DNA from: an uncultured Azospirillum sp.
GTDB lineage: Bacteria > Pseudomonadota > Alphaproteobacteria > RF32 > CAG-239
Reading direction: 5' to 3'
Assembly (NCBI GenBank): GCA_902489795.1
Contig: CABUBU010000001.1
Location: 41,956 to 105,955 of the forward strand
Length of the DNA stretch: 64,000 nucleotides
How positions within the stretch are numbered: position 1 is the stretch's first letter; each line of letters opens with the position of its first letter. Below, piece after piece: positions 1-64,000 of the stretch. The notes beneath the pieces were generated by a model. The model saw only the letters and a program-made list of their open reading frames with translations. It searched no databases and was not told the DNA's origin. Made by a program: the position numbers and the translations under genes.

Positions 1-1
1 C

Positions 2-484
2 GGCATCGAGGTCTGCCACCGCTCGCTCGGCCAGAGCCGTTTCAACCGGAAACAGATTGCCGCGCTGACGGAGCTTTGCCGCGACATCATCGCCCGCCGG
101 CGGATTGCCCCGACCATGATCGTCGGCCACTCCGACGTCGCGCCGCAGCGCAAACCCGATCCGGGCAAAGGCTTTCCCTGGCGGGAACTGGCCGCCGCCG
201 ACGTCGGCATCTGGTACGGCAGCCGCTTTTCGGCGGAAACAGACATTGCCAAAATGCTTTCCGAAATCGGTTACGGCATTGCCGGCGAAAAGGGACTGCA
301 AGCAGCGGCCTATGCCTTCTGCCGGCGCTTTCTGCCGAAAAAAATCAGCAAACTACCGGTCAAAAAACTGGTGGAAATACCCTTTCCCGCCGACAGCGGA
401 GAGCTTTTAAACGACGGTGAATTTCTCAACACTCTGCAAAACATCCACTGCCAGTATCAGATTTACGGCAAAAGCAGTCTGTAA
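2..484 (+). CDS. N-acetylmuramoyl-L-alanine amidase, AmpD-like (amidase_2); 5' end lies outside the window
   Basis: Frame is open from the window edge. The ...TMIVGHSDVAPQRKPDPGKGFPWREL motif matches the zinc-amidase AmpD C-terminal half, with a C-terminal extension. Confidence 0.6.
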   Translation, partial: GIEVCHRSLGQSRFNRKQIAALTELCRDIIARRRIAPTMIVGHSDVAPQRKPDPGKGFPWRELAAADVGIWYGSRFSAETDIAKMLSEIGYGIAGEKGLQAAAYAFCRRFLPKKISKLPVKKLVEIPFPADSGELLNDGEFLNTLQNIHCQYQIYGKSSL

Positions 485-522
485 ACCGTCCCCCACACGG
501 CGGCAGGTGCATTTTCAGCCGC

Positions 523-556
523 AAAAAAACTCCCGGGAACCCCGGGAGTTTTTTGT
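523..556. terminator. bidirectional intrinsic terminator between the convergent amidase and metG genes
   Basis: An A7 run, then hairpin ctcccggg-aa-ccccgggag, then a T6 run. Confidence 0.7.
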
Positions 557-572
557 TTTCGGAACTTTTCCA

Positions 573-2111
573 TCATTCTTCAATCATCGGGAACAACGGA
601 TCGCCGACCTTGATTTCCGTTCCTTCCGGCAGCGCGAAAGGTTTGAAATCGGCTTTAAAACTTTCCGGTTCAACCCCGAGAGAAGCTTCAATTTTACGTG
701 CGGTGGCAGGCGTCAGCGGATACATGGCCAGCCCGATCAGACGCAGACATTCGAGCGTGGTGTAAACCACCGCCTCGAAACAGGCGCGCTCAGCCGGATT
801 CTTGGCCAGCACCCACGGCGTGTTGGCGGCAAAATAAGCATTGACCGCATCCCCGGCCTTAACCACGCTTTCGGCCAGCTCACTGACCGTTTCAAGCGAC
901 ATTTCCTGACGGAAAATTCTATCAAAACGGCCGGCAATATCGTTGACCAGTGCTTTGTCCTCTTCATTCAAAGCGGCCGGAGAAGGCACTTTGCCTTCAA
1001 GGCTTTTCTGCACCATTTTCAACACCCGCATCTGCAAATTGCCGATATTGTTGGCCAGCATTTTATACCCCTGTTTCAACATCGCCACGCTGATCTGGGA
1101 ATCTCCGCCGAGAGTCATGTTATTGATCAGATAGAAACGCAGCGCGTCAACGCCGAGCAGATTGACCACTTCTACCGGGTCAACCACGTTGCCGAGAGAC
1201 TTTGACATCTTGACTCCGCCTTCGCCGATCCAGTAACCATGGATAAAATAGTGTTCAACCGGTGCAACGCCCAACGCATGCAGCATAATCGGCCAATAAA
1301 TGCAGTGGGGTTTGAGAATGTCCTTGGCAATCAGATGGTGGGAATGAGCCCAGACCGTTTCGAAATCTGGATTGTGTCCGTAATTCAAAGTGGAAATGTA
1401 ATTGACCAGCGCGTCAAACCAGATGTAGGTAACATAGTCATGATCAAACGGAAGTTCGACGCCCAGCCATACCCGCGACTTCGGACGAGAAATACAAAGA
1501 TCCTCAAGCGGTTCCCTCAGCATGCCCAGAACCTCGTTGGCGTATTTGGCCGGCTGTATCCAGTCCGGATGACTTTTAATATGATCGATCAGCCATTGAC
1601 GGTATGGTTCCAGACGGAAGAAATAGTTTTCCTCGCTGATGGCTTTCGGTGCCGTCTTATGATCAGGGCAGCAACCGTTCTCATCAAGATCGCTTTTCTT
1701 TTTGAATTGCTCGCAGCCTTCGCAGTAAAGTCCCTCGTACGACTTTTTGACAATCAGCCCCTTGTCATAAATATTTTGCAGAATCTCCTGCACGATTTTC
1801 TTGTGTTCAGGGCGCGAAGTGCGGACAAAATAGTCAAAGTCAATGCCGAGCTCGACGAACAGATTTCGAAAGTTGTCGCTCTGCCTGGTCAGAAACTCAT
1901 CGGCCGCAAGGCCGCTTGCTTCAATGCTGTGCTGGTTCTTCTGCCCGTGTTCGTCGGTGCCGGTGGTATAGTACACGCCATTGCCCCGCATCTGTTCAAA
2001 CTTTTTCATCACATCGCCCAGAATGGACGTATAGGCATGTCCGATATGCGGCAGCCCGTTCAGATAATAAATCGGGGTGGTAATATATTTTTGCATCGAC
2101 GCTTTCTCCAA
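573..2111 (-). CDS. metG: methionyl-tRNA synthetase (short form, 512 aa, no C-terminal tRNA-binding domain)
   Basis: HIGH-type motif PHIGHAYT, KMSKS motif, and CxxC zinc knuckles in a full-length ORF. Confidence 0.92.
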   Translation of the reverse strand: MEKASMQKYITTPIYYLNGLPHIGHAYTSILGDVMKKFEQMRGNGVYYTTGTDEHGQKNQHSIEASGLAADEFLTRQSDNFRNLFVELGIDFDYFVRTSRPEHKKIVQEILQNIYDKGLIVKKSYEGLYCEGCEQFKKKSDLDENGCCPDHKTAPKAISEENYFFRLEPYRQWLIDHIKSHPDWIQPAKYANEVLGMLREPLEDLCISRPKSRVWLGVELPFDHDYVTYIWFDALVNYISTLNYGHNPDFETVWAHSHHLIAKDILKPHCIYWPIMLHALGVAPVEHYFIHGYWIGEGGVKMSKSLGNVVDPVEVVNLLGVDALRFYLINNMTLGGDSQISVAMLKQGYKMLANNIGNLQMRVLKMVQKSLEGKVPSPAALNEEDKALVNDIAGRFDRIFRQEMSLETVSELAESVVKAGDAVNAYFAANTPWVLAKNPAERACFEAVVYTTLECLRLIGLAMYPLTPATARKIEASLGVEPESFKADFKPFALPEGTEIKVGDPLFPMIEE

Positions 2112-2307
2112 GTTAAATCAAAACCTGCCCGGCAGAGTATAACAACTCGCCGCTAAAATCAACGCCTTTTTAGGCCATTATCGACAGTCTTCGGCAGTTT
2201 CTCCGGGTATAAGGAACGCGTTTTTCCGCAACAACGGCAAAAAAATGCTTTATTTTTTCAAAAATTATGTTATATAAAGAATATTCTTTCATAAAAGTTA
2301 ATTGAAA

Positions 2308-2332
2308 GTGGGGCCGAAAGCCCCGCTTTTTT
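2308..2332 (+). promoter_or_regulatory. terminator-like hairpin in the rimP leader (candidate attenuator)
   Basis: gtggggccgaaagccccgc followed by T6, about 20 nt upstream of the rimP ATG within the divergent metG/rimP intergenic region. Confidence 0.4.
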
Positions 2333-2352
2333 GTTAATAAAAAGGAGTCTAA

Positions 2353-2868
2353 ATGCAAAAGAAACACCCGCTGCAGGAAATGCTGAAACCGCTTATCGAC
2401 GAGATGGGCTTCGATCTGGTACGCATCATCACCATCGGCAACGTCAACCCCACCTTGCAGATCATGATCGAACGCAAGGACCGGGAAAACATCGTCGTCG
2501 ACGACTGCGCCGCCGTCAGCCGCGCCGTTTCCGCCCTGCTGGACGAAAAGGATCCGATCGCCGGCCGTTATACTCTGGAAGTCAGCTCGCCGGGGCTCGA
2601 CCGCCCGCTAACCGCGCTTGAAAATTTTGTCCGATTCGCCGGATTTGAGGCCAAGATAGAAACCGACGTCGAAATCGAAAAACGCAAACGTTTCAAAGGC
2701 CGCATTGTCCGGGTAGACGAAAACGACAACATCGTTTTTGCCATGGACGGGGAAGAATATCTCATTCCCTACGAGGCCGTTTTCAAAGCCAAGCTGCTTC
2801 TGACCGACGAACTGCTGGCCGCCGCCGCAAATGAGGCCGGCGAAGAAGAAACCGAAATTGAAGAATAA
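2353..2868 (+). CDS. rimP: ribosome maturation factor RimP
   Basis: DUF150-type sequence, RBS aaaaggag, and position immediately upstream of nusA. Confidence 0.85.
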   Translation: MQKKHPLQEMLKPLIDEMGFDLVRIITIGNVNPTLQIMIERKDRENIVVDDCAAVSRAVSALLDEKDPIAGRYTLEVSSPGLDRPLTALENFVRFAGFEAKIETDVEIEKRKRFKGRIVRVDENDNIVFAMDGEEYLIPYEAVFKAKLLLTDELLAAAANEAGEEETEIEE

Positions 2869-2899
2869 ACCTAACTGCAATATTTTAACGAGGGAAAAA

Positions 2900-4435
2900 A
2901 TGCCAAATATCGAAAATATGCCGAGACCCGAAATCATTCTGGTTGCCGACACCGTTGCCCGCGAAAAAAACATCGACAAGGAAGACGTTTTCGTCGCCAT
3001 GGAAGTTGCCATTCAGAAAGCAGCCCGCTCCCGCTACGGCTTTGAACACGACATCCGCGCGCAGATCGACCGCAAAACCGGCGCCATCACGCTGGAGCGC
3101 TACCGCGAAGTGGTCGACGAAGTGGAAAACGAAGTAACCCAGCTGACGGTCGAAGACGCTCAGGCATATAAAAAGGGCGCTGTTGCCGGCGATTTCATCA
3201 TTGATACCCTGCCGCCGATCGACTTCGGCCGGGTTGCCGCCCAAACCGCCAAACAGGTGATCGTGCAGAAAGTGCGCGATGCCGAACGCAACCGCCAGTA
3301 TGAAGAATATAAGGAAAAAATGGGCACCATCGTCAACGGCACCGTCAAACGGATCGAGTTCGGAAACGTTGTGCTCGATATTGGCAAAACCGAAGCGGTG
3401 CTGCGCCGCGACGAAATCATTCCGCGGGAAAAATTCAAAAACGGCGACCGCGTCCGCGCCTATGTGCTCGACGTCCGCCGCGAAGTTAAAGGCCCGCAGA
3501 TTTTCCTTTCCCGCACCTGTCCGGAATTTCTGGCCGCCCTGTTCACTCAGGAAGTGCCGGAAATTTATGACGGCATTGTCAAGATCATGGGCGTTGCCCG
3601 AGATCCCGGCTCCAAAGCCAAACTGGCGGTAAAAGCAGAAGACGTTACCATTGACCCGGTCGGCGCCTGCGTCGGCCTGAGAGGTATCCGCGTTCAAGCG
3701 GTGGTTACTGAACTGCAGGGCGAAAAAATTGATATCATTCCCTATTCCGAGGACCGTGCCCAGTATATGGTCAGCGCGCTGGCGCCGGCAGAAGTCAGCA
3801 AAGTGGTCATCGACGAGGAAAACAACCGCATCGAAGCGGTGGTTCCCAAGGAACAGTTTTCGATTGCCATCGGCCGCCGCGGACAAAACGTCAAACTGGC
3901 TTCCCAGCTTTTGAACTGCGACATCGACGTTCTGACCGAAGAGCAGGAAGCCGAACGCCGCTCCAACGAAAACAAAGTCCGTTCCCAGCGCTTTATGGAA
4001 GCTCTTGACGTTGACGAAATGATCGCCCACCTGCTGATTGCCGAAGGCTTCTCCACGGTTGACGAAGTGGCTCTGGTACCGCTGCACGAACTGGCCGAAA
4101 TCGAAGGCTTTGACGAAGACATTGCCACCGAGCTGCAGGACCGTGCCAAAGAGTTCGTAGCCAAACGCGACGCCGAATTTGCCGAAAAGAGCAAAACCCT
4201 CGGCATCGACGATACCTTAAAAACGGTAACCGGGCTTGACCAGGAAATGATCCTGACCCTGGCCGAAAAAGGCGTCAAAACCTTAGACGACCTGGCCGAC
4301 CTGGCAGCCGACGAGCTGATCGAAATGCTCGGCGAAAACACGCTGTCGCAGACGGAGGCCAACAAGGTCATTATGGCCGCCCGCGAACACTGGTTTGAAA
4401 ACGAAGGACAAGAAGACGGGGATGAAAGAAAATAA
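2900..4435 (+). CDS. nusA: transcription termination/antitermination factor NusA
   Basis: NusA N-terminal region, S1 domain and KH domains, with acidic C-terminal repeats. The ATG at 2900 has a gaggga RBS; the track ORF starts earlier, at 2831. Confidence 0.9.
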   Translation: MPNIENMPRPEIILVADTVAREKNIDKEDVFVAMEVAIQKAARSRYGFEHDIRAQIDRKTGAITLERYREVVDEVENEVTQLTVEDAQAYKKGAVAGDFIIDTLPPIDFGRVAAQTAKQVIVQKVRDAERNRQYEEYKEKMGTIVNGTVKRIEFGNVVLDIGKTEAVLRRDEIIPREKFKNGDRVRAYVLDVRREVKGPQIFLSRTCPEFLAALFTQEVPEIYDGIVKIMGVARDPGSKAKLAVKAEDVTIDPVGACVGLRGIRVQAVVTELQGEKIDIIPYSEDRAQYMVSALAPAEVSKVVIDEENNRIEAVVPKEQFSIAIGRRGQNVKLASQLLNCDIDVLTEEQEAERRSNENKVRSQRFMEALDVDEMIAHLLIAEGFSTVDEVALVPLHELAEIEGFDEDIATELQDRAKEFVAKRDAEFAEKSKTLGIDDTLKTVTGLDQEMILTLAEKGVKTLDDLADLAADELIEMLGENTLSQTEANKVIMAAREHWFENEGQEDGDERK

Positions 4436-4988
4436 TTCAAACCGCACCTGTCTGGTCACGGGGGAAGAAAAAAACAAGGAAGAACTCCTGCGTTTTACCC
4501 TCACCCCCGACCGTCAGGTCATACCCGATTTTAAGAAAAAACTGCCGGGAAAAGGTTTTTACATTACCAATTCCCGCGCGGTTTTGGCACAGGCCGTAAG
4601 CAAAAACGTCTTCAAAAAATTCGGCAAAAACACCAAAGTTGACCCGAATTTGGGGGAAACGGTCGAAAATATCTTGAAAAATCGGGCACTTGACGCTATA
4701 AATCTGGCCAAGAAGGCCGGCGCGCTGATTACCGGATTTGAAAAAGTCCGGGAAAACCTGCAAAAAGGTCGGGTCGCTTTTATCATCGAAGCGGCCGACG
4801 CCGGCAGCGACGGCAATGCAAAAATCAGAGCCGCCGCCGGGAATACGGAAATTTTGACATTGTTTGAAGTTGAGGAGTTGGACAAGGCATTAAACAGAAC
4901 AAACACGGTACACGCCGCCGTGCTGAAAGGCGGGATGGCGGAAATGGTCCGCAGCCAGTTGCGAAAATGGCAGAATTTCAATTCCTAA
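4422..4988 (+). CDS. YlxR/DUF448 RNA-binding protein fused to a ribosomal L7Ae-like domain
   Basis: CLVTG..K.ELLRF motif of DUF448, then a C-terminal L7Ae-like fold. Sits between nusA and infB and overlaps the nusA 3' end; the start could instead be 4395. Confidence 0.7.
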   Translation: MKENNSNRTCLVTGEEKNKEELLRFTLTPDRQVIPDFKKKLPGKGFYITNSRAVLAQAVSKNVFKKFGKNTKVDPNLGETVENILKNRALDAINLAKKAGALITGFEKVRENLQKGRVAFIIEAADAGSDGNAKIRAAAGNTEILTLFEVEELDKALNRTNTVHAAVLKGGMAEMVRSQLRKWQNFNS

Positions 4989-5017
4989 AAAAATGATAAG
5001 ATGGAGATAATTTGAGT

Positions 5018-7507
5018 ATGACAGAAGATAATGCAAAATCGAAGTTAACATTATCGGGAAAAAAAACGCTCACCCTTAAGAACCTGAGCGACGCCAGACC
5101 CGCCGGCGACGGCAAAAAAATGGTGCAGGTCGAAGTGCGCAAAAAACGGGTGATCAACCCGGCGGCGAACGCGGCCAAAGAAGTCAAAATCGACGAGGCC
5201 ACTGCCGCCAAGCTGAAACTGATCGCCGAAGCCAAGGAACACGAAGCGCGCCGCCAGCAGGAAGAAGAGGAAAAGGCGGCTCTGCGGCAGAAGCAGAAAG
5301 AGGAAGAAGCCCGCTTAAAAGAGCAGGAAGAACAAAAACGCCGCGAGGAAGAAGAGCGCCTGGAAAAAGAAAAGGCGGAAAAGGCGCGTCAGGCAACGGA
5401 AAAAGAAAAAGGCCGACCGGAAAAGGCAGAAGACGAACGCGACTTCAAGAACAAGGAAAAGGAACGCCGGGGCAAAGACTTTGACGACGAGGACGACGAA
5501 GACGACCGCGCCAAAAAGGCCCGTCCGACGACGGAAAAAGGCAAAAGCAAAGCAGAAGTCTTTGAGCAGGAACGCAAAAAAATCACCAAACGCAGCTTTG
5601 AACCGCAGCGCCGCAACCCGAAAGTAAACATCCACACCTTCGGCGGCAGCGACGATGACGACGACGATTACGGCTATGCCGCGCCCCGTCGCCGTTTCAA
5701 GAAAAAACAGCCGAAACCGGCACCGGTCGTCCAGCCGCAGGAAAAGATCATCAAGGAAGTGATCATTCCCGAGGTTATTACCGTACAGGAACTGGCCAAC
5801 CGGATGGCGGAAAAAGGTGCCGAGGTCATCAAAAAACTGATGTCTCTCGGAGTGATGGCCACCATCAACCAGCCGATTGACGCCGACACCGCACAGATCA
5901 TCGTCGAAGAAATGGGTCACAAATGGAAACGGGTGGCCGACAGCGACGTCGAAATGGTCTTAAACGAAGAACAGAGCAAGCCCGAAAATATGCTGCCCCG
6001 CGCACCGGTGGTTACCGTCATGGGTCACGTCGACCACGGCAAGACCTCGCTTTTGGACGCCTTGCGCGAATCCAACGTTGCTGCCAAGGAAGCCGGCGGC
6101 ATCACCCAGCATATCGGCGCTTATCAGATCACGCTCGGTGACGGACAGAAGATCACTTTCATCGATACACCGGGACATGAGGCGTTTTCCGAAATGCGTG
6201 CCCGCGGCGCCAAGGTAACCGACATCGTAGTGCTGGTAGTGGCCGCCAACGACGGCATTATGCCGCAGACGGTGGAAGCCATTCGCCACGCCCAGGCGGC
6301 GGAAGTGCCGATCGTGGTCGCCATCAACAAAATCGACCTGCCCGGCGCCGATCCGCTGAAAGTTAAGACCGCGCTTTTACAGCACGGCATCGCGGTTGAA
6401 GAAATGGGCGGCGAATGCCTGTGCGCCGAAGTTTCCGCCAAAAAGCGGATCAACATCGACAAACTGGTGGAAGCGATCCTGCTGCAGGCGGAAATTCTTG
6501 ACCTCAAAGCCGATCCGACCAGCAAAGCCAGCGGCACCGTCATCGAGGCCAAAATGGAAAAGGGCCGCGGCTCGGTTGCCACCCTGCTGGTACAAAAAGG
6601 CACATTGAAAGTCGGCGACATCATCATTGCCGGCAAAGAATGGGGACACGTCCGCGCCATGTTCAACGAACACGGACACAAGATTTTCGAATCCGGACCG
6701 GCCACCCCGGTCGAAGTCATCGGTTTACAGGGCACCCCTGCCGCCGGCGACAACTTCAACATGGTGGAAAGCGAATCCCAGGCCAAGGAAATCACCAACT
6801 ACCGCATTCAGAAAGAACGCGACGCCAAGTTGGTCAAGAGCGCCAAATCGGCGATGGAACAGATGCTCGACAAGATTAAATCGGGCGAATCCAAACACCT
6901 GCCGGTCATCATCAAGGCCGACGTCCAGGGTTCGATCGAAGCCATTGAGGGTACATTGAACAAACTATCGAACAACGAAGTCAGCGTCCAGATCCTGCAT
7001 TCGGCGGTCGGCCCGATTTCAGAATCCGACATCACGCTGGCCAAAGCCTCCAACGCGTTGATCATCGGCTTTAACGTCCGCGCGATTCCGCAGGCTCGCG
7101 ACATGGCTCGCCGCGACGGTGTTGACATCCGTTATTATTCGATTATCTACGATGTGGCCGACGACGTTAAGAAAGGTCTGGAAGGTCTGCTTTCACCCGA
7201 ACTGCGCGAAAAACTTCTCGGCTATGCGGAAATCCGCAACGTCTTCAACATCACCGGCGTCGGCAAGGTGGCTGGCTGCATGGTTACCGAAGGTCTGGTC
7301 AAACGCGGCGCCAAAGTCCGCCTGTTGCGCGACAACGTGGTCATCCACGACGGCAGCCTCGGCCAGCTGAAACGCTTTAAGGACGACGTCAAGGAAGTCA
7401 AGGAAGGCTATGAATGCGGCATGAGTTTTGAAAACTACAACGACATTCAGGTCGGCGACTTCATCGAATGTTACGAAATCGAAACCATCGCCGCCAAACT
7501 GGCGTAG
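5018..7507 (+). CDS. infB: translation initiation factor IF-2
   Basis: Charged K/E-rich N-terminal region, G-domain [14 protein letters not shown] and DTPGHEAF, C-terminal beta-barrels. RBS ggaga upstream of the ATG at 5018. Confidence 0.95.
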
Positions 7508-7589
7508 GAGATTAACTTCGGAGCAGACCGGAAATCCGGCATCGCCGGACTTTCGGTCTGTTGCGCATAAAAAAAAAGAGGAACAATAA

Positions 7590-7970
7590 ATGGCAATCAA
7601 AGAACAATCCCAGCGGCAGCTTCGCGTCGGCCAGGAAATCAAACGGATCATTGCGGCCGAAATAAACCAAGGCCGGGTTCGCAATCTGGAAGGAATCAAC
7701 ACTCTGGTCACCGTTATGGAAGCTCAGGTATCCCCCGACTTAAAATATGCAGACATCTATTTCATCACCTCCAACCCGGAAACCGACAAGGAAGTTCTCG
7801 AAGGGCTGCAGTTGGCGGCCAACCACTTCCGCAAAGTCGTCGGCACCAAAACGGCGCTGCGCTTTGTTCCGGAAATCCGCTTCAAGATCGACGACAGCTT
7901 TGCTGAGGTTGATAAGATTGAAAAACTGCTGCATGATCCCAAAGTCGCCCGGGATTTAAGCGAAAACTAA
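7590..7970 (+). CDS. rbfA: ribosome-binding factor A
   Basis: RbfA family sequence with an RBS aagagg, in the conserved infB-rbfA-truB order. Confidence 0.85.
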   Translation: MAIKEQSQRQLRVGQEIKRIIAAEINQGRVRNLEGINTLVTVMEAQVSPDLKYADIYFITSNPETDKEVLEGLQLAANHFRKVVGTKTALRFVPEIRFKIDDSFAEVDKIEKLLHDPKVARDLSEN

Positions 7971-7974
7971 TCCG

Positions 7975-8003
7975 TTTCCCGGCAAAGTCCGGGATTTTTT
8001 TTC
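7975..8003 (+). terminator. intrinsic terminator after rbfA
   Basis: Hairpin tcccggcaaagtccggga followed by T8. Confidence 0.65.
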
Positions 8004-8049
8004 ACGTTCCGCGGAAAACTTTCCGCCGGCAGCCAAGGAGAAACATCCG

Positions 8050-8979
8050 ATGAAACACCGCAAAGGAGACCCCGTCAACGGCTGGCTCGTCATCGACAAG
8101 CCGGAAGGCATGGGTTCGACCGAAGTCGTCAACCTTACCCGCCGGCTGCTCAACGCGCAGAAAAACGGTCACACCGGCACGTTGGATCCTTTTGCCAGCG
8201 GAATTTTGCCGATTGCGTTCGGAGAAACCACCAAACTGATAGATTTTCTCGGCGACGAAACCAAAGAGTACGAATTCACCGTTCAATGGGGTACGGAAAC
8301 CGACAGCGCCGACAGCGACGGCAGCATAACCGCCGACAACGGAAGAATTCCGGCAGATGAGGAAATTCTGGCCTTATTGCCGCAGTTTTGCGGCGAGATC
8401 ACACAGACACCGCCGGCCTTTTGCGCCGTTAAAATCAACGGCCGCCGCGCCTACGAGCTGGCCCGTAAAGGCGAGGAAGTGAACATTCCCGAGCGTCAGA
8501 TTACCGTTTACGAACTGGAATTTACGGGCAGCCTGCCCGGCGGCCGCAGCAGCTTCAAAGTCCGCTGTTCCAAAGGCACTTACGTGCGCAGCCTCGGCCG
8601 CGACATCGCCCGCCGGCTGGGCACCTTCGGCCACCTCTGCCGCCTGCGCCGAACCCGTTCGGGAATTTTTGACGAGTCGGCAAAAATTTTGCTGGAAACT
8701 TTGCAAAATGTAGTGTATGTTGACGAACGTAAACGATTTTTGCTTCCGTCAGAAACCTCTCTGCGCGACATCGCGGTCATGGCTGTTTCGGAAGCGGAAG
8801 CCGCCAAACTCCTTCACGGACAGGCATTGTCACCCAAATCGCGGGAACATTCGTTTTCCGTCGGGCAGACGGTTGCCGCCGTTTGCGAAGGCCGGCTGGC
8901 GGCAATGGTGCGGATCGAAGAAACCAGGTTTTCGCCGGTTCGCGTATTTAATTTTAACCAGGAAAAAAAGGAAAAATAA
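8050..8979 (+). CDS. truB: tRNA pseudouridine-55 synthase TruB
   Basis: Motifs [16 protein letters not shown] and a PUA-like C-terminus. Confidence 0.9.
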
Positions 8980-8981
8980 AG

Positions 8982-9251
8982 ATGTCGATTAGCAAAGAAA
9001 TTAAGAACGAATTGGCCAAAACTTACGGCCTGGCCGAAGGCGACACCGGTTCGCCGGAAGTTCAGATTGCGATCTGGACGACCCGCATCAACAACCTGAT
9101 CGAGCACTTCAACGTTCACCGCAAAGACCTGCACTCCCGTCTGGGTCTGATGAAGATGGTCAGCAAACGCCGCCACCTTCTCGACTACCTGAAGAAAAAA
9201 GACGAAAAGAGATATCAGGAAATCATTAAAAAGCTTAACATTCGTCGTTAA
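8982..9251 (+). CDS. rpsO: 30S ribosomal protein S15
   Basis: 89-aa S15 sequence, ...[21 protein letters not shown].... Confidence 0.95.
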
Positions 9252-9257
9252 GGTTTT

Positions 9258-9340
9258 GCAAGTATTGCGGAACATCAAACGGGTTCCGCAATACTTTTAT
9301 CAAAATCCTGTCCTCATCCGGACAGGTGATGTTTAAAGAT
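9258..9340 (+). promoter_or_regulatory. rpsO terminator/attenuator hairpin plus a second pnp-leader hairpin (likely RNase III / autoregulation site)
   Basis: gcaagtattgcggaac-atcaaacgg-gttccgcaatactt followed by TTTTAT, then cctgtcc-tcatccg-gacagg before the pnp RBS. Confidence 0.6.
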
Positions 9341-9367
9341 GTAAGATGAAAAGAAAGGTAAGACAAT

Positions 9368-11494
<2,127 letters not shown>

Positions 11495-11513
11495 TCATCC
11501 GCACGGATACCTC

Positions 11514-11550
11514 AAAAAAAAGCCGGCTGAAGTTCAGACGGCTTTTTTAG
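11514..11550 (+). terminator. intrinsic terminator after pnp
   Basis: A-run, hairpin aagccggctgaagttcagacggctt, then TTTTAG. Confidence 0.7.
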
Positions 11551-11615
11551 TATCCATACCATACGATTCAATTTATTTTTATCTCGCAGACGACACCGTC
11601 AGATAAAACGGTTAT

Positions 11616-11981
11616 TTACGAATTTTCGTCTTCAAGCTTATAATCTTCACGGGATTCCAGGTAACTAAGCTTCATCTCATCTCCGTAAATATAGATAACG
11701 AGTGCCGTATAAGCCAAAAGAAAAACCCATGTGCCGATTGATACTTTAAACTCGTTATAGCCTTTCACGTACCACTCCCAATAACTATCCGGCACAAAAC
11801 CTTCATAAAACGCTATAATAAGCCACAACGCGGCGTATATGACCATCCCCAACGACGGCATAATGAACAGAAAGGGAATTATGAAAAGCATTGTAAAAAC
11901 ACACAACAATTCCAAACAGCACACGACAATCCTCAGTAAAATTTTAATAACTTCGGTTTTCGTAAGCGATAAAAATTTCAT
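11616..11981 (-). CDS. hypothetical small polytopic membrane protein (AT-rich island a)
   Basis: 121-aa ORF with 3-4 hydrophobic helices in a low-GC context; no recognisable family. Confidence 0.35.
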   Translation of the reverse strand: MKFLSLTKTEVIKILLRIVVCCLELLCVFTMLFIIPFLFIMPSLGMVIYAALWLIIAFYEGFVPDSYWEWYVKGYNEFKVSIGTWVFLLAYTALVIYIYGDEMKLSYLESREDYKLEDENS

Positions 11982-12102
11982 GCCTCTTTTTCTTTCCTTA
12001 CCACTGATAAAAAATGTTATTTGCCGTCAAACAGTTTGTCAATAGTTTTATCGACAAACGCCCCTACCGTCTCACCAATCACAGGATTCAAAATTTCCCT
12101 CA

Positions 12103-12957
12103 TCACCGGTGCCCAGCTACACCAAAAAGTTTTCTGTTAATTTCTTTACCTACTACGCCTCCGGCAATATTACTCAGCACATTTTTAACATAATCACCGC
12201 CGCGATTTTCACTGCTGCCCACGCCATAAACTATGCCTGAAACTATAGTGCGGATATCTTCATTGCTAGTTTTAATGTGTAACGGCGCCGTTCGAGCCGG
12301 TTGTTTGATTAAATTCAGAGGACTTGCACGAGCTCCGACGATCTCAGCTATACCGGTCAGATAAGGCGACTCTCCATACCCGTCCTGCAGATTCTGCCGT
12401 CGTTGATTGCGTATGCGATGGTATCCGCGCTGAAATGCATTCCATCCTGAAGCATCCTGATGGGTAGACAAGGGCGAATAATGCGCCAGGGCATAAAACA
12501 AACCATGGATCAATCCCTCTGCTTCATCAGACCAACCAAAAGATAAACCCTGTATACCCGCGTTTGCCATATATTCACCGTTGCGCATAACGTCCTGCTA
12601 TAGATTTGTCTGTTCTTCCCTGTTTTGATCTTGCATCGGATGAATACGAACGTCCCCATTATTTGTATGAGCATAAATTGCGGAAGAGGAATTGGGATAT
12701 TGACTCTTCTGCTCCCGATTACCGTGATCCTCTTGATGAGCAAAAACGGATGACGACGAGCGCGCATCATCCGGAACGTCAATTATCCCAAAATCAGAGA
12801 TCGTACTGTAATCGTCCGTATGAAACGGATTCAAATAATAATAAGAACTTTCGCCCGGCCGCGGCATATGCCGCCTGATCAACATTTTCCCGTTAAATAT
12901 TTTATCTAAAATTTCTCTTGTATCTGACATGACGGTTACTTTTGCAAACAATTCCAT
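12103..12957 (-). pseudogene. split paralog of the 41645-42333 locus: N-domain ORF (12598-12957), in-frame TAG at 12598-12600, then C-domain ORF (12103-12588)
   Basis: The two ORFs share a frame and are separated by a single amber codon plus 3 sense codons. The N-domain aligns with 42103-42333 (..FNG..I.R..P..G....YY..). The C-domain shares GEY and NWGKETE/GWSDEAE motifs with 41645-42151. Confidence 0.45.
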
Positions 12958-13084
12958 ATTACATTATAGGTATAACATAAAATGTATTTAAAGTCAATGC
13001 CAAATAACAGTCCGCAAAAAAGTGCCGTCCGGGATCGTTAAAAACACGAACGCAAAAAGCGTCCCGTTTTCTTCCGGGAAAAAA

Positions 13085-13351
13085 CTACATAACCAGCAGT
13101 GCTGCAAGCGAGCAAACAATGACGACATAACAAAACAGCTTCCAATACCGGCCGTCCTTATAACCAACCAAATAAACGTCAAGCACGGGGAGTATGACGT
13201 AAAAGGAAATGTCCCACCAAAAACCGTTATATTCCGGCATAAAGAAAATGATGCGGACGAGAGCCACCGTCAGCAAAACCGCCGCGGCCGCGCCCAGAAA
13301 AGGCAGTTTTTCCCAACTCAAAGCTTTTCTCCTTTCCTTAAAGTCAGTCAA
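13085..13351 (-). CDS. hypothetical small membrane protein
   Basis: 88 aa with two TM helices, overlapping the upstream small membrane ORF by 8 nt. Confidence 0.3.
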   Translation of the reverse strand: MTDFKERRKALSWEKLPFLGAAAAVLLTVALVRIIFFMPEYNGFWWDISFYVILPVLDVYLVGYKDGRYWKLFCYVVIVCSLAALLVM

Positions 13352-13646
13352 CGGGATACAACAGAATTAACGTTTCAATTTCCGACGAAAAAACATATGT
13401 CAGCAACAGAAGAAGCAAACAAACACCGCTGAAAACCGCCGTCATCTTTGGATAATCGGGAGAAGTCAAATTAAACTGGAGCCATTTAAGCATAAAAATC
13501 AAAGGAACAAATACCCCCGACTTCCCCCGCCTCGGTCGGTGAGCCATGCCGAATTCAAACATCCATTTGAGAATGACCCATAATGCCAAAACGGCAAAAA
13601 TGACAGCCGGACGCCGGCTGCTATCCTGTTCTGTATCGCTTTCCAT
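13344..13646 (-). CDS. hypothetical small membrane protein
   Basis: About 100 aa starting at MESDTEQ with two TM helices. The track ORF extends upstream into low-complexity AT-rich sequence. Confidence 0.3.
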   Translation of the reverse strand: MESDTEQDSSRRPAVIFAVLALWVILKWMFEFGMAHRPRRGKSGVFVPLIFMLKWLQFNLTSPDYPKMTAVFSGVCLLLLLLTYVFSSEIETLILLYPVD

Positions 13647-13809
13647 AATGCTTTGATAACACACTCCCGTTGAAAAATCCACCACAAACGACAATCTGCA
13701 TACACAACCGGCCGGGCGCAAAAAGGCATTATTTGTGCTTGCAATAATGAAAGAGAAGTTATAGGTTGATTGCATTAAATTAATTAACCTAATTTTATGT
13801 AAGGATAAT

Positions 13810-16236
<2,427 letters not shown>

Positions 16237-16263
16237 GCTGCCGCTCAAACGGAAACTGCAATA

Positions 16264-16304
16264 AAAATCCTCAAAATTGCTCACAATTTTGAGGATTTTA
16301 TTGC
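16264..16304 (+). terminator. intrinsic terminator after hppA
   Basis: A 16-bp stem aaaatcctcaaaattg / caattttgaggatttt followed by a T-rich tail. Confidence 0.75.
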
Positions 16305-16337
16305 ATATTCGTTTTATATCTTATAGTATCGCCTAAA

Positions 16338-17459
16338 ATGAAAAAATTAAACATTTACATTTCCCGCCAGATATTCGTCGGGTTTCTTCTGGTCACCTTT
16401 TCGCTGATGTCGATTTTGTGGCTTACTCAGTCTTTGCGTTTTGTCGAACTGGTCACCAACAAGGGACTGCCGCTCAGTCTGTTCATCAAAATGACCTCCT
16501 GCCTGATGCCCCGGCTGTTTTCCCTGCTGTCGCCGATTTCCGTATTCGTGGCGGTTCTGTTCGTTTACAACCGGATGCTTTCCGACCGCGAACTGGTGGT
16601 CATGCAGTCGGCCGGCATCAGCCCCTGGCAAAACGCCCGACCGGCTCTTTATTTCGGCCTGGCGATGTCGTTTTTCGGCCTCTACGTCAACAACTTCGCC
16701 ATTCCCGATGCGGAAAAGGCCTTTGCCGACCTCGAATGGCAGGTTAAAAACGATGTTTCGCACCTGATGTTCCGGGAAGGGGAATTCACCACCCTGCAAA
16801 ACGGCCTCACCGTTTTCATTACCGCCCATGAAAAAGACGGTTCGGTGCAGGGCGTTCTGATCAACGACGAGCGCGACCCCAAAGCCAAAGTGACGGTTTC
16901 GGCCGAACACGGCGTCATCATTTATACCGAAAAAGGCCCCCGTCTGATCATGATCAACGGCGTCCGTCAGGAAATCGACAATAAAAGCGGACAGTTTTCC
17001 TCGCTTTCGTTTGACCGCTATTCAATCGACTTCGGCACCACCTCATCGGGCAAAAAGCGCGACGATTCGGCCCGTTCAAAAACGCTAACCGAACTGTTTG
17101 ACGCCGCGTCCAACCCCGAACTGACGCCGCAGGAAGCCAACCGCTACATTCTGGAAGGCCACCGCCGGCTGATGAATCCTTTTTACAATCTGGTGATGGC
17201 GCTTCTGGCCTGCACCGGACTTCTGGTCGGCAACTTCAACCGCCGCGGCCAGGGAAAAATCATCTCCTGCTCGATCGCGGCAATGGTTCTGATCGAAGCC
17301 GGCGACCTCGCCTTCGGCAATCTCTGCGGCAAAAGCCTCTATTTTCTCACCTTGCTTTACGCCAACCTGATTGTGCCTTTCATCGTCTGCCTGTACCTGT
17401 TGTTCTTTTACAATCCGGCCTGGTTCACCCGCCGGAATTCAAACCGGAGCGCAAGATAA
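16338..17459 (+). CDS. LptF/LptG-family (YjgP/YjgQ) LPS export permease
   Basis: 373 aa, 6 TM helices plus a periplasmic beta-jellyroll, immediately upstream of lptD with TAATG overlap. Confidence 0.8.
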   Translation: MKKLNIYISRQIFVGFLLVTFSLMSILWLTQSLRFVELVTNKGLPLSLFIKMTSCLMPRLFSLLSPISVFVAVLFVYNRMLSDRELVVMQSAGISPWQNARPALYFGLAMSFFGLYVNNFAIPDAEKAFADLEWQVKNDVSHLMFREGEFTTLQNGLTVFITAHEKDGSVQGVLINDERDPKAKVTVSAEHGVIIYTEKGPRLIMINGVRQEIDNKSGQFSSLSFDRYSIDFGTTSSGKKRDDSARSKTLTELFDAASNPELTPQEANRYILEGHRRLMNPFYNLVMALLACTGLLVGNFNRRGQGKIISCSIAAMVLIEAGDLAFGNLCGKSLYFLTLLYANLIVPFIVCLYLLFFYNPAWFTRRNSNRSAR

Positions 17460-19675
17460 TGTCATTCAAACCGTTCAAATACGCCTTGCTGGCGGCAGGC
17501 TTCGGAAGCGCCGCGCTGCTGCCGTTCTGGTCGTTTGCCGAAAGCGCGCCGGCGCCAAAGCGCGAACGCACGGAAATTCACTTCAGCGCTGATCAGGTGG
17601 AAGAAAACTCCGAAACCAAATTGATTACCGCCACCGGCAATGTTAACATCGTCCGCGAGGGCACCACCCTTAAAGCCGACAAAATCACGTATGACCGTAA
17701 AAACGACAAAATCACCGCCGACGGCCACGTCAATATCATTCAGCCGGACGGCACCACCGTCTTTGCCGACAGCGCCGAACTGGAAGACAAAATGTCAAAA
17801 GGTGCCATTCACGAAGTGAAAATGATTCTCGCCGACGAAAGCCGGGTCGCCGCCCGCCGCATCAAACAGTCGGAAAACAAAAACAAATATTTCTTTTACG
17901 GCGTTTATTCGCCCTGCGACGTCTGCGAAGACAACCCGTCCCCCCTGTGGCAGATAAAAGCGCGCAAAATCACTCACGACGCTGCCAACAAAGACGTTTA
18001 TTATCAGGATGCGTTTATCCAGATCAAAGACATACCGGTATTTTATACCCCGTTCATGTCGCACCCCGACCCGACGGTCAAACGGCGTTCCGGCTTTCTG
18101 CCGCCGTCGATGCGTTCCACATCTTACCTCGGCAGTTCGCTCGAACTTCGCTATTTCTGGAACATCTCCGACCATGAAGACCTGCTGTTTTCACCGCTTT
18201 TGAGCGCCGATCAGGGTGTGGTCTGGGGCGGCAGATACCGCAAAATGCTCTATAACGGCGAACTGAACCTGTCCGGTTCCTACATGAAAGACAAAGACAC
18301 CGACGAAAACCGCTACGGCATTTTCGCCAACGGACGTTATGAGATTAACGACCTCTGGCTGGGAAGTTTTGACATCAACTACGCTTCCGACAGTTCCTAT
18401 TTAAAAGACCTCTCACTGCCTGGCAAAACCGAAACCTGGCTGACTTCGCACGCCGCGCTCGAACGTTTCGAAAACCGCGATTATGCCGCCATTGAGGCCT
18501 ATTCCTACAAGCTGGTCAGCTATTCCCTCAAAGAGTATCACGCTTCCGAATTTGAAAAACGCGATTACAGCAAACCTTATATCCTGCCGCTTATCACCTA
18601 TGAACACATCGGCGAAACCAACAGCTACGGCGCCTATTTCAAAAACACCGTCAGCACCGCCTCCGTATACCGCGAACGCGACGAAACCAAAACCCAGCGG
18701 GCGACCATGATCAATTCCTGGAACCTGCCTTATACCAGTCCTTACGGCGAAAAATACAAGTTCGTAGCTTCGGTCAAATCGGATGTCTATTACATTGACA
18801 AATACGTCAACAGCTATGACAGCAGCTATACCGGCGCCGTCGGCCGGGTATTTCCGCAGGCGGGGTTGGAATGGCGGCTGCCGTTCGTCAAAGCGACGGA
18901 AAGCTCGCGCCAGATCATCGAACCGATCATCGTCGCCGTGGCGGCACCGAACGGAGGCAACAAAATCAACAAAATTCCCAACGAAGACAGCCTTAACGCC
19001 CAGCTGGACGACACCAACATCTTAAACCTGGACCGCTACAACGGCTATGACCGGAACGATACCGGCAGCCGCATCAGTTACGGTTTCAACTGGAGCTCTT
19101 ACGGCAACATTATCGGCCGCACCTCCATGTTCATCGCCCAGAGTTACTACTTTAACGAAGACGAAAGCTTTTCACAAAGCCTTGGCGACAACAGTCATTT
19201 CAGCGACTATGTCGGCCGCGTTTACGCCTCGCCGGCCTCATACCTCGACTTCAACTACCGGTTCCGCATCGACCGTACCGACCATTCGCTGAAATACAAC
19301 GAAATCAACGCCAAAATCGGCCCCGACGTCCTGTCGGCCTACATTGCCTTCACCTCAATCAAAGGGCGCAAGGACAATCGGGCGGACAGCGGGCTTTATT
19401 TCTTCGACGACTACCGGGAAAGAAAGGAACTCTACACGTCAATCCAGGCCAAAATTTCCCGCGACTGGAGAATCACCGCCTATAACCGTCAGGATCTGAC
19501 CAAAGGATCGGTCGGATCGCTTGAACACGGCGGCAAGATAATTTATGAAGACGAATGCTTTAAATTAGTCTTTGACATTCATAAATACAACTCGACCGAC
19601 CCCGACTACGAAGACGGCTACGAATATTCCGCCACGTTTCTCTTGAAAACGCTCGGCGGTATCGGTTCAAACTAA
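17459..19675 (+). CDS. lptD: LPS-assembly protein LptD (OstA/Imp)
   Basis: 738 aa with a signal peptide, an N-terminal OstA domain and a large C-terminal beta-barrel, in the lptD-surA-ksgA order. Confidence 0.9.
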   Translation: MSFKPFKYALLAAGFGSAALLPFWSFAESAPAPKRERTEIHFSADQVEENSETKLITATGNVNIVREGTTLKADKITYDRKNDKITADGHVNIIQPDGTTVFADSAELEDKMSKGAIHEVKMILADESRVAARRIKQSENKNKYFFYGVYSPCDVCEDNPSPLWQIKARKITHDAANKDVYYQDAFIQIKDIPVFYTPFMSHPDPTVKRRSGFLPPSMRSTSYLGSSLELRYFWNISDHEDLLFSPLLSADQGVVWGGRYRKMLYNGELNLSGSYMKDKDTDENRYGIFANGRYEINDLWLGSFDINYASDSSYLKDLSLPGKTETWLTSHAALERFENRDYAAIEAYSYKLVSYSLKEYHASEFEKRDYSKPYILPLITYEHIGETNSYGAYFKNTVSTASVYRERDETKTQRATMINSWNLPYTSPYGEKYKFVASVKSDVYYIDKYVNSYDSSYTGAVGRVFPQAGLEWRLPFVKATESSRQIIEPIIVAVAAPNGGNKINKIPNEDSLNAQLDDTNILNLDRYNGYDRNDTGSRISYGFNWSSYGNIIGRTSMFIAQSYYFNEDESFSQSLGDNSHFSDYVGRVYASPASYLDFNYRFRIDRTDHSLKYNEINAKIGPDVLSAYIAFTSIKGRKDNRADSGLYFFDDYRERKELYTSIQAKISRDWRITAYNRQDLTKGSVGSLEHGGKIIYEDECFKLVFDIHKYNSTDPDYEDGYEYSATFLLKTLGGIGSN

Positions 19676-19689
19676 CCAAGGAGTTACTT

Positions 19690-20751
19690 ATGATCAAGAA
19701 AATGCTGCTGGCCTTGTGCCTGATGTTTTCCGCCGAAGCCCGGGCTCAGTTTGCCGCCGGCTATGTGCCCGTCCGGCCGGAAGCCGCCCCTGCGGAAGAA
19801 GAACGGCAATCGGTGTTGTTCCGTCAGGCCCCCGCACCGGCGGAAGCCGCGCCCCGTCCCGCGGAGCCCGAAAACATCCGCAAACCGACACCCTACGCCG
19901 GCTCCATCCGCATTCTGGCGCAGGTCAACGGCGACATCATCACCACCGAAGACATCAACCATCGGGTGCGCGCCTTCTGCATGACCACCGGCATCCCCTA
20001 CAACCGGCAGACAAAACTGCTGATCATCAACAAAGTCATGCAAAACACCATCGACGAAAAGCTGAAGGCTCAGGAAGCCGCCCGCAGCCAGATCGAAATC
20101 GGCGACAAGGAAATTGACAACGCCGTCGGCGTTTTCTGCCAAAACAACGGCATCAGCCGCAGCCGGCTCAGCCAAATGCTGAAAGATTCCGGCGTCAGTC
20201 CGGAGGTTTTCCGCGAACAGCTGAAAACCGATCTTGCCTGGATCCGTGTCGTCCACCGCGGCACCATGGGAGAAACTATCACTCAGCCGGAAATCGAGGA
20301 AGCCCTCGCCATCGCCAAACGCGATATGAGCAAACCCAAATTCATGCTTTCCGAAATCGTAATTTCCGCCAAAGACGCCAAACACATTTCCCAGCTGGCT
20401 GAAAATCTCCGTCAGGATCCCCGTTTTGAACTTTACGCCGCACAGTTCTCGCAAAGCCCGAGTTCGTCTTCGGGCGGCAAACTCGGCTGGGTTACGGAAG
20501 GCCAACTGCCGCCGGAACTGGAAAAGCATATAAAAAACCTTTCTTCCGGAGAAGTCAGCGATCCGATCCTGTACAACGGCGACTATTACATTTTCAAAGT
20601 CGAGAAAAAATTCGACCCGGACAAAGACCGGATGCCGCTGCCCTCAAATGAGGAAGTGAAAAACATGCTGCAAAACCAAAAGAACGAACGCTATGCCGAA
20701 GAGCGCATGCAGGAACTGCGCCAGCGGGCGGTTATCGAACTGAAAGAATAA
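19690..20751 (+). CDS. surA: periplasmic chaperone / peptidyl-prolyl isomerase SurA-like (single parvulin domain)
   Basis: Signal peptide, a SurA N-terminal domain and a parvulin domain (GGKLGWVTEGQLP...), downstream of lptD. Confidence 0.8.
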   Translation: MIKKMLLALCLMFSAEARAQFAAGYVPVRPEAAPAEEERQSVLFRQAPAPAEAAPRPAEPENIRKPTPYAGSIRILAQVNGDIITTEDINHRVRAFCMTTGIPYNRQTKLLIINKVMQNTIDEKLKAQEAARSQIEIGDKEIDNAVGVFCQNNGISRSRLSQMLKDSGVSPEVFREQLKTDLAWIRVVHRGTMGETITQPEIEEALAIAKRDMSKPKFMLSEIVISAKDAKHISQLAENLRQDPRFELYAAQFSQSPSSSSGGKLGWVTEGQLPPELEKHIKNLSSGEVSDPILYNGDYYIFKVEKKFDPDKDRMPLPSNEEVKNMLQNQKNERYAEERMQELRQRAVIELKE

Positions 20752-20753
20752 AA

Positions 20754-21575
20754 ATGCTGCCCGGTCTTCGCGAAACGGTCGAAAAACACGGCTTGCTGGC
20801 GTCTAAAGCGCTGGGGCAGAACTTTCTGCTCGACCGCAACATTACCGACAAAATCATCCGCCTCAGCTTAAACCGGCAGGGGTTGTCTTCTTTTGCCGGC
20901 TGCAACATCTGCGAAATCGGTCCCGGACCGGGCGGATTGACGCAGGCGGTGCTGGAAGCCGCCCCGGCTTCGCTGACGGTTATCGAGATGGATCCCCGCT
21001 GCATTGCGATCATGGAAGAACTGAAAGCGGAAACAACAATTCCTTTCCGCATCGTCAACGGCGATGCCCTTGCTTTCGACCTTTCCCGGGAAATCGAGGC
21101 GCCCCGCCAGCTTGTCAGCAACCTGCCCTACAACGTTTCGGTGCCGCTTTTGACCGGCTGGCTGAAACAGGCCGGCAGCTACCGGGCAATGACGCTTATG
21201 TTCCAGAAAGAAGTGGCGGAAAGGATTACCGCTCCCACCCGCTGCAAAGACTACGGCCGGCTTTCGGTGCTGGCACAGCTGACCTGCGGCGTCGCAAAGC
21301 TTCTGGAACTGCCGCCGGAATGCTTTACCCCGGCGCCGAAAATCCGTTCGACGGTTTTGCTGTTTACTCCGAAAACCGAAATTCCCGCTGCCGAAACGCT
21401 GGCAAAAGTCGAAAAAATCACCTCGCTCGCCTTTGGCCAGCGGCGCAAAATGCTGCGCCAGAGCTTGAAAACAATGCCCGACCTGCTTGACAAATGCAGG
21501 CATCTCGGCATTGAGCCGACCGCCCGCGCCGAAGAACTGCCGCCGGAAGCTTTTCTGCAACTGGCCGAAAACTGA
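20754..21575 (+). CDS. rsmA: 16S rRNA (adenine1518/1519-N6)-dimethyltransferase
   Basis: Motifs LGQNFLLD and EIGPGPGGLT with the SAM fold (KsgA/Dim1 family). Confidence 0.92.
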   Translation: MLPGLRETVEKHGLLASKALGQNFLLDRNITDKIIRLSLNRQGLSSFAGCNICEIGPGPGGLTQAVLEAAPASLTVIEMDPRCIAIMEELKAETTIPFRIVNGDALAFDLSREIEAPRQLVSNLPYNVSVPLLTGWLKQAGSYRAMTLMFQKEVAERITAPTRCKDYGRLSVLAQLTCGVAKLLELPPECFTPAPKIRSTVLLFTPKTEIPAAETLAKVEKITSLAFGQRRKMLRQSLKTMPDLLDKCRHLGIEPTARAEELPPEAFLQLAEN

Positions 21576-21845
21576 CGACAGCGGCCGCCCAAACGACGGA
21601 TCTGCGTGCTGCCGGCAATTTCCGGCGCGACTTTAAACAGCGGTCGCCCGCTTTCGACAACCGCATCCCCGCGTCGTCCTTCCCCGTCCGGCGGCAGTTA
21701 TTCCCGAAAGCGGCATATTTTCGGCACGACGCCTTTTTTCAGACAGAAAATAAAATTTTGTCAATTTTTGGCTTGAAAAATTCGAACGATTGTGGTATCC
21801 GTAGTTTTAGTCAATCATTATTAATAAAATTAAAAACCGACTATA

Positions 21846-22396
21846 TGAAAAGAAAAGATGTTTTTAGTGCTTTTGCCCGCAAGCTCGGCATCAGCAGACA
21901 AAATCTGGAAAATTACCGGATTAACGACGGCAGGATTTATCTTCCGTATTTGCAGAGCATTTTTACCGACATCAAAAAACAGCTCCAAAGCGACCGGAAA
22001 AACTACAATCTCGTCGACGAATTCAGCGCCAGATCCGCCAACCCGTGGGCCTATCTCCGAACGGACGCCGGCCTTCTCACTCTGGTGCGGCTGCTTACCC
22101 TGCACACCGGACGAACATCTGCCAAAGTCAGGGCGGAATGCACCCGACCTCGGATCACGCCTTCCTTGTTGTGGGAATTTCTGGCGGTACAGATGGAAAC
22201 CTCTGTCGACAAACTGGACAGGGAAATGTCTGTCAGGGACATCAAACTGCCGCTGGCCGGCAATGAAAACCATTCCTGGCTGACGTTCGTCATCTGGGGC
22301 GACAACATTTTCGGCGACGGCACTCTGAGCGAACGCGCCGATGAAATCGCCGGAATGAAAGTCAGCGAACTGTTTTCTTTCTGGACTCATCCGTAA
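21846..22396 (+). CDS. hypothetical protein with an N-terminal XRE-like HTH
   Basis: ..FARKLGISRQNLENYR.. reads as a helix-turn-helix; the rest has no recognisable family. Start is uncertain (track ORF starts at 21758). Confidence 0.4.
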
Positions 22397-22412
22397 AGCG
22401 GACTTCACGTCT

Positions 22413-22450
22413 AAAAAAGAGAAGCCTTGAAAGCGGCTTCTCTTTTTTTG
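22413..22450. terminator. bidirectional terminator between the HTH gene and the convergent xerC/D
   Basis: A6, hairpin agagaagcc-ttgaaagc-ggcttctct, then T7. Confidence 0.75.
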
Positions 22451-22639
22451 TGCTTCAAACATCTGCATAAACAGGCCGATACGAACATGCCGCCCGGCCG
22501 CAAAGCTTGCGAAGCTTTACAGCTTTATATTCGAGGACAGCACTGGTTAACACCGTTCGCATCCCCGCTTTGTCCGGCGGAAACTTATGCCGGGAAAGCC
22601 CGCCTCAAACGCGGGCGTCCTTTTTTTGCCCATTTTGTC

Positions 22640-23569
22640 TCACACGCCGTCCGTTTCCGCGAGCACCCTCTGCATTTCCGCTTTAGCCAGCGGATGATTT
22701 TTATTAACCGTGTCAACCAACTGCTCGGAAATAACATGAGTATATATTTCGGTGGTGGATATGTCTTCATGTCCCAGCAATTTTTGCACACTGCGCAAAT
22801 CCACGCGGCGGTTCAAAAGATGGGTGGCAAAAGAATGGCGGAGAACGTGCGGAGAAACCCGGGTCGGCGAAATGCCGGCCTTAACCGCCAGATTTTTCAG
22901 ATTCTTAAAGAAATTATCACGGGTCACATGTCCGGAAACCGCGGTTTTGGAAGGAAACAGCCACGGCGATTTGCGCCCGTCAAGATACCGTTCGCGCCGC
23001 ACCGCATATTCCTCAATTGCCGCAAGCGCCGCCGGCGCCGCCGGTACCAGTCTTTCCTTAGCGCCTTTGCCGAAAACCAGAATCTGCCTTTTTTCAAAAT
23101 TGATGCAATTTACCGGCAGCGCCACCAGTTCCGACACCCGCAGACCGCAGGCATACATCAGTGCTAACATCGCTTTCAATCGGCAGTGAGCAAAATCCGT
23201 TTCCTCTTCCGCTGCCAGCAGCAGCCGTTTTATTTCCCCCGCGCTCAAAAACTTCGGCAGCGGCTTTTCCTGCCGGGGCGACAAAACGCCCGCCGCCGGA
23301 TTCGTTTTGATTTCATCTTCCGAATAGAGAAACTTGTAAAATTCTTTCACCGCCGAAAGCTTGCGTGCCATGCTGCGCGGTGCAAACCCCCGGCTGCCGA
23401 GGTCACGGACAAAGGCGGCAACGTCGTCTTCTTCGACCAGCGCACAGTCCCTGCCGAAAAAAGCCAGAAACTGCAACACGTCGCGCCGGTAGGCGGCAAC
23501 CGTATTCGGTGCAGCCCCCTTTTCGGCCGCAATCATGTCGAGAAAATCTTTCAGCCGCCGGTCCGTCAT
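22640..23569 (-). CDS. site-specific tyrosine recombinase XerC/XerD
   Basis: Phage-integrase N-terminal SAM-like domain and the catalytic R..HxxR..Y signature (LRHSFATHLL...TEIYTHV). Confidence 0.88.
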   Translation of the reverse strand: MTDRRLKDFLDMIAAEKGAAPNTVAAYRRDVLQFLAFFGRDCALVEEDDVAAFVRDLGSRGFAPRSMARKLSAVKEFYKFLYSEDEIKTNPAAGVLSPRQEKPLPKFLSAGEIKRLLLAAEEETDFAHCRLKAMLALMYACGLRVSELVALPVNCINFEKRQILVFGKGAKERLVPAAPAALAAIEEYAVRRERYLDGRKSPWLFPSKTAVSGHVTRDNFFKNLKNLAVKAGISPTRVSPHVLRHSFATHLLNRRVDLRSVQKLLGHEDISTTEIYTHVISEQLVDTVNKNHPLAKAEMQRVLAETDGV

Positions 23570-23805
23570 CTTCCTCTACCGGGCAAAAGTGTTTTCGATC
23601 GGCTGTTCGACTGTTTCCGGCGTAAAAGGAATCTCGCGGGAAATTACCCACAGCACCAATGCCGCAACAACCGCGGCCGCCGCGTAAAACCAAATTTTTC
23701 CGTTGCCTTTCTGACGCATATTTTCACCTTCCGCAAAAAAACATTGATAAAATTTAAACTGTTTATATTATGACAGCAAATATTTGAAATAAAGATTAAC
23801 AAACC

Positions 23806-24336
23806 ATGGAAAACAACAAAATAATTTTGCTGGTCGGCCTCATGGGCAGCGGCAAAACCAGCGTCGGCAAGCGTCTGGCCAAAAGGCTCGGGCTGCCTTT
23901 TGTCGACGGCGATCAGGAGATAGAAAAGGCGGCCGGACTGCCGCTGGTTGACGTTTTAAAATGTTTCGGCGAAGAAGAGTACCGCGCCGGCGAAGCCCGG
24001 GTCATGAAACGACTGCTTCAGGGCGAACCCTGCGTACTGGCTTCGGGCGGCGGCTCTTTCGTGCCCGCCCAGACCCGCGAACTGGCGCGGCAGCACGCCG
24101 TCACCATCTGGCTCAAAGCCGACGTCGACGTCCTCTACCACCGCACCGCCGGCCGGCGCCATCGTCCGTTTATCGAAGGCAACGACGAACACCTGAAAAA
24201 CAAGCTGGAAAAATATATCAGGGAAGAATACCCCTATTATTCCGAAGCGGACATCGTGGTCGAAACCCGGGAAGAAATGGTCGACAACACGGTCGAACGC
24301 GTAATTGAGGCTATCCGGAAGTTTACGCAAAAATAA
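23806..24336 (+). CDS. aroK: shikimate kinase
   Basis: Walker A GLMGSGKTSVGK and the shikimate-kinase fold, 176 aa. Confidence 0.88.
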   Translation: MENNKIILLVGLMGSGKTSVGKRLAKRLGLPFVDGDQEIEKAAGLPLVDVLKCFGEEEYRAGEARVMKRLLQGEPCVLASGGGSFVPAQTRELARQHAVTIWLKADVDVLYHRTAGRRHRPFIEGNDEHLKNKLEKYIREEYPYYSEADIVVETREEMVDNTVERVIEAIRKFTQK

Positions 24337-24549
24337 TCGTTCCCCGGCCAAATTTTTTACTTGCAAAATAAGCAAAGTATGTGTAAAAAGACAGCGAATA
24401 TCAACCATTTGATATTCGCTTGTTTTAACAATTCACACGCAGGCGCGGCGGAAGCTTCTTGCTGTTTTCAAAGAAGAGTTCGCTCCGGTGCCCGGGCAGA
24501 CCGGGCCGAAAGTCTGCGGAGGTTTAACCGGAAAAAAGGATATATATAA

Positions 24550-25377
24550 ATGTCACTTCCTAAATTTACGATTCGCCAGATGATTGAAAACGGCGTTCAT
24601 TTCGGCCACCACGCCCGTCGCTGGAACCCGAAAATGGCCGGCTATATCTACGGCAAAAAAGACAACGTTCACATCATTGACCTGCAGCAGACCTACCCGA
24701 TGCTTTACACGGCCTTGAATGCCGCGAAAGAAATTGCAGCCAACGGCGGCAAGGTTCTCTTCGTCGGCACTAAAAGACAGGCTCAGGACATCATCAGGGA
24801 AAACGCTGAAAGATGCGGACAGTATTATGTCAACTACCGCTGGCTCGGCGGCATGCTGACCAACTGGAAAACCGTTTACAAATCAATTTCCCGTTTGGTT
24901 AAGCTCAACGAGATGTTCGACAACAACGCCACCGAAGGCTACACCAAGAAGGAACTGCTCAACCTGCGCAAAGAACAGGAAAAGCTGGCCAAAGAATTGA
25001 GCGGTGTTATGAACATGGGCGGACAGCCGGATCTGCTGTTTGTCGTTGACATGCCGAAAGAAGACCTGGCGATCAAAGAAGCCAAAAAACTCGGCATTCC
25101 GGTCATCGCCATTGCCGATACCAACGCCGACCCGACTTTGGTCGACTTCCCGGTTCCGGGCAACGACGACGCCATCCGCGCCATTCAGTTCTACTGCGAG
25201 CTGGTATCTTCCGCCGTTTTGGACGGTATCCAGGCCGAAATCGCCGCTCAGGGCGTTAAGGTAGAAGAAATCATGGCCGAAAACGACGCCAAACCGGCCA
25301 GAAAGAAAGCCGCCAAGGCTGCTGCGGAAGGCGAAGAAGAAGCCAAGGCCGGCAAGAAGGCCAAAGCTGCCGAATAG
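24550..25377 (+). CDS. rpsB: 30S ribosomal protein S2
   Basis: [15 protein letters not shown].. motif and an acidic K/A/E-rich C-terminal tail. Confidence 0.95.
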
Positions 25378-25484
25378 TTCTTCCGCTGAAAAATCAGCGC
25401 TTGCAACTTAAACAATGGCGGTATTTTACCAACTAAAATATCGCCATTTTTATTCAAAACATCAGAATTGGGGAATTACGAAAA

Positions 25485-26411
25485 ATGACCGAAATTACTG
25501 CCGCAAAGGTAAAAGAATTAAGAGAATCGACCGGCGCCGGAATGCTTGACTGCAAAAAAGCTCTGGTTGAAGCAGACGGCGACATGGAAAAGGCCGTCGA
25601 CTGGCTGCGCAAAAAAGGCCTGGCCTCGGCCGCCAAGAAAGCCAGCCGCGTTGCCGCCGAAGGTCTGGTCGCGGTTGCCGTGGAAGGCAACAAAGGCGCC
25701 GTGGTCGAGGTTAACTCCGAAACCGACTTCGTTGCCAAAAACGAAATTTTCCAGGAATATGTCGAAGACGCCGCTCTGGTTGCCCTGATGAACAACGGCG
25801 AACTCTGCGATATGAAAAACTTCCAGTGCCCGAAAGTTCACAAATCTTTTGAAGAACGTCTGACCGACATGATTGCCAAAATCGGCGAAAACATGAATCT
25901 GCGCCGCGCCAAAGTGGTCGAAGTCAGCGAAGGTGTTGTTGCTCCCTACGTTCATAACGTTACCCGCAACAGCCTCGGAAAAATCGGCGTTTTGGTCGCT
26001 TTGGAATCCAAAGCGGACAAAGCCAAGCTGGCCGAACTCGGCAAACACATTGCCATGCACGTCGCCGCTTCCCAGCCGTTGTTCCTGACCATTGCCGACG
26101 TCGATCCGGCCGCGGTCGAACACGAAAAGTCGATCTTTGCCGAACAGGCCAAAGCTTCCGGCAAACCGGCCAACATCATTGAAAAAATGGTCGAAGGCCG
26201 CATTCGCAAGTACTACGATGAAGTCGTACTTGAAGAACAGGCTTACATCATGGATCCCGACAAAAAGGTTAAGCAGGTTATTGCCGACGCCGCCAAGGAA
26301 TTGGGCGCCGACATAAAAATCAAGGATTTCGCCTGCTTTAAATTGGGCGAAGGCATCCAGAAAAAAGAAGAAGACTTTGCCGCTGAAGTTGCTGCTCAGC
26401 TGAACAAATAG
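25485..26411 (+). CDS. tsf: elongation factor Ts
   Basis: UBA-like N-terminus ITAAKVKELRESTGAGMLDCKKAL and EF-Ts dimerisation domains. Confidence 0.95.
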   Translation: MTEITAAKVKELRESTGAGMLDCKKALVEADGDMEKAVDWLRKKGLASAAKKASRVAAEGLVAVAVEGNKGAVVEVNSETDFVAKNEIFQEYVEDAALVALMNNGELCDMKNFQCPKVHKSFEERLTDMIAKIGENMNLRRAKVVEVSEGVVAPYVHNVTRNSLGKIGVLVALESKADKAKLAELGKHIAMHVAASQPLFLTIADVDPAAVEHEKSIFAEQAKASGKPANIIEKMVEGRIRKYYDEVVLEEQAYIMDPDKKVKQVIADAAKELGADIKIKDFACFKLGEGIQKKEEDFAAEVAAQLNK

Positions 26412-26443
26412 TTCTTCTTTTCAAGAAGCAAAAACAACCCAAA

Positions 26444-26469
26444 ACGCTCCGGAAACGGGGCGTTTTTTG
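26444..26469 (+). terminator. intrinsic terminator after tsf
   Basis: Hairpin acgctcc-ggaaac-ggggcgt followed by T6. Confidence 0.6.
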
Positions 26470-28080
26470 TGCCCCGCCTCTGCATCGATCTCGAAGTTCT
26501 TAAAAATTTATAACAATTCCCCAACAACCCTCTCTGTTAGAATGTAATTCCTGACAATTATAAAAGCTTATGAACAAAGGGGATATAAAATAAACACACA
26601 CAAGTTAGTCCCTGAAAATAGAATGTTGTTCTCACCCCAAAATATCGCAGGAAGGCACTCTCGGAACTTATCACCAAAAATAGATTCAATATAAAGCAGA
26701 CAATTTTGGTATAAAGAATGCGACATTGATATAACAGGAAAGCCCACCGGAAGATAACCGAACATATACGGAAGCGGTTAAAAGAATCCGTAGAGTAAAG
26801 CCGGCTCACAACGAATTTTGGCCAGTTTGCCGGTAGCAAGTAATCTTGCCGGACGGAATTAAATTTATCATCCAAGCAAGACTGTTAAAATGAGACTTAT
26901 TTGTCATATGAAAACAATCGTACATATTTGTGGCACCTCAGACATTCCTTTTTCACTCCGGAAACATAACGATTGCTTAAAAGAAAAAGCGCTTTTCTTG
27001 CCGTCTGTCCTCCTCCTGCCTTTAGGCTTAATTGCATTTTTTGGATTTAATTATTCGATTCAGCCGATACGCATCTACCTTTTTGAATACCGTTTTTAAT
27101 TTGATTTTTTCAAATCATGGTTTTCCGCCTTTTATTTTTTTCTGCATCTCGGCCAGTCTGTAGCAAACTTTTCCTCCGGGGAAATCAGCAGAAGCGTACA
27201 AGGCTTTATAAATAAACATGCCTCTAAGATTTCAGAACGTTTGCCGACACCGACAAACTAATAATACAGGCCGTCTTCCGCCGCCCCTCGCATCGCCGCA
27301 CGTTGTTTTCTCGCCTTTCCGATCCTGTTCACCGCTCCCTTGCCTGACGTTTTCGTATCATCATTTTAAAAGTTCGCCTTCTCCCTCTCCTCGCAGTTCT
27401 ATTTTGAATTCATCTTAACGTTCCGAAGAAAAACAAAGGAGAAGAGAAAAAGGCGTACAAAATCAATCGGGAACAGCATAAACACAATAAAAACTTAATA
27501 CGGCAAAAACCGGTCTTCTCCTGCCGGCGGAAAAACGCCGCTCCCAAACCCCGGCACAACAAAGGGGAAACGACGAAACAAAAAGTATTTTAACCCCCAA
27601 TAGACTGTGGTCCTATAGAAAAGGCACCTTTTGGTTCCTTTTCCTTACCGCTGCAAAAGGAGCTGACCTAAATCTATCGTCCCTGCAATGCTGTATAATG
27701 TTTAATTTTTTCTTCATCTAAACCAACGCTGCTGATGGAGTATCCCCGCAACCAAAATACATTTTCTTCAAAATATACTTTGCTGAAGCCAAGTAAACTT
27801 GGCTCTTATTTGTAGAATATTGGCTTTTCAATGGTGCCATAACATCTGCTATTACATATCTTGGCGCTATTGTCATAACAAAATAAGCATGGAGCCGATC
27901 TTCTCTGTCTTACATTCGTTCTTGACAGCTTTAGCAGCCCTCTCCCCATCGGGAATGCTTCCCGTCAGCTTTAGCAGTCCAAGCAATAATTTCCTGATAT
28001 AATCCACGATACCAGTAACGATACTTATACGCCTACAAGACACGATAACTCAAACGGTAAACTTTGGTTGACCTCGTGCG
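26470..28080. other. 1.6 kb AT-rich non-coding stretch (possible decayed remnant)
   Basis: No ORF above about 100 codons in any frame, only short low-complexity ORFs, and much lower GC than the flanks. Confidence 0.5.
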
Positions 28081-28150
28081 ACTGCTATAATTCTTTATAG
28101 CACTGTCGTCCTGAGCATTAAACCACCATTAAAATGGATGGATAGCATCA
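28081..28150. repeat. truncated third copy (C) of the structured repeat family seen at 35405 and 49832
   Basis: cattaaaccaccattaaaatggatggatagcatcaaaaca aligns with the 3' part of copies A and B (..ttcaacc.c.attaaaatggggg..gcatcaa.aca). Confidence 0.4.
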
Positions 28151-28182
28151 AAACAATATGAAAAAAGAGAAAAAAGTATTTT

Positions 28183-28224
28183 TAAAACAACAACAGCCGG
28201 CCGGAAAACCGGCAGGCTGTTGTC
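28183..28224 (-). terminator. intrinsic terminator for the minus-strand paralog pair
   Basis: Long GC stem acaacagccggccgg-aaaa-ccggcaggctgttgt, with a T-rich tail on the minus strand. Confidence 0.65.
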
Positions 28225-28244
28225 ATAATAAGAAAGCACAAACG

Positions 28245-28781
28245 CTAATTGAGCAAACCGCCGCTTCTTTCCAACGAGCGGCGCATAATCTCATTGTTGA
28301 CGTAAGCAAGCATTTCGGCATCCTTTTCGTTCTTTGCGGAAGTTTCCTTCAACGCATCCGCCCAGTCGAGCAAAGCGTTGAAATCCATATCGACCAAAGC
28401 TTCGGCAATTTCTTCGGGGTCAGCTTCCGTCAATTCGGCGCTGTCGACAACCCGGTAACCGCGTTGCTCCATCTCGCGAGCCGTCAAAGCGTCGAACCTG
28501 CGAATGATTTCAATCGTCTGCCGTTGGTTTTCCGTCAGATTTTCCTGTTGAGACATCACAATCAGTGCCATCCGCAACTTTAACCCCAAACAACACAAAG
28601 CATTGTCGTCCAATGCGGTAATCGTTACGCTTTCCAGCTCTTTTAACAGCTGATCAACGTTAATGTTCATGTGCAGCATTTCCATAATATCAAAATTTAA
28701 AACGTTTTTAATATGCTTAAATATCCAAACTTTGATCGGAAAACCGGCCGTCCGCAACGGAAAAGCAGGTTTCCCGTTCAA
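28245..28781 (-). CDS. hypothetical acidic protein, paralog of the upstream gene (P2)
   Basis: Aligns with 28782-29219 (LKEL.., RGYRVVDSAELTEAD vs RGILIVDASELIVGH, and the C-terminal ..RRSLERSGG vs ..ARRGGSGG). Start is uncertain: TTG at 28781 abutting the P1 stop, or ATG at 28685. Confidence 0.5.
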   Translation of the reverse strand: MNGKPAFPLRTAGFPIKVWIFKHIKNVLNFDIMEMLHMNINVDQLLKELESVTITALDDNALCCLGLKLRMALIVMSQQENLTENQRQTIEIIRRFDALTAREMEQRGYRVVDSAELTEADPEEIAEALVDMDFNALLDWADALKETSAKNEKDAEMLAYVNNEIMRRSLERSGGLLN

Positions 28782-29219
28782 TCAGGCCATACCGCCGCTG
28801 CCGCCGCGCCGGGCAATTTCCTCATAAACCAGCCTTTTCAAAACCTGAAAAGGATCGTGTTTATGCAAGGATTTGGTCATTTCTTCCAACTCGTCTACCA
28901 ATCGCACCAGATATTGTAGAGAAAATTCTTTCAAAACTTCCACAATATCGGCCTCATGACCAACGATCAGTTCACTTGCATCTACAATAAGAATACCGCG
29001 TTTTTTCAGCTCGCACTCTATCTTTTCCAAATAATGGACAAAACCGTTAACCATTGTTCTTTCAAACGGAAGCAGTCGCTCCTGCTTGTCATAAACAGAA
29101 ACAATAACTTTTGTGTAAATCGCCAGCGTTATCAACTCACCGTCATAACACTTTACAAAGTCTTTTGTTGTCAATTCCTGCAAAAATTTAGGAACAGCCA
29201 GTCTTTCTTCTTTTTCCAT
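28782..29219 (-). CDS. hypothetical acidic protein (P1), tandem paralog
   Basis: 145-aa ORF in the AT-rich island with no recognisable family, followed immediately by its paralog. Confidence 0.5.
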   Translation of the reverse strand: MEKEERLAVPKFLQELTTKDFVKCYDGELITLAIYTKVIVSVYDKQERLLPFERTMVNGFVHYLEKIECELKKRGILIVDASELIVGHEADIVEVLKEFSLQYLVRLVDELEEMTKSLHKHDPFQVLKRLVYEEIARRGGSGGMA

Positions 29220-29296
29220 ATAAATAAGATTAATAATTATTTTACATAGCGGTCATTATGCCAAATACTGGACAAAAATCAATATTTTTTTACAAA

Positions 29297-30424
29297 CTAA
29301 GCGGCAAAAAGATCCTTGATCTTTTCAAAAAAGCTCTTTTCCGCCGGCTGACAGCCATCGTCGCCGCTGATGCTGCGGAACTCTTCCAGCAGTTCCTTTT
29401 GCCGCGGATTGAGGTTGACCGGCGTTTCCACCTTAAATTCCACCCACAGGTCGCCTTTGTCGACCGAACGAATCTTCGGCATTCCCTCGCCTTTAATCTT
29501 CAAACGCTGGCCGCTTTGGGTACCGGCAGCAACCTTAACTTCTATCTTGTGTCCGTCAATGCCCGGAATTTCTATCGAACCGCCGAGCGCGGCACAGGCC
29601 ATCGACACCGGAATCTGCACGAACAAATCCGCCCCCTGCCGGCTGTAAAGCTTGTGTTCGCGAACGGTGACGAAAATATACAGGTCGCCGTTCGTACCGC
29701 CGCCGACACCGGGCATGCCTTCGCCGGCCAGCCGGATTCGGGTACCGTCGTCAATACCGGCAGGCACCTTGATTTTCAGTTCCTTGGTATAAGGCACGGT
29801 TCCCGCGCCTTTGCACTCCGGACAGGCGTCTTTTACCTTACGGCCGCGGCCGCCGCAGTCGGGGCATACCGTTTCCATAATCATAAACCCGTGCTGACGA
29901 TGAACGCGCCCGCTGCCGCGACAGGTCGGACAAACCGGCGGTTCCTTGCCGTCCTTGGTTCCGAACCCGTTACATTTGTCGCAAACCTTTTCCGTCGGAA
30001 AAGAAATTTCCTTTTCCAGTCCGTTAAAGGCGTCTTCCAGCGAAATCTCCAGATCATAGCGCAAATCCTCGCCGTCGCTTCCGGCAGAAGCCCGGTTTGA
30101 GCGGCGCCCACCGCCCATAAAATCGGAAAAGACCTCGGAAAAAATATCGCCGAAACCGCTGCCGAAATTAAAGTCAAACGGATTGGCACCGCCACCTTGT
30201 TCAAACGCCGCATGGCCGTAACGGTCATAGGCCGCACGCTTCTGATCGTCTTTTAAAATCTCGTAGGCTTCGTTGATTTCCTTAAATTTCGCTTCCGCTT
30301 CGGCATTTCCCTGATTGCGGTCGGGATGGTATTTCATTGCCAGCCGGCGGTATGACTTTTTGATCTCCTCAACGGTTGCCCCTTTCGCAACCTCCAGAGT
30401 TTCATAGTAGTCCTGTTTGCTCAT
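29297..30424 (-). CDS. dnaJ: molecular chaperone DnaJ (type I: J domain, G/F region, four CxxCxGxG repeats, C-terminal domain)
   Basis: MSKQDYYETLEV..HPDRN J-domain, four Cys repeats and the C-terminal domain. Start is at MSKQ, 27 codons inside the track ORF. There is no dnaK upstream. Confidence 0.92.
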   Translation of the reverse strand: MSKQDYYETLEVAKGATVEEIKKSYRRLAMKYHPDRNQGNAEAEAKFKEINEAYEILKDDQKRAAYDRYGHAAFEQGGGANPFDFNFGSGFGDIFSEVFSDFMGGGRRSNRASAGSDGEDLRYDLEISLEDAFNGLEKEISFPTEKVCDKCNGFGTKDGKEPPVCPTCRGSGRVHRQHGFMIMETVCPDCGGRGRKVKDACPECKGAGTVPYTKELKIKVPAGIDDGTRIRLAGEGMPGVGGGTNGDLYIFVTVREHKLYSRQGADLFVQIPVSMACAALGGSIEIPGIDGHKIEVKVAAGTQSGQRLKIKGEGMPKIRSVDKGDLWVEFKVETPVNLNPRQKELLEEFRSISGDDGCQPAEKSFFEKIKDLFAA

Positions 30425-30585
30425 AACTTTTGCGCTTTCTTTAAAAATGACTTGTTTTGATTGAATATTTAGGGTGTTTATAACCGAAACGCAAGGCTTT
30501 TGCAAGCCGCGATTAGCAAATTTGCCGGCTTTAAAAACGATAAAAACGGATTATCTGATTATTATCAACATTAACGGAGACAATT

Positions 30586-30816
30586 ATGGAAAGAAAAACC
30601 AAAATCAAAGACATGTCATACCTATCCTATGAGGAAGACGACGAAAAGGATTTTCACGTCAAAACCGTCGCCGACGAAACGCTGATCACCCCGAACGGCG
30701 GCCTTGACGATGAAGAGGAGTTTGTCTGTGACATGCACAATTTCGGCGACAGTGACGATCTGCCCGTCAGCGACCGGGCGATGATGACTTCCCGCCAACG
30801 CTGCGATTATCCGTAA
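30586..30816 (+). CDS. hypothetical small acidic protein
   Basis: 76 aa, D/E-rich, preceded by RBS acggagac, next to an AT-rich segment by the tRNA. Confidence 0.35.
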   Translation: MERKTKIKDMSYLSYEEDDEKDFHVKTVADETLITPNGGLDDEEEFVCDMHNFGDSDDLPVSDRAMMTSRQRCDYP

Positions 30817-30960
30817 AAAATGCGCTATAACAGGTAATAGCGGATTATATCGGATAATAAAACATCTTAACATGTATAATCGTATACATTTATGACAAAA
30901 AGACGACAGCAATAAAATTTCGCGCCCTCCCGGGGTCGAGTCCCAAAATCATATTGCCAT

Positions 30961-30990
30961 AAAAAAAACCGTCGCAGGGACGGTTTTTTT
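30961..30990. terminator. bidirectional terminator downstream of tRNA-Arg
   Basis: A8, hairpin ccgtc-gcagg-gacgg, then T8. Confidence 0.55.
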
Positions 30991-30992
30991 TA

Positions 30993-31069
30993 TGGCGTCA
31001 GCGGCGGGACTCGAACCCACTGCCCCAGGTTTAGGAAACCTGTGCTCTATCCTGATGAGCTACGCTGAC
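30993..31069 (-). tRNA. tRNA-Arg (anticodon CCU)
   Basis: Manual cloverleaf: acceptor GTCAGCG/CGCTGAC, D-arm GCTC..GAGC with GG, anticodon stem CAGGT/ACCTG with loop TTCCTAA, T-arm GTGGG-TTCGAGT-CCCGC, discriminator G, encoded CCA. Confidence 0.85.
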
Positions 31070-31112
31070 CTCAAACAAGGACGGATTATAACCGCACTTT
31101 TTGCAAAATCAA

Positions 31113-31514
31113 TCATTCTTCGTCATCTATCCACGATTTCAAACTGGCCACCTCCGCTTTAAAGTCGGATTTCACCCCCGACCAAAACTCGCGGAAATCA
31201 GTCTTTTTCCAAGTGGTAACCAGCCAGTAGGCGCCGACCGACACAATTACCAGCACTCCGATCGTAAATCCGCAGGCCAGCAACCAGACGATTGTCATCC
31301 CCACCGAAAGCGCCAGAATCAACCCGCGGGAATAGTCGACGCCCTTGACATAATGGATGGAGTATATGAACATGGCCAGCAAAAGCGCAATGCCGAGCAT
31401 CGACCCCCAGCGTGCCACCGGGCCGTATCCGTCGATTTTGAGGTTGAGCACCCATACGCAGCCGGCCGTCAGCAAGCCGCAGATAATCAACCCCGCCGTT
31501 AGCATTGTACTCAT
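31113..31514 (-). CDS. small polytopic membrane protein with holin-like topology
   Basis: 133 aa, 4 TM helices and a charged C-terminal tail, adjacent and divergent to the lysozyme gene and beside the tRNA. Confidence 0.4.
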   Translation of the reverse strand: MSTMLTAGLIICGLLTAGCVWVLNLKIDGYGPVARWGSMLGIALLLAMFIYSIHYVKGVDYSRGLILALSVGMTIVWLLACGFTIGVLVIVSVGAYWLVTTWKKTDFREFWSGVKSDFKAEVASLKSWIDDEE

Positions 31515-31679
31515 TTTATCCGAAGTCTTGGTTGTTGGTTAACGATCAGCATTAACGTGTTATGTTAGCGTATTTTCACCGTTATGTCCAGTTCTTTGTT
31601 GCCGGCCGAAAAGCCCGAAAAACAACTTTATTTTTCCCTTGCCCCGGTTATAATGACAAACATCGGAAAGGAGAATAAA

Positions 31680-31970
31680 ATGGGCAAATTGCAGACGTTT
31701 CTGGCTTCGGCCATAATCGGGCTTTCGCCGGCGGGCGGCGGCAATCTCAACGCACAGACGACCGAACCGCAGTGGCCGAAAACGGAAAAAACAGAAAAAA
31801 CCGATGTTTTCGCCAGGTTTCGCATGGCAGAAAAGCACGCGCTGCCATTGCTTGTTTTTTCGAAGGCTGTTCGCTCAAAGCTTATAACGACTGCAACGAC
31901 ATTGCCACCATCGGCATCGGCAACACTACGTTTCCCGACGGACGCCGGGTTACCCTCAAAGACCGGCTGA
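31680..31970 (+). CDS. short ORF encoding a signal-peptide or SAR-like (Gly/Ala-rich weak TM) N-terminus, one frame off the lysozyme
   Basis: Strong RBS aaggagaataaaATG. MGKLQTFLASAIIGLSPAGGGN.. The frame continues 97 codons over the lysozyme's 5' part. Confidence 0.35.
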   Translation: MGKLQTFLASAIIGLSPAGGGNLNAQTTEPQWPKTEKTEKTDVFARFRMAEKHALPLLVFSKAVRSKLITTATTLPPSASATLRFPTDAGLPSKTG

Positions 31971-32572
31971 AAGACAACCGCGAAATGTATGAGATGGTTC
32001 GCGCCTACCTGGAAAAATACGCCTACCCGCTGATTGACAGATATGTCACCCGCCGGCTGGAGACGGAAGAAATGGCGGCTCTCATCAGCCTCACGTACAA
32101 CTGCGGCGCCAAAATTCTGCAAAACCGGGGACGCCCTTCGCAAATCGCTCGGTTGATCAACGCCGGCGGCTCGGTCGAAAATCTGTCCCGCGCTTTTTTG
32201 CGCAAGGCTTACTCCCGCAAAGGCTTTAACAACGGGCTGGCGGTGCGCCGCTGCATGGAAGTCCTCTACGCCAAAAGACTTCTGACCTATGAGGATTTTC
32301 AAAACTTTTACGTCTGCAGTTACGACAAGCTGAATTACCAGGGCTTGACCTTGTACGGCAAAAGCGGCCGCGTTGTCAAAACCGACGGCGAGGCTCTCGC
32401 TCGCGTCCGCCGCGTCTGCGGCACCACTCCTGACCGGGAAACCTGCCAAAAGAGGGAATGGTTCGGCGGCGACCGCCGGGTCAGCCTGTTCACGCCGGCA
32501 GAAAACCCAAAACGGCCGCCGGCTCTGAAACTGAACCCGATTCTGTTCGCCTACCGCGTCAACCGACGTTAA
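31772..32572 (+). CDS. phage-type lysozyme (GH24, T4/lambda-R-like) with a roughly 100-aa C-terminal extension
   Basis: Catalytic E-x8-D-x5-T triad in FFEGCSLKAYNDCNDIATIGIGNT. Only a GTG start without an SD is available in this frame, which is open back to 31679. Confidence 0.65.
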   Translation: MAENGKNRKNRCFRQVSHGRKARAAIACFFEGCSLKAYNDCNDIATIGIGNTTFPDGRRVTLKDRLKDNREMYEMVRAYLEKYAYPLIDRYVTRRLETEEMAALISLTYNCGAKILQNRGRPSQIARLINAGGSVENLSRAFLRKAYSRKGFNNGLAVRRCMEVLYAKRLLTYEDFQNFYVCSYDKLNYQGLTLYGKSGRVVKTDGEALARVRRVCGTTPDRETCQKREWFGGDRRVSLFTPAENPKRPPALKLNPILFAYRVNRR

Positions 32573-33681
32573 AAACCGTTTTCCGCCAGCCGCTGCAAAA
32601 ACCTCCTTTGAATCTCGGCCAGCTGTTCGACCGACTGCCAGACGACGTATTCGCCGGCCGCATGCATGCCGTCGCCGCTGCCCGAATGCATGATCACCAC
32701 CGAGCCGCGTTCGGCAAATGCGCGGGAATCCGTCGCGCCGCCGATATATTCAAACTCAAGCGGCTGTCCCAGATATTCTTCCGCCAACTGCTTGTAAGCG
32801 CGGATATGAGGATTGTTTTCATCCATCACCACCGCTCTGCCGGCAGAGATGATCCGCCAGTCGACGCCTTCAACCGCCGCTTTTTGCAGATTTTCCTCCA
32901 GCCCGGTAAGGGTCGACTTTTCCGTCAGGCGGAAATCGAGCAGCGCCTCGGCATGGTTGGCTATGACATTGGCCACCGCGCCGCCTTCGATTTTGGCAAA
33001 ATGAACCGTGTCAACCCAGGTGTCGGCCGGTTTCGGCATTTTTTTGCTGTAATAGGGATAAAATTTGCGGATATTTTGCCAGGTCTGCATCAGCTGTTCG
33101 TTGGCGTCGATTCCTTCCCACGGGGTGGATCCGTGCGCCTCTTTGCCTTCCGACGTCAGCTTGACGAAAACCGGGCTTTTGCAGCGGGCGACGATTTTGT
33201 TGATGCTGCCGGCAACGTCGACGTCAAACACGATTTTGGCCTGAAGATCGGGATTGTCCTTTAAGAACGCTTCCAGCCCGAAACTGCCTTTCTCTTCGTC
33301 GGAAGAAAGCAGCACACCGAACTTAAGCGGCAGCTTTTCTTTGATGACATATTCGAGCGAAGCAAGCCCGACCGCGGCAAAAGACTTCATGTCAAGGGTG
33401 CCGCGGCCAAACATTTTGCCGTCTTTCTCATAGGGAATAAACATATTGTCGGCGGCCGGCACCACGTCGATATGCCCGACCGCGAGAACGTCGAAATCGC
33501 GCTTTTCGCCGTTTGTCAGCAGCATTACCGGCGCCAGCGCGTCCTTTTTGTAAATTTCAACCGCCGCACCCATTTCGTCCGCCAGCTTGGAAAGATAGCA
33601 CATGCACCGGTCGATCTCCGGCAGATTGCCCGTTTCCGTGCGGAATTTAATCAGTTCCGCCGCCGTTTTCCGTAAATCCAT
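32569..33681 (-). CDS. M20-family metallopeptidase / deacylase (DapE/ArgE-like)
   Basis: HIDVVP.., GRGTLDMK and ..SDEEKGS metal-binding motifs. The start at MDLRK lies 19 codons inside the track ORF. Confidence 0.75.
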   Translation of the reverse strand: MDLRKTAAELIKFRTETGNLPEIDRCMCYLSKLADEMGAAVEIYKKDALAPVMLLTNGEKRDFDVLAVGHIDVVPAADNMFIPYEKDGKMFGRGTLDMKSFAAVGLASLEYVIKEKLPLKFGVLLSSDEEKGSFGLEAFLKDNPDLQAKIVFDVDVAGSINKIVARCKSPVFVKLTSEGKEAHGSTPWEGIDANEQLMQTWQNIRKFYPYYSKKMPKPADTWVDTVHFAKIEGGAVANVIANHAEALLDFRLTEKSTLTGLEENLQKAAVEGVDWRIISAGRAVVMDENNPHIRAYKQLAEEYLGQPLEFEYIGGATDSRAFAERGSVVIMHSGSGDGMHAAGEYVVWQSVEQLAEIQRRFLQRLAENGF

Positions 33682-33780
33682 TTTTTTCTCCTTCGGTTGC
33701 CTGAATTTTACCTTTTGTTTATCATATATGGGTATCATTACGCCAATTATGATAAAAAAGCATTAATGAGGACAAAAGAG

Positions 33781-34284
33781 ATGAAAACATTTTTAAGCGC
33801 CGTACTGGCCGTTTGTCTGTTTGCCCTTCCCGTTTCCGCGCAAAACGGAGACGACGGCGATTCAGGCCGCAGTCTGCCGCGGATGGCCTCACTGCGTTCC
33901 AAACTGGTCAACGCCCGTTCCGGTCCCGGCTCCCGTTACCCGATCGAATGGGTATACAAACAAAAGAACGCACCGGTCGAAATCATTGCCGAATTTGACC
34001 TGTGGCGCCAGATACGCGACTGGGAAGGCTCGGAAACCTGGGTCTACAAGCCGATGTTAAGCAGCCAGCGCTGGATCAAAATGACCAACAAAGGCACCAG
34101 CAGCATCTACGCCAAGCCGGAACACGACGCCAAAGTGATTGCCAAAGTCGAAGACCAGGTGATCGGCAAGGTGGAAAAATGTCCGGAAGACAAGGATTTT
34201 TGCCTGATCAAATTCGCCTCGATCGAAGGCTGGGTTCAAAGGGAGGACTTTTTCGGAGTTTATCCCGGAGAAACGATTAACTGA
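33781..34284 (+). CDS. secreted tandem SH3-like (DUF1058) domain protein
   Basis: Signal peptide followed by VNARSGPGSRYPIEWVY..W.QIRDWEG..WV, repeated twice. RBS gagga. Confidence 0.7.
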   Translation: MKTFLSAVLAVCLFALPVSAQNGDDGDSGRSLPRMASLRSKLVNARSGPGSRYPIEWVYKQKNAPVEIIAEFDLWRQIRDWEGSETWVYKPMLSSQRWIKMTNKGTSSIYAKPEHDAKVIAKVEDQVIGKVEKCPEDKDFCLIKFASIEGWVQREDFFGVYPGETIN

Positions 34285-34301
34285 AACCGCAGGATTAACC
34301 G

Positions 34302-42876: not shown

Positions 42877-43437
42877 TTACTTGCTGACGATGACCATCGC
42901 CTCCCGCAATATCCTGTCATTAATCATATATCCGGTCTGCAGTTCGGCCACGACGGTACCGGCGGGTTTGGACTTGTCTTCCACTTCCTGCACCACCTGA
43001 TGGAAAGCGGGATCGAAAACTTTGCCCATCGGCTCCATTTTGGTGACGCCGAACTTGGCCAGCACTTTGCTCAATTCCGATTCGGTCAGTTCCACGCCTT
43101 TTTTCAGCTGTTCGCATTCAATGCTGGTCAACTCCTCGGCGGCGGCAAGCGCCCGGTGCAGATTGTCTGCTACGGAAAGAATTTCCTTGGCAAAGGAGCT
43201 GACGGCATATTTGGAGTTTTTCTCCATTTCCGCGGCGCAGCGCTTTTTGGTGTTTTCCAGTTCCGCATACGCGCGCAGATAATCGTCTTTCAGCTTGGCA
43301 TTCTCCGCTTTCAAAACTTCCGCCTCACGGTCGATTTTTTCCGCGGCTGCCTCGATTTCCTCCGTCAGATTTTCATTGTTTTCCGATGCCTGTTCGCATT
43401 CGTTTTCGGAGTTATGCTCTTTTTTATCCTTTTTCAT
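42877..43437 (-). CDS. grpE: nucleotide exchange factor GrpE
   Basis: Coiled-coil N-terminus and the GrpE signature ..ELQTGYMINDRILREAMVIV. Confidence 0.88.
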   Translation of the reverse strand: MKKDKKEHNSENECEQASENNENLTEEIEAAAEKIDREAEVLKAENAKLKDDYLRAYAELENTKKRCAAEMEKNSKYAVSSFAKEILSVADNLHRALAAAEELTSIECEQLKKGVELTESELSKVLAKFGVTKMEPMGKVFDPAFHQVVQEVEDKSKPAGTVVAELQTGYMINDRILREAMVIVSK

Positions 43438-43580
43438 TTTTCCCTCTTTAATTTTTTTTCAAAGCGCGTATATTTCTTATATACAACATTTAATGATTAA
43501 AGATAAACAAGTCAAGGGGAGAAGTTTTTATTGCCTTTTTAATTGATTATTAAAACAGACAATATATATTCTTTTTACGA

Positions 43581-45656
43581 TTGATTATTCTGACTACGAA
43601 AGAGATGAGAATGAATTCTGTTCCTGCGCCGAAAGCACCCGACAGCGGTTTCAAGCCGTTGCCGAAAAATTTTAACTTTAAAAAATTTTCTCTGGCTTTT
43701 AGTGTTGTCAACAATCCCAACCTGACCGAGATTCAGAACCTCGGACGCAGGCAGTGCCTCGGCAAAAGCGAATGGCCGCTTGCGGGAAACGTCAACGCCT
43801 GGATGATTACGGCCGAAACCGCGACTTTTATGAAATGGGGCGGGCTCGGCATGGTCGCTGCCGAACTGCCGGAAGCCTTTAACCGCTCTTTTGCCGGCGA
43901 CGGCGACGTCGTTTCCGTGGTCACTCCGCTATATGCCGGCGACACCGGCAAGAAAAAAGCCCGCCTGGAAGCTGCCGTTTATTACGGCGCCGAAAAAAAA
44001 TCGGTAAAGGTGGAAAAACTTTTAACCCTCAAAGTGCCTTTTTACGGCAACCGCAGCACGTTGACAAAATACAACGTCAGCGTCTATCGCGGCAGATTTG
44101 AAAACGTCGAATACGTTTTTTTGCAAAACGAACGCTTTTTCTCCATCAACCCGCACCCGGACAACAATCCGGCCCAGGACGGCTGCTACGTTTTAAACGA
44201 ATTCAACATCAACGAAGTTGAACGTTTTGCCTTTTTCTCCAAGGCAGTTTACGTTCTGGTCAAAACCCTGTTTGAAAAAAGCAAAACGCCGCTCAAGGCG
44301 CCCAACCTGCTGATCGCCAACGACTGGCACAGCGGCGCGCTGGCGGGACTGACCAAATATTTTTCAATTGCCCAGCTGGAAGCCGGGCTGATCGACAACG
44401 CGCTCTGCGACAGACTGAAAAACCTACCGGTCGTCCATCTGGCGCATCACCTCGGCTATCAGGGCTGGGACTATGCCAACACCTCAAAAATTCTCAATTC
44501 TCTTTACGAAAACACGGCAACCGCCGTATTCAAAAACGCCAAGGCCATCAAAAACAGCAACCCGCGCACCTGCGACACGCTGATCGTCTACGATTGCTAC
44601 AATCAGGCTTCCTGCAATTTTCATCTTGCCGACCGGGTGGTAACCGTTTCCAAAAACTATATGGAAGAGGTGTCAAAAGAACTCGATTTCGGTTTTGACT
44701 TCCGCGACATTTTGAAAATCCGCAAAGACCACCGCAACTTCTTCGGCATCGTCAACGGCTACGACAAAAAGCTGATCACTCCCAACCCGGACCGGATTGA
44801 AGCGATCAACCGCTATTTTGCTCCGTTTAATTTCAAATTTTACGATGAAAATCATCTGGCTGCCAAACTGGAAAACAAAAAGGAATTTATCCGCCTGAGT
44901 TCCAAAATCGCTTCCGATCCGGACTTCAAACAAAAGGTGATTCCACTGGTCGACACATACCGCTTCAACGACCTGAGCAAAAAGATCAAAAACATCGAGC
45001 ATACTCCGATCGTCTGCGCCACCAGCCGGCTGGTCGAACAAAAGGGCTATGACATCGCCGCTCAGGCTATCACCAATCTGTTCAACCGTTTCGGCGCCCT
45101 GAAAAACATCGAAATGCCGATATTCCTCCTGGGCGGCGCAGGCGACAGCAAGTGTTTTGAACATCTGACCAACCTTAAAGACAGGGTGATGGAAAAAAAT
45201 CCCAAATGCGGCGAGCGAATCTTCGTTTTCCGCGGTTATCAGGACGACTTTGCCTATGCTATCCAGATGGCTTCCGACTTCTACATGATGCCGAGCCGCT
45301 TTGAACCCTGCGGGCTGACCCAGATGGAAGCGATGGCCAAAGGCGCGCTGCCGGTTGCCATGTCCACCGGCGGACTGGTTGACACCATCGAAAACGGCGT
45401 CGACGGCTTCCGCACCGAAGTGTTCTTTTCTTCTCACAAGCGCCGCGTTTACGGCAACAACCTGACCGCCCAGCGTTTGAAAAACAACACCAACGCTTAT
45501 GCGGAAACTCTGTGCAAAGCGCTGGAAACGTTTTACTGCCATTTTGACAAGATCCGCCAGATGACGATAAACGCCATGAGCAAAGACTTCAGCTGGGACG
45601 TTGAGGGCGGCAGCATTTACAAATACCGCCAGTTGTTTAAAACCGGACACCTCTGA
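43581..45656 (+). CDS. glycogen/starch-synthase-like glycosyltransferase (GT5 N-terminal domain plus GT4-type C-terminal domain), unusually long
   Basis: ETATFMKWGGLGMVAAELP matches the GlgA N-terminal KxGGL motif. C-terminal SRFEPCGLTQMEAMAKGALPV..TGGLVDT. Start may be at 43608. Confidence 0.6.
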   Translation: MIILTTKEMRMNSVPAPKAPDSGFKPLPKNFNFKKFSLAFSVVNNPNLTEIQNLGRRQCLGKSEWPLAGNVNAWMITAETATFMKWGGLGMVAAELPEAFNRSFAGDGDVVSVVTPLYAGDTGKKKARLEAAVYYGAEKKSVKVEKLLTLKVPFYGNRSTLTKYNVSVYRGRFENVEYVFLQNERFFSINPHPDNNPAQDGCYVLNEFNINEVERFAFFSKAVYVLVKTLFEKSKTPLKAPNLLIANDWHSGALAGLTKYFSIAQLEAGLIDNALCDRLKNLPVVHLAHHLGYQGWDYANTSKILNSLYENTATAVFKNAKAIKNSNPRTCDTLIVYDCYNQASCNFHLADRVVTVSKNYMEEVSKELDFGFDFRDILKIRKDHRNFFGIVNGYDKKLITPNPDRIEAINRYFAPFNFKFYDENHLAAKLENKKEFIRLSSKIASDPDFKQKVIPLVDTYRFNDLSKKIKNIEHTPIVCATSRLVEQKGYDIAAQAITNLFNRFGALKNIEMPIFLLGGAGDSKCFEHLTNLKDRVMEKNPKCGERIFVFRGYQDDFAYAIQMASDFYMMPSRFEPCGLTQMEAMAKGALPVAMSTGGLVDTIENGVDGFRTEVFFSSHKRRVYGNNLTAQRLKNNTNAYAETLCKALETFYCHFDKIRQMTINAMSKDFSWDVEGGSIYKYRQLFKTGHL

Positions 45657-45762
45657 ACCGCGCCGAGTTATCAAAACAGATTTTTTAAGCTTGAGTAATC
45701 ATGTTTTAACGAATATGGTAATAACATAAGCGCATACACAATCACTTTAGGAGGATGAGCAT

Positions 45763-46257
45763 ATGGGCGATACTTCTGTTGCAATGCAGGTAGCCACCAA
45801 GTGGCGTAAAAAGAGGGGGTCGCTGATTATGGCACTCCACGAAATCCAAGACGTAAAGGGCTACGTTCCCTGGGAAGACGCACTTGAAGTGGCGCAGGCG
45901 ATGAACATTCCGCTGGCCAGAATTTACGAAGTTCTCACCTTTTATAACTTTTTCAAGCTGGAAGCTCCCGGCAAGGCGGTTATCTCGGTATGTACGGGAA
46001 CCGCCTGTTATTTAAAAGGCAACGACAAGGTTCTGGAAGAATTCAAAAAAGAACTCGGCATCGGCGAGGGAGAAAGCACCCCCGACCGCACGTTCCACCT
46101 ACAATGCGTCCGCTGCGTCGGCTGCTGCGGCCTGGCCCCGGTCTGCGTGGTCAACGGCAAAACCTACGGCCGCGTAACCGTCGGCGACGTTCACAACATC
46201 ATCGACGAATGGCGCAAAAAATTTGACGACGAAGACAAGGAGCTGGCCCATGGCTGA
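45763..46257 (+). CDS. hydC: NuoE-like [2Fe-2S] thioredoxin-fold subunit of the bifurcating [FeFe]-hydrogenase (HydC/HndA type)
   Basis: CTGTACYLKG...CVRCVGCCGLAP Cys motif; RBS aggagg. Confidence 0.8.
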   Translation: MGDTSVAMQVATKWRKKRGSLIMALHEIQDVKGYVPWEDALEVAQAMNIPLARIYEVLTFYNFFKLEAPGKAVISVCTGTACYLKGNDKVLEEFKKELGIGEGESTPDRTFHLQCVRCVGCCGLAPVCVVNGKTYGRVTVGDVHNIIDEWRKKFDDEDKELAHG

Positions 46258-47947
46258 CATGAACGAAATTGACAAAAGATTCGACATCCACGAAATTGCC
46301 AAAAACAAATTACAGGATCTTGACCGCTACCTCTGCACCATTTACTGCTGCCATTCCACCGGCTGCAAGTCTTCCGGCAGCGATGACATTCTCAACCTGC
46401 TGAAATCGGCGGTGGCCGAACACGGATTGGAAGGCAAAGTCCGCATCGTTGCCACCGGCTGCATGGGGCTCTGCGCCCAGGGACCGCTGGTCAGGGTGGA
46501 AATCAAAGGGCAAAAGGACGTCCTTTACAAAAGGCTGGAACCGCTGGTCGCGCGGATTATCATCTCCGAACACGTGATTCCCGCCCTCAAACTGGAAGCG
46601 GGAGAAACCTTTGAACTGCCGGAATTTTTAAGCAAATATGTTCTCTCGCTCGATCTGCCGTTTTTCACCAAACAGGAAAAGGTGGTGTTAAAACAGGCCG
46701 GCCATCTCGATCCCGAAGATATTCAGGAATACATTGCTCACGGCGGCTATCTGGCGCTGGAAAAAGTTTTAAAAACCATGACCCCGGCCGAAGTTGCCGC
46801 CGAGATCAAAAAATCCGGCCTGCGCGGCCGCGGCGGCGCAGGCTTCCCCACCGGACTGAAATGGGAGCTGGCGGCCAAAGTGCCGGTGGTTGACGACAAG
46901 TTCATCATCTGCAACGGCGACGAGGGCGACCCCGGCGCCTATATGGACCGCAGCATTCTGGAATCCAACCCGCACGACGTCATCGAAGGCATGATGATTG
47001 CCGCCTATGCCATCGGCGCCACCGAAGGCTGGTTTTACATCCGCGCGGAATATCCGCTGGCGGTGGAAAGGATCGAAAAAGCAATCAAAGCCTGCAAAAA
47101 GAACCGTCTGCTCGGCAACAACATCATGAACAGCGGTTTTAACTTCAACATCGACATCAGGCTCGGCGCCGGCGCTTTCGTCTGCGGCGAGGAAACCGCG
47201 CTGATCCATTCGATCGAAGGCAAACGCGGCACCCCGCGCCCGCGGCCGCCGTATCCGACGGAAGTCGGCCTGTGGGACAAGCCGAGCTGCATCAACAACG
47301 TGGAAACGCTGGCCAACGTCGCGCCGATTATCCTAAAAGGCGCCGACTGGTTTTCTTCCTTCGGCACCGAAACCTCCAAAGGCACCAAGGTTTTCGCCCT
47401 CACCGGACAGGTTGAGCATTCCGGCCTGATCGAAGTGCCGATGGGCACCACCATCGACACCATCGTCAACGAAATCGGCGGCGGCGTACCGAACGGCAAA
47501 AAACTGAAAGCCGTTCAGACCGGCGGTCCTTCAGGCGGCGTGATCCCGGCAACCGACGTCAGCCTGCCGGTCTGCTACGAAGAACTGAAAAAAGTCGGTT
47601 CAATCATGGGCTCTGGCGGCATGATCGTGATGGACGAAACCGCCGACATGGTCGACATCGCCAAATTCTACCTCGACTTCACGGTCGACGAATCCTGCGG
47701 CAAATGCGCCCCCTGCCGGATCGGCGGCAAACAGATGCTGCTGCTGTTGGAAAAAATCGCCAAGGGACGGGGAACTAAAAAAGACGTCGAAGAACTGCGC
47801 AAAATCGCCGTCGCCATGCAAAAGGCCTCTCTTTGCGGGCTGGGGCAGACGGCGCCGAATCCGGTTCTTTCCACCATGCGCTTCTTCGGCGAGGAATACG
47901 AAGCCAAAGTGGCCGCAAACGAAGCAAAAAACAGGGAGGCAAAATAA
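46250..47947 (+). CDS. hydB: NuoF-like NAD(P)H-binding flavoprotein subunit (HydB/HndC type) with N-terminal [2Fe-2S] and C-terminal [4Fe-4S] domains
   Basis: GLRGRGGAGFPTGLKWE, ICNGDEGDPGAYMDR and C-terminal CxxCxxC motifs. The ATG at 46250 has aaggag; the track ORF starts at 46223. Confidence 0.85.
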   Translation: MADMNEIDKRFDIHEIAKNKLQDLDRYLCTIYCCHSTGCKSSGSDDILNLLKSAVAEHGLEGKVRIVATGCMGLCAQGPLVRVEIKGQKDVLYKRLEPLVARIIISEHVIPALKLEAGETFELPEFLSKYVLSLDLPFFTKQEKVVLKQAGHLDPEDIQEYIAHGGYLALEKVLKTMTPAEVAAEIKKSGLRGRGGAGFPTGLKWELAAKVPVVDDKFIICNGDEGDPGAYMDRSILESNPHDVIEGMMIAAYAIGATEGWFYIRAEYPLAVERIEKAIKACKKNRLLGNNIMNSGFNFNIDIRLGAGAFVCGEETALIHSIEGKRGTPRPRPPYPTEVGLWDKPSCINNVETLANVAPIILKGADWFSSFGTETSKGTKVFALTGQVEHSGLIEVPMGTTIDTIVNEIGGGVPNGKKLKAVQTGGPSGGVIPATDVSLPVCYEELKKVGSIMGSGGMIVMDETADMVDIAKFYLDFTVDESCGKCAPCRIGGKQMLLLLEKIAKGRGTKKDVEELRKIAVAMQKASLCGLGQTAPNPVLSTMRFFGEEYEAKVAANEAKNREAK

Positions 47948-49716
47948 TGGTAAAACTGAAAATCGACAACTACGAGGTTGAAGCTACCGCCGGCACTTCC
48001 ATTCTGGAAGCCGCCCGTAGCGTCCACATCGAAATCCCCACCCTGTGCAAGCATCCCGACGTTGACGCCACCGCCGGCTGCGGCATCTGCATCGTCAAAG
48101 TCAACGGACGCATCATGCGCTCCTGTTCAACGCCGATTGCCGAAGGGATGGAAGTCATCACCTCCGACGCCGAACTGGTTGACGTCCGCCGCACGGTCTT
48201 AAAACTGATTTTGAGCAACCACCCCAACGCCTGCCTGACCTGCATCCGTTCCGGACATTGCGAACTGCAGGACCTGACCAACACCTTCGGCATCAAGGAC
48301 GCAACCCTGCCCAACCTGACCAAACGCTGGCCGATTGACGATTCGACCAAAGCGCTGGTGCTCGATTCGAGCAAATGCATCCTCTGCGGCCGCTGCGTCG
48401 AAGTCTGCCAGAATCAGCAGAACGTCTGGGCGCTGGGTTACTTAAACCGCGGCCTGGCCACCCGGATCACCGCCGCCAACGGCATCAACCTGGCCGACAG
48501 CCCCTGCATCAAATGCGGCCAGTGTTCGGCTCACTGCCCGACCGGCGCCATCGTCGAATATGACGAAACGCAAAAAGTCTGGGACATGCTAAACGACAAG
48601 GACATCTATACCATCGTCCAGATCGCGCCGGCGGTGCGCGTCGCCATCGGCGAGGAATTCGGCTTCGATTTCGGCGAAAACCTGACCGGCAAAACCTATG
48701 CCGCGCTGCGCCGGATGGGTTTCAAACGCATTTTTGACACCAACTTCGGCGCCGATCTGACAATCATCGAAGAGGCAAACGAATTTGTCCGCCGCTTTAC
48801 CAAAGAGCCGGAAAGCCTGCCGATGTTCACCAGCTGCTGCCCGGCCTGGGTCGACCTGCTGGAAAAATATCATCAGGACATGATCAGCCACTTCTCCACC
48901 TGCAAATCGCCGCAATCAATGGTCGGCGCGCTGGCCAAAACCTATTACGCCGACAAGATGGGGCTCGATCCGGCCAAAATCCGCATCATCTCAATCATGC
49001 CCTGCACTGCCAAAAAATGGGAAATTGTCCGCAGCGAAGACATGAGTTCTTCAGGTTTTCAGGACGTCGACGTTTCTCTCACCACCCGCGAACTGGCGCG
49101 GATGATCAAACAGGCGGGCATCGACTTTCGCAGCCTGCCGGATGAGGCTGCCGACAATCCGCTGGGCGAATATTCCGGCGCCGGCACCATTTTCGGCGCC
49201 ACCGGCGGCGTAATGACCGCGGCTTTGAGAACCGCCTATTTTTACATTACCGGAGATGAGCTGGGCGAACTCAATTTCCGGGCCATCGAAGGTCTTGACG
49301 GCATCAAGGAAGCGGAAGTGGAAATTGCCGGCAAAACGATTCGCATTGCCGTTGCCCACGGCACCGGCAATGTCGAAAAAGTGCTGGAACGGATTTGCGC
49401 GGCCAAAGCGGCGGGTGAGGAAATTCCCTACCACTTTGTCGAAGTCATGGCCTGCCGCGGCGGCTGCATCGCCGGCGGCGGACAACCGCGGGTAATGCTT
49501 CCCGGACAACCGAAACCGCGGGGCATAACCGACGACATCCGCCGCAAACGCGCCAAAGGCCTGTTTGACGAAGACCTGAGAGCAACAAACCGCCTGTCAC
49601 ACCACAATCAGTCGATCAAAACCCTCTACAAGGAATATATCGGCGCCCCGAACGGCGAAAAGGCGCACCAGCTGCTGCATACCCACTACCGCCCCCGCGC
49701 GGCTTACAAAAGGTAG
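47947..49716 (+). CDS. hydA: [FeFe]-hydrogenase catalytic subunit HydA
   Basis: N-terminal 2Fe-2S and two 4Fe-4S ferredoxin domains, then H-cluster motifs TSCCPAW (L1), MPCTAKKWE (L2) and EVMACRGGCIAGGGQP (L3). Start overlaps hydB (TAATG). Confidence 0.9.
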   Translation: MVKLKIDNYEVEATAGTSILEAARSVHIEIPTLCKHPDVDATAGCGICIVKVNGRIMRSCSTPIAEGMEVITSDAELVDVRRTVLKLILSNHPNACLTCIRSGHCELQDLTNTFGIKDATLPNLTKRWPIDDSTKALVLDSSKCILCGRCVEVCQNQQNVWALGYLNRGLATRITAANGINLADSPCIKCGQCSAHCPTGAIVEYDETQKVWDMLNDKDIYTIVQIAPAVRVAIGEEFGFDFGENLTGKTYAALRRMGFKRIFDTNFGADLTIIEEANEFVRRFTKEPESLPMFTSCCPAWVDLLEKYHQDMISHFSTCKSPQSMVGALAKTYYADKMGLDPAKIRIISIMPCTAKKWEIVRSEDMSSSGFQDVDVSLTTRELARMIKQAGIDFRSLPDEAADNPLGEYSGAGTIFGATGGVMTAALRTAYFYITGDELGELNFRAIEGLDGIKEAEVEIAGKTIRIAVAHGTGNVEKVLERICAAKAAGEEIPYHFVEVMACRGGCIAGGGQPRVMLPGQPKPRGITDDIRRKRAKGLFDEDLRATNRLSHHNQSIKTLYKEYIGAPNGEKAHQLLHTHYRPRAAYKR

Positions 49717-49754
49717 AAGGAAAACCCAGAACAGCTTTTGGCTCTTCGCAAAAC

Positions 49755-49787
49755 TAAAAAACTCCTGATCAAGTCAGGAGTTTTTTG
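49755..49787 (+). terminator. intrinsic terminator after hydA
   Basis: A6, hairpin ctcctga-tcaag-tcaggag, then T6. Confidence 0.75.
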
Positions 49788-49831
49788 TATTCATATAAGA
49801 TATTCGCAACAAGGAAAGAAACAGACAACTC

Positions 49832-49972
49832 CGGTAAACCGGGGGTTCTATATCTATATTAGCTGCCAACCTAACTGTTTGCCTACGCTCGTTGGCGTGG
49901 AGCGGTGTCTGACGACACCTTAACGTTCAACCCCAGTTAAAATGGGGGTTGTCTGTAAAGCATCAATACACC
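49832..49972. repeat. structured repeat element, copy B
   Basis: Aligns with copy A and carries hairpins ctccgg-taaa-ccgggg and ggtgtc-tgac-gacacc, which differ from copy A by compensatory changes. Confidence 0.55.
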
Positions 49973-50206
49973 CCGGATTACTGCGAGATTTTTATATATT
50001 TTTTAAATTATTTATCTGCTGCTCATTTTAATACCCACTATTTATTATCAGCAATACACCATTTTTTGTTACCTTTCCCTTTACAATAAACATTATTTCC
50101 GTATATCAACATAAATCTTCATATTGAATGTTCCCCATTATTTTACACCGCCAAAGAATTTCCCGGCCAATATAAAATCACAAGTCGCATACCTGATTTT
50201 TCTCCC

Positions 50207-50239
50207 AAAAAAAACTCCGGTTAAACCGGAGTTTTTTTA
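50207..50239. terminator. bidirectional terminator at the edge of AT-rich island e
   Basis: A8, hairpin actccgg-ttaaa-ccggagt, then T7. Confidence 0.7.
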
Positions 50240-50283
50240 CAAGAGCAGATTCTTTGAAGAATCAGCCACCTTCCCCAAAAGTA

Positions 50284-51510
50284 CTAATGAACAAAAGTAA
50301 GCCAACCGCTGTACATACCTTCAACGGTCAACTCATCTATTTTCATTTCGACTTTCAGTTCCAGATAATAATGGTACTCGTTTCCGTTGTTCTCAATGAA
50401 ATCCCAGTCCATACTTGTAATTTGAACCTGTCTGTTCTCCATTGAACAACCGGCCATTTCCTCTATTAAAACTCCGTTATCGAACACAGCCGAATAACGA
50501 ACAAAGGGAATCCTCAATTCAAAATCGCCAAAATTCAGTATACAATCTTCAAGAATTCTTTCTTTTCTTATATACTTTGTATCGCTATCTTCAAAATAAC
50601 GATCTTTTTCAACTATTTGAATTTCCTGAAGTGACACATCATCAACGGTTCCATTCACCTTGATTGCTTTCGCTTCGGCAGCTTCACTGTAAACCTGCAG
50701 CGGTGTAGAAAAAACTTCTTCCCGAGTTACACCGTCAGAGTAATCTGAAGAAACTTTTATTGAAGAGATATAAGTATTCTCATTACTTGAAAAATCAACA
50801 AACTTATCAAGCACTTTACTACGCAGGATGAAAGGATCGTTACCTTCTCCCATTTCTCTCTTCAACATTATATTCGCATGCAGTTCATATGTTTCTCCGC
50901 CAAAGTCAACGGAAATTGAATGATGATAAACTCTTCTGGCATAAGTATATCTGCCGTCCGAATAAGAATCAATCACTTCAAACTGACCACCATTATCTTT
51001 TATGTTGCTGTAATACAGATATGGCATTACCTGACGCGTAACTTTATCGTCATAAACGGCGACTTCGTAGTTCAGACGATACTCAAATGAGAACTCATTG
51101 AATTTTACCGTATAAACAGCCGCAGAATCAGTAACGGTAACAAAACCGTCCACTCTTTCGTTACCTGCTTCATTTGTCAAGGACGTTTGATAATCCTCAA
51201 AGTTCCAAATTCCCACAACACAAGTGTCAGCCACATCTTTCAGCTCACCATTAAGAGTAACCGATACTTTGTTCTCGAATGCGGCGCGGGTCTGTCCCTT
51301 CACCATAATCCAAGATTCGTAGCTCAGTTTGGTTCCCTGTTCCGTCGTTTCCGATTTGATATTTTCACTCAAACCTTCATCCAGAACTTCACTTTCAATC
51401 ACTTCCGGCAATTCGGGCTCATCCTTTTCGCAGGAAGCAAAAAATACCATACTTGCAAATACGACAACTGTTGCCATAAATTGCATAAACTTGTTTGTCT
51501 TCATAATCAA
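50284..51510 (-). CDS. hypothetical lipoprotein (Bacteroidetes-style lipobox FFASC followed by EKDE)
   Basis: 408 aa with a signal peptide ..VVVFASMVFFASCEKDEPE, in low-GC context with no recognisable family. Confidence 0.5.
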   Translation of the reverse strand: MIMKTNKFMQFMATVVVFASMVFFASCEKDEPELPEVIESEVLDEGLSENIKSETTEQGTKLSYESWIMVKGQTRAAFENKVSVTLNGELKDVADTCVVGIWNFEDYQTSLTNEAGNERVDGFVTVTDSAAVYTVKFNEFSFEYRLNYEVAVYDDKVTRQVMPYLYYSNIKDNGGQFEVIDSYSDGRYTYARRVYHHSISVDFGGETYELHANIMLKREMGEGNDPFILRSKVLDKFVDFSSNENTYISSIKVSSDYSDGVTREEVFSTPLQVYSEAAEAKAIKVNGTVDDVSLQEIQIVEKDRYFEDSDTKYIRKERILEDCILNFGDFELRIPFVRYSAVFDNGVLIEEMAGCSMENRQVQITSMDWDFIENNGNEYHYYLELKVEMKIDELTVEGMYSGWLTFVH

Positions 51511-51802
51511 AAAGTTTTAAAAGTTGAACAAATATTTCGTCGTTTTATTTATTTTCAATTTGAAAATCTACAACTTTATAAGCAAACAGTCCAGCTTTAA
51601 CAAAGCTCCGTTATTCTTTCTAAAAATATCTTAAATAGTTGTAGATAATAATTTCTGTTAAAAAGGTTCCGTTTTACGTCCGGTAGACATTATAGTTTTT
51701 TGAGCTTTATTATAATGAGTTTTTGTCAAAATAATTTTTCCGGGAAATCCGGGGAGAAAAATCAATCCGTTCTCTCCCCGAATTCGGTTCGATTATCTCG
51801 GT

Positions 51803-54034
51803 TTAGTTTCCGCAATCCGAAAAGTCTCGATATACATCCGGATGCCCGACGACATAGACACGCCCCTGATTCCAATCTACGTCCTGCGCAAGCTTATCAC
51901 ATTTCCCGCAGCGGCTCCTGATACCTCTCGAAATATAACGTATATGATGCTCAAGGGTTTGTTTCTTATCCTTATTGATCGTTGAAAACCACCAATAACC
52001 ATCCGTATACGATTTAGATTCATTATACAAACTGCAGCTTCCGGTACAAAGCGTCGTATGCTTACGATGGTCATTACACAACATTTGCGTCAACCCTTTG
52101 CACCATTTCCAATATCCATTGCTGCTGTATTTGATTTTGGCATAGTTGCCGGAACCGTAATCGGTCGAATAGATCGTGCTTTCCGGAGTAGTACCGACAA
52201 CATAATTCGTCTTGCCGTTATACATATTCCAAATCAAATTTCCGCTAATTCTGACTTCCATACCCGGAGCAGCCATACCATAATTAGGATAATTGGAACC
52301 GTCATATTTTGCCTTACCATCATAACCAGAGCCTTCATAACCAATACGAACATTGGTATAAACATTGGCAGGTGTCGCATCGCTGGGACCAACGAAAGTC
52401 AGATATCCGTTTACCTTGCGTTCATAGTAATGCTTCGTTCCGGTAGTAGCCCAAGAAGGATAAACATAAACCGTTCCGCCGTTGAAAACATTTCCGGCCT
52501 TAAAAGTGAACTTTCCTCCTTCTCCTCCCCAGGCTTCTGTTTCAATATACATACTTCCAATGTCAAAATTATAACCGGTAGCTTCAATTCCGTCTTTAAA
52601 TTCAGAACTGTACATTCCGAATTCCGGTTCAGAGTTAGGCATATTGTCAACTTGCTTCAAAGTAAGCTTTCTCCTAAAGCTCGCTTTTCCTTCAACATCT
52701 GTATTATACAAAGTCAAAGCCCCGACTTCTCTGTCCGTACCGGAAAAATAAAGTTCCGACCCGTAAACAGTCAAATCCAAAGAACTTGAAAAATAATTAG
52801 AAATATATAACGTAGGAACAACCGTTTTTTCCGGTTCATAGGTACCGCAGGCTTCTTGTACCATCTTATGATCAGACGTATACCCGGTAGTTCCGAAATA
52901 AGCTCCCGAATAAATTGTTTTTGCCTTTGTACCCCCAAGCCCTGAAGAATACGAATCTGCGGCAGTTACATTTTTCGCCAACACACCCTTGGTCGCTTTG
53001 GTATTTTCTATTTCCGCACCTACTGCATAGGTCTGCTGGGCTTCCGGAAGTTTGGCTATTTCAGCATCTGTCAACTTAGCATAACCAACCAGCTTGCTAC
53101 CGTTAAATACGCCATAATCCGTATTCGGATGCTTCATAAAGAACAGCTTGACTGCATTTTCGCAGGAAATACGTTCACATGCCGAGCCGTCTTTGTTCGG
53201 CTGCCAGCCTTGTTTACATTGCGTTATCTTAAAACGTCCTTTCCGCGGACAATCGCAGGTCGTCCACTTGGTCGCAAGCTGATCGTTCGGACGGCCGCCG
53301 CGTTCGCCTTCCGCTGGGAACGCCGCGCACGAACAACATTCCTGGAAGAAGTAGACGCCACCCTGTACGCAGGCCTTGCCTTTACCACCGAACTCGCAAT
53401 CAACCGATTCCCATTTGTACGGAGGATTGCTGCATTTGCAAGAATCCCAGTACTGGTTGCCCATGCTGTCCTGACACGGATCTCCGTTGACGTCCGCATT
53501 CGCCGTCGTCTGACAGTCGTCTTTCGAATACGGATACAAACCGCGCTCGCACAGACACGCCGAGTAATACAACGTCTTGACGGTCGAACTCGAACCCGCG
53601 TCTATCTGCGTACAGGCCGTACCGCCGGGGTTGCTGAACTTAAACTTTGTATGACAGGCTTCTTCCGTATAAGGATATTTTTCCGGATCACACTGACATT
53701 TGAACTTGCTGCCGCATTTGTCTACCGTTACATGCGGATAAACGCAGGAGTCGTAAACATATTCGTTGCCGCAGCACATGACGTAATTGTTGTTATACGG
53801 ACAATAGCCGGTAACGTGGCGCGATGGATCGGCATCGCATGCGCTTTTCAGAATATACCCTTCATCCGTACACACCCTGCCGTCTTCGCCCGGATCCTTA
53901 TAATCTTCAAAACTGCCGCCGCCGGTACAGTTTTCCTCACCGACAAAGCAGACTTTGGCCGAAGCCTGAGTACAAAAAAGCGCACCGCAAAAGAATGCAG
54001 CGAGCACAAGTATCCATGAATTGCGTGTTTTCAT
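51803..54034 (-). CDS. large secreted cysteine-rich protein (N-terminal Cys-rich modules, C-terminal G/Y/T-rich beta-rich region)
   Basis: 743 aa with a signal peptide. About 50 Cys in the first 330 aa in spaced, repeated patterns, then a Tyr/Gly/Thr-rich region. Low GC. Confidence 0.5.
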   Translation of the reverse strand: MKTRNSWILVLAAFFCGALFCTQASAKVCFVGEENCTGGGSFEDYKDPGEDGRVCTDEGYILKSACDADPSRHVTGYCPYNNNYVMCCGNEYVYDSCVYPHVTVDKCGSKFKCQCDPEKYPYTEEACHTKFKFSNPGGTACTQIDAGSSSTVKTLYYSACLCERGLYPYSKDDCQTTANADVNGDPCQDSMGNQYWDSCKCSNPPYKWESVDCEFGGKGKACVQGGVYFFQECCSCAAFPAEGERGGRPNDQLATKWTTCDCPRKGRFKITQCKQGWQPNKDGSACERISCENAVKLFFMKHPNTDYGVFNGSKLVGYAKLTDAEIAKLPEAQQTYAVGAEIENTKATKGVLAKNVTAADSYSSGLGGTKAKTIYSGAYFGTTGYTSDHKMVQEACGTYEPEKTVVPTLYISNYFSSSLDLTVYGSELYFSGTDREVGALTLYNTDVEGKASFRRKLTLKQVDNMPNSEPEFGMYSSEFKDGIEATGYNFDIGSMYIETEAWGGEGGKFTFKAGNVFNGGTVYVYPSWATTGTKHYYERKVNGYLTFVGPSDATPANVYTNVRIGYEGSGYDGKAKYDGSNYPNYGMAAPGMEVRISGNLIWNMYNGKTNYVVGTTPESTIYSTDYGSGNYAKIKYSSNGYWKWCKGLTQMLCNDHRKHTTLCTGSCSLYNESKSYTDGYWWFSTINKDKKQTLEHHIRYISRGIRSRCGKCDKLAQDVDWNQGRVYVVGHPDVYRDFSDCGN

Positions 54035-54208
54035 AGCTCTTCCCCTTAAAAAGCTGTTTACACTTATGTCAAGTATAAATAATAAAACCCTAAGCTCTCC
54101 GCCCCTTTCGCGGTGCTCATCATCAGATAACCCCCTGATGACTTTTTAAAGCTTAACACATCGTTTTTTATTATGCAAGTATTTTTGTCCGAATTATTTT
54201 AAACGGAT

Positions 54209-54907
54209 TTACCCGAATTTTTTATAAAACTCTTTTCTCTGCCGGCGGCTCATCGCCCACAAACTGCCGCGGCCGCAGACCGGCTGCACCGGCGACATCG
54301 TTTCAAAGGCAAAATCGCGGCTGAAAAAAAGCGAAGTGCATTTGGCGTAACAGTTCATTGGACAGAAACCGTAAAAATCGACCTGTAACAGACCGGCCGC
54401 CTTCAGCCCGGCAATCGCCCGCGCATAGTCCCGGCTGGTGTTGACGCGGTCGCTGTCGTCCAAAATAATCATACCGCCCGGCGCCAGCGCTTTAACCGCA
54501 GCCGCCGCGCATTCGGCGCGCCGCTTGCCGTCGACGGCTATCAGGTCATAACAACAGCCATCTTCAAAAATCGCGTTTTCATACTCTTCGCCTTCCGGGC
54601 GCAGGCGAATTTCCAGATTCGGCCGGTTAAACATCTTCTCCCATTTGGCAAACCATTCCCGGTTGTCTTCAACGCCGGTGACCGAACCGGCGCGCCCGGC
54701 CCAAAACAGGCCGGAATTGCCGCAGCCGTATTCGAAAACCCGTTTGCCGCGGTAATCGAACTGTGCCAGATATTCGGTTGCCGGATAGGTATACCACGGC
54801 AGCGGCCGCCCTTCTTCGTCCTCGCATATTCTCTCGTCAATACTGCGTTCGATACCGAATTTCCGCCGCCAGATATTGATAAATTCGGCAAACCTTGCGC
54901 TGGTCAT
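54209..54907 (-). CDS. class I SAM-dependent methyltransferase-like protein
   Basis: VFEYGCGNSG Gly-rich SAM motif and ..GGMIILDD..; 3 nt downstream of the holA stop. Confidence 0.4.
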   Translation of the reverse strand: MTSARFAEFINIWRRKFGIERSIDERICEDEEGRPLPWYTYPATEYLAQFDYRGKRVFEYGCGNSGLFWAGRAGSVTGVEDNREWFAKWEKMFNRPNLEIRLRPEGEEYENAIFEDGCCYDLIAVDGKRRAECAAAAVKALAPGGMIILDDSDRVNTSRDYARAIAGLKAAGLLQVDFYGFCPMNCYAKCTSLFFSRDFAFETMSPVQPVCGRGSLWAMSRRQRKEFYKKFG

Positions 54908-54910
54908 GCC

Positions 54911-55930
54911 CTAACCCTGTCGCTTGGCCGCGGCAGCCAGCCGCAGCAACAGCATGCTGACAACCTCCGCCGCCGGCATATTGGTCGTCTTACAGTCTTT
55001 TTCCGCGGCATACAGCATTTCCAGCGCCCGCAGCAGTTTGTCGCGGCTCCAGTATGACAACTGCTGTTTGAAGGCATCCGTGCGGTAAAAAATGATCCGC
55101 GGCATCAGCCGCTGCATTGCCCGGTCGACGCTTTCGCCGTTCTCGATTCCCGCCCGGCAGACCAGCAGTTTCATCAGATGATACGTCAGTCCCCGCACCA
55201 CCGCCGCCGGTTCGTTGCCTTCGTTGACATAGCGGGTATAAAAGGACAGCGCCTTCACCTTGTCGCCGCCGAGCACCGCATAATAAATGTCATCCAGACC
55301 GGCATCGGAAGCGTCGCTGATGATTTTGCCGACGATTTCCGAAGTCACGTTTTTGGCCGTTCCCATATAAGTGGCCAGCTTTTCCAGTTCGTTCAGATTG
55401 ACCATCCGGTCGCCGGACAACCGGGAACAAAGCAGCTGTACCGCCGCCGGTTCAAAAGTCATTCCCATGCTTTTTAAAACCGAACAAATGTCTTCGTTTT
55501 TGTCCTCGTAGCAGGCGACGGCCGCCATGTCTTCACTGTCTTCCGCCAGTTTGACCAGCGAAGACTTTTTGTTCAGGCTGCCGGCACCGGACAGAATCAG
55601 CAAATTGCCGGTATTCGGACTTTCGTCCAGCATTTTGCGGATCGCTTTAGTCAGGTCGTTGCCGGCGTCGTTGACGATAACGACCCGGCGGCCGCCGGTC
55701 AGCGACTGACCGTTAAATTCGCCATACAGCGCACCTATATCGGCGGCCAGATCGCCGCCGGCAAGCTCCGCCGCACGGAACGGGTCGTTCAGATCGGGAC
55801 AAACCGCAGCCGCCAGCCGTTTTACGGTATCGCGCCGCAAACCGTCGTTGCTGCCGTAAACCAGCACCGCCCTGATCTTCTCGTCCGGTTTTTTGACAAA
55901 GCCGTCAACCTGCACCGACTTAAAAATCAT
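54911..55930 (-). CDS. holA: DNA polymerase III delta subunit
   Basis: 339 aa with the N-terminal ..AVLVYGSNDGL.. clamp-loader delta fold, in the leuS-lptE-holA order. Confidence 0.7.
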   Translation of the reverse strand: MIFKSVQVDGFVKKPDEKIRAVLVYGSNDGLRRDTVKRLAAAVCPDLNDPFRAAELAGGDLAADIGALYGEFNGQSLTGGRRVVIVNDAGNDLTKAIRKMLDESPNTGNLLILSGAGSLNKKSSLVKLAEDSEDMAAVACYEDKNEDICSVLKSMGMTFEPAAVQLLCSRLSGDRMVNLNELEKLATYMGTAKNVTSEIVGKIISDASDAGLDDIYYAVLGGDKVKALSFYTRYVNEGNEPAAVVRGLTYHLMKLLVCRAGIENGESVDRAMQRLMPRIIFYRTDAFKQQLSYWSRDKLLRALEMLYAAEKDCKTTNMPAAEVVSMLLLRLAAAAKRQG

Positions 55931-56474
55931 TCGGATTTCCCCGGTTGGTGATCACGCTGTGGAAATAGGCGCCGAGTCGCAGGGCTATGTCGTTGGCAAT
56001 GATTTTGGCCGCGTCTTCGTCGCCTTTCTTCTGCGCCATGGTGGTCGAATACGGGTTGGCCAGAATATCGTAACTGACATAGGCGATGCTGTCGCCTTTC
56101 AACACCTGTTCGGTGCCTTCCGTCATATAATAGCCGACTTTGTAACGAACCATTTTGCGAGTTGCGGTAATGTCCGAACGCAGCGCCTGGTCGGAAACGC
56201 GTTTTTCGGTCAGATGAACGAACAAACGGTATTTAGGGCTTTTCGGCGTTCCTTTCGGCGTCAGCAGATCAATCAGTTCATTGCGCATGATCTGCCCGAA
56301 GCGCTGAGAAATCGGCTCAATGCTGATCTGCGCCATTTCCTGGCTGATCGAGGTGTCAAAATCGCCGCCGTAATACCACATGTTGTCATGCTTTTTTTCC
56401 ACGTAAAGCGGTTCAAACCCGCAGCCGCACAAAGCCAGAACCAGCAACAGCACATATTTTTTCCGAAACAGCAA
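55920..56474 (-). CDS. lptE: LPS-assembly lipoprotein LptE
   Basis: Signal peptide plus lipobox ..VLLLVLALCGCG, between leuS and holA. Start chosen at a TTG with an aagga SD; the track ORF extends to 56564 and overlaps leuS. Confidence 0.65.
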   Translation of the reverse strand: MLFRKKYVLLLVLALCGCGFEPLYVEKKHDNMWYYGGDFDTSISQEMAQISIEPISQRFGQIMRNELIDLLTPKGTPKSPKYRLFVHLTEKRVSDQALRSDITATRKMVRYKVGYYMTEGTEQVLKGDSIAYVSYDILANPYSTTMAQKKGDEDAAKIIANDIALRLGAYFHSVITNRGNPNDF

Positions 56475-56526
56475 AACCTTGTCCTTTCGTTGCAAAAGAG
56501 GGGAACCGGCGTTCCCCTTCCGTTGA

Positions 56527-59010
56527 TTATGCCACAATATTGACGATCCGGTTGGGAACGACAATGATTTTTTTCACTTCGCGGCCTTCCAGCTGGCGGA
56601 CAACATTGTCCAGCGCCAGCACTTTGGCTTCGACTTCGGCCTGCGGCGCGTCTTTTTTCACCTCAACGGTACCGCGCATTTTGCCGCAGATCTGAACCGC
56701 CATCGTCACCGTGTCTTCTTCCGCCAGTTTGGGATCGCCCGCGGGCCAGCTTTCGGCCACGATCAGACCGTCCTGTCCCATCCGCACCCACATTTCTTCC
56801 GCCAGATGCGGCGCAAACGGGGAAATCAGCTTCAGAAGCGTCAGATACAACAGGTTCGGAATCTGCTCCAGCCCCGACATATAATTGACATAGGTCATCA
56901 GCGAAGAAACCGCGGTGTTAAAACGCATCTGGTCGATTCGCTCGCTGACCTCGAGAATGCACTTGTGCATTGCCCGCAGATCGGCGGCGGAAGCCTCAAC
57001 CGGCGCCGTTTTCTTCATCAGGCCGTAAATTTTGCCGACAAAACGGTATACGCCCATCAGGCTTTCGTCCGACCACATCGCCACCTGGTCAAACGGTCCG
57101 ATAAACATTTCATACATGCGGAAAGTGTCCGCGCCGTAAGAATTGACAATGTCGTCGGGATTGATTACGTTGCCGCGCGACTTGGACATTTTTTCTCCGT
57201 TTGCCGCCAGAATCATGCCGTGCGAAGTGCGCTTTTTGTACGGCTCTTTTGTCGGCACCAGTCCCAGATCATAGAGGAACTTATGCCAGAAACGGGAATA
57301 CAGCAGGTGCAGCGTGGTATGTTCCATGCCGCCGTTGTACCAGTCGACGTTCATCCAGTAGTCAAGCGCCTCTTTGGAAGCAAATTCTTTGTCGTTGTGC
57401 GGATCGCAGTAACGCAGGAAATACCAGGAAGAGCCCGCCCAGTTCGGCATCACGTCGGTTTCCCGCCGCGCTTTGCCGCCGCATTTCGGACAAGTGGTAT
57501 TAACCCAGTCGAAGGCCTTGGACAGCGGCGATTCGCCTTCGTCGTTCGGATGATAGTCCGGTACCTGCGGCAGCTTCAGCGGCAGCTCCGATTCGGGAAC
57601 CGGCTGCCAGCCGCAGTGTTCGCAGTAAACCATCGGGATCGGCTCGCCCCAGTAACGCTGGCGGGAGAAAACCCAGTCGCGCAGTTTGAAGTTCACTTTG
57701 GCGCGGCCGAAACCGTTTTTCACCGCATGGTCGATCGCCGCCCGCATGCCGTCTTCCTTGTTCATGCCGTTTAAGAAGCCGGAATTGATATGGGCGCCGT
57801 CTTCTTCCCACGCCTTTTCGGCAATATCCCCGCCTTCCAGCACCTGTACGATCGGCAGGTTAAACGCCTTGGCAAAATCATAATCGCGCTGGTCGTGCGC
57901 CGGCACCGCCATAATCGCGCCGGTGCCGTAACCGGTAAGGACATAATCGGAAATAAAGACCGGAATCAGTTCGCCGTTGTAGGGATTCCTTGCCTTAACG
58001 CCTTTCAGCTCAACCCCGGTTTTGCTGTCGTCCATGGTTCTCTGCAGCTCTGACTTTTTCGCCGTCGCTTCGACATAGGCTCTGATTTCGTCCTTGTTCT
58101 CAAACCGGTCCGCCAGCTCGGCAACATATTTATGCTCCGGCGCCAGCACCATGTAGGTTACGCCGAAAGCGGTGTCCGGCCGGGTGGTGAAAACCGTCAG
58201 TTTTCTGTCCGCCAGCGGATTTCCCTCTTTGTCGGTCAGACCGAAATCCAGCTCGGCACCTTCCGAACGGCCGATCCAGTTGATCTGCTGCGACTTGACC
58301 CGGTCGATGAAATCCAGTTCGTTCAAATCTTCGATCAGACGGTCGGCGTATTTGGTAATGGCAATCATCCACTGTTCTTTGTTCTTACGCACCACTTCGG
58401 CACCACAGCGCTCGCAGCGGCCGTTGACCACTTCTTCGTTGGCCAGTCCCACTTTGCATGACGGACACCAGTTGATGGCAATCTTGTCTTTATAGGCCAG
58501 ACCTTTTTCAAAAAACTTGATAAACATCCACTGCGTCCATTTGTAATATTCCGGATCACAGGTGGTTATGCAGCGGTCCCAGTCAAAGCTGAAGCCGATA
58601 GATTTCAGCTGCCGGGTAAAGTTTTCGATGTTAGCCTTGGTCGAAACCGCCGGATGCACGCCGGTCTTGATCGCATAGTTTTCGGCCGGCAGCCCGAAGG
58701 CGTCAAAGCCCATCGGATAAAGCACGTTAAAGCCCTGCATCCGTTTTTTGCGCGCCACCACGTCAAGCGCGGTATAGGAACGCGGATGCCCCACATGCAG
58801 CCCGGCGCCGGACGGATAGGGAAATTCGACCAGTACATAAAACTTCTCGCGGTTGCGGTCGATCTCCACCTTATAGGCCTTTTCCTCGTCCCATATTTTC
58901 TGCCATTTGCTTTCGATCGTGCGGAAATTGTATCTTTCTTCCAGTTCCCATTCTTTCCGCCATTCGGCAAAAGGCTTGCCGTTATGACGGGCGCTGCAGT
59001 CGTCCTTCAA
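56527..59010 (-). CDS. leuS: leucyl-tRNA synthetase
   Basis: HIGH (HVGHPRSYT) and KMSKS motifs; 827 aa. TTG start with a ggaga SD. Confidence 0.93.
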   Translation of the reverse strand: MKDDCSARHNGKPFAEWRKEWELEERYNFRTIESKWQKIWDEEKAYKVEIDRNREKFYVLVEFPYPSGAGLHVGHPRSYTALDVVARKKRMQGFNVLYPMGFDAFGLPAENYAIKTGVHPAVSTKANIENFTRQLKSIGFSFDWDRCITTCDPEYYKWTQWMFIKFFEKGLAYKDKIAINWCPSCKVGLANEEVVNGRCERCGAEVVRKNKEQWMIAITKYADRLIEDLNELDFIDRVKSQQINWIGRSEGAELDFGLTDKEGNPLADRKLTVFTTRPDTAFGVTYMVLAPEHKYVAELADRFENKDEIRAYVEATAKKSELQRTMDDSKTGVELKGVKARNPYNGELIPVFISDYVLTGYGTGAIMAVPAHDQRDYDFAKAFNLPIVQVLEGGDIAEKAWEEDGAHINSGFLNGMNKEDGMRAAIDHAVKNGFGRAKVNFKLRDWVFSRQRYWGEPIPMVYCEHCGWQPVPESELPLKLPQVPDYHPNDEGESPLSKAFDWVNTTCPKCGGKARRETDVMPNWAGSSWYFLRYCDPHNDKEFASKEALDYWMNVDWYNGGMEHTTLHLLYSRFWHKFLYDLGLVPTKEPYKKRTSHGMILAANGEKMSKSRGNVINPDDIVNSYGADTFRMYEMFIGPFDQVAMWSDESLMGVYRFVGKIYGLMKKTAPVEASAADLRAMHKCILEVSERIDQMRFNTAVSSLMTYVNYMSGLEQIPNLLYLTLLKLISPFAPHLAEEMWVRMGQDGLIVAESWPAGDPKLAEEDTVTMAVQICGKMRGTVEVKKDAPQAEVEAKVLALDNVVRQLEGREVKKIIVVPNRIVNIVA

Positions 59011-59178
59011 CTTTTTTCTCCGTATCTTAAATTAGTCCGATTTCTTGGTTTTGCGCATAAGGCTATAATATATTTCGCAAAAATACAATAGGGTTAAATT
59101 ACTTTCGCACTTGTATTTGCCGCCGCAATTACCTAAACTGCCCGTTACCGGACAATTGATCTGAAAAGGAAAACAAAC

Positions 59179-60456
59179 GTGAACATTCGCAATACGGCTT
59201 TCGAAATTTACATGAAATCTCTCGATTCGGCCCGTGTCGGCGGCAACGCCGACGAACTCAAAGGGCTTTCCCCGCAGGAAACGGCTTTCGTCAAACGGCT
59301 GGTAATGACGGCGCTTCGGCGGCAGGAATTCATCAAAAGCGTGATTCGCGGTTACGCCGCCAAAAAAATCCCCGCCCGGCCGGACGCGCCGCATGCCGCA
59401 ATCATCCTCGGCGCGGTCGAAGTCCTTTACTTTCACACGCCCGACTACGCCACCGTCAACAGCTATGTCGAACTGGCCAAGAAAAAAGGCGGCAAATACG
59501 CCGGCGGCTTCGTCAACGCGGTGCTGCGCAAAATCTGCCGCGACCGCGGACAAATAGCCGCCCGGCCGCCGCTGCCCTTCTTCCCGCCGGCTTTTAAGGA
59601 AATGCTTCGCCGCGACTACTCCGGACGGCAGATCGCCGCCATTGAGAAGGCCACCGTCGAGGAACCGGCGCTCGACATCACCGTCCGCGCGGATCCCGAA
59701 GACTGGCGCGAAAAACTCGGCGGCCGTCTTATGGGCAGCGGCAGCATCCGCCTTTACGACGCCGGCAGCGTCGCCGAACTGCCCGGTTTTAAGGACGGCT
59801 GCTGGTGGGTGCAGGACTTTTCCGCCGCGCTGCCGGTCATTGCGCTGGGCAGCGTCGAAGGCAGGAAAGTGCTCGACCTCTGCTCCGCCCCCGGCGGCAA
59901 AACCGCTCAGCTGATCGCCGGAAAAGCGGACGTCACCGCGCTCGACGTTTCCGCCGCGCGGCTGAAGACAATGGAGGAAAACCTTGCCCGTCTGCACATG
60001 AAAGCGCAAAAAGTCATTGCCGCCGACGCCCTCGAATATCTCAGCGACTGCCCGCAATACGACATCGTGCTGCTTGACGCCCCCTGCTCGGCCGACGGCA
60101 CGCTGCGCCGCCATCCGGAAATCGTTCATACCCGCACCGTCGCCGACATCCGCCGCAGCACCGGCCTTCAGCAAAAACTGCTGAACGCCGCGGCCAAAGC
60201 GGTCGCGCCCGGCGGCATTCTGATGTATGCCGTCTGTTCAATGAGCAAAGACGAGGGAGAAAGGCAGATCGGCCGTTTTGTCGCGGAACATCCCGATTTT
60301 GCGGTTCTCCCGGTTGCCGCGGAAGAAATCAACCCCTTCCGGCAGCCGGGTTTTGAACGGCTGATTACGTCCGAAGGCTTCATCCGCTGTCTGCCCGACA
60401 TGCTGGACGGCATCGACGGCTTTTTTGCCGCCCGGCTGCAAAAGCAGGCGACATAA
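59179..60456 (+). CDS. rsmB: 16S rRNA m5C967 methyltransferase RsmB/Sun
   Basis: NusB-like N-terminus and NOL1/NOP2/Sun catalytic motifs LDLCSAPGGKT and DAPCS. GTG start with an aaagga SD. Confidence 0.85.
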   Translation: MNIRNTAFEIYMKSLDSARVGGNADELKGLSPQETAFVKRLVMTALRRQEFIKSVIRGYAAKKIPARPDAPHAAIILGAVEVLYFHTPDYATVNSYVELAKKKGGKYAGGFVNAVLRKICRDRGQIAARPPLPFFPPAFKEMLRRDYSGRQIAAIEKATVEEPALDITVRADPEDWREKLGGRLMGSGSIRLYDAGSVAELPGFKDGCWWVQDFSAALPVIALGSVEGRKVLDLCSAPGGKTAQLIAGKADVTALDVSAARLKTMEENLARLHMKAQKVIAADALEYLSDCPQYDIVLLDAPCSADGTLRRHPEIVHTRTVADIRRSTGLQQKLLNAAAKAVAPGGILMYAVCSMSKDEGERQIGRFVAEHPDFAVLPVAAEEINPFRQPGFERLITSEGFIRCLPDMLDGIDGFFAARLQKQAT

Positions 60457-60503
60457 CTGTTGAAGAAATAACCGATCCATATTATAACAGACTCATTCAA
60501 CCC

Positions 60504-61595
60504 GTGAGGAGCACCGCAATGAACATAACCTTTTTTATCGTCCTGGGGCTGGCTTTCCTGAGCTTTATCATTCCCGCCGCCGTCTACGGCATCGTTTCCC
60601 GCCGGACCATGTTCAACCGCGGCGGGCTCGGCAGTTCCGCCTTTCTGCCGCCGGCACTGGTTCTGCTGCCGCTGATGCTCGGCGTCCGTTTCTTCCTTTA
60701 TGACGGCGACGACTTCATCGGTTCTTACAATTTCTGGCAGATCGTCGTACCGTTTGCCGGTGCCTTTGCCATCGCCTTGTTCGGCCGGCTCGATTCCCCG
60801 CGCCGCCGGTTTCTGCTGCTGACGCTCGCCGTTGTTCTGGCCGTCGTCGTCATGCCGGAAAACGCCGTTAATGTCGTTCCGTCCCTTCCGCCGCTTGCCA
60901 ACCGTTTGATTTTGGCCGCGGCATGGCTGTTTTTCGTCGGTCTGTATCCTTACGTCAACAGCGGCGACGGCATGCTTGCCGTTCAGTCGCTCAATATTTC
61001 TCTGGGCATCGGCATATTGGGCGCCGTCAACGCCCTTCCGCTGATGCTCGGCGTTTTCGGTTGGATGTTTGCCGCCGCCTTCCTGGCGCTGACGGTCTTT
61101 TCCTGGCATCCTTCGCGGATCAAGATTTCCTCCCGCGACGCGGCGGCTTTCGGCTTTCTGCTGTTCTCCCTGATCGCGCCGGCGGCGGGCGAAGGCGCAG
61201 CCTCCTGCTGCGTAATTTTTGCCCTTTTCTTCCTCATTGACTTCCTCTGGGCGCTGGCGCTGAAACTGACTTTTCTGCCCCGCTACGAAGACTTGTCCGC
61301 CAACACCGGCTTTCGTCAGGCAACGGCCGACGGCATGGACCCGGCGCAGGCGGCCTCGTTCACCGTCCGCATTCAGATGCTGATGCTGTTTTTCGGCTGC
61401 TTCCAGGCCTATTCGCCGACGCCGTGGTCGCTGCTGCTGGTTTCGACCATGATCACGCTCTGGCTCGACTATCGCTTCCGCAACATTCCGACGCCGCCGC
61501 AAACCCTGCGGGACATCAACGCGCAGGTACTGGAAGAAATTCAGGACCGGGTCAACGAGTTCAAAAGCTACATAAAAAAGGACAATGATTTTTGA
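60504..61595 (+). CDS. polytopic membrane protein, possibly a MraY/WecA-like polyprenyl-phosphate sugar-phosphate transferase
   Basis: 10-11 TM helices; ..VNSGDGMLAV.. resembles the NxxDGxDGL motif. Weak call. Confidence 0.35.
   Translation: MRSTAMNITFFIVLGLAFLSFIIPAAVYGIVSRRTMFNRGGLGSSAFLPPALVLLPLMLGVRFFLYDGDDFIGSYNFWQIVVPFAGAFAIALFGRLDSPRRRFLLLTLAVVLAVVVMPENAVNVVPSLPPLANRLILAAAWLFFVGLYPYVNSGDGMLAVQSLNISLGIGILGAVNALPLMLGVFGWMFAAAFLALTVFSWHPSRIKISSRDAAAFGFLLFSLIAPAAGEGAASCCVIFALFFLIDFLWALALKLTFLPRYEDLSANTGFRQATADGMDPAQAASFTVRIQMLMLFFGCFQAYSPTPWSLLLVSTMITLWLDYRFRNIPTPPQTLRDINAQVLEEIQDRVNEFKSYIKKDNDF

Positions 61596-64000: not shown

Follow-up and report, generated by a model that had tools for sequence, protein, structure and literature searches.

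The window, as we call the whole stretch of 64,000 nucleotides of DNA that was analysed, carries two small loci on its minus strand. Each consists of a broken gene for a putative toxin and, just downstream, an intact gene for a small membrane protein (Table 1). At locus 1, two open reading frames (ORFs; 12957..12598 and 12588..12103) lie in one frame and are separated by a TAG codon (12600-12598), which is followed by the codons for Q-D-V and then by a Met, just as an earlier note on this DNA had described. At locus 2, the ORF 42333..42103 overlaps a second ORF, 42151..41645, which lies in the -1 frame. Both loci sit in AT-rich pockets, as the earlier note also had it, with a GC content of 37-45% compared with about 53%. 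Housekeeping genes flank locus 1 (pnp and the gene for an H+-PPase), and locus 2 has an NMO-type gene on one side and grpE on the other. A tblastn search for further copies of the six products within the 64-kb window found none.

A promoter-like region precedes each locus, and the two regions have TATAATGTAAT in common. An alignment of the DNA upstream of both loci places the start of locus 1 at ATG 12930 (MSDTREIL…); the ATG at 12957, further upstream, is not conserved. The immunity-type ORF of locus 1 begins 35 nt past the ancestral stop of the toxin gene. It is homologous to an array of small membrane ORFs downstream of an intact toxin gene on another contig (L002), with 60% and 42% identity. 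At locus 2 the immunity-type ORF lies 47 nt downstream of the toxin ORF and encodes, at its C-terminal end, a domain with the pattern C-x16-C-x3-C-x9-C. A sister lineage has an intact copy of this ORF too, with a dN/dS of 0.40.

Table 1. Features of the two loci; positions are those of the window.
Feature	Position	Strand	Description
Promoter-like region, locus 1	12961..13000	-	TTTAAA-18 nt-TATAAT at 12992..12963; conserved with locus 2 and orthologous loci
Toxin pseudogene, locus 1	12017..12930	-	Ancestral ORF of 304 aa
Parts of the putative toxin, locus 1			Codons ~1-60, N-terminal delivery-type domain; ~61-110, disordered linker; ~111-304, helical 'C1' toxin domain
Lesion 1, locus 1	12598..12600	-	TAG nonsense at codon 111; TGG (Trp) in L011/L012 and L001-L004
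Lesion 2, locus 1	12112..12115	-	1-nt deletion in G-run; G5 in the intact sister lineage, G4 in the window
Immunity-type gene, locus 1	11616..11981	-	Intact, 121 aa, multi-pass membrane protein
Promoter-like region, locus 2	42365..42410	-	TTTATA-16 nt-TATAAT at 42392..42365; homologous to that of locus 1
Toxin pseudogene, locus 2	41645..42333	-	Ancestral ORF of 229 aa
Parts of the putative toxin, locus 2			Codons ~1-45, short form of the N-domain of the locus 1 family; linker; prok-SAA/Lipocone-type toxin domain (PF00277)
Lesion, locus 2	42195..42200	-	A-run, A6 in the window and A7 in the sister lineage (L013-L018)
Immunity-type gene, locus 2	41073..41597	-	Intact, 174 aa, three predicted membrane helices

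Judged from their sequences, the two loci are members of a single polymorphic-toxin family and carry unrelated C-terminal tips. Their N-termini align over the first ~33 residues (14/33 identical, E = 2e-5 in pairwise BLASTP), a single N-domain profile matches both, the same domain is found in more than 50 proteins, and the similarity runs upstream into the promoter. The resemblance of the N-terminus of 12598-12957 to that of 42103-42333, which the earlier note had pointed out, is thus borne out. The note had further aligned the C-terminal parts and had proposed pairwise or profile alignment as a check on the whole relationship. Such alignment finds the similarity of the N-termini but none between the C parts. 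BLASTP gives no match between them, a profile-profile comparison of the two C-domain families (hhalign; 19 C1-type against 10 SAA-type domains) yields a probability of 0.1%, and the Pfam SAA model (PF00277) matches locus 2 only and not locus 1. The alignment of the C parts was a chance one.

The earlier note had also recommended a search for intact single-ORF versions, and for locus 1 these exist. One orthologue (P0001; 307 aa), with 91% identity over 99% of the query, belongs to a sister lineage whose DNA is 92% identical (L011/L012). The other (P0002; 305 aa, 66% identity) is syntenic, beside the H+-PPase gene, in another species (L001-L004, including uncultured Azospirillum sp. UMGS149). 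Both have a Trp (TGG) where the window has its TAG, and both run past the apparent stop of the window (…GVAG-APVMREILNPVIGETVGAFVDKTIDKLFDGK). That stop (12105-12103) is created by a second lesion, the deletion in the G-run at codon ~273, which shifts the frame and removes the last 31 residues; the ancestral end lies at 12017. Within the same G-run, the window has also undergone a G>T change at 12115. This second lesion of locus 1 had escaped the earlier note.

One could argue that sequencing or assembly errors produced the stop and the homopolymer deletions. Two of the three lesions in the window are indeed 1-nt homopolymer deletions, and one public contig (L028) has three such error-like deletions. 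However, both lesions of locus 1, the TAG and the G-run deletion, are also present in 6/6 other metagenome contigs of the lineage (L005-L010), which were assembled independently in different projects and are 99.5-99.7% identical to the window. The frameshifted 76-aa product of locus 2 (P0127) is on record from 70 contigs, and the TAG is a substitution, not an indel. We therefore regard the chance that the lesions are artefacts as negligible. Because the same lesions recur in independent metagenomes, those of locus 1 are real and lineage-wide. The allele on contig L028 (P0016) was considered as a third independent frameshift allele of locus 1. Its three homopolymer deletions fall within 800 bp and come from a single sample; we took them as sequencing errors and left this allele out of the lesion count.

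For locus 2 we aligned the DNA of the window with that of six contigs of the sister lineage (92% identity). The window has lost one nucleotide from the A-run at codon 46, which shifts the frame 23 codons upstream of the METGEY stretch. The protein of the sister lineage (P0004) continues across this break just as predicted (…EELIEEKNIPWFDYRR…). In the sister lineage the A7 run is intact, but the gene has lesions of its own: codon 127 has changed from TAC to TAA, and one nucleotide has been deleted near codon 207. Our searches found no fully intact orthologue of locus 2. Its nearest intact relative is a protein of 238 aa with the same architecture (P0108), encoded downstream of gyrB in another organism.

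The earlier note had placed both breaks within a few codons of one junction, just upstream of a conserved Met-x-x-GEY, and had concluded that random decay was unlikely. Neither the shared junction nor the conserved motif holds up. Locus 1 is broken at codon 111 and locus 2 at codon 46. The TAG of locus 1 replaces the first residue of the C1 domain, for which the homologues have W/F-x-x-x-[LMV]-R-x-G-E-Y: the domain starts at the mutated Trp, upstream of the Met, and the Met of M-R-N-G-E-Y is usually a Leu, Val or Ile. At the METGEY stretch of locus 2 the homologues have no Met either ('ENSDRY' in P0108, 'NSGDF' in P0079). Going by these homologues, Met-x-x-GEY is not a conserved start. Altogether there are five lesions, at codons 111 and ~273 of locus 1, at codon 46 of locus 2 in the window, and at codons 127 and ~207 of locus 2 in the sister lineage. 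This scatter over two loci and two lineages matches what ordinary decay would leave behind. The argument against random decay fails because the lesions are scattered in just this way.

The same homologues bear on the first of three explanations that the earlier note had offered, a conserved two-cistron design. In this design the locus would yield two working proteins, a small N-protein and, with its start at Met-x-x-GEY, a C-protein of its own. In its favour, ATG 12588 has an AGGA 4 nt ahead of it that might act as a ribosome-binding site, public records annotate the 161-aa C-ORF, which occurs on at least nine contigs, and the dN/dS of the C-domain is 0.17. Yet the AGGA merely corresponds to the conserved Gln-Asp codons, and the residue that would have to be the start is not a Met in most C1 homologues, whose domain begins further upstream. 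In two other lineages the orthologue is one uninterrupted ORF that has TGG at the position of the TAG, which contradicts the design. The C-ORF, moreover, has also lost the last 31 residues, and the C-frame of locus 2 has no conserved start. Members of the family that are not obvious fragments combine N-domain and toxin tip in one ORF, and a split at these sites has so far been seen in one lineage only. A functional two-cistron arrangement is hence very improbable.

The second explanation was programmed recoding, with readthrough of the TAG at locus 1 and a -1 slip of the ribosome or of transcription on the A-run at locus 2, so that a low, regulated amount of full-length toxin is made. A-runs are slippery, and a -1 slip of tRNA-Lys on G-GAA-AAA-ATA would give back exactly the ancestral EEK-NIP. 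The ancestral states, however, are a plain TGG and an in-frame A7, as the orthologues and the sister lineage show. Nor does locus 2 have the marks of a programmed -1 frameshift of the dnaX type: the zero frame reads GAA-AAA-ATA with no X-XXY-YYZ heptamer, and there is no structure downstream. A stretch of 80-85 nt behind either site, the TAG or the A-run, folds no better than shuffled sequences (z of +1.45 and +0.22, respectively). Reassignment or programmed readthrough of TAG does not fit either. In the window TAG terminates the housekeeping genes infB, rpsB, tsf and dnaJ, and no suppressor or Pyl tRNA was found, the sole tRNA in the 64-kb window being a tRNA-Arg. Locus 1 would in addition require a second, independent frameshift at its G-run. 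All of this contradicts programmed recoding, to which we attach hardly any credence. Spontaneous slippage on the A-run may occur at a low level, and a 161-aa C-terminal fragment may arise by re-initiation at ATG 12588 with its preceding AGGA; neither bears a sign of programming.

The substitution patterns allow the inactivations to be placed in time. Between the window and the intact sister copy, toxin 1 has a dN/dS of 0.31 overall, with 0.69 in the N part and 0.17 in C1. The window branch carries six synonymous and seven non-synonymous changes, the nonsense codon being one of the latter. For toxin 2 the dN/dS between the window and the sister lineage is 0.145. Low ratios of this kind (0.15-0.31) point to genes that were both under constraint until a recent inactivation. 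The low ratios of the broken genes could also mean that their pieces are still somewhat constrained. The dS of grpE next to locus 2 is 0.52 compared with 0.20 for the cassette itself, and the cassette appears to have moved or recombined between the lineages after their divergence.

It could be argued that the toxins were not lost through neutral decay but through selection. If a toxin is costly or harms its own producer, for example because the delivery route has been lost, then knock-outs would be favoured and immunity would be kept. Several observations agree with this idea: the toxin genes of both loci have died, although they are unlinked, and the two immunity genes are still whole, the sister lineage knocked out locus 2 independently, the low dN/dS speaks of recent deaths and not of the end of a long drift, and the lesions are fixed across samples. 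On the other hand, the sister lineage and another species still have an intact locus 1. The five scattered lesions, three of them in homopolymer runs, are also equally expected from neutral mutation under relaxed constraint. We consider selected loss rather unlikely. It corresponds to the third explanation of the earlier note, parallel inactivation of a deleterious fusion, and is a special case of the explanation that we prefer. What stands of that proposal is the independent inactivation of both loci; the breaks and the C-domains are not homologous.

The explanation that we prefer, and consider highly probable, is that the window holds two toxin-immunity cassettes of one polymorphic-toxin family, that the toxin genes are recent pseudogenes while the immunity genes have been kept, and that the breaks result from decay and not from recoding. 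Each locus would be a small, AT-rich, horizontally acquired cassette with a sigma-70-like promoter, a toxin gene and the gene of a small multi-pass membrane protein. The toxins would consist of an N-terminal alpha/beta domain of ~35-60 aa, which may play a role in delivery, a disordered linker and a variable C-terminal tip. The membrane protein of each cassette would protect the producer. Published work predicts that a tip of the kind found at locus 2 cuts the head groups of lipid carriers (e.g., lipid II) in the periplasm, and the C1 tip of locus 1 may act on the envelope or the membrane. Toxin 1 would have been killed by the change from TGG to TAG at codon 111 together with the 1-nt deletion at codon ~273, and toxin 2 by the 1-nt deletion in the A7 run at codon 46. 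Because both immunity genes are intact while the toxins are dead, the cell most likely keeps its protection against both toxins without making them. Toxicity, immunity function and the periplasmic target are what we infer for these genes.

To place the two loci in a wider family, we built an HMMER profile from the locus 1 protein and the N-domain of locus 2 and searched 1.84 billion representatives. The 121 matches fall into two groups, one of N-domain heads and one of C1 tips. The N-domain forms the N-terminus of proteins of 33-627 aa and is marked by the motif T-R-E-x-L-x-x-I-F-N-G-x-x-P-[IV]-K-R-x-N-P-x-x-G-[EQ]-S-x-Y-Y-Y, after which [IV]-D-V-P…P-N-P and a low-complexity linker are frequently found. 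The tips behind it include GH108, phage-lysozyme/pesticin-like, Tlde1, C1 and, repeatedly, SAA-like domains. C1 is also found at the C-terminus behind other N-modules, namely the C-terminal half of Phage_Mu_F (P0008, P0052, P0011) and PG_binding_1, and in one protein (P0006) the PG_binding module that is found ahead of C1 precedes an SAA-like tip. A search with a narrower N-domain alignment returned eight mostly short metagenome contigs and no viral contigs; a protein-database search with the N-domain alignment, limited by its word index, returned three matches.

The family thus shows the two properties by which polymorphic toxins are recognized. A shared N-region is combined with diverse, unrelated tips, and an immunity-type gene lies close downstream, in places as part of an array; the second property is one of gene arrangement and would fit a protective role. 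On contig L002, four homologues of the locus 1 immunity ORF are accompanied by two small membrane ORFs of a second type. On another contig (L025), three membrane ORFs follow an orphan C1 fragment.

In an AlphaFold2 model of the intact orthologue P0001, based on 42 homologues, the N-domain is small and of the alpha/beta type (pLDDT 80-93), residues 68-107 form a disordered linker, and C1 is helical throughout. The C-terminal part of C1 is rich in glycine. Neither the N-domain nor C1 matches a Pfam or NCBIfam model, and locus 1 has no meaningful sequence match in the PDB and no fold match among solved structures. There are weak hints of a relationship between C1 and phage virion proteins, with hits to phrog_5880 (E = 2e-6 and 2e-4) and, in BFVD, to a virion protein of phage Mx8 (E = 0.06). 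A tblastn search of phage and plasmid collections with a C1 protein gave no match.

The putative toxins have no signal peptide, and there are no secretion genes beside any locus examined. Other members of the family whose surroundings were looked up are found on short contigs beside housekeeping genes (gyrB etc.), again with no secretion genes. Nothing on secretion systems in RF32-type gut Alphaproteobacteria turned up in a literature search. For every tip that could be identified, the predicted target is the cell wall or a lipid carrier, and both contact-dependent injection into the periplasm and bacteriocin-like uptake fit such tips. The TonB box of pesticin is 'DTMVV', which suggested that the N-terminal 'DTREIL' of locus 1 might be a TonB box too. 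We make no such claim, as AlphaFold puts the segment in a confident helix packed on the small sheet.

We tentatively propose, while leaning slightly towards the opposite, that the alpha/beta N-domain of ~55 aa is an undescribed delivery module, which defines a group of short polymorphic toxins that have no signal peptide. As part of the same proposal, C1 would be a new tip that also occurs in phage-borne toxins of the MuF type and has a distant relationship to the N-terminal part of phage virion proteins. What is new in our results is the N-domain and the C1 tip, neither of which has a Pfam or NCBIfam model or a solved structure. The system and its decay are of a known kind.

The C-terminal tip of locus 2 is easier to classify. 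The repaired protein matches the Pfam SAA model with an E value of 9.6e-11 and 42.4 bits, where the cut-off is 30.8, and P0108, P0006 and P0106 also exceed the PF00277 threshold. The tip keeps the motifs D-K-F-F-H and A-N-x-x-G-[RK]. Burroughs, Nicastro and Aravind (eLife 2025, PMC12419801) describe prok-SAA as a polymorphic-toxin tip that belongs to the Lipocone superfamily, and s-N-x-x-G-R is a conserved active-site motif of its SAA-Wnt clade (PMC12419801). Compared by eye, the window has A-A-N-L-R-G-K-R-G, with Lys in place of Arg, and P0108 has A-N-W-R-G-R. Prok-SAA domains are predicted to cut the head groups of lipid carriers in the periplasm, as TelC does with lipid II, and the immunity proteins of prok-SAA/Min-Wnt toxins include a membrane-anchored domain with four invariant cysteines (PMC12419801). 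The cysteines of the immunity-type ORF of locus 2 agree with this domain in pattern only. A similar arrangement of cysteines is found in an ORF on contig L025 (C-x14-C-x3-C-x9-C); BLASTP detects no significant similarity between the two ORFs.

These results remove a candidate recoding event, since what looked like a conserved break most probably represents two ordinary recent pseudogenes. They leave a gut bacterium, whose closest named relative is an uncultured human-gut "Azospirillum" MAG, that appears to keep immunity-type genes for two toxins it no longer makes. One N-domain unites a Lipocone/SAA-type tip, lysozymes and Tlde1, and the delivery route of the family thereby becomes a testable question. 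The value that remains is moderate and lies in the field of bacterial antagonism.

Among known systems, the prok-SAA toxins are close to locus 2. Its C-domain passes the Pfam threshold and is followed by a membrane protein with four cysteines, which is a match of pattern. Unlike the published examples, the tip of locus 2 is fused to an N-module that we did not come across in the main text of PMC12419801, and the gene is frameshifted. The activity on lipid carriers is a published prediction.

The colicin M, pesticin and pyocin M group offers a second comparison. These bacteriocins are likewise small and modular: a flexible linker joins an N-terminal part for targeting to a tip directed against peptidoglycan or lipid II, and they too have a linked immunity gene and no signal peptide. 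In contrast, the N-terminus in the window is predicted to be folded (pLDDT 80-93) and is not a disordered TonB/Tol box, no lysis gene was seen, and there is no sequence or fold match. Effectors of type VI secretion systems (T6SS) that carry MIX, FIX or RIX markers, and Tlde1 effectors, resemble the family in that a short N-terminal marker is common to diverse tips acting in the periplasm, including Tlde1 (P0074), and in that the loci are remote from secretion gene clusters. However, a Pfam scan matched no known marker domain (MIX/FIX/RIX/PAAR-type), and none of the ORFs that we inspected or scanned, whether in the 64-kb window or in the retrieved surroundings of the related loci, is a T6SS gene. 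The link to T6SS is made by the kinds of tip.

The polymorphic toxin-immunity framework as a whole, reportedly laid out by Zhang, Aravind et al. in 2012, accommodates most of what we see; such systems include cases in which the toxin has decayed and the immunity gene is retained or left as an orphan. A conserved N-region is combined with interchangeable tips, an immunity-type gene follows immediately downstream, there are arrays of immunity paralogues and orphan toxin fragments, and the genes lie in AT-rich islands between housekeeping genes. The family in the window differs in being short (about 200-300 aa) and in having neither an RHS, filamentous or PAAR-type delivery region nor a signal peptide. 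A last comparison is with the MuF-type polymorphic toxins of temperate phages, which Jamet et al. are said to have described in 2017. Although the genes in the window have no MuF domain and lie outside a prophage, locus 1 shares its tip with these toxins: C1 also stands behind the C-terminal half of Phage_Mu_F.

The locus 2 toxin cassette and the gene next to it give different measures of relatedness. Between the window (41000-43500) and the sister lineage (L013-L018), the cassette has a dS of 0.20 and 92% nucleotide identity, versus a dS of 0.52 and about 81% identity at the 3' end for the adjoining grpE. The cassette is so much closer between the lineages than grpE as to suggest exchange or recombination of the cassette since their divergence.

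At locus 1, the toxin pseudogene offers a possible start site immediately past its TAG codon (window 12588-12600). An AGGA lies 4 nt 5' of the ATG at 12588, as part of the conserved Gln-Asp codons. Judging from the sequence, termination followed by re-initiation at this ATG could yield a 161-aa C-terminal fragment as an accidental product. One further copy of the locus 1 gene, on a 1460-bp contig of the Logan collection (L028, SRR16329071), has lost 1 nt at each of three separate homopolymers over 800 bp, all in a single sample. Sequencing error is the probable cause; a frameshift present in just one Logan contig requires other samples to confirm it.

In the window, 853 bp (12958-13810) separate the locus 1 toxin from the H+-PPase gene, compared with 293 bp in a related species with an intact toxin (L001). 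The extra DNA contains a small membrane ORF, for which no family match was found, and terminator-like hairpins (table). AT content within the window peaks elsewhere, in an island at 50284-54034 (36-42% GC), and a further AT-rich stretch, 3' of tsf at 26400-29250, has few long ORFs. Searches of the two listed ORFs from each of these regions gave no Pfam match.

Features of the window and of the compact multi-cassette locus L025 (positions 1-3884)
Feature	Position	Strand	Setting
88-aa membrane ORF	13351..13085	minus	extra DNA of the toxin/H+-PPase gap
Two terminator-like hairpins	13079-13048		after the 88-aa membrane ORF
145-aa ORF	29219..28782	minus	26400-29250, adjoins 178-aa ORF
178-aa ORF	28781..28245	minus	26400-29250, adjoins 145-aa ORF
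408-aa ORF, lipoprotein-like N-terminus	within 50284-54034
743-aa cysteine-rich ORF, signal-peptide-like N-terminus	within 50284-54034
Small membrane protein with 4-Cys motif			L025, first in order
N-domain + SAA-like toxin, 211 aa			L025, after the 4-Cys protein
77-aa membrane ORF			L025, after the toxin
Orphan C1-like fragment, 136 aa, without N-domain			L025, after the 77-aa ORF
Three paralogous membrane ORFs, 110-115 aa			L025, after the orphan fragment

Several cassettes are packed together in L025. In the related species L002, six small membrane ORFs follow the intact toxin (6900-9722). The closest to the window's locus 1 immunity ORF is the second (7433..7732), at 60%, the first reaching only 42%. 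This second ORF may encode orphan immunity to the window-type toxin.

Elements of these toxins also occur in other arrangements. Six C1 toxins (P0012, P0013, P0024, P0025, P0047 and P0067) lack the full N-domain yet have a short P-D-Y-x-x-M-[ST]-x-R-[ED]-x-L-E motif, which is similar to [LM]-[ST]-T-R-E-[IL]-L, helix 1 of the N-domain. Helix 1 may be a recognition element that can be separated from the rest of the domain. In locus L020, a 226-aa membrane ORF (7397-8077) next to a ybgC-tolQ-tolR-tolA-like cluster lies some 2 kb upstream of an N-domain toxin; on visual inspection, the C-terminal portion of this ORF (…RGMVIHGG…) is reminiscent of an L,D-transpeptidase or Tlde1-type motif. The first half of C1 (Q-G-L-x-x-G-[FW]-x-D-E…R-G-Y…R-D…) recurs near the N-terminus of two long proteins, P0123 (821 aa) and P0125 (578 aa). 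It also weakly matches a phage family without an assigned function, phrog_5880, and a virion structural protein of Myxococcus phage Mx8 (BFVD Q94MR2).

Follow-up and report, generated by a model that had tools for sequence, protein, structure and literature searches.

A probable young frameshift pseudogene of an exported GH24 lysozyme beside tRNA-Arg in a human-gut alphaproteobacterium

The tRNA-Arg locus and its neighbours

The window (the whole stretch of DNA analysed, 64,000 nucleotides in length) carries a lysozyme gene next to genes for a small membrane protein and a tRNA-Arg. The features of the locus are as follows:

30956-30996, minus strand: intrinsic terminator, an 18-bp perfect hairpin with A8 and T8 flanks (arms 100% complementary)
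30993-31069, minus strand: tRNA-Arg, anticodon CCU (CCT in DNA)
31113-31514, minus strand: TM133, a 133-aa membrane protein with ~4 TM segments
31515-31679, no strand assigned: divergent intergenic region with promoter-like sites and the lysozyme AGGAGA Shine-Dalgarno (SD) sequence
31680-31859, plus strand: probable lysozyme pseudogene, 5′ segment in the ancestral frame, with leader MGKLQTFLASAIIGLSPAGGGNLNAQ, disordered linker and helix alpha-1 DVFARFRMAEKHALPLLVF
31772-31774, plus strand: GTG without an SD, picked by gene callers for a 266-aa ORF (P0004)
31786-31800, plus strand: two A6 runs (31786-31791 and 31795-31800), in-frame codons for KTEKTEKT
31855-31860, plus strand: T6 homopolymer, the site of a 1-nt deletion by alignment with in-frame orthologues
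31859-32572, plus strand: probable lysozyme pseudogene, 3′ segment in the -1 frame, with the GH24 catalytic domain and the C-terminal domain
31968-31970, plus strand: premature stop for the ORF that opens at ATG 31680

The sequence-only reading had described tRNA-Arg(CCU) with a 133-aa ORF immediately 5′ of it, and both were found on the minus strand as described. The hairpin terminator lies directly beyond the 3′ end of the tRNA gene, for which a sigma-70-like promoter candidate (TTGATT-16-TATAAT) can be seen at 31112-31085. The divergent intergenic region has almost the same sequence as in the intact loci of a sister lineage. Relatives as distant as 65% identity keep the gene order DnaJ, tRNA, TM133, lysozyme, M20 peptidase, SH3 and T2SSE ATPase, and the conserved synteny further takes in redoxin, VWA, PP2C and kinase genes.

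TM133 has ~4 hydrophobic segments and a charged, net acidic tail (KKTDFREFWSGVKSDFKAEVASLKSWIDDEE), in agreement with its first description; the accompanying label "holin-like", which reflects size and hydrophobicity, did not survive, as no holin family was matched. None of the Pfam, PHROG or NCBIfam models matched at E ≤ 0.01, the only weaker match being phrog_28862 (unknown function; E 0.027), and a profile search for remote homologues found only the protein's own family of 7 clusters at 50% identity, all ~130 aa long. One to four TMDs with a charged C-terminus, the pattern expected of holins, do occur in TM133, although this combination is generic and not diagnostic. The protein is lineage-specific, 62-95% conserved and transcribed divergently from the lysozyme, with an invariant C-terminus (LKSWIDDEE). 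It is absent beside the distant lysozyme homologue P0011. Among the complete loci examined, none has a damaged TM133 gene, even where the lysozyme is broken. Genetic coupling of the two genes, as a common cassette with a shared fate, was therefore not observed: they diverge, and TM133 survives lysozyme breakage.

The locus had been interpreted as the remnant of a prophage lysis cassette at a tRNA. A degraded cassette inserted at tRNA-Arg, with TM133 as holin and the lysozyme as SAR endolysin, would be in keeping with a GH24 fold that is nearest to phage endolysins, with the small 4-TM protein adjoining the lysozyme, and with the charge-free, Gly/Ala/Ser-rich N-terminal stretch of the latter. 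A partial tRNA duplication of ~198 nt, variable and seen by alignment in other strains on the 3′ side of the tRNA, and a RhuM gene on that side in one related lineage, also point in this direction. However, the same order of housekeeping genes occurs in all relatives, and no phage genes (no integrase, structural or spanin genes) were found near the locus. Elements that target tRNA genes sit on the tRNA 3′ side, whereas the TM133-lysozyme pair lies on the 5′ side of tRNA-Arg, opposite the duplication; Tandem Repeats Finder detected no repeats in the tRNA-side spacer. The divergent orientation of TM133, its lack of a match to holin models and the small size of its family are further arguments against a cassette. 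The sole "phage" record, "Bacteriophage sp." MT836238.1 (91% identity), was rejected as a phage carrier, being an unverified virome contig that is collinear with the chromosome. The prophage interpretation is contradicted by the synteny, the lack of phage genes and the 5′ position; it is already largely refuted and, in our judgement, hardly credible. Rather than lysis partners, TM133 and tRNA-Arg are just conserved genes next to the lysozyme, and the proximity of a phage-type lysozyme to a tRNA and a small membrane protein does not have to mean a lysis cassette.

Domain architecture and N-terminus of the lysozyme

The proposed GH24 assignment was upheld by a PF00959 match at E 1.7e-16 (61.1 bits against a gathering cutoff of 22.3), and the lysozyme also matched the phrog_7 endolysin at E 7.8e-22. 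The E..D..T triad that had been recognized earlier corresponds to E62-X8-D71-X5-T77 in repaired-protein numbering (codons 31862-31864, 31889-31891 and 31907-31909) and falls within FEGCSLKAYNDCNDIAT; the GH24 catalytic motif has been given as E-X8-D-X5-T (PMC9239132). An AF2 model (pLDDT 72, core >85) has a T4-lysozyme-like fold, with a Foldseek probability of 1.0 to 8APP, 9KBS, 6ET6 and 7M5I at 27-30% identity. In this model, a helix formed by residues 45-62 runs across the frame break and into the catalytic Glu, while the PDB endolysins align with the lysozyme only from residue ~51 on. The intact protein is 297 aa long and is predicted to consist of a Sec-type leader, a disordered linker of ~20-35 aa, the catalytic domain and a family-specific C-terminal domain of ~100 aa with a conserved Cys. 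A search for remote homologues of the C-terminal domain found none outside this small lysozyme family. The family is functional, with dN/dS in comparisons between species at 0.11-0.26 over the catalytic and C-terminal part and 0.15-0.31 over the N-terminal part.

In Pfam score, triad and fold, the lysozyme resembles the Acinetobacter phage/prophage endolysins 8APP, 6ET6 and 9KBS and the E. coli phage endolysin 7M5I. Unlike T4-type phage lysozymes, it lies in a conserved chromosomal housekeeping context, adds the leader, long disordered linker and Cys-containing C-terminal domain, and is frameshifted in the window. Phage-type lysozyme domains are likewise present in alphaproteobacterial chromosomes as the SpmX muramidase domain (6H9D) and the Bartonella GTA endolysin BgtA (NF058676), but the likeness is weak (Foldseek E 0.02; NCBIfam 40 bits against a BgtA cutoff of 315), and the lysozyme has no SpmX-like transmembrane C-terminus. 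Membership of either family was rejected on account of the score, far under the BgtA cutoff, and the differing architecture and context. As judged from sequence, the region would encode a core-genome exported GH24 muramidase of the human-gut alphaproteobacterium group labelled "Azospirillum sp. 51_20" at NCBI, a name that the literature mentions only incidentally. The intact muramidase is presumably periplasmic.

From K3 to T28, the N-terminus is uncharged, with many Gly, Ala and Ser residues. A SAR domain would be expected as a weakly hydrophobic TMD of ~20 residues that lacks charges and follows 1-3 basic residues. Here the hydrophobic core spans ~11-12 residues, and its Kyte-Doolittle hydropathy over 19 residues is 0.98, compared with ~2.1 for what we take to be the P1 and R21 sequences. 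Between the core and the catalytic Glu lie 44-58 residues, modelled as a low-confidence linker, so that the core is probably not packed against the domain. The SAR endolysins P1 Lyz, phage 21 R21 and Mu gp22 have in common with this protein the GH24 catalytic type and the N-terminal pattern of a single basic residue ahead of an uncharged Gly/Ala/Ser-rich stretch, and weak fold matches were obtained to 3HDE and 1XJT. In contrast to them, the core here is shorter, less hydrophobic and far from the catalytic Glu, and the locus offers neither a pinholin nor a phage context. SAR domains can escape hydropathy methods, and the definitive test of a SAR endolysin is membrane release by pinholin or depolarisation (PMC9239132). 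Given the short core and the long linker predicted to be disordered, a cleavable Sec leader is favoured over a SAR domain.

Position of the frame break and its consequences

The sequence-only reading had noted a strong RBS and ATG opening an ORF one base out of frame with the lysozyme, whose own frame was reported to be open back to 31679 with a GTG at 31772 as its only start. These observations are accurate: AGGAGA precedes the ATG at 31680, the ORF that begins there ends at 31968-31970, the GTG has no SD, and the two frames are offset by -1. That this offset splits the lysozyme from an exported N-terminus was borne out by eight intact orthologues (P0001-3, 5-7, 10 and 11; 33-92% identity), in which leader, linker and helix are all present and a single frame runs through MGKL...AEKHALPLLVFFEGC.

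The two A6 runs, which had been put forward as the place where a -1 shift would join the frames, exist at the positions given, but the orthologue alignment locates the lesion elsewhere. At the DNA level, the sole indel relative to the in-frame orthologues is a T missing from 31855-31860. This T run lies further downstream than the A6 runs, by ~55-70 nt, and in its place those orthologues have GTT TTT TTC or TTT (T7+C or T8), encoding Val-Phe-Phe. Fusion at the A6 runs was rejected because the orthologues hold the upstream frame through both runs and ~18 further codons; it would also swap the conserved helix DVFARFRxAEKHALPLLVF for out-of-frame residues. The lesion is thus one T lost from the Val-Phe-Phe run, and a shift site of this kind is best located by comparison with orthologues, not by the nearest homopolymer.

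The sequence-only reading had left three options for the gene: inactivated by frameshift, subject to slippage, or retained as a cytoplasmic lysozyme. The evidence favours the first and neither of the others. We consider it likely, with a probability of roughly 0.78, that a conserved chromosomal gene for an exported lysozyme became a young pseudogene through the loss of one T, which is fixed in the window's lineage. The T run would be a slippage-prone indel hot spot, and replication slippage probably removed the T from the Val-Phe-Phe run (GTT TTT TTC to GTTTTTTC), one codon short of the catalytic Glu. Translation from the good SD and ATG would then end after 96 residues, 37 of them out of frame, and the catalytic and C-terminal domains would be left without start signals, leader or first helix. 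We therefore regard the gene of this lineage as a young pseudogene whose lysozyme function has probably been lost.

A cytoplasmic lysozyme translated from the GTG is unlikely, since its product would not have the native helix (model residues 45-62) that leads into the catalytic Glu. The 266-aa ORF starting at this GTG, which lacks both the leader and that helix, was rejected as a real gene and is a gene-caller artefact of the frameshift. The GTG-start "lysozyme" of public annotations in this lineage is accordingly best read as a pseudogene fragment, the true family protein being the 297-aa exported enzyme.

Recoding could potentially rescue the full-length enzyme, with tRNA-Phe slipping by -1 on UUU_UUU at the ribosome or RNA polymerase slipping to insert an extra U. 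Wherever in the T run it occurred, a -1 slip would give back exactly the ancestral VFFEG, and the ORF, SD and promoter are intact. On the other hand, the zero frame GUU UUU UCG contains no X XXY YYZ heptamer, efficient transcriptional slippage usually calls for a tract of more than six U, and no stimulatory RNA structure was found downstream of the run, where folding was no better than in shuffled sequences (z +0.43). The shift is not conserved, since all orthologues are in-frame, and nonsynonymous changes exceed synonymous ones after it (see below). We therefore judge recoding to be very unlikely.

Distribution of the T6 allele and instability of the T run

The T6 allele is identical in every public assembly fetched (L001-8, L021-23 and L032), and these come from different studies. 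Its products occur in more than 90 blocks of the protein collection (P0004 in 52 and P0026 in 41). A sequencing or assembly error was rejected as its source, given the same allele in many independent assemblies and the intact neighbour genes on the same contigs; contigs L031, L039 and L040, in which the M20 gene is frameshifted too, appear to be error-prone and were discounted. Twelve repaired, in-frame sequences of the T6 lineage were looked up exactly in a collection of 15 billion proteins and none was present, while one metagenome scan for an in-frame allele of this lineage returned only intact loci of the sister lineage. The position and kind of the lesion, its occurrence across many independent assemblies, the unbroken gene of relatives and the conserved synteny are direct observations.

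By parsimony, the stem of the T6 lineage carries 11 synonymous and 3 nonsynonymous substitutions, compared with 1 and 4 within the lineage (Fisher p = 0.038). This signal of relaxed selection is based on five within-lineage substitutions, and p becomes 0.17 once M20 is dropped from the neighbour control. Among the changes within the lineage is G74D, which affects the catalytic loop in the window allele. The altered ratio fits a recent inactivation followed by relaxed constraint. L032 has decayed further, with an additional 1-nt deletion in the first A6 run. The downstream ORF is open over 237 codons in 12/12 full-length (266-aa) protein variants of the lineage, and its promoter and RBS are unchanged, which fits a very young pseudogene and, equally, low-level expression by slippage. 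As the organism is uncultured, the wider impact is modest.

The same run has also been struck in the sister lineage, where contraction from T8 to T7 took place independently in L024/L026 and in L028, which differ in haplotype. T8 (ON) and T7 (OFF) alleles therefore coexist there, and a T8 run is found in three in-frame lineages. These observations raise the possibility of a phase-variable contingency gene, in which slipped-strand mispairing at the poly-T run toggles the muramidase and the window holds the OFF state. As in homopolymer-indel pseudogenes and phase-variable loci, the frame is lost because a mononucleotide run within the coding sequence has shrunk by one base, and simple-sequence repeats have been described as indel hot spots able to drive phase variation (PMC3315296). 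Unlike phase-variable loci, however, the window's lineage shows OFF alleles only, apparently fixed, among its more than 90 indexed collection blocks and 12 full-length variants, and 12/12 repaired ON sequences are absent. At 6-8 nt the run is short, and it is not kept as a run, being T7+C in L015 and GTC+T6 in L016, L017 and L019. A T6 tract is also short for efficient reversion. Lesions outside repeats in the sister lineage, where L025 has lost 31 nt through a deletion and L027 carries a +1, point to a loss that is tolerated or favoured and not to a switch. A contingency gene is thus unlikely, and a young pseudogene remains our preferred interpretation of the T6 lineage.

It is a doubtful but broader suggestion that selection has favoured loss of the periplasmic muramidase time and again in human-gut populations of these alphaproteobacteria, or that its loss is a reversible switch there, with the poly-T run as the preferred mutational switch. 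Repeated lysozyme-specific disruption in natural gut populations hints that this cell-wall hydrolase could be dispensable or costly in the host. Across the two sister lineages, the lysozyme-specific lesions amount to T7 to T6, T8 to T7 at least twice, the 31-nt deletion and several single-base indels, and all neighbour genes are intact where they occur.

Structure and disruption of the lysozyme gene

The lysozyme gene is a lineage-specific GH24 gene of the core chromosome whose product is predicted to be exported; the copy in the window is a young pseudogene created by a homopolymer frameshift. Its neighbourhood contains the features below; the sequence-only reading had recorded the tRNA, the 133-aa ORF, the Shine-Dalgarno sequence with its ATG, the open -1 frame, the GTG and the A6 runs accurately.

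Features in the window
24434-24545: rpsB leader (RF01815, 51 bits), upstream of rpsB-tsf
30956-30996: perfect 18-bp hairpin with A8 and T8 at its flanks, after tRNA-Arg
30993-31069, minus: tRNA-Arg(CCU), by ARAGORN and Rfam, the single tRNA found in the window
31113-31514, minus: 133-aa ORF (TM133), upstream of tRNA-Arg on the same strand
31680, plus, divergent from TM133: ATG with AGGAGA Shine-Dalgarno sequence, opening the lysozyme 5' ORF (stop at 31968-31970)
31679-32572, plus: open frame one base behind the ATG ORF, containing the PF00959 domain
31772, plus: GTG without a Shine-Dalgarno sequence, the gene callers' start for the -1-frame ORF

The Pfam check proposed by the sequence-only reading matched PF00959 in the -1 frame at 61 bits (cutoff 22.3), and both sequence and predicted fold mark the catalytic domain as a genuine T4-type muramidase of GH24. 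Its best fold matches are the phage/prophage endolysins 8APP, 9KBS, 6ET6 and 7M5I, with R21, P1 Lyz and SpmX matching the lysozyme model more weakly. The best NCBIfam match, the Bartonella GTA endolysin BgtA, scores 40 bits where membership requires 315, which places the protein outside that family, and the C-terminal domain of about 100 aa had no matches outside the lysozyme's own family.

The two frames were joined at the T run, not at the A runs, since ...AEKHALPLLVF in frame 0 followed by FEGCSLKAY in the -1 frame makes a typical lysozyme N-terminus, and the resulting model was used as the search query. Comparison of orthologous loci recovered eight relatives (P0001-3, 5-7, 10, 11; 33-92% identity) that carry an upstream N-terminus and the catalytic domain in a single frame; seven of them share the stretch F-A-x-F-R-x-AEKHALPLLVFFEGC, the exception being the most distant, P0011. 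In the DNA alignment the window shows one gap relative to all in-frame relatives: positions 31854-31861 read G-T6-C, and the orthologues GTT TTT TTC (T7) or GTT TTT TTT (T8). The A6 runs, where a -1 shift had been proposed, code for KTEKTEKT in frame. The AlphaFold model of the repaired protein has a pLDDT of 72, with 85-95 in the catalytic and C-terminal cores; the break, at residues 60/61, falls inside a confidently modelled helix (residues 45-62), and solved endolysins align from about residue 51. A shift at the A runs is thus contradicted, as the orthologue alignment places the lost base in the T run and an A-run fusion would destroy the conserved helix. Because this helix spans the break, a product started at the GTG would lack the leader and carry out-of-frame residues in place of the true helix 1; the GTG-start ORF is an annotation artefact and not the cytoplasmic lysozyme that had been offered as one option.

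The lysozyme N-terminus has one Lys followed by the charge-free stretch LQTFLASAIIGLSPAGGGNLNAQTT, with a hydrophobic core of about 11-12 residues, then Ser-Pro and Gly, and in close relatives a candidate cleavage motif ending xA|Q. Its Kyte-Doolittle hydropathy is 0.98 over 19 residues; for the SAR domains of P1 Lyz and R21 we assume about 2.1 over 19 residues. Between the hydrophobic core and the catalytic Glu lie 44-58 residues that are disordered in the model, and several Cys are nearly invariant, which fits a periplasmic protein. We favour a leader of the cleavable Sec type, as predicted from these sequence properties. SAR domains evade hydropathy criteria, and their defining test is release by pinholin (PMC9239132).

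Spread and age of the T6 allele

In the assembly collection, 52 blocks index the exact 266-aa product of the GTG-start ORF (P0004), and 41 index P0026, which differs from it by four residues. All 12 T6 loci fetched, from different studies, carry the six-T run with the same flanks, and in all eight P0004 loci compared directly the surrounding 281 bases match the window exactly. TM133 and the M20, SH3 and T2SSE genes are intact in the same contigs. T6 is a real allele, not an error. None of 12 repaired in-frame sequences, representing seven T6-lineage alleles with alternative starts, was present in a collection of 15 billion proteins. The most similar in-frame proteins reach no more than about 92% identity. 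With one T lost relative to in-frame orthologues and no in-frame T6-lineage allele found, frameshift inactivation is the option of the sequence-only reading that the evidence supports best. Separately, NCBI and ENA assemblies, with contigs of up to 62 kb, have a 91-aa C-terminal fragment of the lysozyme called on its own (P0063), probably from another disrupted allele.

Between species the gene is under purifying selection (dN/dS 0.11-0.26 in the catalytic and C-terminal part, 0.15-0.31 in the N-terminal part), so the intact protein, leader region included, is functional. With L015 and L009 as outgroup loci, the stem to the T6 lineage carries 11 synonymous and 3 nonsynonymous substitutions, and the lineage itself 1 and 4 (Fisher p 0.038; neutral site ratio about 3.2 nonsynonymous:1 synonymous). 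In the window allele, three conserved positions show derived replacements; one of these is G74D, which lies between the catalytic Asp and Thr. Across 12 full-length 266-aa variants of the T6 lineage, 11 different sites in the former catalytic and C-terminal regions are replaced, and one locus (L032) bears a further deletion, within the first A6 run. The replacement excess over neighbouring genes reaches significance only when the M20 gene, which looks recombinant, is counted (p = 0.004, against 0.17 without it). Small as they are, these numbers speak for a recent inactivation, after which constraint relaxed. Among otherwise near-identical strains, the M20 peptidase gene (32569-33681) shows 11-13 synonymous and 0-1 nonsynonymous differences from the window, and the T2SSE ATPase gene of L022 (8531-9505) shows 35 synonymous differences; both look like recombination tracts.

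Recoding at the T run, which would still yield full-length enzyme, finds little support. Slippage on six U may occur at a low level and would restore the ancestral VFFEG, but the zero-frame codons GUU UUU UCG form no X XXY YYZ heptamer, folding of the 80 nt downstream is no stronger than that of shuffled sequences (z +0.43), and no orthologue shares the shift. Phase variation through the run deserves more weight, as in a sister lineage the in-frame T8 has become T7 on at least two haplotypes (L024/L026; L028). However, only OFF alleles were found in the window's lineage, some lesions fall outside any repeat, and the run itself is not conserved, being T7+C or GTC+T6 in some in-frame lineages. 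In the sister lineage, L025 (same sub-lineage as L024) has a 31-nt deletion in the leader, L027 and L030 carry single-base indels elsewhere in the gene, and the neighbouring genes are intact in contigs with a broken lysozyme. The repeated T8 to T7 change marks the run as an indel hot spot that is hit recurrently, and the gene is repeatedly lost in nature. For the window, the sequence comparisons favour simple loss over phase variation. The event is of an ordinary kind in a poorly known family, and the population-level pattern of repeated loss is mildly interesting.

Genomic setting and TM133

The closest genomes, MAGs from the gut, carry the labels 'Azospirillum sp. 51_20', 'uncultured Azospirillum sp.' and 'uncultured Alphaproteobacteria bacterium'. 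All loci, including those at only 65% protein identity, share one gene order: DnaJ, a 76-aa ORF, tRNA-Arg, TM133, lysozyme, M20 peptidase, SH3 protein, T2SSE-type ATPase, redoxin, VWA, PP2C and kinase. Upstream of this block lie rpsB and tsf, and the rpsB leader bears out that this is a housekeeping neighbourhood. Among the neighbouring genes, none matched phage structural, integrase or lysis genes. Elements that target tRNA genes sit 3' of them; the lysozyme and TM133 genes lie on the 5' side of tRNA-Arg, and element-like traces are confined to its 3' side, namely a RhuM gene in one related lineage and, in some strains, a variable partial duplication (about 198 nt) that takes in the final 18-22 nt of tRNA-Arg. 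One 'phage' record at 91% identity, MT836238.1 (1-11670; human faecal virome, 'UNVERIFIED: Bacteriophage sp.'), is collinear with window 31029-43526 at about 95% identity and is therefore bacterial DNA, not a phage genome. Constant synteny, the lack of phage genes nearby, the 5' position and the chromosomal origin of this record all speak against the proposed prophage lysis-cassette remnant.

The copy number of the tRNA-Arg 3' spacer (window 30918-31014) varies among strains at least 99.5% identical (L003, L021 and L023 aligned), with one unit in the window and two to three or more elsewhere. Besides the tRNA-Arg end, the unit contains a T-arm-like fragment, TTCGCGCCCTCxCGGGxTCGAGTCCC, and an A8-hairpin-T8 terminator; in sequence it looks like a partial tRNA duplication of the att type, and its variability accounts for the break of many public contigs at about 30982.

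TM133 had been called holin-like. Its small size, about four hydrophobic segments and charged tail stand, but these are generic traits and nothing specific ties it to holins: Pfam, PHROG and NCBIfam gave no significant match, and its fate is uncoupled from that of the lysozyme, as it is intact in all loci whether the lysozyme is whole or broken. By word-indexed and exhaustive profile searching the family is narrow and numbers only seven clusters (50% identity) in 1.84 billion representatives, all about 130 aa and ending in W-[IVM]-[DE]-[GD]-E-E. TM133 is 62-95% conserved, with between-species dN/dS of 0.05-0.18, and does not adjoin the most distant lysozyme homologue.

Elsewhere in the window, the 1.75 kb between tsf and the next gene (26412-28157; GC 0.43) holds no ORF of at least 110 aa and no Rfam family, and is also left empty by gene callers in L001-L003. 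A 145-aa hypothetical gene (28782-29219, minus) is 72% identical in DNA to the sister-lineage locus L018 (dS about 1.1), its neighbours being 94-98% identical, and is either hypervariable or replaced. The tandem VWA, PP2C phosphatase and Ser/Thr kinase genes (36423-39326), of which VWA matches phrog_28389 (E 8e-48), resemble the TerY-phosphorylation triad in their arrangement. An element of about 65 nt, with the internal inverted repeat TTTTTCCCGC...GCGGGAAAAA followed by TATCCGTAAAATCTGTAT, is present as two direct copies (42445-42510 and 42795-42860); the AT-rich stretch around them is also where the recurrent 11.5-kb public contigs have their far end.
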